Positions 1 through 64,000 of a stretch of 64,000 nt of DNA are shown here, in pieces (within the stretch, counting starts at the first letter, position 1; each line of letters starts with the position of its first letter). Source of the DNA: Deltaproteobacteria bacterium (lineage in GTDB: Bacteria > UBA10199 > JACPAL01 > JAHFST01); the NCBI GenBank assembly GCA_023265625.1, contig JAHFST010000004.1, positions 129,709 to 193,708 on the forward strand. The letters run 5' to 3'. The position numbers and the translations under genes were made by a program. The notes below the pieces were generated by a model. It saw only the letters and a program-made list of their open reading frames with translations. It did no database searches and was not told the DNA's origin.

Positions 1-120
1 TCCATGACGTTGATTTTCCAATTTGGCTTGGAACCAAGCGCAAACTTTGTAATCGTCCTCTCACAATCTGATGCTCTCAAAAATCAGTCTCCCCTGGCTT
101 TTGCCATGGTTTCATTTACC

Positions 121-166
121 CACAAAAAGAAAAAAGCACCGAGCCGACTTGACTAAGTGCTTGATT
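121..166 (-). terminator. Putative rho-independent terminator downstream of tRNA-Gly
   Basis: On the minus strand there is a short GC stem (AGCAC...GUGCU) followed by the T-tract TTTTTTCTTTTT, immediately 3' of the tRNA. The stem is weak. Confidence 0.3.
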
Positions 167-173
167 CTAAATG

Positions 174-245
174 AGCGGGAGACGGGGGTTGAACCCGCGA
201 CCCTTAGCTTGGGAAGCTAATGCTCTACCACTGAGCTACTCCCGC
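174..245 (-). tRNA. tRNA-Gly (anticodon CCC)
   Basis: The reverse complement folds as a cloverleaf: acceptor stem GCGGGAG/CTCCCGC, D-arm GCTC-AGTGGTA-GAGC, anticodon stem TTAGC/GCTAA with loop TTCCCAA (anticodon CCC), T-arm GCGGG-TTCAACC-CCCGT, discriminator U. It is 72 nt with no encoded CCA. Confidence 0.85.
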
Positions 246-427
246 AGTTTTCCAACGCCGAAGGACTTTAACCACACAACTCTCGAATATCAATATGAAA
301 TTAACATATGAAATAAACCGATTTCACTTTGGCAATTGGAATGGGTCCAAAAGTCATTGTGAGGTCATTATCGGGTCAATTTCGTCTCTTTCGTGGGAGC
401 ATTGTGGAAAAGAATTTAAGGGGTGAA

Positions 428-712
428 TTATCTAAGGCTAATCTCGACCCGTCGTCCCACAACAGAAGCAAACTTGATGAGGGTATCCAATTCGATATTG
501 GCTTCGGGATCACTGATGAGCCTTTCCACCTGTGATTTGCTGGTTCCCATTAGGGTCGCCACCTTCCTGATGGACAGGTGGGACCGTGTCATGGCTCCCC
601 GTAGTCTTTCCGCCAGCCTCAAACGTTCCTTTTCCTTCTTGAACAAGACCTCAAATTTTGGACTTTTCAAGTCCATTGCGAGGTCTTTGTGAAAATCTCC
701 GCTGGTTTTCAT
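428..712 (-). CDS. HTH XRE-family antitoxin (HigA-like)
   Basis: 94 aa. A helix-turn-helix segment (SIRKVATLMGTSKSQVERL) is visible. It lies 13 bp downstream of a RelE/HigB-like toxin on the same strand. Confidence 0.7.
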   Translation of the reverse strand: MKTSGDFHKDLAMDLKSPKFEVLFKKEKERLRLAERLRGAMTRSHLSIRKVATLMGTSKSQVERLISDPEANIELDTLIKFASVVGRRVEISLR

Positions 713-725
713 AATTAACCCTCCT

Positions 726-1043
726 TTACGAGTTCATTCGGTTGCAAGCCGTCTCAATCTCCCGCTGCGGTGTCTTATCCGACTTCTTCCGAAAGGCGTG
801 AAGCAACACGACCCTTCCCTCATGGTAACAGTAAAAAACCCGATGGTTTCCGGGTCGTAATTCATAGAGGCCGGGGTAACCAGAAATCTTCTTGGCATGA
901 GGTTCATTCAGGACCACCTTCTCCGAAAGATAATCAATCAGGGCCTTCACCTTGGCTCGTTCCTTATCGGGAAGTGAGTCGATATAACCCCGTACCGGCT
1001 GATCTCCACGCACTGTCTCAAAGTAGGTAACCTTGATGCCCAC
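726..1043 (-). CDS. RelE/HigB (Gp49-like) type II toxin
   Basis: 105 aa. The C-terminal signature GLYELRPGNHRVFYCYHEGRVVLLHAFRKKSDKTPQREIE is typical of HigB/Gp49 (DUF891) mRNA interferases. It sits upstream of the HTH antitoxin. Confidence 0.7.
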   Translation of the reverse strand: MGIKVTYFETVRGDQPVRGYIDSLPDKERAKVKALIDYLSEKVVLNEPHAKKISGYPGLYELRPGNHRVFYCYHEGRVVLLHAFRKKSDKTPQREIETACNRMNS

Positions 1044-1055
1044 TAATAAGAAGTG

Positions 1056-1071
1056 TACCTATAAATAGGGA
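1056..1071. promoter_or_regulatory. NarL/NarP-like 7-2-7 heptamer pair (TACCTAT-AA-ATAGGGA)
   Basis: The inverted heptamers match the TACYYMT consensus (second half has one mismatch). The site is about 190 bp upstream of the porin/nnrS/nar cluster. This is sequence-only support. Confidence 0.3.
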
Positions 1072-1194
1072 CATTGTCAAAGTAAGGTTTGCTGGGTGAA
1101 ATATGCTACGTGGTTACGAACTTATGTAAAACTGACCTGATAAGAATCATATCGTCTCCTGTTTCCCATCATTGGCCTATCCACAAATAAAATT

Positions 1195-1236
1195 AATGTG
1201 GTTTCATATTTCATAAATATTATCTAAGACCACATT
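1195..1236. promoter_or_regulatory. Perfect 8-bp inverted repeat AATGTGGT-N26-ACCACATT in the porin leader
   Basis: Read directly from the sequence. It lies 23-64 bp upstream of the ATG at 1259 and has an AT-rich spacer. Confidence 0.3.
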
Positions 1237-1258
1237 TCACTAACTTAGGGGGATTCTT

Positions 1259-2455
1259 ATGCGTAAAAAGATTCAATGGTGGGTCACTACCGCTCTCATG
1301 ATCGTGGTCACGCAACTCTTGCCCACCGGTTCGGCGCAGGCGACCATCGAGGGCGGATATAAGGACGGCCTTTACCTCCAAACGGACGACGGGAATTACC
1401 AGGTTAAAACGAATTTCTTTCTGCAGTTTCAGCATCAGTTCTTGAACATCGAGGGGCAAGGCAAGACAAACGGGCTGCAGATTCGGCGCAGTCGGGTGGT
1501 TTTTTCCGGCAACGCCTTTTCACCCGAATTGACCTACAAGTTTGAATTGGAACTCGGGAGCGGCCTGACCAATAATGTTTCCCGGGCCGTTGCCGAGACG
1601 GGTCCGAATCTGCGTGATGCATGGATCAATTATGACGTTAAAAACGGCATCGAAATCAGGGCGGGGCAATTCAAGGTCCCTTTCAACCTGGCCGAACTGA
1701 TCCCCGACCACAAGCAACAGTTTATCGATCGTTCCACGGTCAATGACGCCTTGGGTTACAGTCGCGACATGGGGATTGATGTGCACGGGCGCGTGATTGA
1801 TAAAAAATTGGAATATCATGTCTACGTATTTAATGAAGGCTTGAACAGCAACAAGTTCAACAACACCAACGATATGCTGTTTGGCGGCCGCTTAGGTTAC
1901 AATTTTCTCGGCGACCACGGCTACACCTCCAGTGACGTGGAGGATTCCGAAGACCCCCAGCTCATGGCGGGAGTTGCCACCACCGTCAATCGTGTCAATC
2001 CAGCCGGAGCGAAACAAACCCTCATCGCCACCACGGGGGATGTGGCCTTTCGCTATAAGGGATTTTCCACCATCGGTTCGGGCTATTATCTGCGCAATCA
2101 GACCGGCAAGACGAACACCTATGCCTTGGAGGGGCAAGCCGGTTATTTCGTTATTCCAAAACATCTGGAAGTCATCGCCCGCTACAGTGGCGTCATTCCA
2201 ACGGCAGGCGGTGTTACCAACGGGCATGAAGTCGGCGGCGGCTTGAATTACACCTTCTACGGGCATCGCCTCAAACTCATGATGGACTATGCCATTTTGA
2301 TCAATAGTCCGCTGGTGCTGGGCAACACGACGGTGGTGCCAGCCATCGCCGCCGTGGCCGGCCCCAAGGCCATTATTGTGACCGGAGGCGCACCGGCCTT
2401 CATTCAAAATCAGAACGATCACCGCGTCAGAACCCAATTGCAGGTATTTTTCTGA
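1259..2455 (+). CDS. Outer-membrane beta-barrel porin, probably the anion-selective OprO/OprP (phosphate porin) family
   Basis: 398 aa. The signal peptide is MRKKIQWWVTTALMIVVTQLLPTGSAQA. The protein has alternating beta-strand character and a C-terminal aromatic residue (..LQVFF), and is preceded by the RBS AGGGGGA. Confidence 0.6.
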   Translation: MRKKIQWWVTTALMIVVTQLLPTGSAQATIEGGYKDGLYLQTDDGNYQVKTNFFLQFQHQFLNIEGQGKTNGLQIRRSRVVFSGNAFSPELTYKFELELGSGLTNNVSRAVAETGPNLRDAWINYDVKNGIEIRAGQFKVPFNLAELIPDHKQQFIDRSTVNDALGYSRDMGIDVHGRVIDKKLEYHVYVFNEGLNSNKFNNTNDMLFGGRLGYNFLGDHGYTSSDVEDSEDPQLMAGVATTVNRVNPAGAKQTLIATTGDVAFRYKGFSTIGSGYYLRNQTGKTNTYALEGQAGYFVIPKHLEVIARYSGVIPTAGGVTNGHEVGGGLNYTFYGHRLKLMMDYAILINSPLVLGNTTVVPAIAAVAGPKAIIVTGGAPAFIQNQNDHRVRTQLQVFF

Positions 2456-2511
2456 CGATCGAACGGCCGCGCTCCCTAAATCCTTATCAGATCTGGTTTC
2501 CGATCGGATGG

Positions 2512-3636
2512 TTGTTTGGGATGGTGGGAGTGTCTCTCTGGCTTTTTCTCGTCACCGGGACCATTTCCTTTTACCCTAGAGAAATACACGCCGATATCAT
2601 GATGGGTGGTTTTCTCTTTCTCTTCTCAGCCGGATTTCTGATGACGGCCTTGCCCCAATTCACGGCAAGTTTTCCAATGGTCACCCATGAGTGGATTATT
2701 TTTGGCCTGTTGACCCTCTTTTTATCCGTAACCGCTCTCTTGCAAGATCGCTTTCCATTTCATTTCACTCTTGCCTTAAGTTTTACATTCCTGATCCGTT
2801 TTTTTATTTGGCGGATTTTCAAACGGACGGCCATGCCGCCTCCGCCTCTTTGGTTTGCATTAATTGGCCTCTTTGTTGGTTTGGCGGGAATTACACTGAT
2901 CGCGGTTTATGAGAAAACGGGACAAACTGAGGTATTGCTGTCCTTGGGAAGACTCTTTTTTTACCAGGGCATGCAACTTTTTCTGGTCTTGGGCGTTGGT
3001 CTCTTCTTGATTCCGAATCTCTTGGGAAATTTTTCTTGTTCGCCCCCGATGGGCTTTGGAAATTCCCAGCCTGCTTACCTGGCATCGATTCCCAAACCAT
3101 TTTGGACCATTGCGACATTGCTGATCGCTTCGTTCATTTTAGAGGCTCACTCCTGTCCGATACTCGGTCGCATGATTCGAGCGATGCTATTTTCTTTAGT
3201 GGCGTTTCATGACTGGAAAATGATGCGTCTCCCACGCGTGCGCTCGACCCTATCCATCGGCCTATGGATCTCCTGCTGGTTTTTAATCGGAGGTCTTTGG
3301 TTGCAGGTCATGGCTCCCAACACGGATCTCCATGTGAGACACCTCACCTATATCGGAGGTTTTAGTCTGATGACACTCATGATCGCCACACGTGTCACCT
3401 TGGCTCATGGCGGACATGACTTGAGGATTGAAAAGGATTCTCTGCTGCTAAAAATAACTCTCGGTTTGATCGTATTGGCTGCATTGACCAGGGCCAGCGC
3501 CCGTTTTCTTCCGGAGGCATTTTACTGGCAGCACCTGGGTTATTCCGCCCTGGCCTGGATGGGTGCCTCATTTCTGTGGGCGTGGCTGTGTCTCCCCAAA
3601 ATACCCGCGCTCGTCACCCCCGATGGAAACACCTGA
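2512..3636 (+). CDS. nnrS: NnrS-like haem-copper membrane protein (NO-response family)
   Basis: 374 aa with about 12 predicted TM helices and conserved His residues. Its size and context (porin upstream, nar operon downstream) fit NnrS. The family assignment is from memory and of moderate confidence. Confidence 0.45.
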   Translation: MFGMVGVSLWLFLVTGTISFYPREIHADIMMGGFLFLFSAGFLMTALPQFTASFPMVTHEWIIFGLLTLFLSVTALLQDRFPFHFTLALSFTFLIRFFIWRIFKRTAMPPPPLWFALIGLFVGLAGITLIAVYEKTGQTEVLLSLGRLFFYQGMQLFLVLGVGLFLIPNLLGNFSCSPPMGFGNSQPAYLASIPKPFWTIATLLIASFILEAHSCPILGRMIRAMLFSLVAFHDWKMMRLPRVRSTLSIGLWISCWFLIGGLWLQVMAPNTDLHVRHLTYIGGFSLMTLMIATRVTLAHGGHDLRIEKDSLLLKITLGLIVLAALTRASARFLPEAFYWQHLGYSALAWMGASFLWAWLCLPKIPALVTPDGNT

Positions 3637-3654
3637 TAAAGATCATGCGGTTCG

Positions 3655-3668
3655 TTGATCCTGATCAT
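3655..3668. promoter_or_regulatory. FNR/CRP-family box TTGAT-CCTG-ATCAT
   Basis: One mismatch to the TTGAT-N4-ATCAA consensus. It is about 40 bp upstream of the dihaem cytochrome gene that heads the nar operon. Confidence 0.35.
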
Positions 3669-3704
3669 ACCTCTTGCAACGTTTTTTAGTCATTATCTTC
3701 CGTA

Positions 3705-4511
3705 ATGAAAAAGTTCGTCCTGTTTCTTTTCGCCTTCGCCCCCCTGGTTGTATTTAGCAATAATATCCACGCCTTCGATGCACCCGCGTATTTTACAAAA
3801 AACTGTAGCAGCTGCCACACCGTTGGCGGGGGTGACGACGTGGGTCCGGATCTCAAGGGGATTTCGGACCGGCGCAGCAAGGAATGGCTAACGACTTGGA
3901 TCCCATCTTCGCAATCCATGATCGAGAAAGGTGACCCCATCGGTGTTGAGCTCTTCAATAAATTTAAAAGGAAGAAGATGCCTGATCAAGATCTCAACCC
4001 GGAAGAAGTGGCGGCCCTGCTCGCTTTCATCAAGGCGGGCGGACCGGCGGAGGCTCCGATAGACAGTCGGCCGGCCTCCAGCGCCACTGAGGCAGACATT
4101 GCGAAGGGGCGAGAACTTTTTCTCGGAAAAATTCCTCTCAGCCATGGCGCTCCTGCCTGCATCTCCTGTCACGGGGCCGGTGGTGTCGGGATGTTGGGTG
4201 GCGGCACCTTCGCCCCCAACCTGACGCAGGCCTATTCCAAATATGAAGATAAGGGGCTCTCAAAGTCCCTCGCCAAACCGGGCTTTCGGGTGATGAAAGA
4301 GGTATTTGCCGACAAGCCGCTGACCGCCGACGAGGCCTTTGCCCTCAAGGCCTTCCTCTATCAGACTGACAAGGCAGGATATCAAGGCGGCGATGAGCAG
4401 AAAAAGTTTATTTTCCTGGGGATGGGCGGCTGCGCCGTTCTTCTTGGGGTGACGGACTTTATCTGGAGAAAACGCCGTCGCAAATCAACCAAACCGTGGG
4501 CGAAAGGTTAA
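3705..4511 (+). CDS. Membrane-anchored dihaem cytochrome c
   Basis: 268 aa. Features are an N-terminal signal peptide, two CxxCH motifs (CSSCH, CISCH), and a C-terminal TM helix followed by RKRRRK. Confidence 0.8.
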
Positions 4512-4513
4512 TT

Positions 4514-7500
4514 ATGCCGGAGAAAAAGAGAAATTGGATCGACGATCTTGTCTCCCCTGAAACACGGGACTGGGAAGAATTTTATCGCAATCGTTGGCAA
4601 TACGACAAGGTCGTCCGCAGCTCGCATGGGGTAAATTGCACCGGTGGCTGCTCCTGGAACATCCATGTGAAAGACGGGATTGTCACCTGGGAGATGCAGG
4701 CCCTCGATTATCCCCTGTTGGAAAAATCGCTGCCGGCTTACGAGCCCCGAGGTTGCCAACGCGGCATCTCGTTTTCCTGGTATCTCTACAGCCCGATTCG
4801 CGTGAAATATCCCTATATCCGGGGGGCCCTGCTCGATCTCTGGCAGGACATGAAGGCGAAGTACGGTGATCCGGTGGAGGCCTGGAAGGCGATTCAAGAC
4901 AATCCGGACCTGCGCGAACGCTATCAACGGGCCCGTGGCAAGGGCGGATTTCGTCGGATCGTGTGGGAGGAGGCCCTCGAGCTGATTTCCGCCGCCAACA
5001 TTCACACGGTCAAGAAATACGGTCCGGATCGTTTGACCGGGTTCTCGCCCATCCCCGCCATGTCGATGATCAGCTACGCCTCGGGGGCGCGTTTTCTCCA
5101 GTTGATGGGGGGCGTATGTCTCAGTTTTTACGATTGGTACTGCGACCTGCCACCGGCGTCACCGGAAATTTGGGGCGAACAAACGGATGTGGCCGAAAGT
5201 GCCGATTGGTTTAATTCAAAATTTCTCGCCGTGATGGGAGCCAATCTCAATATGACCCGTACGCCCGACTGCCACTTTGCCGCTGAGGCGCGGCACAACG
5301 GCACCAAGATGGTCGTTTTTGCCCCCGACTTCAATCAAGTGGCCAAGTATGCCGATCAATGGATTCCCATCCACGCCGGCCAGGACGGGGCCTTTTGGAT
5401 GTCGGTGGGACACGTCATCCTCAAGGAATACCATCACGAAAAGAAGATCCCTTATTTTCTGGAATACACCAAGCGGTACACGGATTGCCCTTTTCTGGTG
5501 GAACTTGTGAAAAAGGGAAATCATTACGAGCCCGGGAAATTCTTGCGCGCCAATCGACTGAAAAAATATGAAAAGACCGAGTTGGGGGACTGGAAATTTA
5601 TTGTCCTGGATGAAAAATCAGGCCAGCCCTTCTGTCCGAAGGGGAGCGTGGGCCATCGCTGGCAGGAAAAGCCGGGACAATGGAATCTGGAATGGAAGGA
5701 CAGTGTGGATGATACGGCGTTTGAACCCAGACTCTCACTCCTGGAGAACTCTCACGACATACTTCAAGTTCAGTTTCGGGAGTTTGGTAACGACACCGAA
5801 GGGCTGCGCGGCGTCCCGATCCAATATCTGGAAACCAATGAGGGTAAGGTAGCTGTCACCACCGTCTATGATTTGTTGATGGGTCAATACGGGGTCGCGC
5901 GCGGGCTTGCCGGCGACTATCCGACAGACTACGACGTTGAAGAGGCCGGCTACACCCCCGCGTGGCAGGAAAAATTCACCGGGGTCGGGAAGAAAACGTT
6001 GCTGCAATTCGCCCGCTCTTGGGCAGAGACAGCGGAAAAAACCGGTGGAAAATGTTCCATCATCATCGGCGCCGGCATTGATCATTGGTATCACAATAAC
6101 CTGATCTATCGCGCCGGCATCAATGCCCTGATGTTTTGCGGATGCATCGGTGTCAACGGCGGCGGTCTCAATCATTATGTCGGGCAGGAAAAATTGGCGC
6201 CCCAGGCGCCCTGGAGCTCCATTGCCTTCGCCAAAGACTGGCATGCGCCGTCACGGCTGCAAAACGCCCCTTCGTGGCACTATCTGCATTCCGACCAATG
6301 GCGTTATGAGGGGGAATTCAGCGAGTACCACAAGTGTCCGGACGATCCGCTGACCCGAGGACATACAGCGGATTTCAACATCCGGGCGGTCAAGAATGGT
6401 TGGCTCCCCTTCTATCCCCAGTACAACAAGAGCAATCTCGAGCTCTGCGCGGAGGCGACTAAGAATGGGGCCAAGAATGACGCCGAGATCGCCGCCTATG
6501 TTTTGGCGCAGGTAAAGGCAAAAAAGATTGAGCACTCGGTCGAAAACCCCGATGCCCAGGAAAACTGGCCCCGTGTCTGGTACATCTGGCGCGGCAATGC
6601 CTTGATGTCCTCTGCCAAGGGACATGAGTATTTTTTAAAACATTATTTGGGAACTCACACCAACACCATAGCCGATGAACTCGCCAAGGATAGTGTCAAG
6701 GAAATCAAATGGTGGGAACACGCCCCGCGCGGAAAAATGGACCTGATTGTGGACCTGAACTTCCGGATGGACACGTCGGCCCTCTACTCCGACATCATCC
6801 TGCCAGCGGCCACTTGGTATGAAAAAGCCGATCTCAATACCACCGATATGCATTCGTATATTCACCCACTTTCGAAGGCGATTACACCTGCCTGGGAATC
6901 ACGGAGTGACTGGGATATCTTTCGGTCTATTGCCAAGAAAACAAGTGAATTGGCAGAAAAGTACCTCCCCAACCCGGTGAAGGATGTCGTGACTCTCCCC
7001 TTAATGCACGATTCACCGGATGAAATGGCCCAGAAGCAGGTCCTCGATTGGAGCAAGGGAGAGTGCGATCCGATCCCGGGAAAATCCATGTACAAGTTTG
7101 CCGTGGTCGAGCGTGACTACACACAGATTTACCACAAATTTATTTCACTGGGTCCGCTCGCGCGCTCCGGCCTTGGGGCCCATGGGGTCAAATACGACAG
7201 CTCCGATTTTTACGATCAAATGATGAAGGATCTACCGACCATCGAGTGGGGCGGAAATAAATATCCCTCGATCAAAGAAGACATCGAGGCGGCGAATGCC
7301 GTCCTGCAACTGGCGCCAGAGACCAATGGAGAATTGGCCTATCGGGCCTATGAACACGTCGAAAAAAGGGTCGGACTGAAGCTGACTGATCTTGCCGCCG
7401 GTAGCCGTAACATCAGGACCAGCTATGCGGATCTTCAAGCCCAACCCCGTCGTCTCTTGAACAGCCCGATCTGGTCCGGACTCATGACGGATGGGCGGGC

Positions 7501-8143
7501 TTATTCAGCCTACACTTACAATATCGAAAAATTGGTTCCGTGGCGGACACTCACGGGACGACAGAGTTTCTACCTGGATCACGAGGCCTATATTGCCTTC
7601 GGCGAAAATCTGCCCGTCTACAAACCCTCGCCATCACCGGAGATGTACGGCGACCTGAAAAAGACCAAGATCGACGGCAAGGTGAAGGAAAAACGACTGA
7701 ACTATCTCACACCCCACGGCAAATGGCACATCCACTCCACTTACGGCGATACGCTGCGCATGCTCACCCTGTCGCGCGGGGCGGAGCCTTTCTGGATGAG
7801 CGAGACGGATGCGGCCGAACTTGAGATCAACGACAATGATTACGTCGAGGTACACAACGATCACGGCGTTGTGGTGACGCGCGCCTGCGTCAGTGCCCGT
7901 ATCCCCAAGGGAGTGTGCATCATCTACCACTCTCCCGAGCGCACCTACTCCGTGCCAAAATCACCGCTGCGCGGCAACCGGCGCGCCGGCGGGCATAACA
8001 GCCTGACGCGTGTCCGACTCAAACCAAATCTGATGGTGGGCGGCTATGCCCAATTTACTTATCATTTTAATTATTGGGGTCCGACGGGTTGCAACCGCGA
8101 TACCCATGTGCTGGTGAGAAAGTTGGATAAATTAATTTGGTAG
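4514..8143 (+). CDS. narG: Respiratory nitrate reductase alpha subunit NarG (a cytoplasmic NxrA-type enzyme cannot be excluded)
   Basis: About 1209 aa. The N-terminus [25 protein letters not shown] is the hallmark NarG Fe-S/Mo-bisPGD motif, and there is no Tat signal. The start was set at ATG (MPEKKRN) a few codons inside the ORF-track start. Confidence 0.93.
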
Positions 8144-8152
8144 GGAGACATC

Positions 8153-9643
8153 ATGGATATCCGTTCACAAATTGGCGTCGTCTTTCATCTTGATAAATGC
8201 ATCGGCTGTCATACCTGCTCGATCGCCTGCAAGAATGTCTGGACCGATCGAAAAGGCGCTGAATACATGTGGTGGAACAATGTCGAGACCAAGCCAGGCA
8301 CCGGTTACCCCACACAATGGGAAAATCAAGAAGAGTACAAGGGCGGCTGGGAGAAGAAGGGAAATAGCATCGTCCTGCGCGGGGCCGGAAAGCTCAAGGG
8401 GCTCAAGAATATTTTTCACAACCCAAATCTCCCAACCATCGACGACTATTACGAGCCGTGGACGTATCGCTACGAAGACCTGTTTACGGCCCCGGAAGGC
8501 AACGATCAGCCGACGGCGCGGCCGGTCTCCCTGATTACGGGCGAACCGATCGAGGTAAAGTCGGGTCCCAACTGGGATGACGACCTGTCCGGATCCCCCG
8601 ATTATGCCCGCAAGGATCCAAATTTTAAGAATCTCTCCGCCACCGAGCAGGAGGCGATGTTTCAAGTGGAAAAGATGGTGATGTTTTATCTCCCGCGGAT
8701 CTGCAACCACTGCCTGAATCCGGCCTGTGTCGCCGCTTGCCCGTCGGGGGCCATTTACAAGCGGGGCGAGGACGGTGTTGTCCTGATCAACCAGAATAAA
8801 TGCCGCGCCTGGCGGATGTGCGTAACGGCCTGTCCCTACAAAAAAACTTACTTCAATTGGTCCACCGGAAAATCGGAAAAATGCATCCTGTGTTACCCGC
8901 GCCTTGAGACGGGCCAGGCCCCCGCCTGCATGCATTCCTGCGTCGGACGGATCCGTTATCTCGGCGTTCTCCTCTACGACGCCGACCGGATCCACGAGGT
9001 GGCGTCCACCGAAGAGTCGCAATTGGTCGATTGGCAGCGTGACATGATCTTGGATCCCAACGATCCCAAGGTGATTGAGGAGGCCGTAAAAAATGGGGTT
9101 CATTTCTCGATCATCGAGGCCGCTCAGAAATCACCCGTGTACCGCTTCGTGAAGGAATGGAAGCTTGCCCTTCCCCTGCACCCCGAATATCGCACGCTGC
9201 CCATGCTGTTTTACGTGCCGCCGCTCTTGCCGATTTTAGGGACAACGGATGACGATATCTACGACACAACGACCGAAGGTCTCTTCTCCACCATCGAAAA
9301 AACCCGCCTGCCCATTCAATACTTAGCCAGCCTCTTCACCGCCGGCAATGAGGGAAAGATTCGCGAGGTCTTGAAAAAAATGATGGCCGTTCGGCTGCAT
9401 CGTCGCCACATCACCGTGGGCGACATGGACCCTGTGCTGGTGAGGAACGCCCTGCAGGAGGTTCAGACACCGCCGGACATGGCGGATGCGATCTATCGCC
9501 TCACGTCGCTCGCTAATTTCGAGGACCGATTTGTCATTCCGATGGCGCATCGTGAAGAGGCCATTGAGATGCTGGAATCCGTCTTCGAAGAAAAAGGCGC
9601 CACCGGGTTTGGCTTCCGCATGGCCCCAGAAAGGGGGCTCTGA
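8153..9643 (+). CDS. narH: Nitrate reductase beta subunit NarH
   Basis: 496 aa. It has four Cys clusters (CIGCHTCSIAC, CNHCLNPACVAACP etc.) typical of the NarH Fe-S subunit. Confidence 0.93.
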   Translation: MDIRSQIGVVFHLDKCIGCHTCSIACKNVWTDRKGAEYMWWNNVETKPGTGYPTQWENQEEYKGGWEKKGNSIVLRGAGKLKGLKNIFHNPNLPTIDDYYEPWTYRYEDLFTAPEGNDQPTARPVSLITGEPIEVKSGPNWDDDLSGSPDYARKDPNFKNLSATEQEAMFQVEKMVMFYLPRICNHCLNPACVAACPSGAIYKRGEDGVVLINQNKCRAWRMCVTACPYKKTYFNWSTGKSEKCILCYPRLETGQAPACMHSCVGRIRYLGVLLYDADRIHEVASTEESQLVDWQRDMILDPNDPKVIEEAVKNGVHFSIIEAAQKSPVYRFVKEWKLALPLHPEYRTLPMLFYVPPLLPILGTTDDDIYDTTTEGLFSTIEKTRLPIQYLASLFTAGNEGKIREVLKKMMAVRLHRRHITVGDMDPVLVRNALQEVQTPPDMADAIYRLTSLANFEDRFVIPMAHREEAIEMLESVFEEKGATGFGFRMAPERGL

Positions 9644-10236
9644 TGCAAACCGACTACCCTTTCTTGGCCGATCTTTTAAAATATCCGACCGGCCAATTAA
9701 GAGTTCGATTGGCAGACTGTCAAAACGAGACTTTGTCTCCGTTGATCGATTACGTGCGCAGCGTCTCCGACACGGAATGGGAGGAACTCTACATCCGCAC
9801 CTTTGATATTCAGGCCATCTGCTATCTGGAGATCGGCTACGTCCTGTTCGGAGAGGATTACAAGCGTGGCCACTTTCTCGTCAAGTTGCAGGGCCTGCAA
9901 CGCGCCCATGACAATGACTGTGGCACGGAATTATCGGATCATCTGATCAACATCCTGACCCTCCTGCCCAAAATGCAGGATCGGGAAGAGGCGCGTGACA
10001 TGGTAGAGCGGCTCATCCTGCCCGCCATGCAAAAGATGCTGCAGGGTTTCTCCAAAGGGGGAAACGTCTATCAGGCGGTGTTGCAGACCATCGTGGCAGT
10101 CCTCAAAAAAGACTACGATTGTACCGACCCCATTGATGAAAAGCCCGGTCGCGATTTTAGCCACTACGACGCCTCGCTCGAATTGCCTTCTTACAACCCC
10201 AGCACGAATCCCTGGGATATTTGGAGGGAACCGTGA
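9643..10236 (+). CDS. narJ: Nitrate reductase assembly chaperone NarJ
   Basis: 197 aa in the NarJ/TorD family. It lies between narH and narI and overlaps the narH stop. Confidence 0.85.
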   Translation: MQTDYPFLADLLKYPTGQLRVRLADCQNETLSPLIDYVRSVSDTEWEELYIRTFDIQAICYLEIGYVLFGEDYKRGHFLVKLQGLQRAHDNDCGTELSDHLINILTLLPKMQDREEARDMVERLILPAMQKMLQGFSKGGNVYQAVLQTIVAVLKKDYDCTDPIDEKPGRDFSHYDASLELPSYNPSTNPWDIWREP

Positions 10237-10940
10237 AAGACTACCTATTATTTGGAGTCGCTCCCTATGTTGCCGTGACGCTGCTCTTGTCGGTCTCCCT
10301 CTGGCGTTTCTTTTTCACGCGTTACAAGTTTTCCAGTCTCTCCTCTGAATTTCTTGAGAGTAAGGACCTCTTTTGGGGATCGGTACCGTGGCACTACGGC
10401 ATTTTGGTGCTTTTTTTGGGGCATTTGATCGGGTTTCTGTTTCCGCGTGAAGTGACCCTTTGGAACAGCATTCCGATCCGTCTGATTATTTTGGAGGCCA
10501 CCGCCCTAACTTTCGGACTCCTAGCCTTGGTGGGCCTGGTGCTGCTGATCAAACGTCGTATGACTCATCCTCGTATTCGTGTCGTCACCTCCTGGATGGA
10601 TATTGTCGTCCTGGTCCTGTTACTAATCCAGGTCGTTTCAGGATTGAGCACGGCCATCATCGATCGGTGGGGATCGTCGTGGTATGTGGCCACATTGGTT
10701 CCTTACGTTCGGTCCGTATTGTCTCTAGCCCCGAATGTCGAACTGATCTCGGGGATGTCGTGGCTGGTCAAAACACACGTCTTGGGGGCCATTGTCATCA
10801 TTGGCATCCTGCCGTTTACCCGACTCGTCCATTTTCTCGTTCCCCCGGTTTCTTACCTTTGGCGTCCGTACCAGTTGGTCATTTGGAACTGGGATCGAAG
10901 GACAATTCGAGTTCCGTCAACGAAAAAAAAGGCGCATTGA
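10221..10940 (+). CDS. narI: Nitrate reductase gamma subunit NarI (dihaem b)
   Basis: 239 aa with 5 TM helices and conserved His ligands. Its stop overlaps the narK1 ATG by 1 nt. Confidence 0.9.
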   Translation: MEGTVKDYLLFGVAPYVAVTLLLSVSLWRFFFTRYKFSSLSSEFLESKDLFWGSVPWHYGILVLFLGHLIGFLFPREVTLWNSIPIRLIILEATALTFGLLALVGLVLLIKRRMTHPRIRVVTSWMDIVVLVLLLIQVVSGLSTAIIDRWGSSWYVATLVPYVRSVLSLAPNVELISGMSWLVKTHVLGAIVIIGILPFTRLVHFLVPPVSYLWRPYQLVIWNWDRRTIRVPSTKKKAH

Positions 10941-12436
10941 TGATTGGCGAAAAACAACAAGCGGTTACCGCCCTATTTTTCAGCACACTGGCCTTCACGG
11001 TCTGCTTTGCCTGCTGGATGATGAACGGCGTGCTCGTGACCTTTCTCGTCGACAATGGCGCTTATGGTTGGAACAAGGCGCAGATCGGCTGGTTGATCGG
11101 GATTCCGGTGCTGACAGGCTCCATCATGCGTCTCCCGTTGGGAATGCTGACCGATAAATATGGCGGCAAGATTATCCTGACACTACTCATGATCGTCTCG
11201 GCCCTTCCGATGTATCTGATGAGTCGCGCCGATAGTTATGCTCAATTCATTTTAGGTAGCCTGGGTTTTGGACTGGTAGGGGCCTCTTTCTCTGTGGGGA
11301 TCGCCTACACCTCGGTCTGGTTCCCCAAAGAAAAACAGGGAACCGCACTCGGGATCTTTGGTATGGGCAACGCGGGGTCCGCCCTGACCAGTCTCGGTGC
11401 GCCGCTGATCCTGAAACATTTGACGAATAATGCCGCTGCCATCGAGGGCTGGCGGAATCTTCCCAAGATTTATGCGGCCATTCTTTTGGGAATGGCCGCT
11501 CTTTTTTTTCTAGCAACACATGCAAGAAAGGTTGCCTCTGAGGGCAAGACCCTTGTCCAGCAATTGGCTCCCTTGAAAGAAATCCGTGTTTGGCGTTTCG
11601 GCCTGTATTATTTTCTGGTCTTCGGCGGTTTCGTGGCCCTCGCCCAGTGGCTGATCCCCTACTACGTGAATGTCTACACCATGTCGATTGCGATGGCCGG
11701 CATGATGGCCTCGATCTTTTCCCTCCCGTCGGGGGTCATTCGCGCCTTTGGCGGATGGCTCTCCGACAAATTCGGCGCGCGTCGCGTGATGTATTGGGTC
11801 TTGGGTTCGTGTTGTGCGGCCTCCCTGCTCCTGATCGTTCCAAGGATGGATATCTACTCTCCAGGCGGTGGTGTCATGGCCCTGTCGGGTGGGACCGTGT
11901 CTGAATTGACGGACCATGAAATTGTCATCAGCGGCATCGTGACCAAAAAATACGCGTTCAAACCTAAAGAAACGGTGCAGGGCTTGGCAGAAGATAGAGA
12001 CATCCTGATTCTGCCCACCTCCCGCTTTTGGCAGGAACCGGCGGTAAAAGTCGGAGACGTTGTCAAAAAGAAACAGCTCTTGGCCAAGGGGCTCACCCAC
12101 GTTTATTTCCAGGCAAACGTCTGGATCTTCACCTTTCTGGTCTTTGTCGTCGGCATCATGATGGGCATTGGCAAGGCCGCGGTCTACAAACACATCCCGG
12201 ATTACTTCCCTCAAGAAGTCGGCGTGGTGGGAGGGATCGTCGGCGTCATTGGCGGGCTGGGTGGATTCATTGGCCCCATTATCTTCGGCTATCTGCTCGA
12301 TTTAACCGGCATCTGGACCACCGCCTGGATGTTCTTTGCCGCCCTGTCGCTCATCAGCCTGCTGTGGATGCATTGGGTCATACAAAAAATGATGCGGCAA
12401 AAGGTGCCGGGACTCATGAACCAGATGGAGACATAA
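10940..12436 (+). CDS. narK: MFS nitrate/nitrite transporter NarK (type 1), with a ~90-aa soluble insertion between TM9 and TM10
   Basis: 498 aa from ATG (MIGEKQQ). It has 12 TM helices and MFS/NarK motifs. The ORF-track N-terminal extension (10460..10939) is in the narI region and was rejected. Confidence 0.85.
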   Translation: MIGEKQQAVTALFFSTLAFTVCFACWMMNGVLVTFLVDNGAYGWNKAQIGWLIGIPVLTGSIMRLPLGMLTDKYGGKIILTLLMIVSALPMYLMSRADSYAQFILGSLGFGLVGASFSVGIAYTSVWFPKEKQGTALGIFGMGNAGSALTSLGAPLILKHLTNNAAAIEGWRNLPKIYAAILLGMAALFFLATHARKVASEGKTLVQQLAPLKEIRVWRFGLYYFLVFGGFVALAQWLIPYYVNVYTMSIAMAGMMASIFSLPSGVIRAFGGWLSDKFGARRVMYWVLGSCCAASLLLIVPRMDIYSPGGGVMALSGGTVSELTDHEIVISGIVTKKYAFKPKETVQGLAEDRDILILPTSRFWQEPAVKVGDVVKKKQLLAKGLTHVYFQANVWIFTFLVFVVGIMMGIGKAAVYKHIPDYFPQEVGVVGGIVGVIGGLGGFIGPIIFGYLLDLTGIWTTAWMFFAALSLISLLWMHWVIQKMMRQKVPGLMNQMET

Positions 12437-12437
12437 T

Positions 12438-13766
12438 ATGGAAAACGATCCAAACATTGCAGAGTGGACCCCGGAGGATCCTGTATTTTGGCAAAAAACC
12501 GGCAGCCGTATCGCGTGGCGCACGCTCATTTTGACCACCATGAGCCTCACGCTCTCTTTTGCCACCTGGTTTGTGATCAGCGCGGTCGTGGTGCGTCTCC
12601 CCAACATCGGATTCAAATTTGACAACATGCAACTCTTCTGGCTCACCGCCATGCCGGGGCTGGCGGGAGGCACGCTGCGCATCATCCATATGTTTTTAGT
12701 CCCCCTCTATGGCACCCGAAAGGTCATCTCCACGGCGACCTTCCTCAAGATCCTTCCCATGTTGGGCCTTGGCTTTGCCGTAATGAACCCCAACACGCCT
12801 TTTTGGGTTTTCATGGTCCTGGCCTTCTTCGCCGGATTTGGTGGCGGTGACTTTTCATCCTTCATGCCCAGCACCAGTATCTTCTTCCCCAAACGCCTGC
12901 AAGGGACGGCCCTGGGGATTCAGGCCGGGATTGGAAATTTTGGCGTCAGCCTCACGCAATTTATCACCCCCTGGATTATCGGGTTTGCCTTTTTGGGAGG
13001 AACCCTGGGTGGGCCCCAAACCTTTACCAAGGGGACGGTCGTCAAATCCCTTTGGCTCCAGAATGCCGCCTTTTGGTACATCCCGTTCCTCCTCGTGATT
13101 GGCCTATTATGCGCGCTCTACTTAAGACGAATTCCCGTCACGGCCACCTTCTCACAACAACTCGACATCTTTAAGGAGAAGCATAATTGGATCATGACCT
13201 CTCTCTACGTGATGACCTTCGGCTCCTTTTCCGGCTACGCCGCGGCATTCCCATTGTTGATCAAATCGGTCTACGGAAAATTTCCCGATGCGCCCGATCC
13301 GCTCCGCTATGCCTTCTATGGCCCTCTGATCGGCTCTACAGTTCGTGTCCTGATGGGGCCACCCTCGGATAAATGGGGCGGGGCGATCATCACACAATGG
13401 AGTGGGATTGGCCTGATCATTTGTGCCCTGATCGTACCCAACTATCTTACCCCAACCTCCATGGAACAATTTCCACATTTCGTCGCCTTGATGCTCGGAC
13501 TTTTTTTCTTTGCCGGAGTGGGCAATGCCTCCACCTTTCGTCAAATCCCCGTGATTTTTCCGCCACGACAGGCCGGGGGCGTATTGGGATGGACGGCCGC
13601 CGTGGCCGCTTACGGACCGTTTATTTTTTCCACCTTGATCGGCGTCGTGATGGCCAAAACCGGTTCCCCCAAAAATTTCTTTTACGGCGCCGCCGTATTC
13701 TACGCCGTCAACGTGGTCATTAACTGGTGGTATTACCAAAGAAAGGGATGTGAGAAACCGTGCTGA
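12438..13766 (+). CDS. narK: MFS nitrate/nitrite antiporter NarK2
   Basis: 442 aa with 12 TM helices and NarK-family signatures (GFGGGDFSSFMP). It is the second of a tandem pair. Confidence 0.85.
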   Translation: MENDPNIAEWTPEDPVFWQKTGSRIAWRTLILTTMSLTLSFATWFVISAVVVRLPNIGFKFDNMQLFWLTAMPGLAGGTLRIIHMFLVPLYGTRKVISTATFLKILPMLGLGFAVMNPNTPFWVFMVLAFFAGFGGGDFSSFMPSTSIFFPKRLQGTALGIQAGIGNFGVSLTQFITPWIIGFAFLGGTLGGPQTFTKGTVVKSLWLQNAAFWYIPFLLVIGLLCALYLRRIPVTATFSQQLDIFKEKHNWIMTSLYVMTFGSFSGYAAAFPLLIKSVYGKFPDAPDPLRYAFYGPLIGSTVRVLMGPPSDKWGGAIITQWSGIGLIICALIVPNYLTPTSMEQFPHFVALMLGLFFFAGVGNASTFRQIPVIFPPRQAGGVLGWTAAVAAYGPFIFSTLIGVVMAKTGSPKNFFYGAAVFYAVNVVINWWYYQRKGCEKPC

Positions 13767-14332
13767 GAAAAGTTTTCATCGGCACGGCACTGCTCGCGAC
13801 GATCATTTTGATCATCTCTTTAATCATTCAGGAATCGCGACGGGTGGGCAGCAATCAGGGTTACGAACCCGACCAGCCGATCGCTTACTCTCACAAGGTT
13901 CACGCCGGGGATAACAAGATCCCCTGCCTCTACTGTCACTTTGGCGCTGAACAGGGCCGCCACGCCGGGATCCCACCGGCCAATGTTTGCATGAACTGTC
14001 ATAGCAAGATTAAAAAAGATTCGCCCGAGATCGTGAAGCTTCGCGAGGCCATTGATAAAAACCAACCCATCGATTGGATCAAGGTGCATCGGTTACCGGA
14101 CTTTGCCTACTTTAATCACAGCCAACATGTGACGGCGAATGTCCCCTGTCAGGAATGTCACGGACCGGTCGAAACCATGACCCGGATGCGCCAAGATCAA
14201 CCGCTCACGATGGGGTGGTGCATCAGCTGTCACCGTGAGCGTGGCATCATGCCACCGGAAGAGCATCAAGACTTGAATCGGGACAAGACAAAGGCAATCG
14301 GCGGGATGGATTGCGCCAAATGTCATTATTGA
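13760..14332 (+). CDS. actA: Alternative complex III subunit ActA (pentahaem cytochrome c)
   Basis: 190 aa. It has an N-terminal TM anchor and five CxxCH motifs (CLYCH, CMNCH, CQECH, CISCH, CAKCH). It is first in a canonical actABCDEF order. Confidence 0.85.
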   Translation: MLRKVFIGTALLATIILIISLIIQESRRVGSNQGYEPDQPIAYSHKVHAGDNKIPCLYCHFGAEQGRHAGIPPANVCMNCHSKIKKDSPEIVKLREAIDKNQPIDWIKVHRLPDFAYFNHSQHVTANVPCQECHGPVETMTRMRQDQPLTMGWCISCHRERGIMPPEEHQDLNRDKTKAIGGMDCAKCHY

Positions 14333-14333
14333 T

Positions 14334-17192
14334 ATGAATAGCGACGATAAAAAATACTGGAAGGGTCTTGAAGAACTTCGTGAAGAACCACAATTTCTCG
14401 AAGTGCGCTCCAAGGAGTTTCCCGAAGAAATCTCCCAGACCACGCGCCGCAATTTTTTAAAACTGATGGGTTTTAGTTTCACGGGTGCCGCCCTGGCCGC
14501 CTGCGCGCGCATGCCTGTCGAAAAGGCCATCCCGTTCCTGATCAAGCCGGAAGAGGTCGTGCCGGGAGTGGCCAATTGGTACGCCACCACCTGCGCGGGC
14601 TGTACGGCCTCCTGCGGCCTTTTGGCAAAGGTCCGAGACGGTCGCCCCATCAAAATCGAGGGCAATGCCGAATCGCCCCTGTTTCAGGGAGGCGCCTGCG
14701 CCGTGGGACAGGCGACGGTGCTCTCGCTCTATGATGATGAACGATTAAAAAAACCTCTTTGGCTCGGAAATGCCGCTTCCTGGGAAGAGATCGATCAATC
14801 CATTGGAAAGGAACTGAAGGACATCGTCAACCGAGGCGGCAAAATAGTCATCCTCTCCGGAACCATCGTCAGCCCGACCACTCGAGCGCTGCTCAACGAG
14901 TGGTGCCAGACATTTACCAATGCTAGGCATGTTGTTTACGATGCGGTCTCCGCTTCCGCAATCCTCTCGGCCAACGAAAAAAGTTTTGGGGTGAAGGCCC
15001 TGCCCCACTATCGGTTCGATTTGGCAAAACTGGTGGTCGGATTGAACGCCGACTTTCTGGGCACCTGGATTTCGCCCGTTGAATTCACCCGAGCCTACAC
15101 CCAGCATCGCATGCCCAGTCATGACATGACGCGACACATCCAGTTCGAGTCCGGCATGTCGCTGACGGGCAGCAATGCCGATCGGCGCATCCCGATCAAC
15201 CCCTCGGAAGAAGGACCCACCGCCCTCACCCTGCTGAAAGAAATTTCCAACCTAAAAAGCGGCGCAGGTTCCAGTAACGAAACAGCCCAGGATCTTTGGA
15301 AACACCGGGGCGAGTCCCTGGTCGTCAGTGGCTCGAACCATGTGGATGTCCAAATCGTCGTCAATGCGATGAATGCCCTGTTGGGTAACATCGGCAAGAC
15401 GGTCGATCTGGACAATGTCTCCTTGCAAAAACAGGGCGTCGACGATGAGATGAACCGCCTCGTGGACGAGATGAACCGGGGAGAAATCCAGGGCCTGATC
15501 CTTTACGGGGTCAATCCGGCTTATGATTTTCCCGATTCAGATCGGTTCATTTCAGGCTTAAAAAAAGTCCCCTGCAGCGTTTCATTCTCGGATCGACTCG
15601 ATGAAACCTCGAGTTTGGTGCAGGCCGTCTGTCCGGATGCCCATTTCCTGGAATCGTGGAATGACGCGGAGCCGGTTCAGGGGGCCTTGAGCCTGACTCA
15701 ACCGGTTTTGCGACCGCTCTTTGCAACCCGATCCGCCCAGGAGAGCTTGCTTACATGGATGGGAAAGAATGTCGATTACTACACCTACCTCAGGGACTAC
15801 TGGCGCGAGAAAATCTACCCCTTGAGTACGGGCCTCTATCTCACCTTCGACAACTTCTGGGATCTCTCGGTGCAAAATGGGGTATTATCTTTACCCGCAC
15901 AAACGCCAACCGAGAGAAATTTTTCAGGCAGCGTCCCGATCGCCTTCCAAAATCCACCCAAGGGTCTTGAAGTGCATCTTTACGAAAAAATCGGCCTCCG
16001 CGACGGCCGTCATGCCAACAATCCCTGGCTTCAGGAGCTCCCGGATCCCGTGACAAAAATCACCTGGGACAACTACGCCGCTCTTTCGCCCAAAACCGCC
16101 TCAGCCCTGGGACTAGAGGAGGGCGATGTCGTTCTTGTGAAAAACGACTATGTCTCTCTGGAACTACCCGTACAGATCCAACCGGGACAAGCCGCCCTGA
16201 CTGTTTCTGTCGCCTTGGGTTATGGACGAACCCATTGCGGTAAGGCGGGAAACAACGTCGGAGTCAATGCCTATCCCCTGATCCCCCACCCAACCGGTTT
16301 TCGCGTGGAAAAGACGGGGCGAAAGGTCGCGCTGGCCGCCACGCAAACCCATCACTCGATGGAAGGACGTCCCATCGTCAAGGAAACGATCCTGGCCGAA
16401 TATATCAACAATCCTTCCGCCGGAAACGAGGAACACGAAAAACTCCTCACCCTGTGGGAGGAATGGCCAAAAGAAGGTCGCGCGTGGGGGATGTCCATCG
16501 ATCTAAACGCCTGCACCGGTTGCTCCGCCTGCATCATCAGTTGCCAGGCGGAGAATAACGTCCCCGTGGTTGGCAAAGACGAAGTGACGCGACGCCGTGA
16601 AATGCATTGGATCCGATTGGATCGTTACTACAGCGGGCCGGAGGAAAATCCCGAAACGGTGCATCAACCCATGATGTGCCAACATTGCGGAAATGCCCCC
16701 TGCGAGACGGTCTGCCCGGTGCTCGCCACGGTGCACAGCACCGACGGCCTGAATCAACAAGTCTATAACCGCTGCGTCGGGACGCGTTATTGCGCGAACA
16801 ATTGTCCCTACAAAGTGCGGCGCTTCAACTGGTTCGATTACGCCCACAATGACCAGTTTGATTACACCATGAACAGCGAGCTGGGCACGATGGTCTTAAA
16901 TCCGGACATCGTGGTCCGTTCCCGCGGCGTGATGGAAAAATGCTCGCTGTGCATCCAACGCATTCAGGAAGGCAAGCTGCAAGCCAAGAGAGAGGGGCGC
17001 CCCTTGAAAGATGGAGAGATCCGGGTGGCCTGCGAGCAATCGTGTCCCGCCCAGGCGATTACATTCGGGGATTTAAATGAGAAAGAAAGCCGTGTGGCCC
17101 AACAAAATCACGACGGACGTTTTTATCATGTCCTGGAGGAACTCAATGTCAGGCCAGTGGTCGGGTATTTAACAAAGGTAAGGAACAAATGA
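14334..17192 (+). CDS. actB: ACIII subunit ActB (Mo-bisPGD-like domain fused to a 4Fe-4S ferredoxin domain, Tat-exported)
   Basis: 952 aa. It has the Tat motif [10 protein letters not shown] and a C-terminal ferredoxin Cys cluster ([28 protein letters not shown]). Confidence 0.88.
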
Positions 17193-18550
17193 TTCATCCC
17201 CCATTGATCGACGGTCGTCCAACCGTACAGCAGGTGACGAAGGACATCTGCCGTCCCTTGCATGCACGACCGGGGCTAGCCTGGATCGCGGCATTTTTGT
17301 GCGCCCTGACGGCCCTCCTCATGGGTGTCGGCCTGGTCACCTATGAAATCAGGACCGGCATCGGGACCTGGGGCTTGAACAAGACCATTGGCTGGGCCTT
17401 TGATATTACCAACTTTGTTTTTTGGGTCGGGATCGGGCATGCCGGGACCTTGATTTCGGCGATCCTGCTGCTCTTCCGGCAAAAATGGCGGACGTCCATC
17501 AACCGGGCCGCCGAGGCGATGACCATCTTTGCCGTGCTTTGTGCGGCCGTCTTTCCCGTGATCCATATGGGGCGGCCCTGGCTGGCCTTCTGGGTTTTTC
17601 CCTATCCCAACACGCGCGGCCCCTTGTGGGTAAATTTTCGTTCGCCGCTCTTGTGGGATGTTTTTGCCATCAGCACCTATTTCACCATCTCGTTGGTCTT
17701 TTGGTACATCGGGATGATCCCGGATCTGGCCACTTTTCGGGATCGCGCCGAAAAAAAATGGCAAAAAGTTGTTTACGGTTTTTTGAGTGTCGGCTGGAAC
17801 GGCTCCAACCGGACGTGGAGTCGTTACGAGACGCTCTGTTTGATTTTGGCGGGATTGGCCACACCCCTGGTCGTCTCCGTCCATACGATTGTGAGCATGG
17901 ATTTTGCCACGTCCGTCATCCCCGGTTGGCATACAACCATCTTCCCGCCCTACTTCGTGGTCGGGGCCGTTTTTTCGGGTTTTGCGATGGTGACGACGCT
18001 GCTCATTGTCACGCGCAAGGTGATGAACCTCGAGAATTACATCACCATGAGACATTTGGAGGCCGTCGCCAAGGTCATCCTCACAACGGGATCCATTGTC
18101 GGCCTCGCCTATCTCACCGAACTCTTTACGTCCTGGTATAGCGGCAGTTCTTACGAACAATTCGCGTTCAAAAATCGCATCATCGGCCCCTATGGCTGGA
18201 CCTACGTCATCATGGTGACCTGCAATGTCATCACCCCGCAATTCCTGTGGGTCAAGAAAATCCGCACAAACATTGTCACGCTCTTCATCATTTCTATCAT
18301 CGTTAATATCGGGATGTGGTTCGAACGCTTTGTCATCATCATGACGTCCCTGCATCGAGATTACCTGCCTTCAAGCTGGGCCATGTACCGACCCACCTTT
18401 GTCGAAGTGGGCACGTTGATCGGCACCTTTGGGCTGTTCTTCACCTGTTTTCTCATTTTTGCGCGGGTCTTACCGGTCATTGCAATGTGGGAGGTAAAAC
18501 CATTGGCGGCAGAACTGATTTCGCCTCATCGGGAGTCTTCTCATGGTTAA
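17189..18550 (+). CDS. actC: ACIII subunit ActC (NrfD/PsrC-like quinol-interacting membrane subunit)
   Basis: 453 aa with about 10 TM helices and NrfD-family character. It overlaps the actB stop by ATGA. Confidence 0.85.
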
Positions 18551-19067
18551 AAATTTTATGGTCGGGGTTTTTTCCGATGAGCAAAAATTGCTGAAAACCG
18601 TCTGCGCCCTGCGCGGGGTAGGATTTCAGATTCACGACGTGTTTACACCCTATGTGGTTCATGGGTTGGACGACGCCATGGGGCTGCGTCGATCACGCTT
18701 GGGCGTCGTCACCTTTCTGGCGGGTCTGACAGGGCTGGCACTGGCCATGGCCTTGCAGTTTTGGACCGCGGTCTTTGACTGGAGGATCAACGTGGGGGGT
18801 AAACCCGACAACTCCACCCTCGCGTTTCTTCCGGTGGCCTTTGAAATCACAGTCTTGATCGGCGGATTGGCCACGGCCCTTGCCTTCTTTCTCCGAAGCC
18901 AACTGTTTCCAGGTTCCAAGCTGAGAATTTTTAACCGGCACATCACCGATCATCTTTTTGCCGTCGTGCTTGAGATAAGGGATGCCTCCATCAATCCGGA
19001 CAAGGCCAGGAAGATTTTTTGGGACATGGGAGTCTTGGAGGTTCGTGAAGAAAGTGTAAACACATGA
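18543..19067 (+). CDS. actD: ACIII subunit ActD (DUF3341-like)
   Basis: 174 aa. It has a small N-terminal soluble domain plus a TM helix, in the expected position. Confidence 0.75.
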
Positions 19068-19630
19068 AATTATCTCCGCTCATTCCTTATATCGCCATCG
19101 CTTGTTCTTTGATGGCCTGTGAACGTAATCCCAAAAAAACGGGATATGAACTCCTGCCGGATATGGCGCATTCCATGCCTTACGACGCCTTTGCGCCAAA
19201 CCCCGTCACCCGGGATGGAAAAACACTCCAACTGCCCCCACCGGGCTCCATTCCGCGCGGTTTTCTGCCGTATCATTACGGCAACACACCCGAAGAAGCG
19301 GAACGCGCCGGCCGCGAAGTGACCAATCCCATTCCGGTGACGCCGGCGTCCCTGGCGCGCGGCAAGAAGGTCTATGAAACTTTTTGCTCCGTCTGTCACG
19401 GCGATCAAGGCAAAGGCGATGGCCCCTTGATCCCCAAGTTCCCGAATCCTCCATCCTACACGTCGAAAAAAGTTCAGGATTATCCGGAAGGACGGCTCTT
19501 TCACATCATCACCCAAGGATCTGGGATGATGGCCTCCTACGCCTCGCAGATTTCCCCGGAAGACCGATGGAAGGTGGTGCAGTACGTCCAGACCTTGCAA
19601 CACCCGCATCCGGTGGAGGTGGCCAAATGA
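19064..19630 (+). CDS. actE: ACIII subunit ActE (lipoprotein monohaem cytochrome c)
   Basis: 188 aa. It has a lipobox (SLMAC) and a single CSVCH haem motif. Confidence 0.85.
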   Translation: MKLSPLIPYIAIACSLMACERNPKKTGYELLPDMAHSMPYDAFAPNPVTRDGKTLQLPPPGSIPRGFLPYHYGNTPEEAERAGREVTNPIPVTPASLARGKKVYETFCSVCHGDQGKGDGPLIPKFPNPPSYTSKKVQDYPEGRLFHIITQGSGMMASYASQISPEDRWKVVQYVQTLQHPHPVEVAK

Positions 19631-20769
19631 ATCAGGAACGCTTTCGCATCTCAAATAAACAGAGAAAGTTTGCCTTCTCTTTGTTGGGGCTGGGCGGCTT
19701 GGCAGTGGCCATTGCCTTTTTTCTGGATCCACAACGCGCCTGGGCCAACATCCTGCTGAATAACGTCTACTTTTTATTCTTGGCCGTTTCCGGACTCGTC
19801 TTTATCGCCATCCATTATTTGACCAGCGCGGGTTGGTGGGTGGGACTGCGTAGGATTCCGGAGGCGATGACCGCGTTCATCCCCGTGGGCGGGGGATTGA
19901 TGCTCCTGCTGTTCTTTGGCCGGCATTCCCTCTATGAATGGACGGATACCGAAACCGTGGCGCACGACGCCGTCTTGTTGGGAAAGGCCGCCTATCTCAA
20001 CACGCCCTTCTTCTTTGCCCGAATGATTGGCATCATCGCCATCTGGAGCCTCTTCGCCATGATGTTGCGAAAAAGATCCATCGAACAAGATCGCACGGGA
20101 GGTTGGTCGGCCCATCAAAACTTATACCGTCTCTCGGCGCTATTCCTCCCCGTCTTCGCCGTGACCCTCACCATCGCCAGTGTGGATTGGTTGATGTCGC
20201 TGGAACCTCACTGGTTCAGCACCATTTTTACGTTCTATACATTTTCAGGGCTTTTCCTGAACGGCATCACTTTCATCACCTTGGCGACCGTCCTGCTAAA
20301 ACAACGCGGTTACTTGCAGAGCTTCCTGAATGATGACCACCTGCATGATCTGGGCAAACTCGTTTTTGCCTTTTCCAGCTTCTGGGCCTACATCTGGGTC
20401 TGTCAATATCTCCTGATCTGGTACAGCAACATCCCCGAAGAGACGGTCTACTACCATCTGCGCACCGACATGAATTGGGGTTGGCTGTTTTTGCTAAACT
20501 TGGCCATGAATTGGGCCATCCCTTTCCTGGTCTTGCTGCCACGCTCTTCCAAGCGGAACCCCGCCGTACTCCAACGCGTCTGCGTTCTTCTTTTGATCGG
20601 GCATTGGCTAGACCTCTATATCATGGGGTTTCCACGTGTCGCCTCACTCCGCAGTATTGGCCCCTTGGAGGTCTTGATCACCATGGGTTATGCCGCTGGG
20701 TTCTTTTTAATCACCGGCCGAGCCTTGAGCCAAGCCCCCCTCGCCCCAAGGAACGACCCCTATCTATGA
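19627..20769 (+). CDS. actF: ACIII subunit ActF (second NrfD-like membrane subunit)
   Basis: 380 aa from ATG (MNQERF) that overlaps the actE stop, with about 10 TM helices. The ORF-track upstream extension was rejected. Confidence 0.8.
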   Translation: MNQERFRISNKQRKFAFSLLGLGGLAVAIAFFLDPQRAWANILLNNVYFLFLAVSGLVFIAIHYLTSAGWWVGLRRIPEAMTAFIPVGGGLMLLLFFGRHSLYEWTDTETVAHDAVLLGKAAYLNTPFFFARMIGIIAIWSLFAMMLRKRSIEQDRTGGWSAHQNLYRLSALFLPVFAVTLTIASVDWLMSLEPHWFSTIFTFYTFSGLFLNGITFITLATVLLKQRGYLQSFLNDDHLHDLGKLVFAFSSFWAYIWVCQYLLIWYSNIPEETVYYHLRTDMNWGWLFLLNLAMNWAIPFLVLLPRSSKRNPAVLQRVCVLLLIGHWLDLYIMGFPRVASLRSIGPLEVLITMGYAAGFFLITGRALSQAPLAPRNDPYL

Positions 20770-20835
20770 CAAAGATCATCTATCACCCTGCCATAAATCA
20801 TTGGCTATTTTCTCAAAAAAACATAACCTTGTCTG

Positions 20836-21516
20836 ATGATTGAGCTTCCCTCTTACAACAACCCTCCCCTGAAACGGCATGTGAACAAAGAGGTGGAGGA
20901 CCTCCCCTCACCCATGGATCCTCCCGAGGCCTATGCGCCTTCCAACGTGGGAGAAATCACTGCGGGCGAACTTTCCGCTCCCCTCCAATCCTTGATCCAG
21001 GATCATGAGGAGTTTCTTAAAATCCTGACGGCCTTTGACCGCGCCTTGGTGGAGCTCAAGGAAAGGGCGTGGAAATTCACGCCCGAGATCAGCGCGGTCT
21101 TGAAACGTTTTTTTCAGTGGACGGACGAAGAGATGCCGCGTCATTCCCGCAAGGAGGAGAAGGCGCTCTTCCCAATTTTAAGCGAAAAGTTTTTGGCCTC
21201 CGGTGAACACAGCCCGGGCGCACAACCGGTGACGCCCGTCGATGTCATGGAGGCGGATCATCGGACCGTCGAGCTTGGTGTCAATCTTGTGTTTAATTTG
21301 TTAGGACTCGCAGCGCGCATCAAGGATGCTGAGGCACGAGACCTGCTCTTTGAGCACGCCTTTCATCAAGGACAGGAAATTGTCGAGGTCATGAAACTGC
21401 ACATTTACAAAGAGAATACCACGCTCTTCCCTCTCGCCCAGAGACTCTTGAGCGCAGAGGAAATGTCCGTGGTGGAGAGAAAAATGAATTTTAATACTCC
21501 AATCCTACAGACCTAA
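20836..21516 (+). CDS. Hemerythrin-like (HHE cation-binding domain) protein, possibly NO/iron-sulfur repair related
   Basis: 226 aa. His/Glu-rich motifs (DHEEF, HSRKEEKALFP, EADH) fit the hemerythrin fold. Confidence 0.5.
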   Translation: MIELPSYNNPPLKRHVNKEVEDLPSPMDPPEAYAPSNVGEITAGELSAPLQSLIQDHEEFLKILTAFDRALVELKERAWKFTPEISAVLKRFFQWTDEEMPRHSRKEEKALFPILSEKFLASGEHSPGAQPVTPVDVMEADHRTVELGVNLVFNLLGLAARIKDAEARDLLFEHAFHQGQEIVEVMKLHIYKENTTLFPLAQRLLSAEEMSVVERKMNFNTPILQT

Positions 21517-21598
21517 ACACCCATAGGTGCATGGCGAGTAGGACGGGGCGGCGCGGGAAACGGCGCCGTCTTCCGAAGTTCCTTCGAGTTTAGAAGGA

Positions 21599-22885
21599 AT
21601 GGAATTGAGAAGGAGAAGAGACGTGATAGCCGCTGCTGAAGCACAGGATCTTATCCTGCGCGAGACAGTTGTCCTTGGTCCCAAAACCATTTCCCTGCGA
21701 GACTCTCTCGGCGGGTATCTTTTTCATCCCGTTATCTCACCTTCGGCCCTGCCACCGTTTGACAACTCGGCGATGGATGGGTTTGCCCTGCGCAGCTCTG
21801 ATACCAAAGGGGCGTCGGGGCATCAGCCCGTTCCTCTCAAAGTGGTGGGGACAACGGCGGCAGGTGACTTGCCCTTGTCCATTCAATCAGATGAAGCCGT
21901 CCGGATTATGACCGGGGCCCCCATTCCGTCAGGCGCCGATACAGTGGTCCCCTTTGAGGAAACGCTGGAGACGCCGGGATGCTGCTTGATTCAGAAGACA
22001 CCGGACATGGGTCAACACATCCGTCGCGCGGGCGAAGATGTGGCGAAGGGATCCGAACTGTTAAAAAGTGGCGATAAAATCACCTCCCGAACCGTGGCCC
22101 TGTTGGCAGCCGTCGGGATCGATAGGGTTGAGGTGTATCAAAAACCCCGTGTATGTGTCCTCTCCACGGGCAGCGAACTGGTTGATGTAGGGGCGGGGTC
22201 TCCCCGCCCAGGCACGGACACCGCCCCCCTACAACCGGGACAAATTTATAATAGCAACGGCCCCGCCCTCGAAATGGCCTTGCAAGAGTTGGGTATTGCG
22301 GCCCAGGTGCTGAAGACGGCCAATGACACGGAAGGGTCGTTGGAAAAATCCCTCCGAGACCATTTGGATGTCGATGTATGGATCACCGTGGGCGGTGTTT
22401 CTGCGGGTGATTTTGATTTGGTTCCCAAGGTGCTGCAAAAACTGGGTACGAAGATTCTCTTTCATAAAGTGGCCATCAAACCTGGGAAACCCCTACTTTT
22501 TGCAACCTATGCAAAGGGCGAACACGGGGGTTCACCCCTACACATCTTTGCACTCCCCGGGAACCCTGTCTCAGCCCTCGTGGTCTTCGATCAGTTTGTC
22601 CGCCCTGCCTTGCTAAAAATGATGGGAAGCAACCTTCCCTATCGTTCCCGTAAAACCGCCGTGGCCATAGAGGACTTGAAGGGAAGTGAAGGTAAAGAGG
22701 ATTATCTTCGCGGCATCGCAACCTACCGGGATGGACGCTATGAAGTACGATCGGCCGGCTCCCAAGGATCCGCCCGGCTGCTCCCGCTCGCGCTGGCCAA
22801 TGTGACGATCATTATCCCGTCATCGGTAAAAAAAGTGACGGCGGGCGAAAAAGTTGAGATCGAATTTTTTCAGGAGAAGTTATGA
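21599..22885 (+). CDS. moeA: Molybdopterin molybdotransferase MoeA
   Basis: 428 aa. Signatures include PFDNSAMDGFALRS and GGVSAGDFD, typical of MoeA. Confidence 0.88.
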   Translation: MELRRRRDVIAAAEAQDLILRETVVLGPKTISLRDSLGGYLFHPVISPSALPPFDNSAMDGFALRSSDTKGASGHQPVPLKVVGTTAAGDLPLSIQSDEAVRIMTGAPIPSGADTVVPFEETLETPGCCLIQKTPDMGQHIRRAGEDVAKGSELLKSGDKITSRTVALLAAVGIDRVEVYQKPRVCVLSTGSELVDVGAGSPRPGTDTAPLQPGQIYNSNGPALEMALQELGIAAQVLKTANDTEGSLEKSLRDHLDVDVWITVGGVSAGDFDLVPKVLQKLGTKILFHKVAIKPGKPLLFATYAKGEHGGSPLHIFALPGNPVSALVVFDQFVRPALLKMMGSNLPYRSRKTAVAIEDLKGSEGKEDYLRGIATYRDGRYEVRSAGSQGSARLLPLALANVTIIIPSSVKKVTAGEKVEIEFFQEKL

Positions 22886-23127
22886 GGGTAAAGCTCCTTT
22901 TTTTTGCGACTATCCGAGATTATTTTCGAACGGGAGAAAGGGAAGTGACGATCAATCTCCCTAAAACCGTTCGGGAGATTTTTATGAGTCTTTTTGAAGA
23001 TAAAACAACGGCCCAGCAATTTCTCTCCTCGGTCCGCTTTGCGATTAATTGCGCCTATGTGTCGCATGAGACACCCGTGAAAGATGGAGATGAGCTAGCC
23101 GTCATTCCACCGGTGAGCGGGGGGTAG
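22882..23127 (+). CDS. moaD: Molybdopterin synthase sulfur-carrier subunit MoaD
   Basis: 81 aa with a ubiquitin-like fold. It ends in GG. Confidence 0.8.
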   Translation: MRVKLLFFATIRDYFRTGEREVTINLPKTVREIFMSLFEDKTTAQQFLSSVRFAINCAYVSHETPVKDGDELAVIPPVSGG

Positions 23128-23128
23128 C

Positions 23129-23515
23129 ATGATCCTGATTGTGGAAGGTCCGATTGATGTCGCCACCGTACTCGCTTCCGTACAAACGGAACGGGCGGGA
23201 GGCGTTGTGCATTTCATCGGCACCGTCCGACAAGATGGAGACATCACGGGACTTCACTATGAATGCTATCCCGAGATGGCCCAACAGAGGATGGCCGATC
23301 TTGCCGAGGCCGCTACGCGGCGCTTGGGACTGGAAAAAGTTTCGGCAGTCCATCGCGTAGGCTGGGTTCCACTGGGAGAAGTGGCGGTTGTCATTGCGGT
23401 TTCTTCGGCGCATCGAGCGGAGGCCTTTGAAGGATGTCGGTGGATGATCGATCAAATTAAACAAGAGGCGCCCATCTGGAAAAAAGATGGGACGGGGTGT
23501 TGCGCATGTTCCTGA
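23129..23515 (+). CDS. moaE: Molybdopterin synthase catalytic subunit MoaE
   Basis: 128 aa in the MoaE family (HRVGWVPLGEVAVVIAVSSAHR). Confidence 0.85.
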   Translation: MILIVEGPIDVATVLASVQTERAGGVVHFIGTVRQDGDITGLHYECYPEMAQQRMADLAEAATRRLGLEKVSAVHRVGWVPLGEVAVVIAVSSAHRAEAFEGCRWMIDQIKQEAPIWKKDGTGCCACS

Positions 23516-24090
23516 AAAAGAGGGCAGACATATTAGGGGTTGTTTTGGCCGGAGGAAGATCGTCACGCTTTGGCAGCAACAAGGCCCTGGCGCTGTTTCA
23601 GGGGGTTTCTTTTGTGGAACGGACACTGAAGGTCATGGATGCCTTGTTTGACGAAGTCGTCGTGGTGACCAATACCCCGGAAACTTACCAATCCTGTCAT
23701 CACCGCATTTTTCAGGACATGATGCCTTATGCCGGCCCGATGGGCGGCCTGGTAACGGCCTTTGAAAAAACTTCTTATGATCGCCTGCTGGTGGTGGCCT
23801 GTGACATGCCCCTGCTCGATACGCAGGGCATTCAAGGCATCATCGCTCAGGATGATGGCGACGCCGTCATTCCGGTTCATGACGGCATCGCTGAATACCT
23901 GATGGCGCTTTATCATCGAGATCTGTTACCAGACTTAAAAACTTCCCTGTCCCAAGAACAAAGATCACTCCGAAAATTTTTCTCGGGAAGACCGGGGGTT
24001 TCTTGGCTGCCCATGGCCGGAAAGACGTGGCTCAATGTCAATACCCGTGAAGCCTTGCAAGATTTGGAGAACGTCCATGCCACTGATTGA
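23497..24090 (+). CDS. mobA: Molybdenum cofactor guanylyltransferase MobA
   Basis: 197 aa with an LAGGRSSRFG nucleotide-binding motif. Confidence 0.85.
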   Translation: MLRMFLKKRADILGVVLAGGRSSRFGSNKALALFQGVSFVERTLKVMDALFDEVVVVTNTPETYQSCHHRIFQDMMPYAGPMGGLVTAFEKTSYDRLLVVACDMPLLDTQGIQGIIAQDDGDAVIPVHDGIAEYLMALYHRDLLPDLKTSLSQEQRSLRKFFSGRPGVSWLPMAGKTWLNVNTREALQDLENVHATD

Positions 24091-25066
24091 TTCGTTTCAA
24101 AGAAAAATTGAATACCTACGTTTTTCAGTGATCGACCAGTGCAATATCCGCTGCCAGTACTGCATGCCGCCCGAGCAGAAGCTGTGGGAAAAACAACCCA
24201 ATCTTTTGACCTTTGATGAGATCTGCCGCATGGTGACCATTCTCGCCTCGCTTGGCGTCAGGCGCGTGCGCATCACCGGCGGGGAACCGTTGGTCCGAAA
24301 GGGGGTCCCCGACCTGATACGGCGGTTGAACGACGTGTCCGATCTTGACGAGGTCCTACTCACCACCAACGGGATTCCCCTACCCACCCTGGCCCGCCCG
24401 CTGCGGGATGCCGGCCTGGAAAAAATTAATATCCACCTCGACACCCTTTCGGCTGAAAAATTTTGCAAAATCACCTATGGCGGAGATATTCGAAAGGTTC
24501 TGACCGGGATTGAAGAATCGCAGCGGGTGGGCTTGCAACCGATCAAGCTCAACGCCGTCCTTCAGAAGGGAATTAACGATGATGAGGTGGAAGACCTGCT
24601 GCGCTTCACCGCCAACCACGGCCTGATTCTGCGCCTGATTGAGATGATGCCGATCGGTCCCGGGCGTGAACTCATGCCTTCCCTGTATATGCCTGTGCGT
24701 CTCATTCGGGAGAAACTTGCGGAAAAATACACCTTGTCACCTACCAATCCCCACCTGGGAGGAGGCCCAGCCGTGTATTACCGCGTGAAAGAACTCAACA
24801 CCGTCATCGGTTTCATCAGCCCTGTTTCCGAACCATTTTGCGGCACTTGCAACCGCATTCGCATCTCCAGTGACGGACGGTTTCAGGATTGCCTGGCCTT
24901 CGACGGGACTTTTTCTTTTCGTGACCTGCTGCGCAATCCGCTGATGACCGATGAGAGAATTGCCGCAAAAGTCCATTGGCTACTCAGCGGCAAGGCTGAG
25001 AGTCACGACGATTTTCAACAAGCAGCAGATATTCGCACCCCATGCATGACTGGAATCGGAGGCTAA
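24077..25066 (+). CDS. moaA: GTP 3',8-cyclase MoaA (radical SAM)
   Basis: About 329 aa from the internal Met (MPLIDSF). It has a CNIRCQYC radical-SAM cluster and a C-terminal second cluster CGTCNRIR. Confidence 0.9.
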   Translation: MPLIDSFQRKIEYLRFSVIDQCNIRCQYCMPPEQKLWEKQPNLLTFDEICRMVTILASLGVRRVRITGGEPLVRKGVPDLIRRLNDVSDLDEVLLTTNGIPLPTLARPLRDAGLEKINIHLDTLSAEKFCKITYGGDIRKVLTGIEESQRVGLQPIKLNAVLQKGINDDEVEDLLRFTANHGLILRLIEMMPIGPGRELMPSLYMPVRLIREKLAEKYTLSPTNPHLGGGPAVYYRVKELNTVIGFISPVSEPFCGTCNRIRISSDGRFQDCLAFDGTFSFRDLLRNPLMTDERIAAKVHWLLSGKAESHDDFQQAADIRTPCMTGIGG

Positions 25067-25972
25067 ATGATCGATATTTCAGAAAAGAAAGAAACACTGC
25101 GAACGGCGCGCGCCGAATCGCGAATCCTGGCCAAAAAAGCCACGATTGACCGTGCGATCACGGGAGATACGCCCAAGGGAGACGTGCTGAATGTCGCCAA
25201 GGCCGTGGCCTGCCTGGCGGCCAAGAAAACCTCCGAGCTTATCCCTTACTGTCATCCGCTGCTCATCGATGCCGTCACATTCACCAGTGAACACAAAGAC
25301 TCGGAATTGATACTACGGGTGGAGGTCAAGACCATTGCCAAAACCGGGGTCGAGATGGAGGCCCTGACGGCGGTTTCTTTGGCCGCCTTGACCGTCTACG
25401 ACATGCTCAAGGGTATCGATAAGGATGTCGTGATCGGTGAAACACGACTCATCGAAAAACAGGGTGGCAAGAGCGATTACGTCGAGACATTTCTGGTGCC
25501 GCTCAAGGCCGCCGTCCTGGTGACGTCTGACAGCGTTTCCGCGGGAAAGAAGCCGGATAAATCGGGAAAAACCATTGTCGAAGAGATGAAGAAATTTCCT
25601 GTCGAGGTGAGGCACTACGAGATTGTTTCCGACGACCAAGAAAAGATTCGCGCCAAAATTCTCGGCTGGCGGGAAGCGGGGATCGACCTCATTCTCACCA
25701 CCGGCGGTACGGGGCTGGGCCCGCGCGATGTGACGGTCGAGGCGGTGAAGGGATTGATCGAGCGAGACATCCCCGGTGTTTCCGAAACGATGCGCGCCTA
25801 CGGCCAGAAGAGGACGCCTTATGCGATGCTGTCGCGGGGGGCGGCCGGATTTATCGGAAAGACCCTCGTCATTACGCTGCCTGGCTCCGCTCGCGGCGCG
25901 AAGGAATGCCTGACGGCCCTGTTCCCAAGCATCCTTCATGTCTTCAACATGGTTGCCGGAGGGGGGCATTGA
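25067..25972 (+). CDS. moaC: Fused cyclic pyranopterin monophosphate synthase MoaC / MogA(MoaB)-type molybdopterin adenylyltransferase
   Basis: 301 aa. The N-terminal half carries MoaC signatures (LIPYCHPLL, TGVEMEALTAVSLAALTVYDM). The C-terminal half is MogA-like (LILTTGGTGLGPRDVT). Confidence 0.85.
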   Translation: MIDISEKKETLRTARAESRILAKKATIDRAITGDTPKGDVLNVAKAVACLAAKKTSELIPYCHPLLIDAVTFTSEHKDSELILRVEVKTIAKTGVEMEALTAVSLAALTVYDMLKGIDKDVVIGETRLIEKQGGKSDYVETFLVPLKAAVLVTSDSVSAGKKPDKSGKTIVEEMKKFPVEVRHYEIVSDDQEKIRAKILGWREAGIDLILTTGGTGLGPRDVTVEAVKGLIERDIPGVSETMRAYGQKRTPYAMLSRGAAGFIGKTLVITLPGSARGAKECLTALFPSILHVFNMVAGGGH

Positions 25973-26730
25973 TGGAACATCTCCCGCTCTTGGCGGCGTT
26001 GTTCTTTGTCGCGGCCCTGGTCTATTCGATGGCGGGGTTGGGGGGCGGCTCCACTTATCTCGCCCTCTTGGCACTTTTTTCCTTTCCTTATTCCTTCATT
26101 CCCAAGGTAGCCCTCTTCTGCAACCTGGCCGTGGTCCTCTCAGGTTTCTGGTTTTTTACCAGGGCCGGGTATTTTTCTCTCAAGCGGGCCTTGCCCTTTG
26201 TCGTGTCCTCAATCCCAATGGCCTATTGGGGAGGTTCCATCTCGATCGACAAAACACTCTTCACCCTCCTCCTGGGACTCTCACTGGCGATTGCCTCACT
26301 CCGGATGTTTTTTGCGGATAAAAGTTTCCAGTCTCGCCCCCCTCTTTTCTGGAAAAATGCCTGGATCGTGGGTTTACCAATGGGGGCTGCGTTGGGTTTT
26401 CTCTCAGGCGTCGTGGGGATCGGTGGGGGAATTTATTTGACGCCGCTCCTCCTGCTGATGGGATGGGCGGATGCGAAGCAAGCCGCCGCGTCGGCAAGTT
26501 TCTTCATCCTGGTAAATTCCATGGCCGGATTGATCGGGCAGTTTTCCAAAAGCGGCTTGCCCTCGGGGAACGAAATATCAGCGCTATGGATTCTCCTGGG
26601 TGCCGCATTTCTGGGAGGGCAAATTGGCAGCCGTCTCGGATCACAAAAGATATCCCCGCTGATTCTCCAACGAATCTCCGCCTCCCTGATTCTTTACGCC
26701 TCGGGAAGATTATTGATTGGATTATGGTAA
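25972..26730 (+). CDS. TSUP (TauE/SafE, DUF81) family membrane transporter
   Basis: 252 aa with about 8 TM helices and a duplicated GxGGG motif (MAGLGGGSTYL; VVGIGGGIYL). Its ATG overlaps the moaC-mogA stop. Confidence 0.7.
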   Translation: MEHLPLLAALFFVAALVYSMAGLGGGSTYLALLALFSFPYSFIPKVALFCNLAVVLSGFWFFTRAGYFSLKRALPFVVSSIPMAYWGGSISIDKTLFTLLLGLSLAIASLRMFFADKSFQSRPPLFWKNAWIVGLPMGAALGFLSGVVGIGGGIYLTPLLLLMGWADAKQAAASASFFILVNSMAGLIGQFSKSGLPSGNEISALWILLGAAFLGGQIGSRLGSQKISPLILQRISASLILYASGRLLIGLW

Positions 26731-26761
26731 AAAACCTTATAAATAGCGTTTCATCTATTTC

Positions 26762-28309
26762 ATGGACAGGACATGTACAAAATTAGGAGTGCAGCAGCAA
26801 GGCACCGGCGTGTTGGGGGCCTTGTTGGCCATTGTCCTCGTTACCATTTACCAATCGTCCATGCGGCATATCGCCGCGAATGGCGGCCCGCCGGTCCTGG
26901 TCATCCTTCCTTGGTTGCCGGAACTCTTTCGTTTCGATCACGTCAATCGCGATTTTTTTGACATATTTTCCATTGTCTCGCTGGTCTTTCTGTTCATGAT
27001 CTCGTGGGAATTTTTGTCCCATCGACTGGAAAAGGGACTTGTCTTGGTATTGGTTTTATTGGGATTGCCCGTTTTGTATTTACTCGCCCAAGGTTCTGCT
27101 TGGTTCTTTGATGGGAATCAACTCACCACCCCCATGCTGAGCTGGGAGTGGACACGCATGGAGATCGGCTTTCTCATCATGGGACTCAGCTTATTACTCC
27201 CATGGATACTGAGGCTATTTCGCGGCTGGAAACAAGGGGCAAGGCCCGTCATGGCCCCTTGGAGATGGGCCTTCACAACCTCCCTACAACGCTGGCTATC
27301 GGGACTATGTTTCTTTACCGTCATTCTTCTGATCATCTTCACACACCCGTTTTATACCAAACCATTTTACGAAAACTGGCGCATCTCCTGCGCCTATCTT
27401 TTTTCCTTTTTTCTCTTCTTGGGATTTCCCTACGCCCTGATCACCAACATCTTCCGCGCCCACCGGGGGGAGGACCAGCGGGATCCATGCTGGGTGCTTT
27501 ACCAGATTTTTCGAGCTACCGGACGCGCGATCATCCGCCAAAATACCGCCGAGGTGATGGCGTTATTACGAGATCCTATCCATCAAAACGTCCTGAGAGA
27601 TCTTTTGGTCAAATTATTTTTTGTCCCGCTGATGATCAGCTTTTTGTTCGGCGAATGCGGTCTCTACTTTCGCAACTCTTCCTTTTTTCTCGAGGGGATC
27701 AACGCCGGCATCCGTTGGCAGGAAAGTTTTAACCGATTTTACGAGGCCGCCTTTCACTCCATCTTTGTGATGGATGTCTCTCTTTCCTTGATTGGCTATG
27801 TGACAACCTCACGCTGGCTGCGTAACAAATCCAAGAGTGTTGAACCCACTGTCTCAGGATGGATGGTGGCCCTGATGTGTTACCCGCCGTTCAACGGCAT
27901 CACCGGCGACTACTTTCCCTATGATCGCATGGGGGGGACACCTTATGCCCTGTTGCAAGACCCCACGCTCAGTATGGTCCTTAAAGCTATCACACTGCTG
28001 CTCTTTGCCATCTACGTCTGGGCCACCATGAGTTTTGGGTTGCGTTTCAGCAATTTGACGAATCGCGGGCTGATTGCCCGCGGTCCCTATGCCGTCATCC
28101 GGCACCCCGCCTATTTCTCTAAAAATCTGGCCTGGTGGACGGAGAGCCTGCACCTCTTCTACTCCCCTTGGCAGTTTGTCTTCCTGTTTTGTTGGAATAT
28201 TGTCTATACACTGCGCGCCTTGACCGAGGAACGTCACCTCAAGCAAGATCCGGACTACCGTTCCTATTGCGATCAGGTCCGCTATCGATTTATCCCCGGG
28301 GTATGGTGA
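26762..28309 (+). CDS. Polytopic membrane protein with a C-terminal isoprenylcysteine carboxyl / phospholipid methyltransferase (ICMT/PEMT) domain
   Basis: Up to 515 aa (start uncertain). The C-terminus (RGPYAVIRHPAYFSKNLAWW...EERHL...YRSYCDQVRYRFIPG) matches the ICMT family signature. It is preceded by about 8 TM helices of unknown family. Confidence 0.6.
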   Translation: MDRTCTKLGVQQQGTGVLGALLAIVLVTIYQSSMRHIAANGGPPVLVILPWLPELFRFDHVNRDFFDIFSIVSLVFLFMISWEFLSHRLEKGLVLVLVLLGLPVLYLLAQGSAWFFDGNQLTTPMLSWEWTRMEIGFLIMGLSLLLPWILRLFRGWKQGARPVMAPWRWAFTTSLQRWLSGLCFFTVILLIIFTHPFYTKPFYENWRISCAYLFSFFLFLGFPYALITNIFRAHRGEDQRDPCWVLYQIFRATGRAIIRQNTAEVMALLRDPIHQNVLRDLLVKLFFVPLMISFLFGECGLYFRNSSFFLEGINAGIRWQESFNRFYEAAFHSIFVMDVSLSLIGYVTTSRWLRNKSKSVEPTVSGWMVALMCYPPFNGITGDYFPYDRMGGTPYALLQDPTLSMVLKAITLLLFAIYVWATMSFGLRFSNLTNRGLIARGPYAVIRHPAYFSKNLAWWTESLHLFYSPWQFVFLFCWNIVYTLRALTEERHLKQDPDYRSYCDQVRYRFIPGVW

Positions 28310-28470
28310 TAAAAAATGGCCTACCAAAAGCAGCAACCACCTGTTGCCACGATGAACCTCCCAATCCAACAACATACCTAGTCTAGACCGGCTGAATCGG
28401 CAGAAACATTCGGGGATGGGCCTTTGAAAAAACCGATCTAAAATAAGATGGATTTGGTATTTTGGCTCTA

Positions 28471-29175
28471 TCAGACATCCATCTTACGCAGCTCGGCATC
28501 GGAAAGACCATCCATGCCCCAATCGCCCCAGCCTGCCATCAGTACGGTCGTGTAACCAAAGATGGTGGTGAGTTGATCGGAAACAGCCTTCCAAAAACCT
28601 CCAGAAGAGCCCATCGTGCTCGTCAGAACAGCGCCTACCACTGGTTCCAGGGCAGCCGCCGCGGCCGAACCGAGGGCATTCCTCAGGGTCTGTTCCACGA
28701 GTACGTTCACCCGGTTTCCTTCATGCGCGGGATTTTTGATGGCATCATAAACCACCCAGGGCTCAATGCCGATAAACAGCTTGGCAAACTGCTCCAAAAC
28801 ACCTCTAAAAGGTGCCAAGACTTCCGGGAAGGAATCAATAGCGCCAAAAACCGCAGAACCGACCGCAAAACTTGCCCCTAACCCCAGGGCCACGCCAATG
28901 ACGTGTCCTCCGCGCCCATGCCATTCCCAGTCCAAATGAACGCCAGGAGTGGGATGCCTTAAGACACTGGCAGTTACGTCAGCAGAGGCACATTGGGCAG
29001 TGATAGCCAAAAAGCTTTCAAAAATATCCAAAACCTGAGTTGATGACATATCCACCTTAGCAGCCCCGATAGCCGTCACCGTCATGGCTAGGGCAAGTGC
29101 AGTTCCCGTTCCTACTCTTTGAGCACCGGGTTCGATAAATGACTTACCTGATGTCGGCGATAAAATTGATAACAT
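28471..29175 (-). CDS. Hypothetical protein (Gly/Ala-rich, no recognised family)
   Basis: A 234-aa ORF in a 1 kb gap, divergent from the DAGK-like gene. It has no recognisable motifs and could be non-coding. Confidence 0.3.
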   Translation of the reverse strand: MLSILSPTSGKSFIEPGAQRVGTGTALALAMTVTAIGAAKVDMSSTQVLDIFESFLAITAQCASADVTASVLRHPTPGVHLDWEWHGRGGHVIGVALGLGASFAVGSAVFGAIDSFPEVLAPFRGVLEQFAKLFIGIEPWVVYDAIKNPAHEGNRVNVLVEQTLRNALGSAAAAALEPVVGAVLTSTMGSSGGFWKAVSDQLTTIFGYTTVLMAGWGDWGMDGLSDAELRKMDV

Positions 29176-29359
29176 ATTTCCCTCCTAATTTTTTGCTCTA
29201 CCAGCAGGACCCATTCCCACCGGCCATCCCATCCCTGAGACACAGACACCTTCGGCACCTGTGCTAGGAAGTTGCGTAAAAAAACACTTTTTTTCAATAG
29301 AAGCCAGGCAACCTTTTCCCCCGCCCAACGATACCCCTAGTGTTTCAACCAGGGGACCC

Positions 29360-31231
29360 ATGAGCTTAGCGCCTTTCAATGCCAGTCTAGTCGCCGCCAG
29401 TCAATTGGCCGGGAGTTCCCTGGCTCATCAGCGGTTTGATCCGGATAACCGGGTGCCGCCGGTGCGGCTGCAAGAGAGCAATGTCGTGATGTGGGTCAAT
29501 CCCGTGGGCGGCGGGGGCCGGGGGAAGAAGATTGCGGCAACGTATGAGCAAGATTTCCGCCGGGCCAAGTTACGGATCTGCCGAGTCAATCCCAAAAACC
29601 CGGAACAGATGATCCATCCATCGACCGGTCACAACGTTTCTGTGCAAGATTATCTGAAGCAAAATACCACCGGAAATGTGTTCATTTTGGAAACTCTCCC
29701 GGGCCGCACCGAACGAACGAACCGACTGGTGCAACTCCTAACCGCCATCCATACCACCATCAGCACACCACCGATCGGACTCCCCATGGGGGGAGACGGA
29801 ACCATCTCCGAATTTATGGAGGCCGCCTGGGAGAGCGTCGGGGTCGGGCCTCAAGACCTGATCCACGCCAGACCTGTGAGCACAGACCAATTGGCCCAAC
29901 TCCCCCTGATGGCCGCACCCACCCAGCGCACCGGTTCCGCGTGTGACTACTCCTCCCAAGCCCTGAGCGGCGGATCACGACCGCCCATCGTCAAGTTTCT
30001 GGAGCAGGCCCTCCCCGTCCCCATGTCTTGCAGCGCCACCTCAATTCCAGGAAAGGCTGGAGAAGATATTTTTTTAACCCCGCACAGCACCGGGTTCGGG
30101 TTTGGCGCCGAGATCTTCCGGCGGGGTGACAAGGCCAAGTTCGGTTGGCTCAAGGGGAGTTCCTGGAATTATAAACTTCGTATCCCGCTCGTCTTGAGTG
30201 GTGGATTGCTCTCTTGGCTCCGCAATCGAGTGTTACACAAGATACCCCTGCTCAACCTCATTCCACCTTTTGATCGCCCCACTGTTAATCCGGCCGCCTC
30301 TTTTATTGTCCAGGTTCAGATCGAGGGACAAGAAGCCTTTGCCGCCCAAGTTCAGGATGTCTTACTAACCGGCCTCCGCTATGTGGGTGGTGGCCTCTAT
30401 GTCCCCAGCACCCCCCTGGATGGCGTTACCTTGTTGCTGACCCGCAATGTGATCGGAGCGGTCCCGGCGGCCGTCGAATCACAGGTACGTGCTAGTATAA
30501 AACAGGCTACGGGGGACGAGGGAGACTCCATTTTTTGGGGAAATCATATTCGCCTCATCCCGAAAGATCACCAAGTCGCCCTCACGCCGGGGCAAAAAGT
30601 CGAACTGTCGTTCTGGAATCTTGATAACGAAACCCTCAGTGAACCCATCCCATTTCAATTCAATGGAGAATTTCGCGAAAAAGTGTCCGAGGCCCGCTTC
30701 ACCGTCACGACCCCCTACCCCAAATTTCTCGTGGCCCCCGGCAGCCGGTTTGACCAATTGCACAATCCCGACCTACGGGCCGCACGACCGGTGGTCCGGC
30801 AAGGGGTTCAGGCCTATGCCGTGACCGAACTCACCAAATACCTGGCCGGCCCCGAGTCACCGCTCGCCTCGCTGGCGATGGCCCTATCCGGCTTAGTCAT
30901 GAGTCGCAAGGCCCCACGGGCAGCGGTCATTGGCCTACTCCTCTCCCCACTGGCCGTGGTCAGTTCCTGGGTGACGACTCAGTTCCAGGAAATACTCGAC
31001 CTCTCAGATCAGGGCCTCGAAGGATTTGTTAAATTCACCTCGGGCTCCCTAGGCACCTATCTGGGACTCGCCATCGCCATTCGCTACCTGGCCCGCAACC
31101 ATCAGCTGCGCAAAATCATTGCGGGTGATTACCAACCAGACGATTCAGACAAAAAATCCGGGCGATTAGCCAGATTTGTTGCCGCGGGATCCTCCCTCTT
31201 ACTCGGAGCCCTCCATTTTTTGAGCTCTTAA
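29360..31231 (+). CDS. Large protein with an N-terminal DAGK_cat (diacylglycerol/lipid kinase, YegS-like) domain and a ~450-aa C-terminal extension ending in two TM helices
   Basis: About 623 aa from the internal Met (MSLAPF). It has an NPVGGGGRGKK glycine loop and a GGDGT catalytic motif. The C-terminal hydrophobic segments are LLLSPLAVVSSWV and LLLGALHFL. Confidence 0.55.
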   Translation: MSLAPFNASLVAASQLAGSSLAHQRFDPDNRVPPVRLQESNVVMWVNPVGGGGRGKKIAATYEQDFRRAKLRICRVNPKNPEQMIHPSTGHNVSVQDYLKQNTTGNVFILETLPGRTERTNRLVQLLTAIHTTISTPPIGLPMGGDGTISEFMEAAWESVGVGPQDLIHARPVSTDQLAQLPLMAAPTQRTGSACDYSSQALSGGSRPPIVKFLEQALPVPMSCSATSIPGKAGEDIFLTPHSTGFGFGAEIFRRGDKAKFGWLKGSSWNYKLRIPLVLSGGLLSWLRNRVLHKIPLLNLIPPFDRPTVNPAASFIVQVQIEGQEAFAAQVQDVLLTGLRYVGGGLYVPSTPLDGVTLLLTRNVIGAVPAAVESQVRASIKQATGDEGDSIFWGNHIRLIPKDHQVALTPGQKVELSFWNLDNETLSEPIPFQFNGEFREKVSEARFTVTTPYPKFLVAPGSRFDQLHNPDLRAARPVVRQGVQAYAVTELTKYLAGPESPLASLAMALSGLVMSRKAPRAAVIGLLLSPLAVVSSWVTTQFQEILDLSDQGLEGFVKFTSGSLGTYLGLAIAIRYLARNHQLRKIIAGDYQPDDSDKKSGRLARFVAAGSSLLLGALHFLSS

Positions 31232-31293
31232 CCGCCAAAAATTGCCACTTGAAATGCATCGCACCCTATGTTCTGTTCCCCCCGATGCACGGC

Positions 31294-31698
31294 ATGAAAA
31301 GAAAATTATTAATAATTTCAATGGTTTGCAATATTGGTTTTTTGGCCAGTTGCGCCAAGACCGGGTCGATCCATGCCAATCGAGCCATTATTCCGCCGCC
31401 GACTTTTATCACGGAGGGGACGGCCTCGTGGTATGGCAAGCAATTCCACGGTCGCAAAACCGCCAGTGGCGAGCGTTTTAACACTTACGCCCTGACCTGT
31501 GCACATCGGACACTGCCCTTTGGGACACGTTTGAAGGTCATTAATGTGAACAATGGCCGGGAAACCATCGTCATCGTGAATGACCGAGGCCCCTTTATTC
31601 GATCACGAGTCCTGGATGTCTCGCTAGCCGCCGCCGAAGAGTTGCAATTTATCGGGCAAGGAACCGCGTTGGTTCGTATTGAACGGATGAATGACTAG
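31294..31698 (+). CDS. rlpA: RlpA-like double-psi beta-barrel lipoprotein (septal lytic transglycosylase family)
   Basis: About 134 aa from MKRKLL with lipobox LASC. The DPBB signature GTASWYGKQFHGRKTASGERF is present. Confidence 0.75.
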   Translation: MKRKLLIISMVCNIGFLASCAKTGSIHANRAIIPPPTFITEGTASWYGKQFHGRKTASGERFNTYALTCAHRTLPFGTRLKVINVNNGRETIVIVNDRGPFIRSRVLDVSLAAAEELQFIGQGTALVRIERMND

Positions 31699-32560
31699 AC
31701 CCTCGCACCCCATTCGCGGCTTCATCACCTCACTGATTCTTTGCACCACCCTGCTTTTTTGTAATGCCCTCCAAATTGCGAGTATATTGGTCAAACCGAT
31801 CGCCCCAACCCTGTTTCGCCGCATCAACCGCGAGATCGTCAATGCCTGGTGGGGACTCTGCGTGATTTGGGCGGAACGCCTTTATGGGATGAAACTCATC
31901 ATCACCGGCGACCCCATTCCGGCTCAAGAAAACGCGATCGTCATCTTGAACCACCAAGCCATGGTGGATATTCCCATCATGCTGGCCTTTGGTTTACGCA
32001 AGGGGCGACTGGGTGATTTGAAGTGGTTTGTCAAGGATGTCATCAAGTACGTCCCGGGAGTGGGCTGGGGGATGTTGTTTATCAACTGTCTCTTCATCAA
32101 GCGCGATTGGACGGCGGACCGTGACTATATCGAATCCGTTTTTGCCAAGATTGTCGACAACCGCATTCCTTCCTGGATTGTCTCGTTCGTGGAAGGCACC
32201 AGGCTCCGCCCCAAAAAACTGGCCTTGAGCCAACAGCACGCGCGAGAACGCGGACTGGTCCCCACCCATCACGTCATGATCCCGCGCACCAAGGGATTCG
32301 TCGCCACCACGCAAGCCCTGCGCAATCACGTCACGGCGGTTTACGATCTGACCATCGGTTACCTGGATGGCCCGCCCACCCTATGGCAATGGGTGCAGGG
32401 GCTCGTGCCCGAGGTCCATCTCCATACCCGCCGTTTCCCCATCGAGACACTCCCCACCGAAGAAAAAGCCCTCTCCGATTGGCTCTTGCAACTTTTTCAA
32501 GAGAAAGACCGGTTACTTGAAAATTTTTATCAGAATAAGAGATTCTCATTTCTTAAATGA
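31691..32560 (+). CDS. 1-acyl-sn-glycerol-3-phosphate (lysophospholipid) acyltransferase
   Basis: 289 aa. It has an N-terminal TM helix, the HX4D motif NHQAMVD and the FVEGTR motif. Confidence 0.75.
   Translation: MTRPSHPIRGFITSLILCTTLLFCNALQIASILVKPIAPTLFRRINREIVNAWWGLCVIWAERLYGMKLIITGDPIPAQENAIVILNHQAMVDIPIMLAFGLRKGRLGDLKWFVKDVIKYVPGVGWGMLFINCLFIKRDWTADRDYIESVFAKIVDNRIPSWIVSFVEGTRLRPKKLALSQQHARERGLVPTHHVMIPRTKGFVATTQALRNHVTAVYDLTIGYLDGPPTLWQWVQGLVPEVHLHTRRFPIETLPTEEKALSDWLLQLFQEKDRLLENFYQNKRFSFLK
32520..32554. repeat. Direct repeat copy A (35 bp, aaaatttttatcagaataagagattctcatttctt)
   Basis: 32 of 35 positions match copy B at 33049..33083. It lies at the 3' end of the acyltransferase gene. 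Confidence 0.7.
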
Positions 32561-33135
32561 TGACCAAATCCCTCTCAGAACTCAACCCCACCGGCCAACT
32601 TCTCCTCTACCAAGCCGAGGATGGCCTGACCAAACTCGAAGTGAAATTGGTGGACGAAACTGTTTGGCTGACTCAGTTGACTATGGCTGAACTATTTCAG
32701 ACGACTAAGCAAAACATCAGTCTGCACCTAAAAAACATACTTGAAGATGGGGAGTTAACTGAAGATCGAGTCGTCAAGGATTACTTGACAACTGCCGTTG
32801 ATGGTAAAAAATATCAGACAAAATTCTATAATCTCGAGGCCATCATCGCAGTAGGTTACCGGGTGCATTCTAAAAGAGGCACGCAATTTCGTCGCTGGGC
32901 CACGGAACGCCTGAACGAATACCTCGTCAAAGGTTTCACGATGGATGATGAGCGTCTGAAGCAAGTTTCCAATATCGGATCGGATTACTTCGATGAAATG
33001 TTGGAACGGATCAAGGATATCCGTTCCAGTGAGAAGCGATTCTACCAAAAAATTTTTATCAGAATAAAGGATTTTCATTTCTTTCCCAAACCGCAAAATC
33101 ATTCCCGGCGGGAAACAACTCTGACTGAGAGCTGA
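32557..33135 (+). CDS. rhuM: RhuM-family virulence/island protein, 3'-truncated fragment
   Basis: 192 aa. The N-terminus (LLLYQAEDGLTKLEVKLVDETVWLTQLTMAELFQTTKQNISLHLKNI) is characteristic of RhuM. Full-length proteins are about 330 aa, and homology ends at RFYQK where repeat copy B begins. The region is AT-rich relative to its flanks. Confidence 0.65.
   Translation: MMTKSLSELNPTGQLLLYQAEDGLTKLEVKLVDETVWLTQLTMAELFQTTKQNISLHLKNILEDGELTEDRVVKDYLTTAVDGKKYQTKFYNLEAIIAVGYRVHSKRGTQFRRWATERLNEYLVKGFTMDDERLKQVSNIGSDYFDEMLERIKDIRSSEKRFYQKIFIRIKDFHFFPKPQNHSRRETTLTES
33049..33083. repeat. Direct repeat copy B
   Basis: It matches copy A. It overlaps the truncated 3' end of rhuM and the 3' end of the minus-strand 610-aa gene. 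Confidence 0.7.
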
Positions 33136-34891
33136 GCAGGATTGGGCTCACATTGTCCAACTGCAAGACCCCGGTAAAAAAAGTTTCGAGGAAGCGCGCC
33201 ATCTGGTTGGAGGGTAGCGAGGGCTCCAACCAAGGCCGGACATTGGAGGGATGTTGCAGGACCAAACGACCGCCCGGGCGCAGGGCGCAAACCGACGCCG
33301 CGACTTGGCTCATATCTTCCGGATAAAACAAATAGACTCGGTCGGCGGTTTTGGCAAAGCGTTCCAAAAATGCCGCCTGCGAGAGCTTCTTGCCACGGAT
33401 CGTAACCCCCTGCCGACTGATATCCAGGTGTTGAACACTCCCACGCCGCCCGGCGGCACACACCCCCGCCTTCATCAGCCGCTTATCAAAACGGGCATCT
33501 CCCACAAAAAACGTCGTGGCATCTTTTCCCCTTGGGTACACGAGGGCCTGGTGAATTCTTGTTTGATCAATCGGTTTGGCCAGACCTTCGCGGAACGTCA
33601 AGGCCGTGGGAAACGTGGCCTTGATCCAATCGATATGCCCTGCAAACATCGCCGGATCCATCGTGGCCAGATGCCGGGGGACCAACCGTACCACCATCTG
33701 GGAAAGCGTCTGCCGGCACAGGGCCTCGCTCTGACTCTGGGAATGAAACTGCAAACATTCGTTGGTCTCCGAGACAATTTTTCCCCATTCCGGTTCCGGG
33801 GGCGGCCATTGGCCCGCCGCATGTCGCAACCAACCGTTGAACGGGACTGTATACCGGCAAAGATAACTGAACGAATGCCGCGCCACGCGCTTGGCCCGGG
33901 TCTGAAACCAGCGTAAAAAAGGGGTCAGCACGCCATGTGAGGAACGTTCCAGTTGCGCGGTGGGCACCACCTCCGTCTCAAGCGCCCGTAACCAAGTGAG
34001 CGGCACAAAGCCTTGCCTCGATTCGAACTCGAGAATTTTTCTTTGCCGATCCGACACTTTTAGAAAAAGCAGGCCCGCCGTGTGAGAGACAGACCGCCGT
34101 TGAAAAATATTAATGACATTGCCGGTCAGGTTGATCAAGGCCCACGGGGTTTGGTACACAGGACGGGTGTCACGAAACTGTCGCTCGATCTTAAAATCGG
34201 CCTCATGTTCGGGAGGGTTGAGTATCTGCAGGAACTGCGGCGAGATATCACCCCGGTCTTGTGTCACGAGAATACCGCCGGGTTTCAACGTGTTAAAAAC
34301 CGTGGTCGCGCTGGAAAGATCGTTGGTGTAAAAAAGGTAGATGACATCAACGGAGTTTTGGTGTTGCCGCATGAACTCTGGATCGGAATAAGAAGTCAGA
34401 TGAAACGTCAATCGTCCCTGACTTACCGATCCCGCAAAATAAGCCTGCAAGGACTGCATCGCCTCGGAATCATGCTCCACCACCAAGACCCGATCGCCAC
34501 GCCCCAGGGCTAGTTCAATGGTGCGATAATCGTATCCTGCCCCTAGAATCATGGTGGTCTTGCGAGAGGCGACACCCTGCAGGGATGACACCGCCCCTTC
34601 CACTTCCGATTGGCCAATACATCTCACTTGAGTCGGTATCATCGGAAACAAACGTCGCAGCGCCGTTTCATATTTTGGAAAATCCGGCTCTAAGGGCAAC
34701 ATCAGGGCCAAACTATCGGCAATGGCATAGGCAAAAGGGGTTAATCGATTGTGATCGATAGGGCCTCCTGATTGGAACACCTCCCATAATTCTTGTTTCA
34801 GCTCCGACCAGGGCACATCCTGCTTAAAAAGCCTCGCTTGTCCGGCTTCAGCGGTAAAGCGGCCCCACAATTTATCAAGTAAACCGAACAT
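33059..34891 (-). CDS. Protein with two tandem Rossmann-fold (class I methyltransferase / spermidine synthase-like) modules
   Basis: 610 aa. Two repeats of a Gly-rich nucleotide-binding motif followed by an (L/V)(K/R)PGG(I/R)LV motif are present: ILGAGYD...LKPGGILV and LRPGGRLVL. No closer family is recognised. Confidence 0.4.
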   Translation of the reverse strand: MFGLLDKLWGRFTAEAGQARLFKQDVPWSELKQELWEVFQSGGPIDHNRLTPFAYAIADSLALMLPLEPDFPKYETALRRLFPMIPTQVRCIGQSEVEGAVSSLQGVASRKTTMILGAGYDYRTIELALGRGDRVLVVEHDSEAMQSLQAYFAGSVSQGRLTFHLTSYSDPEFMRQHQNSVDVIYLFYTNDLSSATTVFNTLKPGGILVTQDRGDISPQFLQILNPPEHEADFKIERQFRDTRPVYQTPWALINLTGNVINIFQRRSVSHTAGLLFLKVSDRQRKILEFESRQGFVPLTWLRALETEVVPTAQLERSSHGVLTPFLRWFQTRAKRVARHSFSYLCRYTVPFNGWLRHAAGQWPPPEPEWGKIVSETNECLQFHSQSQSEALCRQTLSQMVVRLVPRHLATMDPAMFAGHIDWIKATFPTALTFREGLAKPIDQTRIHQALVYPRGKDATTFFVGDARFDKRLMKAGVCAAGRRGSVQHLDISRQGVTIRGKKLSQAAFLERFAKTADRVYLFYPEDMSQVAASVCALRPGGRLVLQHPSNVRPWLEPSLPSNQMARFLETFFTGVLQLDNVSPILLSSQSELFPAGNDFAVWERNENPLF

Positions 34892-35045
34892 TTTTGGATT
34901 CCCCCACCCAATATGACAAAAAAGTAGGCTGCAAACAACGCGCCAAGTTATTTGAGAAAAATCCGTGCCTATTTTTTATTTTTGCGGGGCAAGAACGGGA
35001 AATAATGGGACAATCTTTCCCCCAACAGCAGGAAAAAATCGCCCC

Positions 35046-36185
35046 TTATTTATCGAGTCCGTAGATATCGTTGCGAAATTGCATGACGCCAGCCGCATCC
35101 ACCCAAGCGGTCTGATAATAAAGATAAACGGGCAGGGTATTCGTTAATTTAACAAACTGTTCTGTGCCACGATTGATGGCGGCCTTGATCCTCTCCTCGG
35201 TCCAGGGATTTGGTTCTTGGCCCAAGATCGCCACCGCGAGATCCAAGGGTTTTTGTACCCGAATACACCCATGGCTCAGGGCCCGTGCGCTCCTTTGAAA
35301 GAAACTCTTCGATGGGGTGTCATGCAGGTAGACATCATATTGATTTGGAAAGAGAAATTTGACTCTGCCTAGGGCATTCCCCGCCCCTGAATCCTGATGA
35401 AAGGTATATTGCCGCCACTGGGCGGCATCTTCCCAATCGATCGTCGCCGGATCCACCTCTTGGACCTTGCCATCCTGGTTCGTCAAAACCCTCATCCCCT
35501 TTTTGGCCAGATAATTAGGATCCTTCTTAATATCGGGGATCACCTCTTTGACCGCTATCTTGGTCGGGACATGCCAGCGGGGATTAAACACAATATGGGT
35601 CATCTGGGCATGAAAGATGGGCGTCTGCCAATTCCGCATCCCCACCACCACGCGCATCGTGAGCTGCGGTTTGTCGCCCTCCATCAGGGACAGGGTATAA
35701 TCCGGGATGTTCACGGCTACATAACGCCCTTCCATTAGGCCGGGTCGCTCGCCCCACCGCACCAAATTACGTTCGATTTGGTGAGTGCGCTGTTCCAAGG
35801 AAACATTCAAGGCCACCAAGGTCGATGGGCCAATCGTCCCATCCGGATCAATCCCATGACGTTCTTGAAACCGTTTCACCGCCGCGACCAATGCCTCATC
35901 ATAAAGGTCGGGTTGGCGGGACTTTAATTGTTTGGCACTATCGGTAACCATCAAACGCGCCCGCAAGACAGCGACCCTGGGCCCCTGCTCTCCCGGCTCA
36001 ATCTTGGGCCCGGGCGGAATCGAAGGCCAGCCCCCCTCCTGCTTCTTGGCTAATTTTTGATGGGCCTCTAAGGCACGTTGCAGTTGTTGATAGGCCGGAT
36101 CTTTCGCATCAGACTCCTGCGCAAGCCCAGTCCCCGCACTGAACAGACCAACACACACCGCCATGAAAAGAGAAAGTCGTCTCAC
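35046..36185 (-). CDS. L,D-transpeptidase (YkuD/ErfK family) with a peptidoglycan-binding domain
   Basis: 379 aa. It has a signal peptide, a PG_binding_1-like segment (VKRFQERHGIDPDGTIGPSTL) and the catalytic motif LSHGCIRV. Confidence 0.8.
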   Translation of the reverse strand: MRRLSLFMAVCVGLFSAGTGLAQESDAKDPAYQQLQRALEAHQKLAKKQEGGWPSIPPGPKIEPGEQGPRVAVLRARLMVTDSAKQLKSRQPDLYDEALVAAVKRFQERHGIDPDGTIGPSTLVALNVSLEQRTHQIERNLVRWGERPGLMEGRYVAVNIPDYTLSLMEGDKPQLTMRVVVGMRNWQTPIFHAQMTHIVFNPRWHVPTKIAVKEVIPDIKKDPNYLAKKGMRVLTNQDGKVQEVDPATIDWEDAAQWRQYTFHQDSGAGNALGRVKFLFPNQYDVYLHDTPSKSFFQRSARALSHGCIRVQKPLDLAVAILGQEPNPWTEERIKAAINRGTEQFVKLTNTLPVYLYYQTAWVDAAGVMQFRNDIYGLDK

Positions 36186-36857
36186 CTAGAGCTTTTTCTT
36201 GGAGAAATACCAATCCGTGACTTGAAATTCCTTCATTTGCACGCGCTCGTGGGCCGCCTGTGCCGTGGTCGGTGGCGGGACAATCACATCCTCACCCGGC
36301 CGCCAATTCGCGGGACAGGCCACCGCATGTTTATCCACCGTCTGCAAGGCATCCACTACCCGGACAATTTCGTCAAAATTTCGACCCACATTGAGGGGAT
36401 AATAAATCATCGCCCGCAAGGTGCGTTTGGGATCGATAAAGAAGACACACCGCACCGTCGCCGTCGCGGCACTGGGGGTGTGAACCATGCCATAAAGACG
36501 GGACACCTTTTGATCCAAATCGGCAATGACGGGAAACTTGATCTTCACCCCAAACTTCTCTTCGATATTGCGCGTCCAGGCGATGTGGCTAAAAACACTG
36601 TCGATCGAATTCCCGAGCAAGGCCACATTCTTCTTCTCTAAATCATCGGTGCGCTTGGCGAACTCGATAAATTCGGTGGTACAAACCGGGGTAAAATCGG
36701 CCGGATGGGAAAACAAAATGACCCACTTCCCCTCCTGCCAGGTCGACAACCGCAACGGCCCATGGGTCGAGTTCGCTTCAAAATCCGGGGCCGGACCATT
36801 CAACTCCAGTCGGGGCACGGTCACTTCAACAGCACTTGGATTGGCGATAGCATTCAT
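36186..36857 (-). CDS. 1-Cys peroxiredoxin (Prx6 subfamily)
   Basis: About 223 aa from the internal Met (MNAIANP). It has a peroxidatic Cys in the FTPVCTTE motif within a thioredoxin fold. Confidence 0.8.
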   Translation of the reverse strand: MNAIANPSAVEVTVPRLELNGPAPDFEANSTHGPLRLSTWQEGKWVILFSHPADFTPVCTTEFIEFAKRTDDLEKKNVALLGNSIDSVFSHIAWTRNIEEKFGVKIKFPVIADLDQKVSRLYGMVHTPSAATATVRCVFFIDPKRTLRAMIYYPLNVGRNFDEIVRVVDALQTVDKHAVACPANWRPGEDVIVPPPTTAQAAHERVQMKEFQVTDWYFSKKKL

Positions 36858-37009
36858 AAAAATCTCCTTAATTTGAAACAGCGGAATCTTCCTAACGCCA
36901 TCGAAAGACGACGTCCAGGGCAAAATAAATCCTTGGATCTTATTTTGCCTTCAGTTCTCGCCTCTGTTTTAGTTGAATTTTTTTGATATTTTCTGCAACA
37001 GGAAGACTC

Positions 37010-37711
37010 TCAGGCATGGTCCTTACCGGTAATTCGCTCCCTCCTGATCTTTTCCTCTGTCTGTGTCGCACGAAAAAGATTAGCGGCCAGCTCCGTACTC
37101 CCCATATGATCGAGGATTTGCTCGTTTTTTTTCAACTTCTTCCGATGATGAATATCCTGGGCCGTCATACCACCGTACAACCCCATGTAACCGTGGTTCT
37201 GAAAGATGGCATAGTCGATGGAAGTAATGACACCGGCACGCTTTGCTGTCTCGGCCAGTCGTGTATTGTGAATCTTCATTTCATCCCTGAGAAGAAGTCG
37301 GCGTCCGACCTCGGTCGCCTGATCAGCAATCTCCTGTCGTCTTGTTTGAACAGCAAAATAGGTCTGGCCCAAGGCCACAATCTCTTTTGAAGGATCCGCG
37401 TTTTGAATAACAAGATAGCAACCATACCGGGAAAGGAGCGTTGTCCGAACCTCACGTTGCCCTCCCTTGCCAATTTCGATCATTTCGGTGATATCAACAA
37501 AATGATCCTCGATGCGCTGCCCACTGTTAAAACAGGCCGTTCGGGCCTTTAAGACCACCTGTTCAAAATTTCGGTAATCCGTGTAACCGAGAACCTGGGC
37601 AAAATCTCGACTTGACCAGTATTCATGACCAGCATCGTTAGTACGGCGGATACGTTCGAAGGGGGAAATATTGCCGGGGGTGGCGGGAACTTTTTCAAGA
37701 TCGTTGGTCAT
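37010..37711 (-). CDS. dinD: DNA-damage-inducible protein D (DinD) family
   Basis: 233 aa. The N-terminal region (SPFERIRRTNDAGHEYWSSRDFAQVLGYTDYRNFEQVVLKARTAC) resembles E. coli DinD. Confidence 0.55.
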   Translation of the reverse strand: MTNDLEKVPATPGNISPFERIRRTNDAGHEYWSSRDFAQVLGYTDYRNFEQVVLKARTACFNSGQRIEDHFVDITEMIEIGKGGQREVRTTLLSRYGCYLVIQNADPSKEIVALGQTYFAVQTRRQEIADQATEVGRRLLLRDEMKIHNTRLAETAKRAGVITSIDYAIFQNHGYMGLYGGMTAQDIHHRKKLKKNEQILDHMGSTELAANLFRATQTEEKIRRERITGKDHA

Positions 37712-37782
37712 GGAGCACTTCCTAACCGTTGCAATAAATCATTACTGGAAAATATCCAGCAGAATGTTAATAGCCTCCCCCT

Positions 37783-39225
37783 GTGAACCAACCCACGGCG
37801 ACCAAACTATCCCAATTATTCGGCATCGACCTCCGCTCCCTCGCGCTGTTTCGGATCGGGACCGGGATACTCATCATCGCGGACCTGATTGATCGGAGCC
37901 GGGATCTTTCAGCTCATTACACCGACTTTGGGTTGCTGCCGCGTCATGCCCTGCTGGAAAAATTCGCCAATGTTTGGGACTGGTCGTTGTACAACTGGAG
38001 CGGGACCTTCCAGCTCGAGGCCTTGCTCTTTGTCGTGGCAGGGCTCTGTGCCGCCGCCTTGTTGGTGGGGTATCACACCCGGCTCGCCACTTGGGCCTCT
38101 TGGATCCTGCTGGTGTCCCTCCAGGCCCGCAACCCGATGGTGCTCCAGGCGGGCGATATTTTACTCCGACTCATGCTCTTTTGGGGACTCTTTCTGCCCC
38201 TCGGGGCGCGCTACTCCGTGGATCAATGGCGTCATCCAGACGCTGAGACGGGACCGGGTCTGGTCGTATCCGTCGCCACCATCGCCCTGTTGCTCCAAGT
38301 TTGTTTTGTCTACAGTTTCTCAGCCATTTTGAAGTGGCACCCCATCTGGATCAAAGACGGGACCGCCGTTTATTACGCCCTCAATATTGATCAAATGACC
38401 ACCCCGCTCGGCAACTTTATCCGACAGTTCCCATTATTCATGAAGGGCATGACCTTTGCGACTTATGCGCTGGAGGCCTTAGGCCCCTTCTTGTTTTTCT
38501 TCCCTTGGAAAAATGGCCCGATTCGAACGCTTATGATCGTTATCTTTATTAGTCTCCATCTAGGCTTGGGCCTCTGCCTGGAACTGGGATTGTTTCATTA
38601 TATCGATATGGCGAGCTTGATGGTGTTCCTCCCGGCTTGGTTTTGGGATCGTCGTCACCAAAACCGCCATCCTCCCATTCACCTCGATCTCTCCATTTGG
38701 AAAAACAGCCTGGCCCTCTGCTTCTTGATTTTTATCGTCCTGTGGAACCTGCAGACGGTCAGCGCGAAAAAATTCCCGCTTTCTCAAAAAATAGCCTGGC
38801 TGGGTCCCCTCCTGAAGATCGACCAGATGTGGGGCATGTTTGCGCCTTACCCGTTGATGGAGGATGGCTGGTACGTCATCCCGGGCAATTTACTCAATGG
38901 AAAACAAGTCGACTTGTTTCGCCAGGGACAGCCTGTCGATTGGAACAAACCCAAACTGGCCTCAACCCTGTACAAAAACCAACGCTGGCAAAAATACATG
39001 ATGAACATCTGGGGCGCCAATAACTACCCCTACCGACTCTACTACGGCCAATATCTCTGCCGGGATTGGAATACCCGCCATGAAGGACAGGAACAGGTCG
39101 ACAACTTTGAGATCACCTTCATGCGGGAGGACACCTTACCCAACTACCAGATAAAAGCCCCAGAGAAGGTGGTGATTTGGAAACACTATTGCTTCAAGGT
39201 TCCGGAGACCCTCCCGGTCAGGTAG
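37783..39225 (+). CDS. HTTM-domain (vitamin K-dependent gamma-carboxylase-like) membrane protein
   Basis: 480 aa. The characteristic N-terminus is LFGIDLRSLALFRIGTGILII, with multiple TM helices. Confidence 0.7.
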   Translation: MNQPTATKLSQLFGIDLRSLALFRIGTGILIIADLIDRSRDLSAHYTDFGLLPRHALLEKFANVWDWSLYNWSGTFQLEALLFVVAGLCAAALLVGYHTRLATWASWILLVSLQARNPMVLQAGDILLRLMLFWGLFLPLGARYSVDQWRHPDAETGPGLVVSVATIALLLQVCFVYSFSAILKWHPIWIKDGTAVYYALNIDQMTTPLGNFIRQFPLFMKGMTFATYALEALGPFLFFFPWKNGPIRTLMIVIFISLHLGLGLCLELGLFHYIDMASLMVFLPAWFWDRRHQNRHPPIHLDLSIWKNSLALCFLIFIVLWNLQTVSAKKFPLSQKIAWLGPLLKIDQMWGMFAPYPLMEDGWYVIPGNLLNGKQVDLFRQGQPVDWNKPKLASTLYKNQRWQKYMMNIWGANNYPYRLYYGQYLCRDWNTRHEGQEQVDNFEITFMREDTLPNYQIKAPEKVVIWKHYCFKVPETLPVR

Positions 39226-39245
39226 GGGTTCAAAATTTTGAACCC

Positions 39246-40664
39246 CTACATTTTCCGGGATTGCCCATTAGACAACTGTCCCAACCGATTGGTCAGCGTC
39301 CTCTCAAGTCTCAGCGGTTCCGGGGCCGGCGCGCCGGTCACCTCCTCCCACATCCAGGCCGGTTCCATACTGAGGTAGTGGGGGAATTCGTCGCTCCATG
39401 CGCGTAAGCCATGCCAGACTTGTCGGTACATCTCAATGCGGAGCTTTTTAAAGTAGCGCATCTTGCCATCCGGTGCGGCGATGAAGTCGTCGGCAAAAAT
39501 CTTGGTCTTGGGGAAACGTTGCGTGGCCACCTCCTTGAGGGCTCGATCGAACCGGAGACTTCCAATACTCACCCAGGCAATGCGACGGGGATCCAGTTTG
39601 TCGCTCAGTTGCGCCATCAGGCCTTGGTAGGCCTCCTGCCAACCGTCAAAGTGGATCATCGGATCCAAATGCAAACCGACTGGATAACCCGCCGCCTGAA
39701 TCCGTGCGGCCGCGTCAATCCGCTCCGTAATGGACGCGCATTTAAGCTCCTCCCGCATCGCAATCACTTCAGGCATTAACGACCAAGAAACCACCGTATG
39801 CCCTCGGGAATCGAGTTCAAGCAGATTGCCAATGCGGTCCGATTTTGTCTTCAGCTCCAAGAAGGCATTGGGCAGCCGCGCAAAAAACGGGACCAACTCC
39901 CGGCTGAGGGAAGTAAGATCGTCCAGCGCCAGGGAATCAGACAATTCACCGGTTCCGATGCGAAAAATACGTTCCGGTTCCTCCCGCACCCGCGCTTCGA
40001 TGGCCTGCAAAAAATCATCAATGTTCGCGGCGAGCGTCAGGACCGGATTATTTTTGAGATAGCTTTGCAGGATGCAATAGGTGCATTCCAGGTGGCAATT
40101 GGAGACCGGGTTAAAAACATAATCACCGCAGTTAACCGCGTGGCGAATCTTCGGGAACGGTTTTAAAAACGAGCCGCGATGCCGCACCAGGGCCAAGATC
40201 CGCTTGGCCTCCGTCATCGGGCCCGGCACCTTCCAGGCTCGAAAATCGTCAATTTCCTCCAACGGAATTTTGGGAAATTGAGTGCGGACCCTCACCGCCA
40301 TCGGAGAGGTCACAACCGACCGTTCCACGATCAAACTTTCCGGAGAAAAAGGCTGGAACGAACGAGAGGCCGCATCGATCTTCTCGCCCCACATCCCCCC
40401 CTCCTGTCTCACGCAACTCATCAGGTAGTCGCGAACCTGCCGCCCCAACGCCCGCGGCCCCCGGTTTTTCGATTCAGAACAAGTAAGGGCCGCCGCCTGC
40501 AAAATCGTCCCGGCCGATTGCTCACGCAACCGTGAAACATCTTCCACGGCCTCGAGGATTTCCAAAGAGAGATTCACGCCGACGGGATGATGTTCAAACC
40601 AAGCGGCCAGTCGGCCCCGTTCCCCATCGGGGAAACGCCCCAATTTTCGGGTCATCGTCTTCAT
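39246..40664 (-). CDS. Spore-photoproduct-lyase-like radical SAM protein with a ~150-aa N-terminal extension
   Basis: 472 aa. The Cys triad CHLECTYC is followed by an SPL/DNA-repair-photolyase-like TIM-barrel region. The N-terminal domain is unrecognised. Confidence 0.5.
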   Translation of the reverse strand: MKTMTRKLGRFPDGERGRLAAWFEHHPVGVNLSLEILEAVEDVSRLREQSAGTILQAAALTCSESKNRGPRALGRQVRDYLMSCVRQEGGMWGEKIDAASRSFQPFSPESLIVERSVVTSPMAVRVRTQFPKIPLEEIDDFRAWKVPGPMTEAKRILALVRHRGSFLKPFPKIRHAVNCGDYVFNPVSNCHLECTYCILQSYLKNNPVLTLAANIDDFLQAIEARVREEPERIFRIGTGELSDSLALDDLTSLSRELVPFFARLPNAFLELKTKSDRIGNLLELDSRGHTVVSWSLMPEVIAMREELKCASITERIDAAARIQAAGYPVGLHLDPMIHFDGWQEAYQGLMAQLSDKLDPRRIAWVSIGSLRFDRALKEVATQRFPKTKIFADDFIAAPDGKMRYFKKLRIEMYRQVWHGLRAWSDEFPHYLSMEPAWMWEEVTGAPAPEPLRLERTLTNRLGQLSNGQSRKM

Positions 40665-41251
40665 GCCTTCTGTTGATCCCCCATCTCTTTCAAATGATAA
40701 TCAAAAAACAAAATCCACACGAGCAAGGCGAGTGTCAACAAGGCCCCGCCGAAAAAAGGCGTACTGGCGAGCAAGAAAGGCCAGAGATAAATAACGGGGC
40801 CACGTTGTTTGGCCATACGCACCAGATAAACACCGACATAGGCCCACATCACCACTTCCATCGTTTGAACTTCAAAAGTCGAAATAACCTGCCCCACGCG
40901 CAACGCCTGGTGCAGGACCACCGGCAACAGCCAGAATAACGACAAAAAAATCCACGCACGACCACGGATGTTTGTAGGGGCGACCCGGTGGGTCGCCCCC
41001 GTGATTTGCCAAAGATCCAACAAACTGATCATCGTGATTGGGAGGGCAAACACCTTATCGTAGGTAAGCCAGACAAAATGGGGATTCAGATAAGTCCCCA
41101 ACCAAATGGCGCCCAAAAAACAAACCAACCAATAACTCCCCCGGCGCCAATCTTGGCACAGCACCCAATGGCCGCTCCCGGGCAAGAGAACCCCGACCAA
41201 GTACCCGAGGCCATATTGCAAACGCGTCATTTTTTCGCCGTGGTCATTCAT
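40661..41251 (-). CDS. Hypothetical membrane protein, co-operonic with the SPL-like gene
   Basis: 196 aa with 5-6 TM helices. Its stop overlaps the upstream gene by ATGA-type coupling. Confidence 0.45.
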   Translation of the reverse strand: MNDHGEKMTRLQYGLGYLVGVLLPGSGHWVLCQDWRRGSYWLVCFLGAIWLGTYLNPHFVWLTYDKVFALPITMISLLDLWQITGATHRVAPTNIRGRAWIFLSLFWLLPVVLHQALRVGQVISTFEVQTMEVVMWAYVGVYLVRMAKQRGPVIYLWPFLLASTPFFGGALLTLALLVWILFFDYHLKEMGDQQKA

Positions 41252-41281
41252 CGTGTTTTATGATTCAATAGCCTTCTAATA

Positions 41282-42010
41282 ATGGCTGCTAACATCGACA
41301 AGGAGAAAAAGCAGCTCAACTTTCATTACGCCTTCACTTTACCGCAAAACCAGGTCAAAGAATTTCAGGTAGAACTTGATCCTGACTTGAATCTCATCAA
41401 AAGCCATCACGAGAGTTATCCCGATTGGACCAAACTCACGCATCATCAATGTGACAACTGTCCGCTCAAGCCGGAAGAACACCCTTATTGTCCCGCCGCC
41501 GTCGGCCTCGTCGATGTCATCGCGGCCTTCCAGACATCTACCTCCTTTGAAGAGGTGGATGTCCAGGTCGAATCCAAGGGCCGAACCTATGTCAAACATA
41601 CCTCGTTGCAAAAGGGACTCAGTTCTCTGATTGGGATCTATCTGGCGACCAGCGGGTGCCCCATCCTGGAAAAACTCAAACCGATGGTGCAGTTTCACCT
41701 TCCCTTCGCCACGCCCGATGAAACGATGTATCGCGCCATCTCCATGTACCTCGTGGCGCAATACTTTGTGCATAAACAAGGAAAGGTCCCAGACTGGGAG
41801 TTAGCGCACCTGACGGAACTTTACCAAGAAATCCACCAGGTCAACCGGGGTCTTGCCAAGCGGCTCCGCGAACTCCAACAAGGCGACGCCAATGTCAATG
41901 CCCTGGTCATTCTGGATTGCTTTGCCGAGGTCACCCAATTCTCCCTGAGCAAAAACAAGTTGGATGAGATCAAACGGATTTTTCAGGTGTATTTAGCATG
42001 CCCCGAGTGA
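41282..42010 (+). CDS. Hypothetical Cys-containing protein
   Basis: 242 aa with a HHQCDNCP...HPYCP motif. No family is recognised. It overlaps the trmL start. Confidence 0.4.
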   Translation: MAANIDKEKKQLNFHYAFTLPQNQVKEFQVELDPDLNLIKSHHESYPDWTKLTHHQCDNCPLKPEEHPYCPAAVGLVDVIAAFQTSTSFEEVDVQVESKGRTYVKHTSLQKGLSSLIGIYLATSGCPILEKLKPMVQFHLPFATPDETMYRAISMYLVAQYFVHKQGKVPDWELAHLTELYQEIHQVNRGLAKRLRELQQGDANVNALVILDCFAEVTQFSLSKNKLDEIKRIFQVYLACPE

Positions 42011-42441
42011 TCCTGCACCAACCGGAGATCCCGCAAAACACCGGCAACATCGGGCGGCTCTGCGTCGCCACCAACACCCCGCTCTATCTGGTGGAACCCC
42101 TGGGATTTTTTCTCGACGATGCCCAGATCCGCCGCTCCGGGCTTGACTATTGGCCCCATCTACAATTGCAGGTGGTCCCAAACTTTGCCACGATCAAACA
42201 ACAATTTCCAAAAAATCGTTTTTGGTTTCTCACCACGCGCACCCGGCGCACTTACACGTCCGTCCGTTTTCAACCGGACGATTTTTTGGTGTTTGGCTCC
42301 GAGAGTCGTGGCCTCCCCGAGGCCCTGTGGCGGGATTGCCCCGATGCGGTGATCTCGGTCCCGATGCCAGGACCCGTGCGCAGCCTAAACCTGGCCACCA
42401 CCGTGGGGATTGTGTTATACGAGGCATTGCGACAGCTATGA
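41998..42441 (+). CDS. trmL: tRNA (cytidine/uridine-2'-O)-methyltransferase TrmL (SPOUT)
   Basis: 147 aa. It has the IPQNTGNIGRLC and FGSESRGLP SPOUT motifs. Confidence 0.8.
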   Translation: MPRVILHQPEIPQNTGNIGRLCVATNTPLYLVEPLGFFLDDAQIRRSGLDYWPHLQLQVVPNFATIKQQFPKNRFWFLTTRTRRTYTSVRFQPDDFLVFGSESRGLPEALWRDCPDAVISVPMPGPVRSLNLATTVGIVLYEALRQL

Positions 42442-44372
42442 GCCTTAAAAAATCTAGATACCGACGTTCCCTGACTTCCATCGGCATGGCGTTTGGCATC
42501 GCCGGTATTTTATTAATCCTCTTCTACGCCTTTCCCTCCTCGAGCGGGGCCTGGATCCACCTGATTGAAAATAAAATCTTAGACTCGGAGTTTCGCAACA
42601 TCACACGTCCCCTGCAACCCGATCCCGCCATTGCGATTGTCGTGGTCAATGATACCGCCCTCACCGAGATGGAACCTCAGTATGGCCGCTGGCCGTGGCC
42701 GCGCCGGGCCATGGGGCAAATGGTGGAATATCTCCACCATGTCGGAGCGAGGGCGATGGCGATAGACATCCTCTATCCAGAGGCCCACCACCTCGATGCT
42801 GCCGGGGATCAATTTTTTGTCGATCAAGTCAAGGCCGCCGGTAATGTCGTCCTGGCTGCCGATTTTCCTGAACGCAACCCAAGCGCCGAACCAACCTCGA
42901 TAGATAGCCACGCCCTGACACGCTTTCAATTAAACAGCCTACCCAACACGCCGCTTCAGCTGCCAATCACGACAACACCTTTAATCCCGTTCCCGCAACT
43001 CTTGGCGGCCACCGCACAAATCGGTGGGATTCATTTTAATGCCGATCCTGACGGTCCTACGCGCCGTTACCGGCTGCTCTATTCTGTCAATAATGGCACG
43101 CAAGATTTATGCTTACCCAGCCTCGCTTTGGCCACCGCATTACAACTCAAAGTCCCAATCGATTGGCATCAATTGCTAGAGCCCGATGGCAGCTATTTGA
43201 TGAATTGGTACGGCCCTCATGGGACCTTCCCTTATATAGAGGCCAGTCGCTTGCTCCAAGCCTACCAAGAGTGGAAGCAAGGCGCGTCCGGCTCGCTCGA
43301 TCAAGAGGCTGCCGTTTTTTTTAAGGATAAGATCGTCTTGATCGGGGTGACCGCCACGGGGCTATTCGACCTACGTGCCACTCCCTTTTCGCCCATTTAT
43401 CCCGGAGTCGAGATCCATGCCACGGTGTTGTCAAATCTCATGCAACATCATTTCATCCGCGTCATCCCCCCCGCTGTGGGCATCCTCTATGTCTTGGGCA
43501 TCACGATCATCATGTCCTTAGTCGGCCGCTCGCTGCGCTCCCCGATTAAAGAAACACTCTTTATATTGTTCTTGGTGGGACTCATCATTACTTGTGGCCT
43601 CCTGAGTTTTGCTCACAACCTCTGGATCCCCATCGCCCTCCCCTTGTTGACATTATTTCTCATGGCCACCAGCACCATCTTCTGGAATTACTTCACCACC
43701 GGGCGTGAGAAACGATTCATCCGCGGGGCCTTTGCGCGTTATATCAATGAGGACGTCTTGGATGAGCTTTTGTCCGATCCGGAGAAGTTGGAACTGGGGG
43801 GCGAAAACGCCACCTTGACGGTACTTTTTTCCGACATTCGTGGTTTTACCTCCCTCTCCGAGAAACTCGCCCCCAATGAAGTCGTCGCCTTGCTCAATGA
43901 ATACCTTACGGCCATGGTCGATATCGTCTTTGAGTATCATGGCACCCTCGACAAATTTATTGGCGACGCCGTGATGGCCTTTTGGGGCGCCCCCATTAAA
44001 ACAGCAGACCACGCCGCAAGCGCCGTCCGGGCTGGACTGGCCATGCTCGCCAAGGCGCAAGAACTGCGCACCAAGTGGCTGGCGGAAGGTAAACCGGCCC
44101 TGGAAATCGGCATCGGAATCAACACCGCGGAGATCACGGTAGGGAACATCGGCTCCAGCCGATCCCAAAGCTACACCGTCATCGGCGACGGCGTTAATTT
44201 GGCCTCCCGTTTGGAATCGTTGAATAAGACCTATCACACTCATCTCATTATCAGTGAATTCACGTACGCACAGGTCAGGGATCAGGTAGAAGCGCGACTG
44301 TTGGATGATGTTCAGGTGAAAGGGAAGGAGCAAAGTGTGAAGATTTATGAGGTAACTGGGTGGAGAGGCTAA
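42438..44372 (+). CDS. CHASE2-sensor class III adenylate/guanylate cyclase
   Basis: About 644 aa from ATG (MSLKKSRY). It has a periplasmic CHASE2 region, 3-4 TM helices, and a cyclase homology domain (FSDIRGFTSLSE, FIGDAVMAFWGAP). Confidence 0.8.
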   Translation: MSLKKSRYRRSLTSIGMAFGIAGILLILFYAFPSSSGAWIHLIENKILDSEFRNITRPLQPDPAIAIVVVNDTALTEMEPQYGRWPWPRRAMGQMVEYLHHVGARAMAIDILYPEAHHLDAAGDQFFVDQVKAAGNVVLAADFPERNPSAEPTSIDSHALTRFQLNSLPNTPLQLPITTTPLIPFPQLLAATAQIGGIHFNADPDGPTRRYRLLYSVNNGTQDLCLPSLALATALQLKVPIDWHQLLEPDGSYLMNWYGPHGTFPYIEASRLLQAYQEWKQGASGSLDQEAAVFFKDKIVLIGVTATGLFDLRATPFSPIYPGVEIHATVLSNLMQHHFIRVIPPAVGILYVLGITIIMSLVGRSLRSPIKETLFILFLVGLIITCGLLSFAHNLWIPIALPLLTLFLMATSTIFWNYFTTGREKRFIRGAFARYINEDVLDELLSDPEKLELGGENATLTVLFSDIRGFTSLSEKLAPNEVVALLNEYLTAMVDIVFEYHGTLDKFIGDAVMAFWGAPIKTADHAASAVRAGLAMLAKAQELRTKWLAEGKPALEIGIGINTAEITVGNIGSSRSQSYTVIGDGVNLASRLESLNKTYHTHLIISEFTYAQVRDQVEARLLDDVQVKGKEQSVKIYEVTGWRG

Positions 44373-44374
44373 CA

Positions 44375-45595
44375 TCACCCTACCATTTTCCCCGCAAGCG
44401 GCAACGACTTAATATGCCCTTCAATAATCGCAATGACATGTTTCGATAAAGGCAGATGTTTGCGCTCGCTCCGCCAAACTTGACGAAAGCGTTGCACCGT
44501 TTCTTTGGCGGTATGGATTACCAATGGCTCCGGTAACCCGGCCTTCGCGGCCAAATAGGACAATTGTGACTGGGACAATTCCGCCATGCGCCTGGATTTG
44601 ACAAGCTTGAGCGCCATTTGCTCGTCGGGGATATAGCCGATGGTGGAAACAAAATCATAGCCTGGCGCCAATTTCGCCTTTCTCCGATCAGGATAGATGA
44701 GTGACCAATTTTTAAGGTGCATATCCGCATTGCCGATGAGGGTGTTAAACACCAAACGACGGATAAATTCGACAAGGCCGTCATGACCCGTCTCCTGCCA
44801 AAGCACTTCGGCAATTTTTTTGTAACTCCCCTTGCGGTATTTGTCGTCGGGATAGACGCCAAACACCTGAGCAAAGTCTTCCATGTGTACGGGACCGCTG
44901 CCGGTGCGGTCAAAACGACGCACCGCCAAAGCTGGTCCGTGCATGTCCCCGATATTCTCTGGCAAACCGGATATTCCATCCATATCAACCAGTCGCAGCT
45001 CCGGTATGTCCATGCCCATGTGCCGTGCCAGGGTCATCATAGAATATTCGTTTTCCGGCACCCCCACGAAGCGCGCGGATGGAAACTTCACAATCCACGA
45101 ACCACCCACCCCTTCGGCTGGAACCGTCAAACCCCCTTTGGCCTCCATGACAGCCGAAAATTTGAGCTGCACCCCCGCCAGCGAAAAACGCAGCACATTT
45201 TTGCGCGCGAGGGACACGCCGTCGGTCACGGCCGGGGGCCAAGTCGTGCCATCTGAAGGCTCAATCGTAACCGCCCCGGGCAAATCCCGCCCCAAGACCC
45301 ACAGTAGAAAAAATTCGCGACGGACATTGACCCCAGCACGGGCCGCCAAATAATCCCGTAAGTGTCCTTCGGGCAATAAATTGGAAAAAAAGGCCGGTAG
45401 TCTCATGCGAGTCGGCTGGATGTCGGTAATCAACCCACCCAAACGATCCTGAAAAGAAAGACTCAAGACCGGCCGCCGGGGATTGTCTTGGTAAGACTGG
45501 CTAAAGCTAAAGATCGTCTGCTCCCCCGGCAGGAAGGTCAATACCCCCAGGATTTCGCCATGCAACAAAACGTTTAGCGAGTGAATATCCGGCAT
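44375..45595 (-). CDS. hipA: HipA-family Ser/Thr kinase toxin
   Basis: 406 aa with HipA N- and C-terminal domain character. It lies directly downstream of an HTH protein. Confidence 0.7.
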   Translation of the reverse strand: MPDIHSLNVLLHGEILGVLTFLPGEQTIFSFSQSYQDNPRRPVLSLSFQDRLGGLITDIQPTRMRLPAFFSNLLPEGHLRDYLAARAGVNVRREFFLLWVLGRDLPGAVTIEPSDGTTWPPAVTDGVSLARKNVLRFSLAGVQLKFSAVMEAKGGLTVPAEGVGGSWIVKFPSARFVGVPENEYSMMTLARHMGMDIPELRLVDMDGISGLPENIGDMHGPALAVRRFDRTGSGPVHMEDFAQVFGVYPDDKYRKGSYKKIAEVLWQETGHDGLVEFIRRLVFNTLIGNADMHLKNWSLIYPDRRKAKLAPGYDFVSTIGYIPDEQMALKLVKSRRMAELSQSQLSYLAAKAGLPEPLVIHTAKETVQRFRQVWRSERKHLPLSKHVIAIIEGHIKSLPLAGKMVG

Positions 45596-45597
45596 CC

Positions 45598-45906
45598 TCA
45601 GACCTCGTCCTGCGACTCGTCATCCAGGGTGTAGGCGGGGCCGACGGCATAATCACGAGTGTCTTTGGCGGTCATCAATCCCTTCACCAACGCAATGTGC
45701 TGACGAGGCACCAACAGGACCTCCAACTCCAACATTCGCGTCATTTCAACAAAACTGCCCAACGTCACATTCACACGACCCGCCTCAATCTTGGATAGAT
45801 GGCTCTGAGGTATGCCGAGCTGACCTGCCAGTTCCCTTTGGGTCAACCCTTGTGCCACACGGGCTGCTTTGAGTTCTTGGATAAGTTGTTGGATGTTTAG
45901 ATTCAT
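45598..45906 (-). CDS. hipB: HipB-like HTH XRE antitoxin
   Basis: 102 aa with the helix-turn-helix segment QGLTQRELAGQLGIPQSHLSKIE. It is 3 bp upstream of hipA. Confidence 0.7.
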   Translation of the reverse strand: MNLNIQQLIQELKAARVAQGLTQRELAGQLGIPQSHLSKIEAGRVNVTLGSFVEMTRMLELEVLLVPRQHIALVKGLMTAKDTRDYAVGPAYTLDDESQDEV

Positions 45907-45972
45907 CTACTATATGTTAAAATATATAAATACTTTATAATATATACTGAAACATATCAAGAAGAAAGAGCC

Positions 45973-45986
45973 ATGTCAAATGACAT
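45973..45986. promoter_or_regulatory. Perfect palindrome ATGTCA-AA-TGACAT in the hipB/46068 divergent intergenic region
   Basis: Read directly from the sequence. It lies in an AT-rich promoter region. Confidence 0.3.
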
Positions 45987-46067
45987 CTCATCTCACTCCC
46001 CTGTCCGATAATGAACCTCAAATTTTTCATTGAGAATTTAACAGAACTATGATCCTCTCGCCCGCTC

Positions 46068-46370
46068 ATGAACAAAAAGTCTATTTTTTTCCCCAAAAGT
46101 TTTTTTCTGGCGGGCCTGTTTTTGGCCCTTCCCGTGTTGCAATCTGACGCCTTCGCCACCGGGAAAAAAGGCCTCTTTAGTTCCAGTTCGCGCGACCTCT
46201 CCGGCACCGCTGGAGTTCGCGGTGGCGATGTGATGGGAGATGCCATCAAGGAGGCCGCGCCAAATCCAAACGCCGTAAGAGCCATGGAGGCGCGGCGCGT
46301 CCCGACTGCTCAGTTGGAATCCTTTCAGCGTCAGGGTAAAGTGGGACATTTTGCGCGAGGGGGTTCATGA
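46068..46370 (+). CDS. Small secreted hypothetical protein
   Basis: 100 aa with a signal peptide. It is translationally coupled to the M48 peptidase gene. Confidence 0.45.
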   Translation: MNKKSIFFPKSFFLAGLFLALPVLQSDAFATGKKGLFSSSSRDLSGTAGVRGGDVMGDAIKEAAPNPNAVRAMEARRVPTAQLESFQRQGKVGHFARGGS

Positions 46371-47224
46371 GATTATTACACCGCAAAGTGGGCTTCGCCC
46401 TGCTGCTCGCTTCTTTGCCCTTGGCCAACGCCCATGCCTTCGGTTTTGACGTGATTGGGGCCGTTGGGACGATGGGAAAGATGGCGAAGGGGGCCACAAA
46501 GGTCGACTTGCAAGAAGAGCTCGCCATGGGACGGCAATTCTCCGGAATGATCCTCGGGGCCTTTGCCCCTAGCCACAATGCGGCCCTGAACACTTATGTC
46601 TCTCAGATAGGCCTGACCGTCGCGCAGGCGAGTGTCCGTCCCGATATGGACTACCATTTTCAAGTCATCTCAGCCCGCGACTCGTCGGGGGCCCCAATTG
46701 TCAATGCCTTCTCGACCCCAGGGGGTTTCATTTTTATCACGGAGGGTTTAATCAAGAGCCTTAACTCCGAGGCGGCGTTAGCCGGGGTATTAGCCCACGA
46801 AGTGGCTCACGTGGCGGAAAAACATGTCATCAAAGAGATTCATCGAAATAATGTTAAATCAGGCCTGCTAGAATTGGGTGGCAATGTGGCCTCCTCCGCA
46901 GGAGGCGTTGCAGGGGAGATCTCATCCGTATTGAGTTCCGCCCTGGTCAGCAACCTCTTTGAAAAGGGGCTCGACAAGGGGGATGAGTATCGTGCCGATG
47001 CAGCCGCGGTGGCATACGTCAGCAAGGCGGGCTATGACCCTCGTGGTTTGGTGATATTTCTCCAAACTATTGAAGCCAAAGAGGGTAAAAATTACAGCAC
47101 CCTACTTCGTACCCACCCCAAACCTCAGGACCGTATCGCCCGAATTGAAAAATTGATTAAGGATAAAAAAATATCATCAGAAGGTAAACAAACCTTGGCG
47201 GATCGTTGGAAAAGAAGCTCGTGA
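46367..47224 (+). CDS. M48-family zinc metallopeptidase (BepA/LoiP-like)
   Basis: 285 aa. It has a signal peptide and the HEVAHV zinc motif. Confidence 0.8.
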   Translation: MRLLHRKVGFALLLASLPLANAHAFGFDVIGAVGTMGKMAKGATKVDLQEELAMGRQFSGMILGAFAPSHNAALNTYVSQIGLTVAQASVRPDMDYHFQVISARDSSGAPIVNAFSTPGGFIFITEGLIKSLNSEAALAGVLAHEVAHVAEKHVIKEIHRNNVKSGLLELGGNVASSAGGVAGEISSVLSSALVSNLFEKGLDKGDEYRADAAAVAYVSKAGYDPRGLVIFLQTIEAKEGKNYSTLLRTHPKPQDRIARIEKLIKDKKISSEGKQTLADRWKRSS

Positions 47225-48555
47225 AAAAATTAATTCTTTTAACCTGTCTCCTGACCCTGACGCTTCCTCACGTCTCCCTGGCAGCGGACAACCATGGCAA
47301 GGCCGAGATCGCCTTCTCAGAAGGCCTGTTGCTCCACCACAAGAAGGACTTTAAGGGGGCGGAACAACGTTTTGCCAAGGCCGTGCAACTCGATCCTCGG
47401 CACAAGAATGCCACCTACTTTTTAGGCCTGTCTCAATCAGAACAGGAAAAATATGAGGCGGCCATCAAATCCTTCACGTCGGTGATCGCTTTGCAGACAG
47501 AAGAACCGGAGCCTTATTTTTATCGGGCCCTGGCTTACTACCATTTAAAAAAATCCCCAGAGGCCCTGGCTGATTTTCAAAAGGCACAAAAGCTGGCCCC
47601 TACCGGGCAGGTGAAGGATCTGGCAACGAGTTACATCCGCAGCATGACGCAGAAAGAAACCCCTCTGATCACGAGTTCCCCGAGTCAGGGCAGTTCACAT
47701 CGTTGGTTTGCCAATGGCAGTTTGACCACTCAATTCGACACCAATGTAACCCTAAATCCCGACGCCTCCTCTGCCGCAACCTTGCCGACGGATAAGAATG
47801 ATTTACAATTCGCCATGCGCGGGGGTGGCGGCTATCACATTATTCGCAAGGGGCACTACCGCCTCACTACCGAAGGCTCTTACTACCAGTCCATTTACAC
47901 AGACCTCGATCGCTTCAATTATGGCCTGTTGCACCTGGAGGCGAACAACCAGTTTAAGTTTGGCAATTTTTCCATCCGTACGCCCACCGGTTATGAATTT
48001 TCCCTTTTGGGTCGGGACAAGTACCTGGGCGCCTTTTTTATGAAGCCTACCTTCAGCTACTTGTTAGCCAATCGTTTACTCACGCAATTTTCGCCCCGAT
48101 TGCGTTACGAGGGATTTTTCCAGACCTTAACCAACCAGGCGCAGAATCGAGACGCATGGAATATTCAATTGGAAATCGACGAGTTTTTGATGGGAGAAGA
48201 TCAGAAACATTATCTCAAACTTTCCTACATCTATGAAAAGAACGCCGCCAAGGGCAACGATTGGGATTACCACGCGCACCGAATGGGGCTGGCCTTCCTG
48301 ACGCCGATTCCATGGGGGATTGACTTTGACATCCATACGGAATTTACGATTGATCGTAAGTTTGCGCATGTGGATTCCATCATTGGGACGCAACGAGATG
48401 ATTTTGGCCAGGCCTTTGGTTTGAGTCTATCACGTAAGCTCATGGATCATTTGTCGGTGCGAGGACATTATGACTTTTTCCGGAACACCTCAAACCAGTC
48501 GTTCTTCACCTATGGACGCCATATCGCGGGGGTTACTTTTGCGACATCTTTCTAA
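47206..48555 (+). CDS. TPR-repeat outer-membrane beta-barrel protein
   Basis: 449 aa. It has a signal peptide, N-terminal TPR repeats, and C-terminal amphipathic beta strands ending in ..TFATSF. Confidence 0.6.
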   Translation: MEKKLVKKLILLTCLLTLTLPHVSLAADNHGKAEIAFSEGLLLHHKKDFKGAEQRFAKAVQLDPRHKNATYFLGLSQSEQEKYEAAIKSFTSVIALQTEEPEPYFYRALAYYHLKKSPEALADFQKAQKLAPTGQVKDLATSYIRSMTQKETPLITSSPSQGSSHRWFANGSLTTQFDTNVTLNPDASSAATLPTDKNDLQFAMRGGGGYHIIRKGHYRLTTEGSYYQSIYTDLDRFNYGLLHLEANNQFKFGNFSIRTPTGYEFSLLGRDKYLGAFFMKPTFSYLLANRLLTQFSPRLRYEGFFQTLTNQAQNRDAWNIQLEIDEFLMGEDQKHYLKLSYIYEKNAAKGNDWDYHAHRMGLAFLTPIPWGIDFDIHTEFTIDRKFAHVDSIIGTQRDDFGQAFGLSLSRKLMDHLSVRGHYDFFRNTSNQSFFTYGRHIAGVTFATSF

Positions 48556-49672
48556 AAAAATCCTCAGCGCGGCTTGGTTGTTTTTAATCCCTGGGTCCGT
48601 GCAGGCGGCCGAGGTGATCGGTGAAGTGGTCTTTGTCAAGGGGGATGCCTCTGTCTTACGGTTGGACACCCCCAAGTCGAATCCGTTGGCATTTGGCGAG
48701 GCTATCTATCCAATGGATACCCTGCAAACCGGGACAGGGGAACTCAAGATCCTGTTTCACGACAAGACGATGCTCAGTTTGGGGGCGTCTTCCAAGGTGT
48801 TGCTCACGGAATATGTCTATAATCCAAAAAAGTCAGAGCGTCGTTCGATCTTGGATATCCTGAAGGGCACGGTGCGAACCATTGTGGATCAACCAACCGC
48901 CGCCCTGAAAATCAACGACGTTCGATTGCAAACACCCACAGCCGTTGCCGGCATTCGAGGCACCGATGTGGGAATTCACGTCGCCGCCAATGGCGCCAGC
49001 TCGCAGATCAGTTGTTTTTCAGGACTCATTGAAACTTACCTCAAAAGCAATCCGGAGCAGAGGCTCATGGTGCAGGCTGGTAATTCTATCGATATCCGTG
49101 GTGCCACGCTCCCACCCAGCCCAACAGCCATTCCAGAAAGTGTGACAAAACAATTTTCCAGTCAGGTGCAGGGACCGCCGCTTCGTGATGTCCTCAATCA
49201 GTCAGGGGGCGGATTCCGTGAATCGGAGAGGCAAACACCGCCACCACCCCCTCCGCCGCCGCCACCCAATCAACGATCGTCATCACAGTCCCCTCCTCCT
49301 CCACCTCAGCGACTCGAAGCTCGCGATCCAGAGCCGGATTCACCGCCACCTCCTCAAGAAGGACAAGAAGGACCGGATACATTTGATCCTCAGTCTAATC
49401 CGGAATCAGGCCCACCACCTCCACCCCCGCCACCTCCTATTGTGCCAGGTGGGGAAGATAGTACCCCAAACGAACTGGGGCCAGATTCTGGTGATACAAC
49501 TTCGGATGGTGGCACCACGACAGGAGGAACAACCTCCAGCCCAATCGATGTCCCGATTAGCTTTCCCTCCCCCCCTGAAACTATCAGCGGAGGAACAACC
49601 GGTGGAGGAACATCCTCCACACCACCCGTCATCAACGTCCCTGTCAGTTTTCCTGGAGGAACCAACACATGA
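48512..49672 (+). CDS. FecR-domain protein with a Pro-rich low-complexity C-terminus
   Basis: About 386 aa from MDAISRG. It has a signal peptide, a FecR-like beta-sandwich region, and a polyPro tail with the repeated motif (I/V)(D/N)VP(I/V)SFP. Confidence 0.6.
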   Translation: MDAISRGLLLRHLSKKILSAAWLFLIPGSVQAAEVIGEVVFVKGDASVLRLDTPKSNPLAFGEAIYPMDTLQTGTGELKILFHDKTMLSLGASSKVLLTEYVYNPKKSERRSILDILKGTVRTIVDQPTAALKINDVRLQTPTAVAGIRGTDVGIHVAANGASSQISCFSGLIETYLKSNPEQRLMVQAGNSIDIRGATLPPSPTAIPESVTKQFSSQVQGPPLRDVLNQSGGGFRESERQTPPPPPPPPPPNQRSSSQSPPPPPQRLEARDPEPDSPPPPQEGQEGPDTFDPQSNPESGPPPPPPPPPIVPGGEDSTPNELGPDSGDTTSDGGTTTGGTTSSPIDVPISFPSPPETISGGTTGGGTSSTPPVINVPVSFPGGTNT

Positions 49673-50679
49673 AGATTATGAATAAAACGATCAATCTGAC
49701 TGGCCTTGCCTGTCTCATGCTTTTTTGGCTTGGATGCCAAGCTGCCGAACAAACCTCTTTGCCAAGGGAGCAAGTTATCACCCCCATTAGGATCGAGTTT
49801 GGTGCCTTAACCACCAACGTTCCAAGCAATGTGACTAAGATCAATTTAACGGTGACCGGTGGAACCGATTTTACGCCGATTTCAGACACAATCAGCATTT
49901 CTAGTTCACAGCAGGCCTCTTTCTCTAAAAGCATCCAAGTCGGCAGCCAAAGAGTCTTCACGGTGATCGCCAATGATTCAACGGACCCAAAGATTGGCTA
50001 CAAGGGAGTGTCCACGTTGGACATAGACTCGTCTTCCAGCTCAGTCCCGGTGTCTCTCCAGTACGTAAATTTTGCCCACGATTCCACCGGTGATGTGGGC
50101 GGCAGCGGCTTGGATATTATTGGCGTCAGCTTGAGCACGTCTGACAATGGAACCGCCACCGTTACTTCAGATGATATCTACCTTATCGCATTAACCATGG
50201 CGCAACCCATTCAGCCGGGGAGTTTCGTCGCCTTCATTGAATTTGATACCGATGAAGACCCTGATACGGGCAGGACTCAAACCAAAATTGACGCCCTGAG
50301 CGGCAGTGTAACCACCGGATTCAATTCTGGTTCGGAGTTTTATATGGTTTTACAAGATTTTGGGTCAGTATCATCTGCTTATAGTGTCAGTCTCTTTGAT
50401 AGGAACGATAACTCGGTGGACGTACCACAAACCGCCAACCTGGCTGCGGTCGCGAATGGTCCGAATATCATCCATTTGGCTATCAACTCCAGCGCCTTTG
50501 CCTCATTGATTGATGCCGACCAAGTCGGGGGGCTCAATGTGTTGGTTGGGGCGAAGAGCCCGCAGACGAGTCTGCTCCCTCCCAACTTTACCGCCTTCAC
50601 GCCAAGCGATGTGATGTTGGATCTGGATACCATTAGCACAATTCATTATGATCCAAGTTTTGATACGTCCGGTCTCTAA
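49669..50679 (+). CDS. Hypothetical lipoprotein
   Basis: 336 aa. It has a lipobox (WLGC) and a Ser/Thr/Asp-rich mature region. Confidence 0.5.
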   Translation: MKIMNKTINLTGLACLMLFWLGCQAAEQTSLPREQVITPIRIEFGALTTNVPSNVTKINLTVTGGTDFTPISDTISISSSQQASFSKSIQVGSQRVFTVIANDSTDPKIGYKGVSTLDIDSSSSSVPVSLQYVNFAHDSTGDVGGSGLDIIGVSLSTSDNGTATVTSDDIYLIALTMAQPIQPGSFVAFIEFDTDEDPDTGRTQTKIDALSGSVTTGFNSGSEFYMVLQDFGSVSSAYSVSLFDRNDNSVDVPQTANLAAVANGPNIIHLAINSSAFASLIDADQVGGLNVLVGAKSPQTSLLPPNFTAFTPSDVMLDLDTISTIHYDPSFDTSGL

Positions 50680-50700
50680 ACGTGTTATACTCTAGACCCT

Positions 50701-51564
50701 ATGAAAATACGCTTCTGGGGGGTTCGCGGTTCTATCGCTTCGCCGGGTTCAGACACCGCCCACTTCGGTGGTAACACCTCCTGCGTTCAAGTCATTGACC
50801 AGGGAGCGATGCTGGTCCTGGATGCGGGCACTGGGGCTCGTGGTCTCGGGGATTATTTAATCACTTCCAAGGCTCATTCTCTCAAAGATGTCCATGTCCT
50901 CTTGTCTCATTTTCATACCGATCATATCTGCGGGCTGCCATTTTTTGCCCCGCTCTATCAGGCAAAGGTCAATCTTCATCTCTACGGCCCCAAAGGATTT
51001 CGACGGCAACCCAGTGCCATTTTGGCCTCATTTTTTGCCGAGGAATTTTTCCCGATCGCCGTCACAAAACTCCCGGCCCAACTGGATTTTCATCCCCTGG
51101 GAAACGAGACGTTTGAGATCAACCCGTTTCAAATCACTTCGTTTTATGTCAACCATCCCGGCAGTGCCCTAGGGTACGTCATCCAGAGCAAACAATGCCG
51201 CATCGCCTATCTCAGCGACCATGAACCGATGAAGCAATACCAACACATCAAACAATCAACTCTCTTACATTATGAAAAGCTCCTTTTGGAGCACCTGGGG
51301 GGCGTCGATCTGCTCATCCACGATGCCCATTTTACCGATGCGGAGTATCCCAACTATCGCGGTTGGGGGCACTCCCCCTGGAGCGAAGCCGTTGCCCTGG
51401 CCGTCTCCTGCCGTGTCAAACACCTCGTGCTGTTTCACCACGCCCCCACCCACAGTGATGCGATGCTCAAGAAAAACCTACGCCAACTTCAGGCCCAGTT
51501 AAAAAAGAAAAAATCCCCCCTCAAGGTCTCGCTGGCCCGTGAGGGGACAACCATCACCTTGTGA
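50701..51564 (+). CDS. MBL-fold metallo-hydrolase (candidate class II-like cyclic-nucleotide phosphodiesterase)
   Basis: 287 aa with an HFHTDH metal-binding motif. The N-terminus is IRFWGVRGS. Confidence 0.6.
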   Translation: MKIRFWGVRGSIASPGSDTAHFGGNTSCVQVIDQGAMLVLDAGTGARGLGDYLITSKAHSLKDVHVLLSHFHTDHICGLPFFAPLYQAKVNLHLYGPKGFRRQPSAILASFFAEEFFPIAVTKLPAQLDFHPLGNETFEINPFQITSFYVNHPGSALGYVIQSKQCRIAYLSDHEPMKQYQHIKQSTLLHYEKLLLEHLGGVDLLIHDAHFTDAEYPNYRGWGHSPWSEAVALAVSCRVKHLVLFHHAPTHSDAMLKKNLRQLQAQLKKKKSPLKVSLAREGTTITL

Positions 51565-53471
51565 AGAAATTCCTTCTCGCATTTATTCCCGCCTTCTTCT
51601 TCTGCCTGGTTTTGTTGTTGGATCTTCCCCTCACGCGTTGGTTGGAACTGCGTTCCATTGATTGGCGCTTTGCCTGGCGCGGATCCATCCCCGCCACGGG
51701 CGAGGTGGTCATCGTCGCGATTGATGAAAAAAGTTTAAATGCGGAGGGCCGTTGGCCTTGGCCCAGGAAAAAAATTGGGGAATTGATTGACCAGATCAAT
51801 AGTCACCAACCTAATCTGCTGGAAATGGACATTATCTTCGCGGAACCGGATCAGGACGATCCAAGCCTAGCCGCCGCCTTACACCGCAGTGCCAATACCA
51901 TTTTGGGTTATTTCTTCTTCCAAAGTGAAAAAGAAGTATCGGACGCCGCCATCTCGCCAGAGAAGGTCGAGAGAAGTTTTCAATCCGTCCTCCCCACGGC
52001 CTTCCCAGAAATTACCGGCTTACAAGAAACCCTCCCCAATATGGGGGGATTGATTGCCAATACACCTCAGATAGCCGCCGCCACTTCGTCACAGGGTTAC
52101 TTTAATGCCTTTCCAGATGCGGATGGAACCATCCGACGTTTCCCCGTGATGATCCAGTTTCGTCACAAGATCTTTCCCTCCATGGGATTAGAAACGATGG
52201 TCCATCGAGAGGGAGGATTTTCCCCCATCCCGGTCCAAGACGGCGATGGCATCCTGCAAGGCATGAGCCTGGGGAGTCGATTCATCCCTACGAGTTCACG
52301 CGGCGAGGTTTTGATCAATTACCGGGGCGGGGAAGATCGATTTAACATCTACTCGGCCACCGATATCTTGCATGGCCTGGTCCCCTCCGAAGCCCTGCGA
52401 GGCAAAACTATCCTCGTAGGGGCTACCGCCATCGGCATCTACGACCTCCGCGTCACGCCCATTTCTCCCAACCTGCCCGGGGTGTTGGCTCAAGGTAATT
52501 TGCTGGACAATCTTTATCGTGGTGATTTTTTAGTCCAGAATTTTTCCACCAAACTTATTTCGCTGGGGGCCTTGATCGTCATGTCCCTCGTCCTCTCTTG
52601 GTCACTCTACCGGCTCAGCCTCCTGCTGGGGTTACTCCTCACCGTTGTCATCATTGGGAGCTATGGCCTCATCGTGCAATGGTGCTTTCAACACGGCTGG
52701 GTATTGTTCCTAGTCACCCCGATCCTTGCCGCCGTCACGCTCTACATGATCATCACCATTTACCGGGGCCTGACCGAAGAACGACAAAAGCGCGAACTCC
52801 GCAAGGCGTTTCGTTCGTATTTGCACCCCGACATTGTGGAAGAAATTATCAAAGACCCGACGGCCTTGAAACTCGGGGGGCAGCGCGCCGAGTGCACCAT
52901 CCTCTTTTCGGACGTCCGCAATTTCACCACCATCTCTGAACAGATGGCGCCGGAGACGCTCGTGCAAATGATGAATGAATATTTTGATCCCATCTCGCGG
53001 GAGATCATTGCCGCCGGGGGCTACATCGATAAATTTATCGGGGATGCCGTCATGGCCATCTTTGGCGCCCCCAAGAGCACCCCGGACCACCCCTTCCAGG
53101 CCTGCCAAGCCGCCCTCGCCATGCAGCGCAAGGTGAATGAGCTGGCCCCTCACTTTCGGGAAAAATTCGGCATCCCGGAATTCAAGATCGGCATCGGCCT
53201 CCACACCGGCCCGGTCATCATCGGCAACATGGGCACCAGCGAACGCCTCAACTACACCGTCATGGGCGACTCGGTCAACCAAGCCGCCCGCCTGGAGTCC
53301 TCCACCAAAGGGCTCGGGGTCACGATCCTCATGAGTGAACAAACCCAATCCAAACTACCCCCGGCGATAAAAAGTCGATTCATCGAAGAAATTAGCGTGA
53401 AGGGGAAGGCGGATAAGATCCGGGTCTACGAACTACTCGCCACTAATTCTCTGGATTCCTCGGAAACTTAA
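51561..53471 (+). CDS. CHASE2-sensor class III adenylate/guanylate cyclase (second copy)
   Basis: 636 aa with CHASE2 region, TM helices and a cyclase domain (FSDVRNFTTISE, FIGDAVMAIFGAP). Confidence 0.8.
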   Translation: MKKFLLAFIPAFFFCLVLLLDLPLTRWLELRSIDWRFAWRGSIPATGEVVIVAIDEKSLNAEGRWPWPRKKIGELIDQINSHQPNLLEMDIIFAEPDQDDPSLAAALHRSANTILGYFFFQSEKEVSDAAISPEKVERSFQSVLPTAFPEITGLQETLPNMGGLIANTPQIAAATSSQGYFNAFPDADGTIRRFPVMIQFRHKIFPSMGLETMVHREGGFSPIPVQDGDGILQGMSLGSRFIPTSSRGEVLINYRGGEDRFNIYSATDILHGLVPSEALRGKTILVGATAIGIYDLRVTPISPNLPGVLAQGNLLDNLYRGDFLVQNFSTKLISLGALIVMSLVLSWSLYRLSLLLGLLLTVVIIGSYGLIVQWCFQHGWVLFLVTPILAAVTLYMIITIYRGLTEERQKRELRKAFRSYLHPDIVEEIIKDPTALKLGGQRAECTILFSDVRNFTTISEQMAPETLVQMMNEYFDPISREIIAAGGYIDKFIGDAVMAIFGAPKSTPDHPFQACQAALAMQRKVNELAPHFREKFGIPEFKIGIGLHTGPVIIGNMGTSERLNYTVMGDSVNQAARLESSTKGLGVTILMSEQTQSKLPPAIKSRFIEEISVKGKADKIRVYELLATNSLDSSET

Positions 53472-54936
53472 AGAACGGCAACCGAACATTGTTGATCAAC
53501 AACTGATCCGCCCGGATCGCTTCGGGGGGTTCGTAGCCGACGAGGCCGCCGGCGGTCACGTAGTCATCCTGTTCCACACCGTCACCGGAGACGCCCAGGC
53601 CGCCGACCAAGACCATCTGGCCAGCCACGTCGGGTTTGTAGAGAGGGGAACTGCCGGGGAAGAAGACGATGCCGTTTTGGTTGGCGTTGGCCGGCTGGCG
53701 ACCCTGGGTGCAGGGGTTGGCGTCGTCAAAATTAAAGATGTCGCGAAACGGGCCCGGGCTCGTGCCGTCAATCCCGGAAGGAAAAAAGGGTTGGGAACCG
53801 AACCCGATAGTGCGATTGGTGATCGCGGTTCCCAGCGGAATGCCGGGGATCTGGTCGGCGGCGGCTACCGAGGTGCCACTAAAATAGGTCACATTGCGCG
53901 CCTTGGCCACCGCCACATCGATACTGAAAACCGTGCTATCCACCATGCGGTTAAGCCCCAAGACATTCCCCGCCAAGTCCGTCACGGCGATCACCATCTT
54001 GGCGCGTTGGCTGAGCGGGAGACGAATGGCCGCTCGGGTGAGATTGGCACGGGCGATGGCCTGGTCAATGATGGTTCGCACATCGGTCGCCAATAACTTG
54101 GGGCTGTCCGCTGTCGGGCTGTCGATCGGTGTCACCAAATCCCCATCCGGGGCAATGCCACCCGCAATCGGGACGACATTATAAACGCCATTGTCACTCC
54201 CCGCATTCGAACCGTCGGGTCGTGTCATCTGCTCCACAAACGGCAGTGCCACTCCATCAATAAAAATAACCCCAGGATCTGCCGGAGTGGGTGGAAAGAG
54301 CGCAAGCCCCTGCACCGCCGCAAACTCGGCCCGATCCGTTGAGACACCGGCCACGCCTAAGCCTCCCACCAATCGCCCCCCTTGAAATAAAGGTACCCCA
54401 CCCGGTGTCACGGTAATTCCATTTCCGGGCGAAACCCCATCCAAGGCCGTCGCCGGAGCGATCACCTTCCCGGCCGCAAAAACGGTATTGAACGAACAAC
54501 CGCGATTGGTGTGTTCAATACCAAACAAGGCCCCGGAGGCCGTATTCATAATCCCCGGGGGGAAATGTTCGCGACTAATGGAGTTCACCGTCCGGCTGGA
54601 GAGCGGGGCCTGGTCATTGGAAAAAAAAGCCCCGGTACGTGCCAAAGAAAGGGCCACCTCTTGATCAGCGGCCACGGCCCCTGGTTTGCTATAAACCGCC
54701 AAGGGCGTCCCGGCCCGGTCCACCACCGCAATGGTCTGGGTCGCATCATCCAAGGCCAGAGCCGCGGCTTGCACCACCGACGTCACATCCACCGCCGTCA
54801 GCGGGATGGGCGGCACGGAGATGGTTAAATCAACCGGAATGGCCGCTTTTTCCTGACAGGAAATCCCCGTAAGAAAGATCGCTATTAAGGAGACTAAATG
54901 CTTTTTTTTCCTATGCATTCGTTGTATGCCCGTCAT
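53443..54936 (-). CDS. Lipoprotein with two GlcG/HbpS-like (DUF336) domains
   Basis: 497 aa with lipobox LTGISC. There are two copies of a ...PLFQGGRLVGGLGVAGVS... / ...MVLVGGLGVSGDGVEQDD... type motif. Confidence 0.45.
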   Translation of the reverse strand: MTGIQRMHRKKKHLVSLIAIFLTGISCQEKAAIPVDLTISVPPIPLTAVDVTSVVQAAALALDDATQTIAVVDRAGTPLAVYSKPGAVAADQEVALSLARTGAFFSNDQAPLSSRTVNSISREHFPPGIMNTASGALFGIEHTNRGCSFNTVFAAGKVIAPATALDGVSPGNGITVTPGGVPLFQGGRLVGGLGVAGVSTDRAEFAAVQGLALFPPTPADPGVIFIDGVALPFVEQMTRPDGSNAGSDNGVYNVVPIAGGIAPDGDLVTPIDSPTADSPKLLATDVRTIIDQAIARANLTRAAIRLPLSQRAKMVIAVTDLAGNVLGLNRMVDSTVFSIDVAVAKARNVTYFSGTSVAAADQIPGIPLGTAITNRTIGFGSQPFFPSGIDGTSPGPFRDIFNFDDANPCTQGRQPANANQNGIVFFPGSSPLYKPDVAGQMVLVGGLGVSGDGVEQDDYVTAGGLVGYEPPEAIRADQLLINNVRLPFFKFPRNPEN

Positions 54937-54973
54937 ACCTAAACTCGTTTATTTTCACAATGGATAAGGAAAC

Positions 54974-56674
54974 TTGAGGACAATTTCTTTCGTTCTGTTG
55001 ATACTCCTCCTGACCTGCCAGGTCTGGCCCCACCATGCCTCGGCCCAGGTACTGCATCGCCGTCCCGTCACAAAAATGGTGAAACATCCCGAGACGCTCC
55101 CAAGTGAATCCGGTGATTTTCACCTGGGCTCAGAACCTATCCCGGACCGGTGGCAAATCAAGCCCCCACCCTATTCGGTCAATCAACCGGGTCATCTCTA
55201 CGACCCTTATAATCAAAATATCCTCAAGGGCGATTACCCGATCCTGGGACAAAATACCTTCCTGATCCTGACAGGTACCAGCGAGACCGTCATCGAAGCA
55301 AAAAAACTCCCGATCCCCAGCGGGGCTAGCGCGGCGGGTGCGGGCCGATTTAATTTTTTCGGCAATGGCAACCTCCTCGAGGTCAATCAACGGTTCAAAC
55401 CCACATTCCAACTCTACCACGGCAACACGGCTTTTAAGCCGCGCGATTGGGAGCTCCGCATCACCCCAGTGTTCAATCTCAACGCCTTGAACTCCCGCCA
55501 GCGCGGCGTGGTCAACGTCAATGTGCAAAATGGCACGAGTCGATTCCAATTTGATATCGCCCTACAGGAGGCCTTTGCCGAGTACCATCTCGTCAATGTC
55601 TCTCCTTACTATGATTTCATCTCGATCCGCGGGGGGATCCAACCCTTCACGAGCGATTTTCGTGGGTTCATCTTCAGTGATACCAACCTCGGCGGAAGGA
55701 TCTTTGGCAATTTATCCAACAATCGCTACCAGTGGAATTTGGCCGCCTTTGACATGCTGGAAAAAAGCACCAACAGCGAACTCAACACCTTTGCCCGCCG
55801 CGACCAGGAAGTCTTGATTGCCAATCTATACGCCCAAGATTTTTTTGGGCTGCTCGGTTGGACCAATCAATTCAGCGTCCATTGGAATCATGACCAGGGC
55901 TCCACGCATTATGACATCAACGGTGTCTTGACGCGCCCCGCCCCCATTGGGGCCGCTGTCCCACACAGGATTGATGCGGTCTACTTAGGCTGGACCAGTG
56001 ATGGTAAGATTGGGCGCGTCAACATCAACCACGCCCTCTATTTTGCGTTGGGGGAAGACAACTTGAATCTGATCGCCCAGCGTCGCACCAAAATCAACGG
56101 AACCATGTTTGCGCTAGAACTCTCTTATGATCGTGATTGGTATCGGCTTAAGAGCTCCTTCCTGTATGCCTCCGGCGATTCTAAACCACAAAATGGCACC
56201 GCCACTGGTTTTGATTCCATCCTCGACCTGCAAAAATTTGCCGGGTCGGAAAACAGTTTCTTCAACCACCAAGCCATTCGTTTGCTCGGGGTCAACCTGG
56301 TCCAAAAAAATAGCCTCCTCCCCAGCCTGCGCAGCAGTAAGATCGAAGGACAGTCTAATTTCGTGAACCCGGGGCTTTGGCTCTACAGCGTCGGAAGCGA
56401 TCTGGAATTGCGACCGGATCTGCGGGCGTTTGTAAACGTCAACTATCTCCGGTTTGACAATACCGCCTCTCTGCAATTGCTGCTCAATCAGGGAAATATC
56501 CGAAAAGACATCGGGGTCGATTACAGCCTGGGCTTGCAATACCGTCCGTGGCTGAATAACAATGTGATCGTGAATCTCTCCCAGGCGGTGTTTCAACCAC
56601 TGGGCGGGTTTCGGGATATTTTGACGTCTAATGTTTTGTATTCAACGACGATGAATGTGGTGGTGACGTTTTGA
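54974..56674 (+). CDS. Outer-membrane beta-barrel protein (candidate porin partner of the downstream cytochrome)
   Basis: 566 aa. It has a signal peptide (ASAQ), alternating hydrophobic beta-strand pattern, and a C-terminal ..NVVVTF. Its stop overlaps the next ATG. Confidence 0.6.
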   Translation: MRTISFVLLILLLTCQVWPHHASAQVLHRRPVTKMVKHPETLPSESGDFHLGSEPIPDRWQIKPPPYSVNQPGHLYDPYNQNILKGDYPILGQNTFLILTGTSETVIEAKKLPIPSGASAAGAGRFNFFGNGNLLEVNQRFKPTFQLYHGNTAFKPRDWELRITPVFNLNALNSRQRGVVNVNVQNGTSRFQFDIALQEAFAEYHLVNVSPYYDFISIRGGIQPFTSDFRGFIFSDTNLGGRIFGNLSNNRYQWNLAAFDMLEKSTNSELNTFARRDQEVLIANLYAQDFFGLLGWTNQFSVHWNHDQGSTHYDINGVLTRPAPIGAAVPHRIDAVYLGWTSDGKIGRVNINHALYFALGEDNLNLIAQRRTKINGTMFALELSYDRDWYRLKSSFLYASGDSKPQNGTATGFDSILDLQKFAGSENSFFNHQAIRLLGVNLVQKNSLLPSLRSSKIEGQSNFVNPGLWLYSVGSDLELRPDLRAFVNVNYLRFDNTASLQLLLNQGNIRKDIGVDYSLGLQYRPWLNNNVIVNLSQAVFQPLGGFRDILTSNVLYSTTMNVVVTF

Positions 56675-59600
56675 TACCAATGGACAAGGACGGGCGCAAT
56701 AAATTGCGCCCCTACAGGAATCCTGTGCGACAAAAATTATTGCTGATTACTTCCCTCGTCATCATTGCGGCGCCCCTGTTTTCTCTCGACCGCCGAGACG
56801 ATCCCCTGCTCCGCCAAACCCCCGCGGAGGAAAAAGTTAAGAGCGCCGGTTGCCTCACCTGTCACACCGATATTGAACCCATGCACGCCTCGCCCAACGT
56901 GCGACTCGGCTGTACCGACTGCCATGGCGGCCATGAAAATATTGAGCTGCCCGCCGGGGCGCAAAAAGGCGGCCCGGAGTATGAGCGCGTCAAACAGCAG
57001 GCCCATCCTAAACCCACTTACCCAAAACGTTGGCCCAGTGCCGCCAATCCGGTACGTCCCTACAGCCTGACTTTGAAAGAAAACAAAGAATGGATTCGTT
57101 TTGTCAACCCGGGCGATTTCCGGGTCGTCGACCAAACCTGCGGCCGCTGTCATACCTCGGAGGCGTATCGATCCCCGCGCAGCGTCATGACTCATGTGGC
57201 CCCCTTCTGGGGGGCGGCCGCCTACAACAATGGGATCGTGGCCCCGAAACTGCCGTTCTTAGGAGAAAGCTATTCTCCCGAGGGCATTGCCCGCAAGCTT
57301 ACGACGGTGCCGCCACCTTCTGCGGCTGAGACGAAGCGAGGGATCATTCCCGTGACGGTTCCCCTGCCCCGCTGGAATATCACCCAACCGGGGGATATTG
57401 CCATTCGCTCTTTTGAGCGGGGTGGGCGTGTCAGCCGAATTGATCCCAGTGAGATCGGCAATCCAAACCTGTCTGAATTAGACGATCCGGGGCGCCCCGA
57501 TATGAAGCTCTCCGACCGAGGGCTCGGGACCCAATTGTTGATCAGTTCGCCGGTGTTGAATATTCACAAGACACGGCTCAACGACCCTCACCTGTCGCTC
57601 TTCGGCACCAATGACCATGCGGGTGATTACCGCTCGAGCGGGTGTACGGCCTGTCATGTGATTTACGGCAACGACCGCGATCCGGAACACTCCGGGCCCT
57701 ACGCCAAGTATGGCCATAACGGGACAAGTTCCAGTAAGGATCCAACGATCCCCAAAAACGAATCAGGGCATCCCATCCAGCACCGTCTCACCAACGCGAT
57801 CCCGACCAGTCAATGCATGGTCTGCCACATGCATCAGCCCAATGCCTTCGTGAATACCTACCTGGGCTATCAGATGTGGGATTATGAATCCGACGGGGAA
57901 TTTTTCTACCCGAAAAAACAACAACAACTCACCCCAAAGGAACGGACTGAAGCCTTGGAGTCAAACCCGGAAGGGGCCGTGATTCGTGGCCTCTGGAACG
58001 ATCCAAAATTTTTAAACCACGTCTCGGAACTCAATCCAAAATTAAAGACCACGCAATTTGCCGACTACCACGGCCATGGTTGGAATTTCCGCGCGGTCTT
58101 CAACAAGGATCGACGCGGTAACCTCTTGGATGCCAGCGGCCACAAGGTCTCCGACACCGATCCGGCCAAATTTAAAAAAGCGGTGCACCTCAAAGACATC
58201 CATCTCGAAAAGGGCATGCACTGCGTGGATTGCCACTTTAACCAAGACGCCCATGGGGACGGCAAGCTCTACGGGGCCTATGCCGATGCCGTGGCCATTT
58301 CCTGCGTGGATTGCCATGGCACCTTTCGGGAACGCGCCAAGATAGAGGCCACCGGCCCTGCCGGTCAGGGGTCCTTGGCCGACACCGTCACTACGTTTGG
58401 CAAGCGACGCTTTGTCTGGCGCGGCGGTGAACTCATCCAGCGTTCCTCGCTGTATGCGGACAAGGAATGGGCCGTGCCACAGGTGGTAGATTCCATCACG
58501 CCCGGTTCGACACACTTTAATCCCAAGGCGTACCGCGCCAAGACCATTGTGGCCTCAGACGGTCATCAGGTCGCACACGACTACGATAAGATGACTTGCT
58601 ATACCTGCCACACCAGCTTTGTGACCAACTGCTTTGGTTGCCACCTGCCGCAAAAGGCCAACGAGAAGCGCGAGATGAAACATTTTGAAGGAGAGACCTC
58701 GCGTAACTGGACCTCCTACAACCCTCAGGTCCTCCGTGATGAAGGCTATATGCTCGGGAAATGGGGACCCAGCAAGGGTGGGAAGATAGCCCCCGTGCGT
58801 TCCTCAAGCGCGCTGCTCATCAGCTCGATGAACGCCAATCGGGAACAGATCTATTTTGAACAGGCCCCAATCTCAACGCCTGGATATTCTTCCCAGGCCT
58901 TCAATCCGCATTATCCCCATGCCGTGCGCAAGACTGAGACGAAGACGTGCACCGATTGCCACATCTCGGATAAGAATGACAACAACGCCTGGATGTCCCA
59001 ACTCCTGCTATTCGGCACCAACATGGTCAATTTCATGGGACGCTACGCCTATGTTGGATTGGCGGGTGAAGGCTATGAAGCCGTCAAGGTCATCGAGACC
59101 GAGGAACCGCAGGCCGTCATCGGGAGTTATCTCCAGTCCCTGGCCTACCCGGCCGATTATCAAAAACATCTTGAGAAAAAATCCATCTTACAGACCGGTT
59201 ACCATCATCACGGCGACACCATTAACTGCCTACAACTCCGCGGGGAATACCTCTATGCGGCGAATGGCCAGGATGGTTTGCGGGTTTACGATGTGGCGAA
59301 TGTCGACAACAAAGGTTTTTCCGAACGTACCGTCACCTCCCCGGTTTCACCACTCGGCCAGCAAACCCATGTGGCAAGTAAAGAGGCCACCTGTGTCGCC
59401 CTGCCAACCAACATGCCGATCGATCCCACCCGCAAGGTCGCCGCGGAAAATCAGGAACAAGCCTGGCATCCCCTCTACCACTATGCCTACGTCTCCGATC
59501 GGGAAGAGGGTCTCATTGTGGTGAATGTGGATACCTTGGCCGATGGCAACCCACGAAACAATTTCCTCAAACGGGCCCTGACCTACAATCCCGATAACTT

Positions 59601-60330
59601 ATTCCATGGGGCGCGTTATCTCACCGTCGCCGGAGATTATCTCTATCTCATCGCTGATTCCGGCTTGAGCATCCTCAGTATCGATAATCCGTTGCAACCT
59701 AAGATCATCAAGACCTTTGGGGCCCCCTTTCTCAACGATCCGCGGGTAGTGGCCATTCAGTTCCGTTATGCCTTCGTGGGAGATGCCGATGGTCTCAAGG
59801 TGATCGACATCACGATGCCGGAAAAACCCACGCCCGTCACCGGCGTGGTGGTACCGGTCAAGGATCTCCACGATCTGTACCTGGCACGCACCGACGCCTA
59901 TGTGGCCGCCGGTCCGGAAGGGATCTTAATCATCGATATCACGCGACCGACCGCCCCCAAGTTGGCTCAAAAATTTTCCGCCGAAGGCCAAATCAACGAT
60001 GCCCGCTCGGTCCGGGTGGCCGCGACCAACGCCAGCTTCTTTGCTTATGTGGCCGATGGAAAAAATGGTCTGCGCGTCATCCAACTCACCTCCCCCAAGA
60101 CCCCCGGTTACTATGGTTTTGCGCCCATTCCACAACCCAAACTGATCGCCACCTACCCGACCAAGGGCCCGGCCATCGCCCTGTCCAAGGGGCTCGACCG
60201 TGATCGGGCGGTGGATGAGAGCGGTCACCAAGTAAGCATCTTTGGCCGCATGGGCTCTCGCCCGTTTACCTTGGAAGAGATGCGCCAACTCTTCATGAAA
60301 AATGGGCATATTTATACCGTGCATGATTGA
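56671..60330 (+). CDS. Decahaem c-type cytochrome fused to a C-terminal six-blade LVIVD-repeat beta-propeller
   Basis: 1219 aa with an N-terminal signal/anchor and ten CxxCH motifs. There are six repeats of about 40 aa of the form Y(L/A)Y(V/L)AxGxxGLx(V/I)(I/V)D(I/V)xxPxxPK. Confidence 0.85.
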   Translation: MIPMDKDGRNKLRPYRNPVRQKLLLITSLVIIAAPLFSLDRRDDPLLRQTPAEEKVKSAGCLTCHTDIEPMHASPNVRLGCTDCHGGHENIELPAGAQKGGPEYERVKQQAHPKPTYPKRWPSAANPVRPYSLTLKENKEWIRFVNPGDFRVVDQTCGRCHTSEAYRSPRSVMTHVAPFWGAAAYNNGIVAPKLPFLGESYSPEGIARKLTTVPPPSAAETKRGIIPVTVPLPRWNITQPGDIAIRSFERGGRVSRIDPSEIGNPNLSELDDPGRPDMKLSDRGLGTQLLISSPVLNIHKTRLNDPHLSLFGTNDHAGDYRSSGCTACHVIYGNDRDPEHSGPYAKYGHNGTSSSKDPTIPKNESGHPIQHRLTNAIPTSQCMVCHMHQPNAFVNTYLGYQMWDYESDGEFFYPKKQQQLTPKERTEALESNPEGAVIRGLWNDPKFLNHVSELNPKLKTTQFADYHGHGWNFRAVFNKDRRGNLLDASGHKVSDTDPAKFKKAVHLKDIHLEKGMHCVDCHFNQDAHGDGKLYGAYADAVAISCVDCHGTFRERAKIEATGPAGQGSLADTVTTFGKRRFVWRGGELIQRSSLYADKEWAVPQVVDSITPGSTHFNPKAYRAKTIVASDGHQVAHDYDKMTCYTCHTSFVTNCFGCHLPQKANEKREMKHFEGETSRNWTSYNPQVLRDEGYMLGKWGPSKGGKIAPVRSSSALLISSMNANREQIYFEQAPISTPGYSSQAFNPHYPHAVRKTETKTCTDCHISDKNDNNAWMSQLLLFGTNMVNFMGRYAYVGLAGEGYEAVKVIETEEPQAVIGSYLQSLAYPADYQKHLEKKSILQTGYHHHGDTINCLQLRGEYLYAANGQDGLRVYDVANVDNKGFSERTVTSPVSPLGQQTHVASKEATCVALPTNMPIDPTRKVAAENQEQAWHPLYHYAYVSDREEGLIVVNVDTLADGNPRNNFLKRALTYNPDNLFHGARYLTVAGDYLYLIADSGLSILSIDNPLQPKIIKTFGAPFLNDPRVVAIQFRYAFVGDADGLKVIDITMPEKPTPVTGVVVPVKDLHDLYLARTDAYVAAGPEGILIIDITRPTAPKLAQKFSAEGQINDARSVRVAATNASFFAYVADGKNGLRVIQLTSPKTPGYYGFAPIPQPKLIATYPTKGPAIALSKGLDRDRAVDESGHQVSIFGRMGSRPFTLEEMRQLFMKNGHIYTVHD

Positions 60331-60365
60331 GGAAAAAATGAGAATAAGGGCAAAGGGAGAAAAGT

Positions 60366-61214
60366 ATGTCGGCTGATGAAAGCTTTTTAGCAGAGGTGCC
60401 GTTTTTTAAGCTCCTCGATTTGGACGAGACCAGGGCCCTGGCCGCTGTCATGCATGAGGTTCATTTCAGCCCTGAGCAGATGTTGTTTCATTTTGGGGAT
60501 CGAGGGGATTGCCTTTACATTGTCAAGCGCGGCAAGGTTGAACTGTTCGTCAAGGATCATTCGGGTGAAAAGATCGTGTTACGGGTGGCCAACCCGGGGG
60601 ACTTGTTTGGCGAACTCGCCATGTTGGATAACGGCCCGCGGACCGCGTCGGCCGTTGCGGTGGAAGACACCGACCTGCTTATCTTGCACCAACAAGACCT
60701 CCTAAAATTCCTCCACAAAAAACCCGATGCCGCCCTGGACCTCTTGGCGGTGTTGGGAGGCAGGCTGCGAAAAACCAACGACCTCCTCAGGGGACGCGTG
60801 ACCCGGAATGCCAATGAGGAGATCAAGCAAGATTTAAGCTGGGGTCAAAGACTGGCCAACTTCATTGCCGAGTTCAGCGGCAGTATGCCTTTTCTGTTTA
60901 TCAACGCCGCCATGTTTGCCGTCTGGATCTTGCTCAACGTCAACATCATCCCCGGCTTTGTCCCCTTCGACCCCTACCCCTTCGGCTTCCTGACCATGGC
61001 CGTCTCCCTGGAGGCCATCTTCCTCAGCATCTTCGTCCTGCTGGCCCAAAACCTGATCGCCGCCAAAGACCGCATCCGCGCCGACATCGAATACGAAATC
61101 AACCTCAAGGCCGAACTAGAAATCGCCTACCTCCACGAAAAATTCGATCACATGAATGCGGAGATGCTGGGGCAATTGGAGCAGATTAAGAAGTTAGTAA
61201 AAGATAAATCGTAA
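60366..61214 (+). CDS. Cyclic-nucleotide-binding domain protein fused to a DUF1003-like two-TM membrane domain
   Basis: 282 aa. The cNMP-binding (CAP effector) signature is FGELAMLDNGPRTASAVAVEDTDLL. The C-terminus has 2 TM helices with a DPYPFGFLT motif. Confidence 0.65.
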   Translation: MSADESFLAEVPFFKLLDLDETRALAAVMHEVHFSPEQMLFHFGDRGDCLYIVKRGKVELFVKDHSGEKIVLRVANPGDLFGELAMLDNGPRTASAVAVEDTDLLILHQQDLLKFLHKKPDAALDLLAVLGGRLRKTNDLLRGRVTRNANEEIKQDLSWGQRLANFIAEFSGSMPFLFINAAMFAVWILLNVNIIPGFVPFDPYPFGFLTMAVSLEAIFLSIFVLLAQNLIAAKDRIRADIEYEINLKAELEIAYLHEKFDHMNAEMLGQLEQIKKLVKDKS

Positions 61215-61224
61215 AGCGGCACCG

Positions 61225-61968
61225 CTAATCAAACTTCTCCTGATCCTCACTCTTCCCCGTCCCCTCTTTGGTGTATCCCTCAATCGTCAACCGATCCGAA
61301 TAAAACCAATCATACATATCCCGCCTCAGCTTGGCCATCCAGCTCTGCCCTTGTTCCTTGCGCTTGAGGTTGTAAAAAACCACCCCCTCCGCCATGACCT
61401 TCGTATCAAGGCCCAGCTTGGAGGCCCGCTTGGTGAAGAATCGTGAGAACAGGCCGGTCTGGAACCAGCTGCTCCAATTGTCAAAGGTGCGGTCATGCTC
61501 GTGGAAGGAGCGGTATTGGAGATCTTTGATGGCTTTTTCAAAGGGATACCATTCATGAAAATCCAACTGGTAGGGATTCCCCTGGACCTTGGGCCCGATC
61601 AGCTCGCCGACCTGCTCCCCATTCTCCTTCACATAGCCCTTGTCCAACGAGCGGAAAATCCCCTCCATGATGAAGGTCTTACCGTGCATGATCTGCAACG
61701 GGTCGATGATGTTTTTCCTATTTTGCACCTCCAACAGGCGACCTTTTTCCAGCAAAATTTTGATGTTGGTCCCGTCCAATTTCTCAACCGCGATGGTCTC
61801 GGGATCCTCAAAGACCCACTCATAGCCGGGATTGACCTGGTCAATCACCAGATAGACCTCCGGCACCCGCAACTTGAGGCTGGAACCGTGCTGCTTAAAC
61901 TGTTCCCGATTGACCGGGAAGGTCTGGCGCAACAGAGGACATTGGATCTTTGGAAAATCGGTCATCAT
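61225..61968 (-). CDS. ATP-dependent RNA/DNA-ligase-like nucleotidyltransferase (KxDGxN motif I)
   Basis: 247 aa. The motif VEKLDGTNIKI matches covalent nucleotidyltransferase motif I (Rnl2/DNA-ligase superfamily). It is small, so only the adenylyltransferase domain is present. Confidence 0.5.
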   Translation of the reverse strand: MMTDFPKIQCPLLRQTFPVNREQFKQHGSSLKLRVPEVYLVIDQVNPGYEWVFEDPETIAVEKLDGTNIKILLEKGRLLEVQNRKNIIDPLQIMHGKTFIMEGIFRSLDKGYVKENGEQVGELIGPKVQGNPYQLDFHEWYPFEKAIKDLQYRSFHEHDRTFDNWSSWFQTGLFSRFFTKRASKLGLDTKVMAEGVVFYNLKRKEQGQSWMAKLRRDMYDWFYSDRLTIEGYTKEGTGKSEDQEKFD

Positions 61969-61971
61969 AAA

Positions 61972-62274
61972 TTAAGCCGCCTTCTTTTTGTCAATAAACG
62001 TAATTCTCAATTCGACGCCTAGGGCGTCACATGCCCTCTGGATCCACTCCATGGAGGTATTTTTTCCCGTAAACTTCTCATACACAGCCTGACGGGAAAT
62101 ATTCATGCGACGGGCCAGTTCATTTTTGTTAATCTTCTTTTCCGTCATAACGCGAAATAATCCACCAAGCAAGTCTTGGAATTTTAAGAAATTTCTATCT
62201 TCTGGATCATTGGGATCCAAACCCAAAAGTTCGGTAACTGTTATTTTTCTTTTCCCTTTAAAAATCTTTTCCAT
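61972..62274 (-). CDS. HTH XRE-family antitoxin
   Basis: 100 aa with the HTH segment INKNELARRMNISRQAVYEKF. It overlaps the toxin gene. Confidence 0.65.
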   Translation of the reverse strand: MEKIFKGKRKITVTELLGLDPNDPEDRNFLKFQDLLGGLFRVMTEKKINKNELARRMNISRQAVYEKFTGKNTSMEWIQRACDALGVELRITFIDKKKAA

Positions 62275-62642
62275 CGCTTCACCCCTCGATTGACCGCTTG
62301 GCTCATGCCCCCTTTACTCTTGTGAACAGCGGCCACAATGATTAAATTCGGCTCCCTCATCGCAAAAATGATTCGTTCTCCCCTTCCTTCCGCTCTAACC
62401 TCCCAGAGATTCAGTTCCAGCGCTTCCTTTTGACGCTGTAACTTCTTCAACAAGCATTGCTCGATTAACGGAGCGTAAGATCTTCCCTCTTGGAGGGCTT
62501 TTGCCAAAAACTCCAAACTCTGAAATAGAGTTTTTCTCTCCTGTTTGCCAATTTCGAATTGTTGACAATCCTTGAGTAGGACATTTTGCCCATCCTCTTC
62601 TAAAACCCAAATACCGGGCTTCACTTCTATGATATCGATCAT
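62241..62642 (-). CDS. HigB/RelE (Gp49-like) type II toxin
   Basis: 133 aa. The C-terminus (LWEVRAEGRGERIIFAMREPNLIIVAAVHKSK...A..R...F) parallels the toxin at 726..1043. Confidence 0.6.
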   Translation of the reverse strand: MIDIIEVKPGIWVLEEDGQNVLLKDCQQFEIGKQERKTLFQSLEFLAKALQEGRSYAPLIEQCLLKKLQRQKEALELNLWEVRAEGRGERIIFAMREPNLIIVAAVHKSKGGMSQAVNRGVKRWKRFLKGKEK

Positions 62643-62649
62643 AATTACA

Positions 62650-62671
62650 ATGTCAAGTTATATCTTGACAT
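62650..62671. promoter_or_regulatory. Perfect inverted repeat ATGTCAAG-ttatat-CTTGACAT immediately upstream of the toxin start
   Basis: Read directly from the sequence. It is positioned as a TA autoregulatory operator. Confidence 0.5.
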
Positions 62672-62826
62672 ATCCTATTTTCACTTTTGGATTGATCCAT
62701 GACGATAGCCCTCAATAAGCAATATCGAGGCCAACTAAGACAATGAAGAAAAACGAGTACTTATTAGACTGGAAAATATGAAAACCGACCGATTTTCGGA
62801 CGGTGGCGTCCGAAAATCGGACTACA

Positions 62827-63996
62827 TTACGGTTGTGCAACCATTTTATGCAATTGCTCCATCCCCGCCGCGAAGACTTTGGGATTGTAACGCGCTGGAT
62901 CTTTGACATCGAGCAGGTCGTAGAGTTTTCTGACTTGCTGGAGTACCGCCGGACGGCCCACTTTTTGGCCGGCGGCCGACAAGGTCAGGGCGTCGACGGC
63001 CATGAGCCCCTGCTCGGCAACGCGGAAGCCGCCCTTTTGATAGGCCTCCTGATCGCCGCTGATCTGCTGGACCAGGGCCTCAACCAAGGCGGGCTGAAAA
63101 CCAAAAGAATCGATCTTGGCTACCAAATCCTTCATCTGGCCCGCCACCTGATTCGCCGCCTGGGTGACCCCTGGGAGATCGGGCTGATCGCTCCGAAAGG
63201 CGGCATCGATCGTCTCGATCGACCCGGCCAATTCCTTGTCTTGCTCCGGAAAGGCCTGTTGGAGGAAGTGACGGAAGATGGCGTAGTGTGAGGCATTCCA
63301 GAGCGCCTTGCCGGGGACTTGCGGGTTCAGCGGCCAATTCACATCGTAGATATTGTGATGACACGAAAAACAGTTGCGATCCGCTTCATCAAGGCGCTTG
63401 CGCTCGCCAGTTCGTTTCGCCAAAACCTCCATGGAACGTTGCAAGGCCAGCGCCTGCCCCACCGCCCAAGACTTGGCCCCGGCCCAAGGTTGTTTTTCCT
63501 TCCAGTGTTTGGGCATCACGGCGCTGAAGGTGTCCAATTCAAACACGAGATCAGGATGTCCCGCGGACAAGAGACCATGATCGATCCCCGAGTGGCAACG
63601 CAGGCAACCATCCGCACGCTTCGCCAAATCACGATTGTCATACATCCCTAGCTTCAGAGACTCGGCGTAGGTCCACCCCTTACGGGTATGGGGTTCGAGC
63701 CAGGCCCCGGCCCGACCGTGGCAGCCCTCGCAACTTACCCCATCATCGCGATCATACTTAGGCCCACGCTGCCCGGCTTCAGCGGTCACCCCATGACACG
63801 TCAAACAGGTCTCCGACTCATGGGCCGGGGTTTTTAAACCGAGCACCCGCGCCATCGTTTGAGATCGTGGATTAAACAAGACGCCATAAGCCTTGGCATG
63901 CTTGTCCTCCGTGGCCCAGGTGGTGAATTGATCCTTCCCGGTCTGTGTCCCGCCATGGCAATTACTGGAACTACAACTCGTGGCACCCATCATCAA
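62827..63996 (-). CDS. Multihaem c-type cytochrome, 5' end probably beyond the window
   Basis: At least 389 aa. It has four CxxCH motifs (CLTCH, CEGCH, CLRCH, CFSCH) plus a CSSSNCH (CX4CH) motif. The reading frame stays open to the window edge and no signal peptide is seen. Confidence 0.7.
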   Translation of the reverse strand: MMMGATSCSSSNCHGGTQTGKDQFTTWATEDKHAKAYGVLFNPRSQTMARVLGLKTPAHESETCLTCHGVTAEAGQRGPKYDRDDGVSCEGCHGRAGAWLEPHTRKGWTYAESLKLGMYDNRDLAKRADGCLRCHSGIDHGLLSAGHPDLVFELDTFSAVMPKHWKEKQPWAGAKSWAVGQALALQRSMEVLAKRTGERKRLDEADRNCFSCHHNIYDVNWPLNPQVPGKALWNASHYAIFRHFLQQAFPEQDKELAGSIETIDAAFRSDQPDLPGVTQAANQVAGQMKDLVAKIDSFGFQPALVEALVQQISGDQEAYQKGGFRVAEQGLMAVDALTLSAAGQKVGRPAVLQQVRKLYDLLDVKDPARYNPKVFAAGMEQLHKMVAQP

Positions 63997-64000
63997 CGGA

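Follow-up and report, generated by a model that had tools for sequence, protein, structure and literature searches.

The region 3705-20769 of the window, by which we mean the whole 64-kb stretch of DNA analysed, appears to form one tightly packed 13-gene operon that joins a Thermus-type nitrate reductase, NarCGHI, to a complete alternative complex III (ACIII). The nar-ACIII operon is a new combination of known parts; a full-text literature search found no description of it, and an earlier mention may exist. All 13 genes, narC-narGHJI-narK1-narK2-actABCDEF, lie on the + strand:

3705-4511, + strand: narC, periplasmic dihaem cytochrome c with a signal peptide, two CxxCH motifs and a C-terminal transmembrane (TM) helix
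4514-8143, + strand: narG, cytoplasmic catalytic Mo-bisPGD subunit (TIGR01580, 1523 bits, cut-off 1084)
8153-9643, + strand: narH, iron-sulfur subunit (TIGR01660, 696 bits, cut-off 524)
9643-10236, + strand: divergent narJ-like assembly chaperone, position and size kept in all relatives
10233-10940, + strand: narI, dihaem cytochrome b, membrane anchor and quinol oxidase (TIGR00351, 133 bits, cut-off 106)
10940-12436, + strand: narK1, NarK-family MFS nitrate/nitrite transporter of 498 aa (best NCBIfam match TIGR00886, 193 bits, under the cut-off)
12438-13766, + strand: narK2, NarK/NarU-type MFS nitrate/nitrite transporter of 442 aa (TIGR00886, 282 bits, cut-off 312)
13760-14332, + strand: actA, pentahaem cytochrome c with an N-terminal TM helix (five CxxCH, TM 5-23, cytochrome c7/c3 Pfam families)
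14334-17192, + strand: actB, fused molybdopterin-like (B1) and iron-sulfur (B2) subunit (TIGR04519) with the Tat-variant signal TRRNFLKL
17189-18550, + strand: actC, NrfD-type quinol-binding membrane subunit (PF03916, 5e-26)
18543-19067, + strand: actD (PF11821, 6e-49)
19064-19630, + strand: actE, monohaem cytochrome c, probable lipoprotein (CxxCH at residue 108, N-terminal Cys-containing signal, PF13442)
19627-20769, + strand: actF, second NrfD-like membrane subunit (PDB 6F0K_F, 7e-69; 6BTM_F, 3e-61)

All 12 intergenic junctions fall within -8 to +9 nt: at eight of them the neighbouring genes overlap by 1-8 nt, and at the other four they are separated by 1, 1, 2 and 9 nt. Since narK2 and actA overlap by 7 nt, any act promoter of its own would have to lie within coding sequence. 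A single transcription unit, as proposed in the first-pass annotation of this DNA, is the obvious reading of these junctions, and it is reinforced by relatives in which nar and act are also tightly joined (3-23 nt apart in five loci, and 118 nt apart in a sixth, probable one). Profile and structure-database matches also upheld the identities given earlier to all 13 genes. The array itself was found as described, but its confinement to 3705-20769 was not, as same-strand genes continue on both sides: a porin gene and nnrS upstream (1259-3636), and, downstream as far as 28309, a hemerythrin gene, a Moco riboswitch and eight genes that serve the molybdenum cofactor or are associated with it. Scans of positions 1000-31500 found sigma-70 promoter-like sequences about as often as expected by chance and turned up no convincing intrinsic terminator inside the unit, the sole strong hairpin (11474-11499) lying within the narK1 coding sequence; neither scan fixed the transcript ends. 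An assembly artefact was ruled out by the identical gene order on contigs of several independent assemblies.

NarC carries the haem motifs CSSCH at residue 34 and CISCH at residue 152, and its C-terminal TM helix (235-253) is followed by RKRRRK. Its best full-length match among plasmid sequences is NarC of Thermus thermophilus (30% identity, E 3e-15), a protein that binds NarI and is required for Nar maturation; with the bc complex repressed, the respiration of nitrite and NO also depends on it (PMC7694296). The AF2 model of NarC (pLDDT 88.5) showed two class-I cytochrome c domains and a long C-terminal helix. A Foldseek search of this model against the PDB returned single cytochrome c domains only, with no whole-chain relative and no match to QcrC, and NarC is not a member of the QcrC family NF050122 (45 bits against a cut-off of 200, 9e-12). 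NarC and NarI occur fused into one protein in Polyangia (L023), an indirect sign that the two may also bind each other here.

Independent gene callers start narG at ATG 4514 (1209 aa), and the alternative GTG start at 4496 would overlap narC by 16 nt. The N-terminus of NarG contains the FS0 motif HGVNCTGGC (H-x3-C-x3-C) and no twin-arginine, in agreement with the earlier view that NarG has no Tat signal; ActB does carry a Tat motif. NarG is 61-62% identical to Thermus NarG, and 47-48% identical to the enterobacterial or proteobacterial type (47% for E. coli or Ralstonia). Because the leading cytochrome is homologous to Thermus NarC and NarG is closer to the Thermus than to the E. coli type, we regard the nar half as a four-subunit NarCGHI. 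The narJ-like protein scored 27 bits against TIGR00684 (cut-off 59) and gave no Pfam match, and narK2 matched NarU (NF011608) at 3e-82. Alignment to E. coli NarI equated H54, H64, H182 and H200 with H56, H66, H187 and H205 respectively, so that, from the ligand roles of the E. coli histidines (PMC5338063), H54/H200 would bind haem bP and H64/H182 haem bD.

The ACIII half is complete, with six subunits in the order ActABCDEF. ActB matched PDB 6BTM_B at 1e-212 and 6F0K_B at 1e-188, and by homology to 6BTM, 6F0K and 6LOD the complex is predicted to be a quinol:cytochrome c (or HiPIP) oxidoreductase with proton translocation. ACIII generally stands in for bc1 (PMC9386147, PMC9270275). An oxidase immediately downstream had been raised as a possible explanation for the presence of ACIII; none lies downstream in the 64-kb window, and none lies beside act. 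The idea that ACIII feeds downstream denitrification steps gained no support, as no nir, nor or nos genes were found in the 64-kb window or the 9 kb upstream, and the same search space contained no soluble cytochrome c gene. The one NO reductase seen in a relative, beside the L028 cluster, is a quinol-dependent qNOR and thus needs no cytochrome c donor.

The sequences flanking the operon bear on its regulation and contain the following features:

1138..1149, + strand: CRP/FNR-type palindrome TGATAAGAATCA, preceding the porin gene by about 110 nt
1259..2455, + strand: outer-membrane porin, phosphate-selective O/P type, ExtI-like (PF07396, 2e-15)
2512..3636, + strand: NnrS, haem/copper membrane protein associated with NO stress (PF05940, 3e-27)
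3634..3667, + strand: two CRP/FNR-type boxes in tandem, TGATAAAGATCA and TGATCCTGATCA, between nnrS and narC (68-nt spacer)
20836..21516, + strand: hemerythrin-like di-iron protein, distant relative of RIC/YtfE (PF01814)
21485..21630, + strand: Moco (molybdenum cofactor) riboswitch (Rfam RF01055, 42.1 bits, gathering score 36)
21623..26730, + strand: moeA-moaD-moaE-mobA-moaA-moaC/moaB-tauE (Pfam matches), making the cofactor needed by NarG

The tandem boxes are probably the anoxia- or NO-responsive promoter of the operon. The palindrome TGAT-N4-ATCA occurs seven times in the window compared with 1.2 expected, and three of the seven lie in the promoter spacers of the porin gene and narC. Similar palindromes stand upstream of narC in loci L086, L087, L088 and L093, and a Crp/Fnr-family regulator gene lies directly upstream of narC in L087 and Thermus. 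The porin (NF040900 porin_ExtI, 1e-13) and the hemerythrin (TIGR03652, 1e-8) both scored under the cut-off. The hemerythrin is a conserved neighbour of the cluster, with homologues after actF in L007, L026 and L028; it was also compared with the DUF2249 protein encoded after the nar operon in Thermus, and no similarity was found. The riboswitch marks the start of a separately controlled molybdenum-cofactor unit downstream.

The linkage of nar and act is a conserved feature of one clade and not a one-off. We found nar directly followed by act in approximately 17 other loci (L006, L007, L026, L028, L072, L079, L086, L087, L092, L093, L094, L095 (probable), L097, L102, L103, L107 and L108), and the linkage was present in 11/11 of the full nar operons with NarC scored at an identity of at least 42%, the window excluded. 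It was seen in few of the more distant NarC operons and is absent in Thermus. The recurrence of the pairing in many uncultured bacteria suggests that nar and ACIII work together. NarC-type nar operons without ACIII exist (Thermus, L096, L130, L141, L158, L163 and L165), showing that NarC does not require ACIII. L087 is the sole relative with a cox operon nearby, an aa3-type oxidase operon approximately 3 kb upstream of narC, and there ACIII could work in aerobic respiration as well.

Remnant loci in Terriglobia and Polyangia lack narGHJ and keep narC-narI beside act. In approximately 30 loci from two phyla, narC and a bP-less narI are retained immediately upstream of actA, with narGHJ and narK lost. 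The bP ligands (E. coli H56/H205) are missing from the remnant NarI in 29/29 cases and the bD ligands (H66/H187) are kept; all four histidines are present in 32/32 NarI proteins of full operons. Since only the bP ligands are lost from the retained narC-narI, the conserved partner of ACIII would be NarC together with the periplasmic half of NarI. In the ActB tree (all trees were neighbour-joining only), the narC-narI-only clade was nested among the nar-linked ACIIIs and monophyletic in 50/50 bootstraps, and the nar-linked set was monophyletic in 0/50. The co-located partner that replaces NarGH in the remnant loci is a highly conserved periplasmic pentahaem protein of ~950 aa, with act between or absent, and in L113, L116 and L123 NarC/NarI(bD) and this protein occur without ACIII. 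The protein gave no PDB, NCBIfam or solid Pfam match. Its partnership with narC-narI suggests that NarC delivers electrons to enzymes of the periplasm. In Terriglobia and Polyangia the bD-only NarC/NarI, with its 950-aa pentahaem partner, would amount to a nitrate-reductase-derived respiratory module that has not been described before: an anchor recycled by keeping the periplasm-side haem b and NarC and dropping the cytoplasm-side haem and the catalytic subunits, and put to use with another, uncharacterised enzyme, of pentahaem type, in Acidobacteria that are common in soil.

With moderate confidence, we propose that this is an anoxia-regulated operon for a nitrate-respiring unit in which NarCGHI and ACIII are functionally linked via NarC through a shared periplasmic c-haem node. 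NarCGHI would have its active site facing the cytoplasm, with NarJ as chaperone and the two NarK proteins bringing nitrate in and nitrite out. NarI would oxidize menaquinol and pass electrons inward from bD to bP, NarH, NarG and nitrate. ACIII would likewise oxidize menaquinol, probably with proton translocation, and hold its iron-sulfur centres and c-haems in the periplasm. The two halves would be joined by function and not by regulation alone, NarC sitting on the periplasmic face of NarI beside haem bD, so that the bD/NarC pair and the ActA/ActE haems would make up the common node. Quinol electrons would reach periplasmic acceptors through this node, with ACIII as the energy-conserving route replacing the bc1 complex. 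We infer the haem wire between NarC and ACIII, including their contact, the direction of electron flow and the periplasmic acceptor. The functional linkage is favoured by the roles of Thermus NarC, the conserved nar-act linkage, the remnant loci, the NarC-NarI fusion and the lack of an oxidase beside act; against the node count the lack of nir/nor/nos or soluble cytochrome c genes nearby, the quinol-dependent NOR, the L087 oxidase and the NarC operons without ACIII.

The linkage is to nar itself, and not to nir or nos, at every locus examined, no periplasmic reductase is encoded nearby and the NOR beside L028 is of the quinol type. These observations would also fit a supercomplex acting in series, a tentative alternative, in which menaquinol is oxidized mainly by ACIII and electrons run from ActA/ActE through NarC, bD, bP and NarH to NarG, giving cytochrome-c-dependent nitrate reduction with ACIII proton translocation added to the charge separation by NarI. 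The menaquinol-to-nitrate drop of ~0.5 V, estimated from textbook potentials, leaves room for a second coupling site. NarC has the dihaem, C-terminally anchored architecture of QcrC, which wires actinobacterial complex III to IV (the NF050122 match being under the cut-off), and for cytoplasmic nitrite oxidoreductase (NXR), running in reverse, it is accepted that a Nar-type enzyme exchanges electrons with cytochrome c (PMC7694296). However, with the haem bD of its quinol site and all four histidines retained, NarI may still oxidize quinol directly, and the NarC/NarI(bD) loci that hold the pentahaem protein without ACIII look like a self-sufficient, outward-feeding quinol dehydrogenase. Electron flow from c-haem to bD is, moreover, probably uphill, judged by the potential of E. 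coli bD. A nitrate 'respirasome', with NarC as the fixed haem wire joining ACIII and NarGHI, would be a doubtful, if conceivable, arrangement. It is unlikely, to a greater degree, that the two halves are merely co-regulated, with ACIII being simply the complex III of this organism, carried in the nar operon for low-oxygen expression and serving an oxidase or other acceptors through no specific interaction with NarC/NarI. Operon membership by itself is no proof of contact, ACIII generally replaces bc1 (PMC9386147, PMC9270275) and a cox operon lies near the L087 cluster. Mere co-regulation leaves unexplained, however, why narC and a bP-less narI stay before actA after the loss of narGHJ and narK, and the 11/11 linkage in the NarC clade also argues against it.

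The catalytic subunit leans to NarG rather than NxrA, because of its identity to the proven Thermus nitrate reductase, the CRP/FNR-type boxes ahead of narC and the NO-stress neighbours. The pair of narK genes is a further piece of context that bears on the direction of catalysis. In Nitrobacter-type NXR clusters, an nxrX (PPIase-like) gene stands between the alpha and beta subunit genes; no such gene is present here, where the narG-narH gap is 9 nt. The NO-stress or nitrite-handling neighbours are NnrS and the hemerythrin in the window, and NorR, RIC, qNOR (L028), a formate/nitrite transporter (L007) and a globin (L086) in relatives; carbon-fixation genes are absent from the window. All of this speaks against the enzyme being a Nitrobacter-type cytoplasmic NXR, from which NarI and NarC would carry electrons out to cytochrome c and an oxidase while a reversed ACIII reduced quinone for NADH synthesis. 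We consider such a system highly improbable, even though cytoplasmic NXRs are close relatives of NarG (PMC6050957), a cytochrome c also leads a very similar cluster in Nitrobacter (PMC7694296), ACIII occurs commonly among some nitrite oxidizers (PMC10734462) and L087 has its aa3-type oxidase operon upstream.

Energy conservation in Nar-type nitrate respiration has so far been ascribed to the NarI redox loop alone, and ACIII has been known as a partner of oxidases and photosystems. The operon suggests either a bc1-independent energy-conserving branch to periplasmic acceptors while nitrate is being respired or an extra coupling site for nitrate reduction. If the respirasome were true, the energy yield of Nar-type nitrate respiration would be roughly doubled, and this would be the first case of ACIII being coupled with a terminal reductase of anaerobic respiration instead of an oxidase or photosystem. 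The operon also offers a testable handle on the electron-transfer role of NarC, which has long been unclear. Its carriers occur in many soil, sediment and wastewater metagenomes, and thus the unit may matter for modelling nitrate turnover.

Among known systems, the closest likeness is to T. thermophilus narCGHJIKT, which has the same order of narC, G, H, J and I, followed by two MFS transporters, and a similar Crp/Fnr-type regulator context. The Thermus NarC, too, is a dihaem cytochrome c that lies in the periplasm and is anchored at its C-terminus, and the protein identities are those given above for NarC (30%) and NarG (61-62%). Thermus NarC has been proposed as a substitute for the repressed bc complex (PMC7694296). 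In Thermus, however, no act genes follow the transporters, whereas here a full ACIII is part of the operon, and the present host is a mesophile-like, uncultured bacterium with 53% GC. The Nitrobacter NXR cluster resembles the operon in its narGHJI-like genes, its leading cytochrome c gene and an active site that faces the cytoplasm (PMC7694296, PMC6050957). The present locus differs from it in having no nxrX, and in having FNR-type boxes and NO-stress genes. To our knowledge, linkage to ACIII has not been described for Nitrobacter. Actinobacterial QcrC of the bc1-aa3 supercomplex, which hard-wires a quinol oxidase complex to a terminal enzyme, serves for NarC as an analogy only: both have two class-I cytochrome c domains and a C-terminal membrane anchor, but the partner complexes differ, the NarC score of 45 bits lies far from the cut-off of 200 and the PDB holds no whole-chain match. 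The ACIII half, finally, has all six subunits, ActABCDEF, in the same order as in the ACIII-caa3 systems of Rhodothermus marinus and Flavobacterium johnsoniae (PDB 6F0K and 6BTM). In those clusters cytochrome oxidase genes follow, as also in our Bacteroidota control Daejeonella oryzae (L047), with the canonical order ACIII-COX2-COX1-CtaA-CtaB-COX3, whereas here nar precedes ACIII and the hemerythrin and Moco genes follow it.

The ORF listing, Pfam and NCBIfam profiles and gene calls made independently on identical metagenome contigs all agreed on an unbroken + strand array, running from a porin gene through the nitrate reductase (nar) and alternative complex III (ACIII; act) genes to a set of cofactor genes:

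1138: FNR/CRP palindrome 5′ of the porin gene
1259–2455, +: porin gene
2512–3636, +: nnrS
3634 and 3656: tandem FNR/CRP palindromes in the nnrS–narC spacer
3705–4511, +: narC (dihaem cytochrome c)
4514–8143, +: narG
8153–9643, +: narH
9643–10236, +: narJ
10233–10940, +: narI
10940–12436, +: narK1
12438–13766, +: narK2
13760–14332, +: actA
14334–17192, +: actB
17189–18550, +: actC
18543–19067, +: actD
19064–19630, +: actE
19627–20769, +: actF
20836–21516, +: hemerythrin-like gene
21485–21630, +: Moco riboswitch (Rfam RF01055, 42 bits)
to 28309, +: moeA-moaD-moaE-mobA-moaA-moaC/B-tauE, then an ICMT-like gene

The 12 junctions from narC to actF measured −1, −1, −4, −4, −4, −4, −7, −8, +1, +1, +2 and +9 nt, the 7-nt overlap being that of narK2 and actA, and the first sizeable spacers are one of 68 nt 5′ of narC and one of 66 nt 3′ of actF. 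The uninterrupted same-strand narC-narGHJI-narK1-narK2-actABCDEF order described in the first-pass annotation was thus borne out by gene callers and profiles alike, with junctions of −8 to +9 nt, and a single transcript spanning narC to actF, as proposed there, is the best reading. Because the identical gene order recurred in several independent assemblies, the array is not a chimera produced by assembly.

The FNR/CRP core palindrome TGAT-N4-ATCA occurred seven times in 64 kb versus 1.2 expected, and three of the seven lay within promoter spacers. Similar palindromes were present 5′ of narC in four relatives (L086, L087, L088 and L093), and narC directly adjoins a Crp/Fnr-family gene in both L087 and Thermus. 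The 3′ end of the hemerythrin gene lies within the Moco riboswitch, which extends into the start of moeA and has the seven-gene cofactor operon 3′ of it, so that the cofactor-biosynthesis genes form a separately controlled unit. Scans for consensus promoters and terminators gave no useful information. The strongest terminator-like site of the region was a GC-rich hairpin with 11 perfectly paired bp and a T-run after it, within the narK1 coding sequence (11474–11499, +), which could be attenuation or merely membrane-protein codon content.

All six ACIII subunits were identified by motifs, family and PDB matches, so that the operon is complete, as had been claimed. ActA has an N-terminal anchor and five haem motifs, ActB a Tat-variant signal and a match to 6BTM_B at 1e-212, ActC is NrfD-type, ActD matches PF11821, ActE has one haem motif and ActF matches 6F0K_F at 7e-69. 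In the nar half, NarG, NarH and NarI each scored above the NCBI equivalog cut-offs. The NarG N-terminus (its first 11 residues are not shown here) carries no twin-arginine motif, in agreement with the earlier statement that a Tat signal is lacking, and the FS0 motif HGVNCTGGC is present; together these features predict an active site on the cytoplasmic side, consistent with the presence of two NarK-family transporters. NarC begins with a signal peptide, contains two CxxCH motifs and has a transmembrane helix near its C-terminus, after which comes RKRRRK. Its AF2 model (pLDDT 88.5) consists of two class-I cytochrome c domains with a long helix at the end, and a PDB search with this model returned single-domain cytochromes only. 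In a search of plasmid records, only Thermus thermophilus proteins matched most of the NarC length, the match being narC at the head of narCGHJI on plasmid pTHTHE1601 (30% identity, E 3e-15), and NarG was 61–62% identical with Thermus NarG versus 47–48% with the E. coli, Ralstonia or Rhizobium types. The nar half therefore has the Thermus-type narCGHJI-K-T arrangement. Thermus NarC is a fourth, NarI-bound subunit required for maturation, and has been implicated in electron supply to nitrite/NO reduction under repression of the bc complex (PMC7694296; PMC10609526).

Conservation of the linkage was analysed by a genome scan with ActB, from the neighbourhoods of NarC homologues, and by a metagenome scan with a NarC profile. 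The ActB scan found nar directly 5′ of act in the MAGs L006 (labelled Myxococcota), L007 (‘bacterium’), L026 (Deltaproteobacteria, a complete genome), L028 (UBA10199), L072 (Vicinamibacterales) and, partially, L079 (Chitinophagales); NarC neighbourhoods gave L086, L087, L092, L093, L094 and probably L095, with nar-to-actA spacers of 3–23 nt (118 nt in L095), and the metagenome scan added L097, L102, L103, L107 and L108. Among full nar operons other than that of the window with a scorable NarC of at least 42% identity and enough downstream DNA, act lay 3′ of nar in 11 out of 11. At 40% identity or below, act follows only in L072 and probably L095, and was not found 3′ of the distant NarC operons of L096, L130, L141, L156, L158, L163, L165, L168, L172 and Thermus. 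Two of these (L130:17483–18145 and L163:17434–18102) carry a monohaem cytochrome c of ~220 aa 3′ of narI, with no ACIII. In L087 (3465–9956), an aa3-type oxidase operon (COX2, COX1, COX3, COX4_pro, COX3), a porin and a Crp/Fnr regulator lie directly 5′ of narC. In the UBA10199 MAG (L028:16672–22403), actF is followed by genes for hemerythrin, a DGC-domain protein, a divergent NorR-like sigma-54 activator, RIC/ScdA and qNOR, which gives this nar-act operon an NO-detoxification context.

The cluster is flanked by a tRNA-Gly(CCC) (173–245, −), a Gp49/HigB-like pair (423–1043) and, further upstream, PhD/PIN and AbiEi/AbiEii genes (L090:2023–9785), and the GC content of this flank is 47–50% versus 54–56% in the nar-act cluster. 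Genes for RhuM, Bro-N and HipA are present downstream (32557–45595). A genomic island may contain or adjoin the nar-act region. Elsewhere in the window are two paralogous CHASE2-adenylate/guanylate cyclase genes (42150–44372 and 51561–53471, +), a gene for a cNMP-binding DUF1003 protein (60366–61214) and one for a 1219-aa protein (56671–60330, +) with ten CxxCH motifs and weak MtrC/MtrF-like and LVIVD-repeat matches; the gene before it encodes a 566-aa protein without family (54974–56674). The 1219-aa protein may be an extracellular electron-transfer cytochrome.

The most informative result came from approximately 30 loci in which narC and narI homologues stand immediately 5′ of actA without narG, narH, narJ or narK. 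Most are labelled Terriglobia or ‘Ca. Angelobacter’; the rest are Kofleriaceae and other Polyangia. In a neighbour-joining tree, their ActB clade was monophyletic in 50/50 bootstraps and nested among the nar-linked ACIIIs, which were themselves monophyletic in 0/50; in a NarI tree rooted on Thermus, their NarI formed a single clade in 100/100. Since narCGHJI is present in Thermus and in every other relative, parsimony favours a loss of narGHJ from these remnant loci. Window NarI residues H54, H64, H182 and H200 align with E. coli H56, H66, H187 and H205, of which H56/H205 ligate the cytoplasm-side haem bP and H66/H187 the periplasm-side haem bD (PMC5338063). All four histidines were kept in 32/32 NarI of full operons, and only the bD pair in 29/29 remnant NarI. 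Remnant NarC retains both haem motifs; the Terriglobia form lacks the C-terminal helix, and in Kofleriaceae and other Polyangia NarC is fused to NarI in one ~600-aa protein with Cytochrom_C and Nitrate_red_gam domains (L023:7465–9270; also L025, L037 and L050). A well conserved ~950-aa protein with five haem motifs (57–95% identity) is encoded in all remnant loci for which enough DNA is available, 3′ of actF or, where act is absent (L113, L116 and L123), directly 3′ of narI. This protein has no known relatives, with none in PDB or NCBIfam, and was not found in the window or any full nar locus. Our reading is that a periplasmic partner replaced the cytoplasmic catalytic subunits: the haem discarded would be the one talking to NarH, and NarC and the haem at the quinol site were kept, usually together with ACIII. 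The NarC/NarI(bD)/pentahaem set, seen in the Terriglobia and Polyangia MAGs L008–L021, L023, L025, L027, L037, L050 and L111–L129 (for example L009:7678–19592), looks like an undescribed respiratory module of nitrate reductase origin.

Cofactor motifs, predicted topology, compactness, clade-wide synteny and the way in which genes and haem ligands were lost are what the analysis shows; the mechanism that we propose would have NarC, seated on NarI beside haem bD, as a periplasmic haem node that ACIII shares. In the account that we favour, and give somewhat better than an even chance, NarI would oxidise menaquinol and feed electrons to NarGH on the inside, outward transfer would also be open to the bD/NarC pair, and ACIII would serve the same periplasmic acceptors by a quinol-to-c-haem route that conserves energy, taking the part that bc1 has in classical denitrifiers. 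A similar quinol-to-cytochrome c branch was suggested in the first-pass annotation; the addition is NarC, as the physical link. The weak points of this account are that the 64-kb window and the 9 kb upstream contain no nir, nor or nos gene and no gene for a soluble cytochrome c, and that the NOR adjoining the L028 cluster is quinol-type. Electrons might instead run in series from ACIII through NarC, bD and bP to NarGH, which is thermodynamically possible by our own estimate and, if true, would make an extra coupling site in nitrate respiration; we consider this route unlikely, and it is weakened by the ACIII-less remnant loci, where NarI–NarC seems to work outward alone.

Co-regulation of nar and ACIII without contact would leave the retention of narC-narI with act after loss of narGHJ unexplained, and we consider it rather less probable still. 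A Nitrobacter-type NXR with reverse electron flow is very improbable: the FNR-type boxes speak against it, as do neighbours for NO stress and nitrite transport and the similarity of NarG to Thermus NarG.

Both halves of the array are members of known families. A full-text literature search, with the main ACIII reviews outside its scope, found neither the nar-act combination and its conservation nor the NarC/NarI(bD)/pentahaem module. It did find that ACIII is able to replace bc1 in denitrifiers (PMC9270275). In the control, Daejeonella oryzae (Bacteroidota; L047), ACIII is followed by COX2-COX1-CtaA-CtaB-COX3, the layout of ACIII then oxidase genes described in the literature (PMC9386147). Whereas the D. 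oryzae ACIII adjoins oxidase genes, act in the window is preceded by nar, and, unlike the window, Thermus has no act after its narC-type operon.

Follow-up and report, generated by a model that had tools for sequence, protein, structure and literature searches.

Some prophages and genomic islands integrate at the 3′ end of protein-coding genes and duplicate the gene end in doing so, as e14 does in icd. RhuM is a proposed toxin domain that is found embedded in R-M and defence loci (PMC3710099), and one representative of the candidate defence system PDC-S05 is reported to protect about 1000-fold against the phages T7 and T5 (bioRxiv 10.1101/2024.09.26.614923). In homology-facilitated illegitimate recombination (HFIR), the hallmark of the joint is a microhomology of 3–10 bp, with a homologous anchor on the other side (PMC3240628). 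Diverged duplicates of gene ends, as in the locus described here, are just what HFIR yields. A comparable model has been put forward to explain T6SS effector-immunity arrays and Rhs displacement (PMC5361080).

In the window (the whole stretch of DNA analysed here, 64 kb), the 5′ part of a rhuM gene lies between two direct repeats, at the point where an acyltransferase gene and an orphan gene of 610 codons converge. The locus is probably the scar of one or more illegitimate-recombination events, microhomology-mediated and possibly homology-facilitated, by which codons 1–165 of a horizontally acquired rhuM gene became wedged into overlapping convergent gene ends. Such a scar belongs to a known class, the illegitimate-recombination or displacement remnants. 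With the scars of HFIR and of T6SS and Rhs displacement it shares a short microhomology joint (6 nt in the window) for which no recombinase is required, and the remnants of resident gene ends that are kept or duplicated beside new genes; the outcome is different, being a truncated cargo gene and no new functional module. Residues 1–165 of the window copy are 87–91% identical at the nucleotide level to full-length members of the RhuM family (PF13310/PDC-S05), but the copy is truncated and has a housekeeping context, whereas the members lie in R-M and defence loci. As in integrations of the e14 type, the direct repeats are diverged 3′ coding copies and the interrupted gene is functional; unlike these, the window has no element body and no integrase among the genes scanned, the repeat is 35 nt long and one boundary is a microhomology inside the cargo. 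Direct repeats around an inserted gene are also seen with transposon TSDs and integron cassettes, but those of the window are imperfect over 35 nt, consist of target-derived coding sequence and are not attC-like.

The repeat pair and the convergent gene ends

The features of the locus are collected in the table. The earlier note had reported the pair of direct repeats, and a recomputed alignment returned the same coordinates and match: the two copies are identical at 32 of 35 nt (a divergence of 8.6%), of which the first 19 form a perfect core, and blastn gives the pair an E-value of 5e-7. With up to three mismatches allowed, the 19-mer occurs in the window only as copies A and B; its chance expectation, estimated from shuffles, is 0.02, and two or more occurrences were seen in 0 of 100 shuffles. 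The search for other copies of the core that the earlier note had proposed thus found just the two repeats in the window, and an exact-pattern scan of JGI metagenomes found no further one. In the acyltransferase frame two of these mismatches are synonymous, which is suggestive at most (about 0.16 by chance). The host itself prefers AAT, TTT and GAA, so codon usage and GC3 do not discriminate between a native and a foreign repeat.

Coordinates of the features at the rhuM insert (positions in the window)
Feature	Positions	Strand	Basis or remark
Lysophospholipid (YihG/AGPAT-like, LPLAT/AGPAT-type) acyltransferase, 289 aa	31691–32560	+	Pfam PF01553 and PF16076
Repeat copy A, AAAATTTTTATCAGAATAAGAGATTCTCATTTCTT	32520–32554	+	Native-type acyltransferase 3′ coding sequence (..NFYQNKRFSFL)
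5-nt AAATG, of no assigned origin	32555–32559	+	Upstream flanks of L008–L012 all differ
ORF with the 191-aa rhuM fragment	32557–33135	+	RhuM PF13310
rhuM 5′ fragment, codons 1–165	32560–33054	+	PF13310, PADLOC PDC-S05, alignment with L008–L012
Right joint, 6-nt microhomology AAAATT	33049–33054	+	Present in rhuM codons 164–166 and in the acyltransferase-end repeat
Repeat copy B, AAAATTTTTATCAGAATAAAGGATTTTCATTTCTT	33049–33083	+	Second, diverged acyltransferase 3′ end; acyltransferase frame reads KNFYQNKGFSFL
Aberrant 26-codon rhuM tail, FIRIKDFHFFPKPQNHSRRETTLTES then stop	33055–33135	+	From copy B and the antisense of the 610-aa gene
Displaced original acyltransferase tail (putative), SQTAKSFPAGNNSD then stop	33084–33128	+	Acyltransferase frame stays open past copy B
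610-aa orphan ORF	33059–34891	−	No Pfam family; converges on the acyltransferase gene

Two independent assemblies contain the arrangement. An ENA metagenome contig of 204 kb (L001) is identical to the window over 21.8 kb, and a Logan contig (L002), from a different sequencing run and assembler, is identical over 7.7 kb, so the arrangement is not an assembly artefact. No terminator-like site, promoter or Rfam family was found at either copy, and an explanation of the repeats in such terms was rejected.

The acyltransferase contains both the acyltransferase domain (PF01553) and the Acyltransf_C domain (PF16076), while its matches to the YihG-like equivalog models of NCBIfam stay below the curated cut-off. 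More than 1000 homologues were found, the best with around 60% identity and with a typical length of about 303 residues; they have the motif EKDRLLE.FYQNG.F (LLENFYQNGxF) in common, after which their tails are variable. The match to PF16076 reaches residue 285 of 289, through copy A, and because this match and the homologue motif cover the repeat, copy A is genuine acyltransferase coding sequence. Copy A had been described as encoding the last residues of the protein, which holds for (E)NFYQNKRFSFL; the last codon (AAA, lysine) and the stop codon (TGA, 32558–32560) lie just outside it and are made by the junction. The stop codon is built from TG and the A of the rhuM ATG, so the present terminus, ..FSFLK followed by the stop, is junction-made. 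Judged by the frame that stays open beyond copy B, the ancestral protein would have run through ..FSFLSQTAKSFPAGNNSD to a stop codon and would have had 302 residues, the usual length of its homologues, with a convergent overlap of about 70 nt with the 610-aa gene.

On the minus strand, copy B carries the third base of a glutamate codon, the last seven codons (RNENPLF) and the stop codon (33059–33061) of the 610-aa ORF. It holds both the end of this protein (..ERNENPLF) and the beginning of the aberrant rhuM tail, as had been noted before. Because the last codons and stop of the 610-aa gene lie in copy B, the insertion does not alter the carboxy-terminus of the protein. The earlier note had counted one gene with a chimeric 3′ end; the 610-aa gene is not chimeric, and what is junction-derived are the end of rhuM and, in addition, the last codon and the stop of the acyltransferase gene. 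Neither among 5.8 billion protein clusters nor in GTDB genomes was a homologue of the 610-aa protein found; residues 109–214 give a weak match to the PADLOC model mad2.

The rhuM insert and its joints

The insert comprises 494 nt; apart from 5 nt, all of it is rhuM sequence, which starts at the native ATG and extends to codon 165. Its joints were fixed by nucleotide alignment of the window with five full-length rhuM loci (L008–L012). These come from a 90%-identity protein cluster in which the fragment is found together with full-length proteins of 345–349 residues, a length that replaces the approximately 330 residues assumed before. The native start is the second ATG, at 32560 (amino-terminus MTKSLS..), and homology begins exactly there; with copy A ending at 32554, the left joint is located at most 5 nt upstream of the rhuM ATG. 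On the right, homology ends at 33054 (..TTCTACCAAAAAATT), in codon 165 of about 349. Past this position the relatives read CGCGACATC (RDIYKLAADYD) where the window reads TTTATCAGAATAA; the continuation of the relatives past the joint is also given as CGCGACATCTAC (..QKIRDIYKLAADYD). Homology to RhuM, said before to stop exactly where copy B begins, thus enters the repeat by 6 nt. These 6 nt, AAAATT, are shared by both partners and fall within the 3–10 bp of microhomology expected at an illegitimate joint. The boundaries of the repeats coincide with those of rhuM homology in the alignment with the relatives.

The possibility that copy B is a remnant of the rhuM 3′ end was rejected, as neither copy B nor its right flank resembles rhuM 3′ ends more than shuffled controls do; the one exception is a marginal, unrelated match in L011. 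No terminal inverted repeats are present at the ends of the insert. Of the features of a transposon or insertion sequence, the insert has neither inverted repeats nor a transposase, and the repeat is imperfect and 35 nt long; of those of an att scar, core direct repeats are present, an element body or cargo beyond one gene is absent, and the genes scanned include no recombinase gene.

The fragment scores 148.5 bits against PF13310 (cut-off 33.7), aligning to profile positions 2–98 of 252, and matches PADLOC PDC-S05 with E = 3e-73. It is an incomplete RhuM: the amino-terminal 47% is present, followed by a tail of 26 residues that is out of frame. The GC content of the insert is 45.5%, compared with 43–47% in the rhuM relatives and about 55% in both flanking genes, in agreement with the AT-rich character described earlier. 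Over the compared region, dN/dS between the fragment and L008–L012 is 0.05–0.08. At a dS of 0.38 to the nearest relative, rhuM divergence does not constrain the age of the insertion. The changes specific to the lineage of the fragment (six synonymous and three non-synonymous) contain no sign of relaxed selection, and the ORF is intact. The context of the fragment is housekeeping, formed by the lipid acyltransferase, without a defence operon. Most likely, the fragment is a non-functional remnant; its predicted translation could proceed through the ATG that overlaps the acyltransferase stop codon (TGATGA). In E. coli, most genomes have a distant gene of the RhuM family.

Neither between the repeats nor in the genes covering 23–45 kb of the window was an integrase, transposase or recombinase found, and a Pfam scan of 30 major ORFs from the rest of the window contained none either. 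There is no tRNA or tmRNA target near the insert and no Rfam match, and the window has no second rhuM that might have been a donor. Apart from this locus, the window contains nitrate-reductase-like, alternative-complex-III, molybdenum-cofactor and cytochrome genes. Searches with the 610-aa protein and the acyltransferase in GTDB genomes, and searches of JGI metagenomes, returned no close relative of the locus. The gene contexts of the closest acyltransferase homologues (around 60% identity) are not syntenic with the window, and an acyltransferase gene adjacent to rhuM was seen in none of about 100 rhuM loci.

Repeats around other rhuM genes

In public data, rhuM ORFs that are cut short and end in an aberrant tail are common, and their breakpoints are scattered over residues 135–289. 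For complete rhuM genes, the 250 nt upstream were compared with the 400 nt downstream, and direct repeats scoring 32 bits or more were counted. Such repeats bracket 11 of the 61 full-length genes that have enough flank (10 are distinct, or 10/60). Controls with reversed sequence reach at most 22 bits, and among control genes of similar size from the same loci 3 of 139 are bracketed (odds ratio 9, p = 4e-4). For seven of these ten repeats the locus contains exactly two copies; the repeat of L054 is dispersed, with four copies, and those of L038 and L049 have a third copy. Repeat lengths at other rhuM genes range from 18 to 113 nt, and the spacing of 1.1–1.4 kb corresponds to rhuM alone.

In most cases the downstream copy corresponds to the 5′ end of the next gene, or to its 5′ UTR with the ATG, and the upstream copy is a truncated and diverged version of the same sequence. 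Examples are a 113-nt repeat of the cas1 5′ end with 82% identity (L022), a 41-nt repeat of a type III res gene (L035) and a repeat of a wHTH gene (L068); a weaker repeat of 18 nt and 28 bits, under the 32-bit threshold, marks hsdS (L052). The cas1 copies of L022 have 20 differences, of which 18 are synonymous, so their divergence took place while both were functional genes in separate lineages, before they were juxtaposed; such a pattern is unlikely after duplication in situ followed by decay (p = 0.004 even with a generous model). This pattern of divergence is what recombination with an anchor and an illegitimate joint predicts. The relatives L010 and L012 share 98.5% identity beginning at the rhuM ATG, whereas their sequences immediately upstream are unrelated. 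A reading of the flanking repeats as attC sites of integrons was rejected, since the repeats consist of coding 5′ ends or 5′ UTRs of neighbouring genes and have no hairpin potential. No description of an enrichment of diverged neighbour-gene duplications around rhuM was found in the literature searched.

Origin of the locus and its meaning

In the course of events that we favour, a full-length rhuM gene would first have come to lie directly downstream of the acyltransferase gene, in the lineage of the host or in that of a donor. Through a microhomology joint, codon 165 of rhuM would then have become linked to a further copy of the acyltransferase end. If that copy came from incoming DNA of a relative, the event would be homology-facilitated illegitimate recombination, with a homologous anchor and an illegitimate joint; if it came from the same chromosome, the event would be a deletion. 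Either way, the 3′ half of rhuM would be lost and both resident genes would still be terminated. The predicted empty site reads ...CGGTTACTTGAAAATTTTTATCAGAATAARRGATTYTCATTTCTTTCCCAAACCGC..., and past copy A the full-length rhuM parent is expected to read ...CAAAAAATTCGCGACATC... Because this reconstruction works from neither an empty site nor a parental sequence, the order and number of events are ones we infer. The HFIR variant presumes competence or HFIR in an uncultured host. An integrase is unnecessary for the scar. Three points speak against this course of events: three mismatches, of which two are synonymous, do not suffice to establish an origin of the copies from two lineages, the ancestral convergent overlap, at about 70 nt, is long, and a perfect 19-nt core flanked by mismatches also resembles an att core.

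The last point leads to an island mobilised by an integrase, which would have inserted site-specifically at the acyltransferase 3′ end with copy A as attL and copy B as attR, supplied a replacement gene end and later undergone one or more internal deletions that spared the 5′ half of rhuM. Apart from the perfect core with imperfect flanks, the synonymous nature of two of the three mismatches in the acyltransferase frame fits this account, as in prophages that replace gene ends. The target is moreover the 3′ end of a gene with the coding sequence restored, and rhuM is classic island cargo (PMC3710099). However, no integrase is present among the genes scanned, rhuM is the sole island DNA left in the insert, the right end consists of a microhomology joint that lies within the repeat, and the core does not recur in the window or in JGI metagenomes. 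The element would also have had to start at most 5 nt from the rhuM ATG, or a second deletion would have had to end exactly at attL, and the repeat-bracketed units with full-length rhuM elsewhere are of single-gene size. Altogether, an island of this kind, which would take an unseen integrase and one or more deletions with an end precisely at a repeat, is an unlikely origin. The earlier note had read the locus as the scar of an integrative element; that foreign DNA was inserted with duplication of target sequence and that rhuM was truncated is supported, and a secondary joint or deletion on the right-hand side is plausible, but the repeats find no backing as att sites, with no integrase among the genes scanned and no tRNA or other island DNA present.

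Just as unlikely, in our estimate, is a one-step templated insertion, in which the nascent strand leaves the acyltransferase end after ..TTTCTT, copies 494 nt of rhuM located elsewhere (on another replicon or in incoming DNA) and returns 35 nt upstream at AAAATT, the mismatches arising later. Such an event would account for the microhomology at the return joint and for the fact that the repeats enclose nothing but rhuM sequence, and the variable length of the repeats at other rhuM genes, from 18 to 113 nt, is unlike the stagger of a transposase. It would, however, leave the departure exactly at the rhuM ATG as a coincidence, and a donor rhuM is absent from the window. The copies differ by 8.6%, yet the fragment shows no sign of decay (six synonymous to three non-synonymous changes, with an intact ORF), and the analogous repeat of L022 cannot be a duplication in situ (18 of 20 differences synonymous, p = 0.004). 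Finally, the repeats might be a chance match, an assembly chimera or a conserved functional motif (a terminator or regulatory site) unrelated to any insertion, given that the segment is AT-rich and of low complexity and that both copies are at gene ends. With a chance expectation of 0.02, two assemblies identical to the window (the Logan one from a different run and assembler), neither copy having a terminator-like or Rfam feature, and repeat boundaries that coincide with those of rhuM homology, this is very improbable.

The repeats around other rhuM genes raise a broader possibility: rhuM, by itself or via a dedicated mechanism, might be a single-gene insertion module that lands repeatedly at the extreme ends of genes unrelated to one another (cas1, res, hsdS and the acyltransferase) and leaves diverged duplicates of the neighbouring terminus while the interrupted gene stays intact, the window being a decayed example. 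We regard this idea as tentative and rather improbable; if it were true, it would be an undescribed route by which defence genes spread into operons.

Taken alone, the locus is an unremarkable remnant of a gene. It illustrates the entry of a foreign gene into overlapping gene ends with both residents spared, and the truncation of defence genes by microhomology joints. The pattern of duplications flanking rhuM could matter more than the locus in the window, and merits a proper survey. About one in six rhuM genes is bracketed in this way; if confirmed on complete genomes, this would point to a recombinase-free route, based on anchor homology and an illegitimate joint, that shuttles single defence genes into R-M and CRISPR-Cas operons.

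Repeats flanking rhuM and its neighbours

In the rhuM loci L013–L105, drawn from JGI metagenomes and IMG/VR, direct repeats are present on both sides of full-length rhuM at 10 of 60 loci; among control genes the figure is 3 of 139 (p = 4e-4). The rhuM-flanking repeats, which lie 1.1–1.4 kb apart, are diverged copies of the 5' end or 5' UTR of the adjoining gene; the neighbours duplicated in this way are cas1, a type III res gene and a wHTH gene, with hsdS as a weaker case. Between the two copies in L022, 18 of the 20 differences are synonymous.

Three genes other than rhuM, located near rhuM in L073, L032 and L017, also carry strong flanking direct repeats. These may be further single-gene insertions in defence islands.

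The start codon of rhuM coincides with a recombination breakpoint, as judged from two full-length relatives, L010 (325) and L012 (245). From the ATG onwards, downstream DNA included, these are 98.5% identical, while directly upstream they are unrelated, with a PDC-S31-like gene in the former and an Mrr type IV restriction enzyme in the latter. The Mrr gene is shared with a third relative, L009 (L009:602-793 and L012:1-192), where an additional 150-aa ORF precedes rhuM.

Positions of repeat pairs, repeat-flanked genes and genes surrounding the scar
Feature	Location	Strand	Detail
rhuM-bracketing repeat pair	L022:508-620 and 1805-1917		
rhuM-bracketing repeat pair	L035:7920-7960 and 9060-9100		
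rhuM-bracketing repeat pair	L068:7837-7904 and 9198-9265		
Repeat-flanked non-rhuM gene	L073:917-1684		100 nt at 92%
Repeat-flanked non-rhuM gene	L032:14901-16334		31 nt at 100%
Repeat-flanked non-rhuM gene	L017:6499-7275	-	40 nt at 92.5%
Bro-N domain protein	window 37010-37711	-	
HipA-like toxin kinase	window 44375-45595	-	
Respiratory genes	window 3705-22885 and 23100-26000		cytochrome c, NarG/NarH-like molybdopterin oxidoreductase subunits
Transporters	same two intervals		two MFS
Alternative-complex-III-like set	same two intervals		Fe-S/molybdopterin protein, NrfD, ActD, cytochrome c
Cofactor genes	same two intervals		MoeA/MoaA/MoaC/MobA/MoaE/MoaD

Surroundings of the scar

The remainder of the window contains genes of respiration and cofactor metabolism, which places the scar, a rhuM 5' fragment between two acyltransferase 3'-end copies, in a housekeeping part of the chromosome. 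Neither 5.8 billion protein clusters nor GTDB contain a homologue of the convergent 610-aa ORF (window 33059-34891, minus strand). The ORF contains two SAM-methyltransferase-like segments, judged by eye (ILGAGYDY..., LKPGGILV; ...LRPGGRLV), and matches PADLOC mad2 weakly (E = 2e-5, residues 109–214). Overlaps of 3' ends with convergent genes occur in the acyltransferase family: in L003, from another metagenome, the homologous gene (6001-6915, plus strand) overlaps a CitMHS transporter gene (6893-8119, minus strand) by 23 nt.

Accessory-type genes are found a few kb from the scar, one for a Bro-N domain protein and the other for a HipA-like toxin kinase; several ORFs between them (window 37783-39225, 40661-41251) have no Pfam family.

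Truncated rhuM genes elsewhere

Pseudogenisation of rhuM appears to be frequent. On long contigs, many rhuM ORFs (rhuM-family proteins P0122–P0241) break off after residues 135–289 and continue into unrelated tails, and a small cluster among them ends near residues 172–174 (RDIYK...). In complete E. coli genomes, a distant RhuM-family gene, matching over 72 nt only, is annotated as rhuM in 4487 of 5426; a closer copy is present in a few strains, where it is truncated or split. The distribution of rhuM in E. coli could allow comparison of occupied and empty sites.

Follow-up and report, generated by a model that had tools for sequence, protein, structure and literature searches.

In Campylobacterota, a cluster encoding a CHASE2 adenylate cyclase, a phosphodiesterase (PDE), a FecR protein and a TPR protein is conserved, and it has been read as a single signalling pathway that was transferred horizontally to other phyla (Mo et al., mBio 2022; PMC9239204). 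It was published as a gene neighbourhood without a mechanism, and its TPR protein was not called a Slam-like barrel. In Sinorhizobium meliloti, a pathway leads from NsrA via CyaK, CyaD1 and CyaD2 to Clr; NsrA is a barrel protein of the outer membrane, and the CHASE2 cyclases CyaK and CyaD1/D2 depend on it as an upstream component. A plasmid-borne CyaD1 without CHASE2 makes cAMP constitutively, and the regulon includes the FecR-domain protein SMc02177, which is dispensable for signal perception, as well as a TPR protein. In the Burkholderia 'BiofilmReg' operon and the PA4035/4036-type pairs of P. aeruginosa, the partner of a LysM-FecR protein is a CHASE2 histidine kinase (PMC5192318). The type 11 secretion (T11SS) or Slam proteins, in turn, are defined by an N-terminal TPR domain of ~140 aa in the periplasm and, after it, a barrel of 14 strands, and their known cargo ends in a C-terminal 8-strand barrel.

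The locus described here lies in a window of 64,000 nucleotides (the whole stretch of deltaproteobacterial DNA that was analysed) and is a variant of the already noted CHASE2-cyclase/PDE/FecR/TPR module type. Compared by description, the four component types of the Campylobacterota cluster are contiguous here as well (g3, g4, g6 and g7), whereas a conserved lipoprotein and, uniquely, an M48 peptidase with g1 are additions; no Campylobacterota loci were recovered in our genome scan. The S. meliloti pathway differs in that its genes are spread over more than one operon and in that NsrA has ~1200 aa with the barrel at 600-1200, compared with the 444-aa TPR-barrel of g3. The Burkholderia and P. 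aeruginosa pairs likewise place a gene for a secreted FecR-domain protein directly upstream of a CHASE2 transmembrane sensor (PMC5192318), but they signal through a histidine kinase and a response regulator, their FecR protein has LysM where g4 has its Pro-rich tail, and an outer-membrane barrel gene is missing.

Organisation of the locus

The genes discussed below are as follows; all exported products were called as such from their N-terminal sequences alone.

42438..44372, plus strand: cyc2, second CHASE2 adenylate cyclase (Pfam)
46068..46370, plus strand: g1, small secreted protein of 100 aa, lineage-specific (N-terminal hydrophobic segment)
46367..47224, plus strand: g2, periplasmic M48 zinc metallopeptidase of 285 aa, lineage-specific accessory (PF01435)
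47221..48555, plus strand: g3, predicted outer-membrane TPR and 14-strand beta-barrel protein, apparently DUF560/Slam-like (AF2 model, family profiles)
48512..49672, plus strand: g4, secreted FecR-domain protein with a Pro-rich tail (PF04773)
49669..50679, plus strand: g5, lipoprotein of 336 aa from a small, fast-evolving family (invariant Cys23)
50701..51564, plus strand: g6, MBL-fold binuclear-metal hydrolase, putative cNMP phosphodiesterase (Lactamase_B_2)
51561..53471, plus strand: g7, predicted inner-membrane CHASE2 class IIIb adenylate cyclase (CHASE2 and Guanylate_cyc)
60366..61214, plus strand: cNMP_binding and DUF1003 membrane protein, candidate cAMP reader (Pfam)

ORF calling finds seven plus-strand ORFs in 46068-53471, exactly where an earlier note on this DNA had placed a seven-gene run with overlapping or near-overlapping junctions; the junctions agree too, and an independent gene caller recovers the same seven genes from the source contig. 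ATGA/GTGA overlaps of 4 nt join g1/g2, g2/g3, g4/g5 and g6/g7, a 21-nt gap separates g5 from g6, and g3 and g4 overlap by 44 nt, or by 17 nt if g4 starts at TTG 48539. For g3 the GTG at 47221 is the more likely start over the TTG at 47206, and for g4 either 48512 or 48539 is more likely than 48470. As laid out in the sequence, g1-g7 is a translationally coupled, tightly packed operon.

The g1 product has a hydrophobic N-terminal segment (residues 6-24) and no Pfam or NCBIfam match, and a GAGGGGG precedes the g1/g2 ATGA overlap. Compared with the sister strain (L033, 93% nucleotide identity), g1 carries 17 synonymous and four non-synonymous codon changes, with third positions taking 17 of the 22 substitutions; because these changes are mostly synonymous, g1 is a real gene despite homologues confined to its own lineage. 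The g2 product matches Peptidase_M48 (PF01435, E 6e-30) and contains an HEVAH motif (46796-46810). In NCBIfam it comes closest to BepA and LoiP, but an assignment as a BepA-type M48 protease was rejected: g2 reaches 81.7 bits where the cut-off is 570, and its 285 aa make up a protease domain alone, which covers positions 33-251 of the 483 in the BepA profile and lacks the TPR half. The sister strain shares both g1 and the M48 gene, while the 31 other loci (480 kb compared) hold no counterpart of either, and CorA occupies the g1/M48 slot upstream of the module in the three closest relatives besides L033. Another metallopeptidase, of the M10 type, is present in the module of L013.

Conservation of the g3-g7 core

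Related loci were compared across deltaproteobacterial MAGs, Nitrospirota, Myxococcota, Omnitrophota and Planctomycetia, 24 of them evaluable. The gene for the TPR and 14-strand barrel protein adjoins a FecR-domain gene in 23 of these 24, and a CHASE2 protein is encoded close to the pair in 16, usually by overlapping or near-abutting genes; in most cases it is a cyclase, in one a PP2C phosphatase. Instead of the cyclase, L023 has CHASE2-SpoIIE. The order barrel-FecR-(lipoprotein)-(MBL)-CHASE2 cyclase, all genes running the same way and separated by small gaps or overlapping, recurs in L006, L008-L012, L014, L015, L026-L028 and L031, with variants of the barrel-FecR-CHASE2 order in L016, L021 and L030. 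The contiguous TPR/FecR/MBL/CHASE2-cyclase arrangement, with the MBL gene adjoining the cyclase, is kept in L009, L010, L011, L026, L027 and L031. Lipoprotein and MBL hydrolase genes were found in eight and seven, respectively, of 27 distinct loci, all of the closer clade. Six to seven loci, several of them on short contigs, show barrel and FecR genes with no CHASE2 in view (L017, L018, L022, L024, L025, L029), and therefore the pair can work without the cyclase. In distant relatives the pair stands beside genes for very large surface-type proteins (CLIPPER/DUF11, Big_9 or beta-helix), sometimes without CHASE2.

The conserved unit is thus the five genes g3-g7 and not all seven. The earlier note had treated the whole run as one module, a reading that depended on co-conservation: since g1 and the M48 gene are not co-conserved, it fails for two of the seven genes. 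Its proposals that an envelope module of TPR-barrel, secreted FecR protein and lipoprotein is genetically tied to a CHASE2 cyclase, and that FecR-domain proteins recur as CHASE2 partners, are borne out, the former by recurrent neighbours in the related loci and the latter by both these loci and the literature. The envelope partners track CHASE2 rather than the output domain, given the CHASE2-SpoIIE protein of L023 and the CHASE2 histidine kinase pairs of Burkholderia and Pseudomonas.

The second CHASE2 cyclase that had been noted at 42438-44372 is confirmed by Pfam; it carries the same full set of catalytic residues as g7, and has no FecR or barrel partner of its own. In L026, CorA alone stands between the orthologue of cyc2 (E 3e-253) and the barrel gene; by this synteny, cyc2 adjoined the module ancestrally.

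Envelope proteins, hydrolase and cyclase

The AF2 model of g3 (pLDDT 84) comprises a TPR domain of ~120 aa (residues 24-143; 47290-47649), whose repeats are also detected by Pfam, and a 14-strand barrel (residues 162-443; 47698-48552); its best solved structural match is the 14-strand porin OmpG (TM 0.70-0.74, target-normalised). The g3 sequence itself falls below the threshold of Pfam SlipAM (PF04575) and matches TPR_Slam only (E 0.024), while the close homologue P0020 (46% identity) reaches 26.1 bits and P0022 reaches 24.8, both above the SlipAM cut-off of 22. Among 95 barrel homologues, 34 match SlipAM (best E 1e-13) and 41 match TPR_Slam. The g3 barrel thus appears to belong to the DUF560/Slam superfamily of type 11 secretion, which is apparently a new point: the literature searched contained no link between DUF560 and CHASE2, and the word 'cyclase' is absent from the T11SS cargo survey. 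The likeness extends to the combination of a TPR domain with a C-terminal 14-strand barrel, to an adjoining partner or cargo gene and to family members above the PF04575 threshold. However, the neighbour of g3 encodes a FecR protein with a terminal strand motif instead of an 8-strand-barrel lipoprotein, and the hosts of the g3 module lie outside the Proteobacteria surveyed for T11SS. Beside g3, no 8-strand-barrel cargo was found: the g5 model (pLDDT 65) lacks such a barrel and g4 ends in a disordered tail.

In g4, a single N-terminal signal-like segment is followed by the FecR domain (PF04773, E 6e-13; 48716-49030), and a hydrophobicity scan detects no further hydrophobic segment and so no membrane anchor. 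Within the tail (161 aa, 28% Pro, about 49187-49669) lies IVPGG (49439-49453), and a terminal strand motif is present twice, as SPIDVPISFP (49538-49567) and as PVINVPVSFP (49625-49654). This motif occurs at the extreme C terminus of 14 of 24 FecR partners, compared with one of 278 control ORFs, and FecR partners appear to share a conserved Pro-rich tail ending in it, again apparently a new point. The best NCBIfam matches of g4, far under the cut-off, are the Leptospira FecR-domain surface adhesins Lsa33 and LipL45. As in the FecA-FecR-FecI system, a periplasmic FecR domain would link a protein of the outer membrane with a transducer in the inner one, but the transducer here is a separate CHASE2 cyclase. 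A role of g4 as a FecR anti-sigma factor was discarded, the protein having neither a cytoplasmic anti-sigma domain nor a transmembrane helix; the ten neighbouring proteins scanned (41282-61968) include no ECF sigma factor or TonB-dependent receptor.

Near its N terminus the g5 lipoprotein carries a hydrophobic segment; Cys23 is invariant across the family, which also shares the motifs NFxNFAxD, IEFDxDxxxxTG and NVLxG. It has no Pfam family, and a search of 5.8 billion clusters yielded a family of only seven proteins. The AF2 model shows two beta-sandwich domains and, at a low pLDDT of 65, no specific PDB match, nor one that is TbpB-, fHbp- or hemophilin-like. Positional homologues are found in L009, L010, L011, L026, L027 and L028, and in L031 a 330-aa gene without family match occupies the slot.

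The g6 product matches Lactamase_B_2 (E 6e-21) with an intact HFHTDH motif (50908-50925); a profile of its family picks up phosphodiesterases of the RNase Z, ElaC and PhnP types (2e-14 to 1e-7), and among solved structures g6 is closest to RNase Z enzymes that process tRNA. Pfam yields no match to a cyclic-nucleotide PDE family, and the score against NCBIfam NF041851 (cyc_nuc_deg_phdiest) is 47 bits at a cut-off of 400, so that degradation of cyclic nucleotide by the MBL protein, as suggested earlier, is unsupported as stated. From its place in the RNase Z/ElaC/PhnP branch we infer that g6 is a putative cAMP-degrading enzyme. A weak precomputed Apyc1 Pfam match of g6 is on record. Elsewhere, a PDEase_II protein is encoded directly upstream of the barrel gene (L015) and a REC-MBL gene adjoins the cyclase (L030).

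In g7, the periplasmic CHASE2 domain (PF05226, E 3e-58; residues 13-342, 51597-52586) is bracketed by predicted transmembrane helices, with hydrophobic segments at residues 4-22 before it and at 332-350, 354-372 and 382-400 after it. The cyclase domain (Guanylate_cyc, E 4e-28; 52887-53432) has bacterial adenylate cyclases as its closest solved structures. Aligned to CyaB (3r5g) and to 6fht, the motifs FSDVRNFT, IDKFIGD and YTVMGDSVNQAAR supply all six class III catalytic residues: two metal-binding Asp, the specificity Lys and Thr, and the transition-state Asn and Arg. Since the Lys/Thr pair is typical of adenylate cyclases, the predicted product is cAMP, which retains the first half of the cAMP/cGMP output proposed before and drops cGMP. 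The cNMP-binding protein noted in the neighbourhood is likewise confirmed (cNMP_binding 3e-25, DUF1003 1.5e-29, two hydrophobic segments), though at a distance of 7 kb its tie to the operon is only loose; cNMP-binding genes of other architectures stand beside the module in L008, L021, L028 and L032.

Proposed signalling route and alternative readings

With slightly better than even confidence, we propose that the conserved g3-g7 genes serve a receptor adenylate cyclase as its trans-envelope input module. Binding of the g4 FecR domain to the CHASE2 domain of g7 would set cyclase activity, while g3 would hold or thread g4 at the outer membrane via the Pro-rich tail and terminal strand motif, a tail that may be long enough to span the periplasm; both contacts, g4 with CHASE2 and g4 with g3, are inferred from gene adjacency. 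As a variable surface or periplasmic protein, g5 could provide the surface that senses a ligand or contact. Events at the outer membrane would alter the g4-CHASE2 contact and with it cAMP synthesis, g6 would reset the signal by hydrolysing cAMP, and cNMP-binding proteins would act as readers. The lineage-specific pair g1 and g2 would be a co-translated add-on, most likely processing or quality-controlling the barrel or the g4 tail. The proposal is favoured by the recurrent gene order, the tracking of CHASE2 by the envelope partners, the Campylobacterota and S. meliloti literature, the complete catalytic residues, the Slam link of the barrel, the enriched C-terminal motif, the phosphodiesterase branch of g6 and the translational coupling. 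Against it weigh the loci that pair barrel and FecR with no CHASE2 in view, the lack of a cyclic-nucleotide PDE match and the RNase Z kinship of g6, and the g3 score below the SlipAM threshold.

It seems unlikely that secretion comes first and g3 is a Slam-like type 11 translocon displaying g4 and/or g5 as surface adhesins or binding proteins, with the CHASE2 cyclase merely co-regulated or serving as a load monitor without a relayed external signal. The overlap of the g3 family with SlipAM and TPR_Slam, its TPR and 14-strand architecture, the sub-threshold adhesin matches of g4, the distant pairs beside large surface-type proteins and a conserved C-terminal motif that could act as a secretion signal all agree with it, but the C-terminal 8-strand barrel of known T11SS cargo is missing from both g4 and the g5 model, and CHASE2 follows the barrel/FecR pair in two-thirds of the evaluable loci (16 of 24). 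Secretion of this kind and a relay to the cyclase are mutually compatible. Envelope quality control, in which a BepA/LoiP-like M48 enzyme and the TPR-barrel would serve outer-membrane protein assembly or turnover with cAMP as a general envelope-stress output, is less probable still. The BepA and LoiP matches of g2, its translational coupling to g3 and the M10 enzyme of L013 speak for it; however, g2 lacks the BepA TPR half (82 bits versus 570), and the M48 gene is missing from all related loci but the sister strain and therefore cannot define module function. We give very little credence to a Pycsar-like anti-phage system composed of the g7 cyclase, a cNMP-binding membrane effector and g6 as an Apyc1-like degrader. 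PADLOC PycC models do match the cyclase domains (E 3e-30), PycTIR/effector models match the cNMP-binding domain and g6 has its weak Apyc1 match, yet the PADLOC matches are confined to generic cyclase and cNMP-binding domains, g7 is a CHASE2 membrane receptor with an adenine-type Lys/Thr pair and not a soluble pyrimidine cyclase, the candidate effector lies 7 kb away beyond a convergent gene, and the conserved partners of the cyclase are envelope proteins.

In this view, signals at the outer membrane are probably relayed by the conserved g3-g7 core to a cAMP-making enzyme in the inner membrane. In S. meliloti, NsrA provides a functional precedent for an outer-membrane barrel acting upstream of CHASE2 cyclases.

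Gene layout and the conserved unit

The seven genes read by the earlier note as an envelope-to-cAMP operon lie on a 205-kb metagenome contig (ENA ERZ27280176), and both their ORF positions and the contig's own gene calls confirm them:

46068-46370, + strand: g1, small secreted protein
46367-47224, + strand: g2, M48 peptidase
47221-48555, + strand: g3, TPR domain and outer-membrane barrel
48512-49672, + strand: g4, FecR-domain protein with proline-rich tail
49669-50679, + strand: g5, lipoprotein
50701-51564, + strand: g6, metallo-beta-lactamase-fold (MBL) enzyme
51561-53471, + strand: g7, CHASE2 cyclase

Four-nucleotide ATGA/GTGA overlaps join g1/g2, g2/g3, g4/g5 and g6/g7, g3 and g4 overlap by 17-44 nt depending on the choice of g4 start, and a gap of 21 nt separates g5 from g6; together these junctions are a signature of translational coupling. 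The gene 3' of g7 is convergent, and promoter and terminator scans returned several weak sites and no convincing internal terminator. Pfam assigns g2 to the M48 peptidases, g3 to TPR repeats, g4 to FecR, g6 to Lactamase_B_2 and g7 to CHASE2 and Guanylate_cyc, while g1 and g5 match no Pfam family; g1 to g5 all appear to begin with signal-like hydrophobic N termini. Pfam likewise recovers the second CHASE2 cyclase (cyc2, 42438-44372, + strand) and the cNMP_binding+DUF1003 protein (60366-61214, + strand) that had been reported nearby.

Relatives of g3 were gathered by a word-index search, contig look-ups and a one-genome-per-species scan (18 loci) that used an alignment of a closer set of barrel homologues as query. 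The window proteins were then searched against every ORF of the related loci, and Pfam was run on the neighbours left without an assignment. After removal of duplicates 24 loci are evaluable, leaving out the window, its sister strain (L033), a truncated contig (L020) and L032, whose contig ends just past its second barrel gene. A FecR-domain gene directly adjoins the barrel gene in 23 of the 24, and a CHASE2 protein is encoded within a few genes of it in 16, nearly always directly downstream and in the same orientation, which bears out the proposed partnership of envelope proteins with CHASE2. The g5-type lipoprotein occurs in 8 of 27 distinct loci (window, L009, L010, L011, L026, L027, L028 and L031, the last assigned from position and size only) and the g6-type MBL enzyme in seven of the 27 (window, L009, L010, L011, L026, L027, L031). 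L009 and L011 carry an extra FecR+lipoprotein pair 5' of the barrel. In L011 (CP064976.1, a complete MAG chromosome, 9983-11340) a frameshift or assembly error divides the barrel gene into a TPR ORF and a barrel ORF, and NCBI labels the barrel half a DUF560 domain-containing protein. The order g3-g4-(g5)-(g6)-g7 is thus co-conserved across the related loci. The operon of the earlier note is real and far beyond chance, but the conserved unit comprises five genes rather than seven.

The two genes outside this unit are lineage-specific. Counterparts of g1 and the M48 peptidase are absent from 31 other loci (480 kb searched), the sister strain excepted, and in the three closest other relatives (g3 identity 47-51%) their position is occupied by CorA:

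L026 4982-5959, L027 7026-8000 and L031 640-1623: CorA Mg2+/Co2+ channel gene, directly upstream of the barrel gene
Window 44375-45906, - strand: HipA/HipB toxin-antitoxin pair, between cyc2 and g1

The window is syntenic with L026, which has a cyc2 orthologue and DUF6901 just upstream of the module region, and with L027, which has an HbpS-like gene (492 aa) downstream. CorA is the only gene that L026 has between its cyc2 orthologue and its barrel gene, at the position taken in the window by hipBA, g1 and M48; this block, also found in the sister strain, therefore looks like a lineage-specific replacement. The 64-kb window contains no CorA; the presence of this channel beside the barrel gene may indicate a divalent-cation link to the module. 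The g1 copies of the window and the sister strain differ by 22 substitutions, 17 of them at third codon positions; 17 codons change synonymously and four non-synonymously. Judged by this pattern g1 is a real gene, though without relatives outside its own lineage. Together g1 and M48 would form a processing or quality-control add-on peculiar to the lineage.

The outer-membrane barrel and its FecR partner

The AF2 model of g3 (pLDDT 84) combines a TPR domain (residues 24-143) with a 14-strand barrel, and the closest solved structure is OmpG, a 14-strand porin. This is the architecture by which the DUF560 family of type 11 secretion systems (T11SS, Slam) is defined in the literature, namely a periplasmic TPR region of ~140 aa followed by a 14-strand barrel. 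Two g3 homologues, P0020 (46% identical) and P0022 (28% identical), pass the Pfam SlipAM gathering score, and P0022 covers the whole profile. Searched exhaustively on its own, the barrel gave 529 cluster representatives; among the 95 scanned, 34 match SlipAM (best 1e-13) and 41 a Slam-specific TPR model. Cluster look-ups for the distant homologues returned almost no taxonomy. On these sequence comparisons the g3-type barrel is a probable member of the DUF560/Slam superfamily, a link that appears to be new: a literature search found no paper naming DUF560 together with CHASE2, and the word 'cyclase' is absent from the T11SS cargo survey. The window g3 itself falls below the SlipAM threshold, and whereas known T11SS cargo has an 8-strand barrel, the genes beside g3 encode none, so that g3 is filed as Slam-like and not as a proven T11SS.

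An exopolysaccharide exporter with a TPR-barrel of the PgaA/BcsC/PelB type was rejected, since those barrels have at least 16 strands and the scanned neighbour proteins include no glycosyltransferase or polymer synthase.

The FecR protein g4 consists of a signal sequence, the FecR domain, for which a sequence search gave no solved relative, and a tail of 161 residues, 28% of them proline. FecR partners share a C-terminal signature made up of [LIV]PGG, a variable Pro/Gly/Thr-rich stretch and a terminal strand of alternating hydrophobic residues that ends in FP or FQ (for example PVxVPxxFP, ATITITFPQ and TVLNFTLVFQ):

Window 49439-49654, + strand: C-terminal signature of g4, strand motif present twice
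L006, L009-L014, L016, L017, L019 and L026-L028: C-terminal signature in the FecR partner

A simple pattern for the motif matches 14 of 24 FecR partners and 1 of 278 other ORFs, and allowing Ser at the first position adds two partners. Variants of the motif go with barrel subfamilies, and the large FecR proteins encoded where no CHASE2 is in view lack it, L017 being the exception. A C-terminal signature common to the FecR partners appears, from these alignments, to be a new observation.

In distant relatives the barrel+FecR pair is followed by a gene for a large surface-type protein, sometimes with no CHASE2 in view:

L016 9995-19541: NosD-like beta-helix lipoproteins after barrel+FecR
L029 1528-15617: CLIPPER/DUF11 proteins of 932 and 2826 aa, in two tandem barrel+FecR+large-protein triplets
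L030 7001-15200: 1763-aa Big_9 protein after barrel+FecR

The third component is therefore variable and probably surface-exposed, and large surface proteins may be what the pair serves in other lineages. In the window this third component is g5, whose lipobox Cys is invariant across its family. With almost no detectable relatives, and a low-confidence model (pLDDT 65) of two beta-sandwich domains that retrieves generic Ig/FN3-like folds and no informative match in structure searches, g5 is given no claimed function.

Cyclases, hydrolases and the CHASE2 input

In g7 CHASE2 lies behind one hydrophobic segment and ahead of three, an arrangement that puts the cyclase domain on the cytoplasmic side. 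Its catalytic motifs (FSDVRNFT, IDKFIGD and YTVMGDSVNQAAR) retain both metal-binding Asp residues, the adenine-type Lys and the class IIIb Thr along with the Asn and the Arg, a residue set identical in cyc2, and the closest solved structures are bacterial adenylate cyclases. By established class III specificity rules the predicted product is cAMP rather than cGMP, so that of the two outputs left open by the earlier note cAMP is the most likely.

The HxHxDH metal motif of g6 is intact. When g6 and five orthologues are combined into a profile, the matches are to RNase Z, ElaC and PhnP, which make up the phosphodiesterase branch of the MBL superfamily. None of these six proteins reaches a cyclic-nucleotide PDE family; scanned against PDE families at E up to 1, only two of them gave marginal PDEase_II fragments (E 0.006-0.008). 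We infer that g6 is a putative cAMP phosphodiesterase. L015 has a class II cAMP PDE (PF02112, 62 bits) just upstream of the barrel, and in L030 a receiver-domain-MBL fusion adjoins the cyclase; the hydrolase slot is variable in position and consistently of signalling type. Proteins with cNMP-binding domains, in four different architectures, adjoin the module in L008, L021, L028 and L032, and further genes flank the module or its cyclases:

L008 14011-15702 and L028 16890-17341: cNMP_binding(x2)+PqqD-like protein, 3' of the cyclase
Window 41282-42441, + strand: DUF6901 and a SpoU methylase, just upstream of cyc2
L026 1735-2454: DUF6901 gene near the cyc2 orthologue
Window 53443-54936, - strand: 497-aa protein with HbpS-like (haem-degrading) repeats, converging on g7
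Window 54974-60330, + strand: 566-aa ORF (no Pfam family), then a 1219-aa protein
Window 61225-62642, - strand: RNA-ligase-like gene, small HTH gene, 133-aa ORF (no Pfam family)

The L028 protein also matches Peptidase_M50 and stands beside several ORFs of ~66 aa, one matching Frankia_peptide; this may be a RiPP-like peptide system under cAMP control. A recurrent DUF6901-cyclase association is possible. The 497-aa ORF overlaps the g7 3' end by 29 nt. The 1219-aa protein, with multihaem cytochrome motifs (MtrC/MtrF-like, c3, c7) and LVIVD repeats, is probably an extracellular electron-transfer protein, and the RNA-ligase-like group bears no relation to the module.

CHASE2 domains head many cyclases, kinases and phosphatases. 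In L023 a CHASE2 protein has a PP2C (SpoIIE) phosphatase in place of the cyclase, and Burkholderia and Pseudomonas encode a LysM-FecR protein ahead of a CHASE2 histidine kinase (PMC5192318). The FecR partner thus tracks the CHASE2 sensor and not the output domain, and this is the main argument for its acting on the periplasmic input side. The outer-membrane barrel protein NsrA of S. meliloti is reported to be needed upstream of CHASE2 cyclases; S. meliloti CyaD1 lacking CHASE2 produces cAMP constitutively, which suggests an inhibition by CHASE2 that has to be relieved. A Campylobacterota survey proposed four clustered genes as one pathway (Mo et al., mBio 2022, PMC9239204). The cluster type has therefore already been published as a neighbourhood observation, and the present module is a variant of a known, mechanistically unsolved one. 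What CHASE2 senses was still called unknown in 2016 (PMC5192318), and a literature search found no later mechanistic or structural study of the domain.

A possible route from the outer membrane to the cyclase

Direct support exists for the domains and topology of each protein, for a catalytically complete cyclase and for the joint conservation of its gene and those of its partners, and the interpretation in the earlier note is correct in outline. In the mechanism proposed here g3 would anchor or thread the tail of g4 at the outer membrane, the tail would cross the periplasm (its 161 residues, at ~0.3 nm per residue when extended, reach far beyond the periplasmic width), and the FecR domain would bind CHASE2 and set cyclase activity. 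The sensing surface would be supplied by g5, cAMP would be removed by g6, and the signal would be read by cNMP-binding proteins. The fullest form of this proposal, in which the TPR-barrel is an unrecognised non-Proteobacterial T11SS branch, a dedicated FecR partner docks or threads its terminal strand, and the proline-rich tail is an outer-to-inner-membrane tether gating CHASE2, is speculative and on balance unlikely.

Several rivals compete with the proposed mechanism. The Slam-like architecture of g3 would also suit a role in secretion only. Envelope quality control would put at its centre the M48 peptidase, which overlaps g3 in the window and is confined to this lineage among the loci searched. 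A Pycsar-like defence system would be in keeping with PADLOC matches, but these were judged to reflect generic domain similarity only.

Should the FecR-barrel tether hold true, the T11SS family would gain a signalling role and CHASE2 its first defined input mechanism. The CHASE2 input question is in any case narrowed to few partners, namely a Slam-like barrel, a FecR protein with a C-terminal motif and a variable lipoprotein, and the Slam-family link, together with the tail motif, opens it to experiment. The data suggest that the T11SS family extends beyond the Proteobacteria and may have been recruited for signalling.
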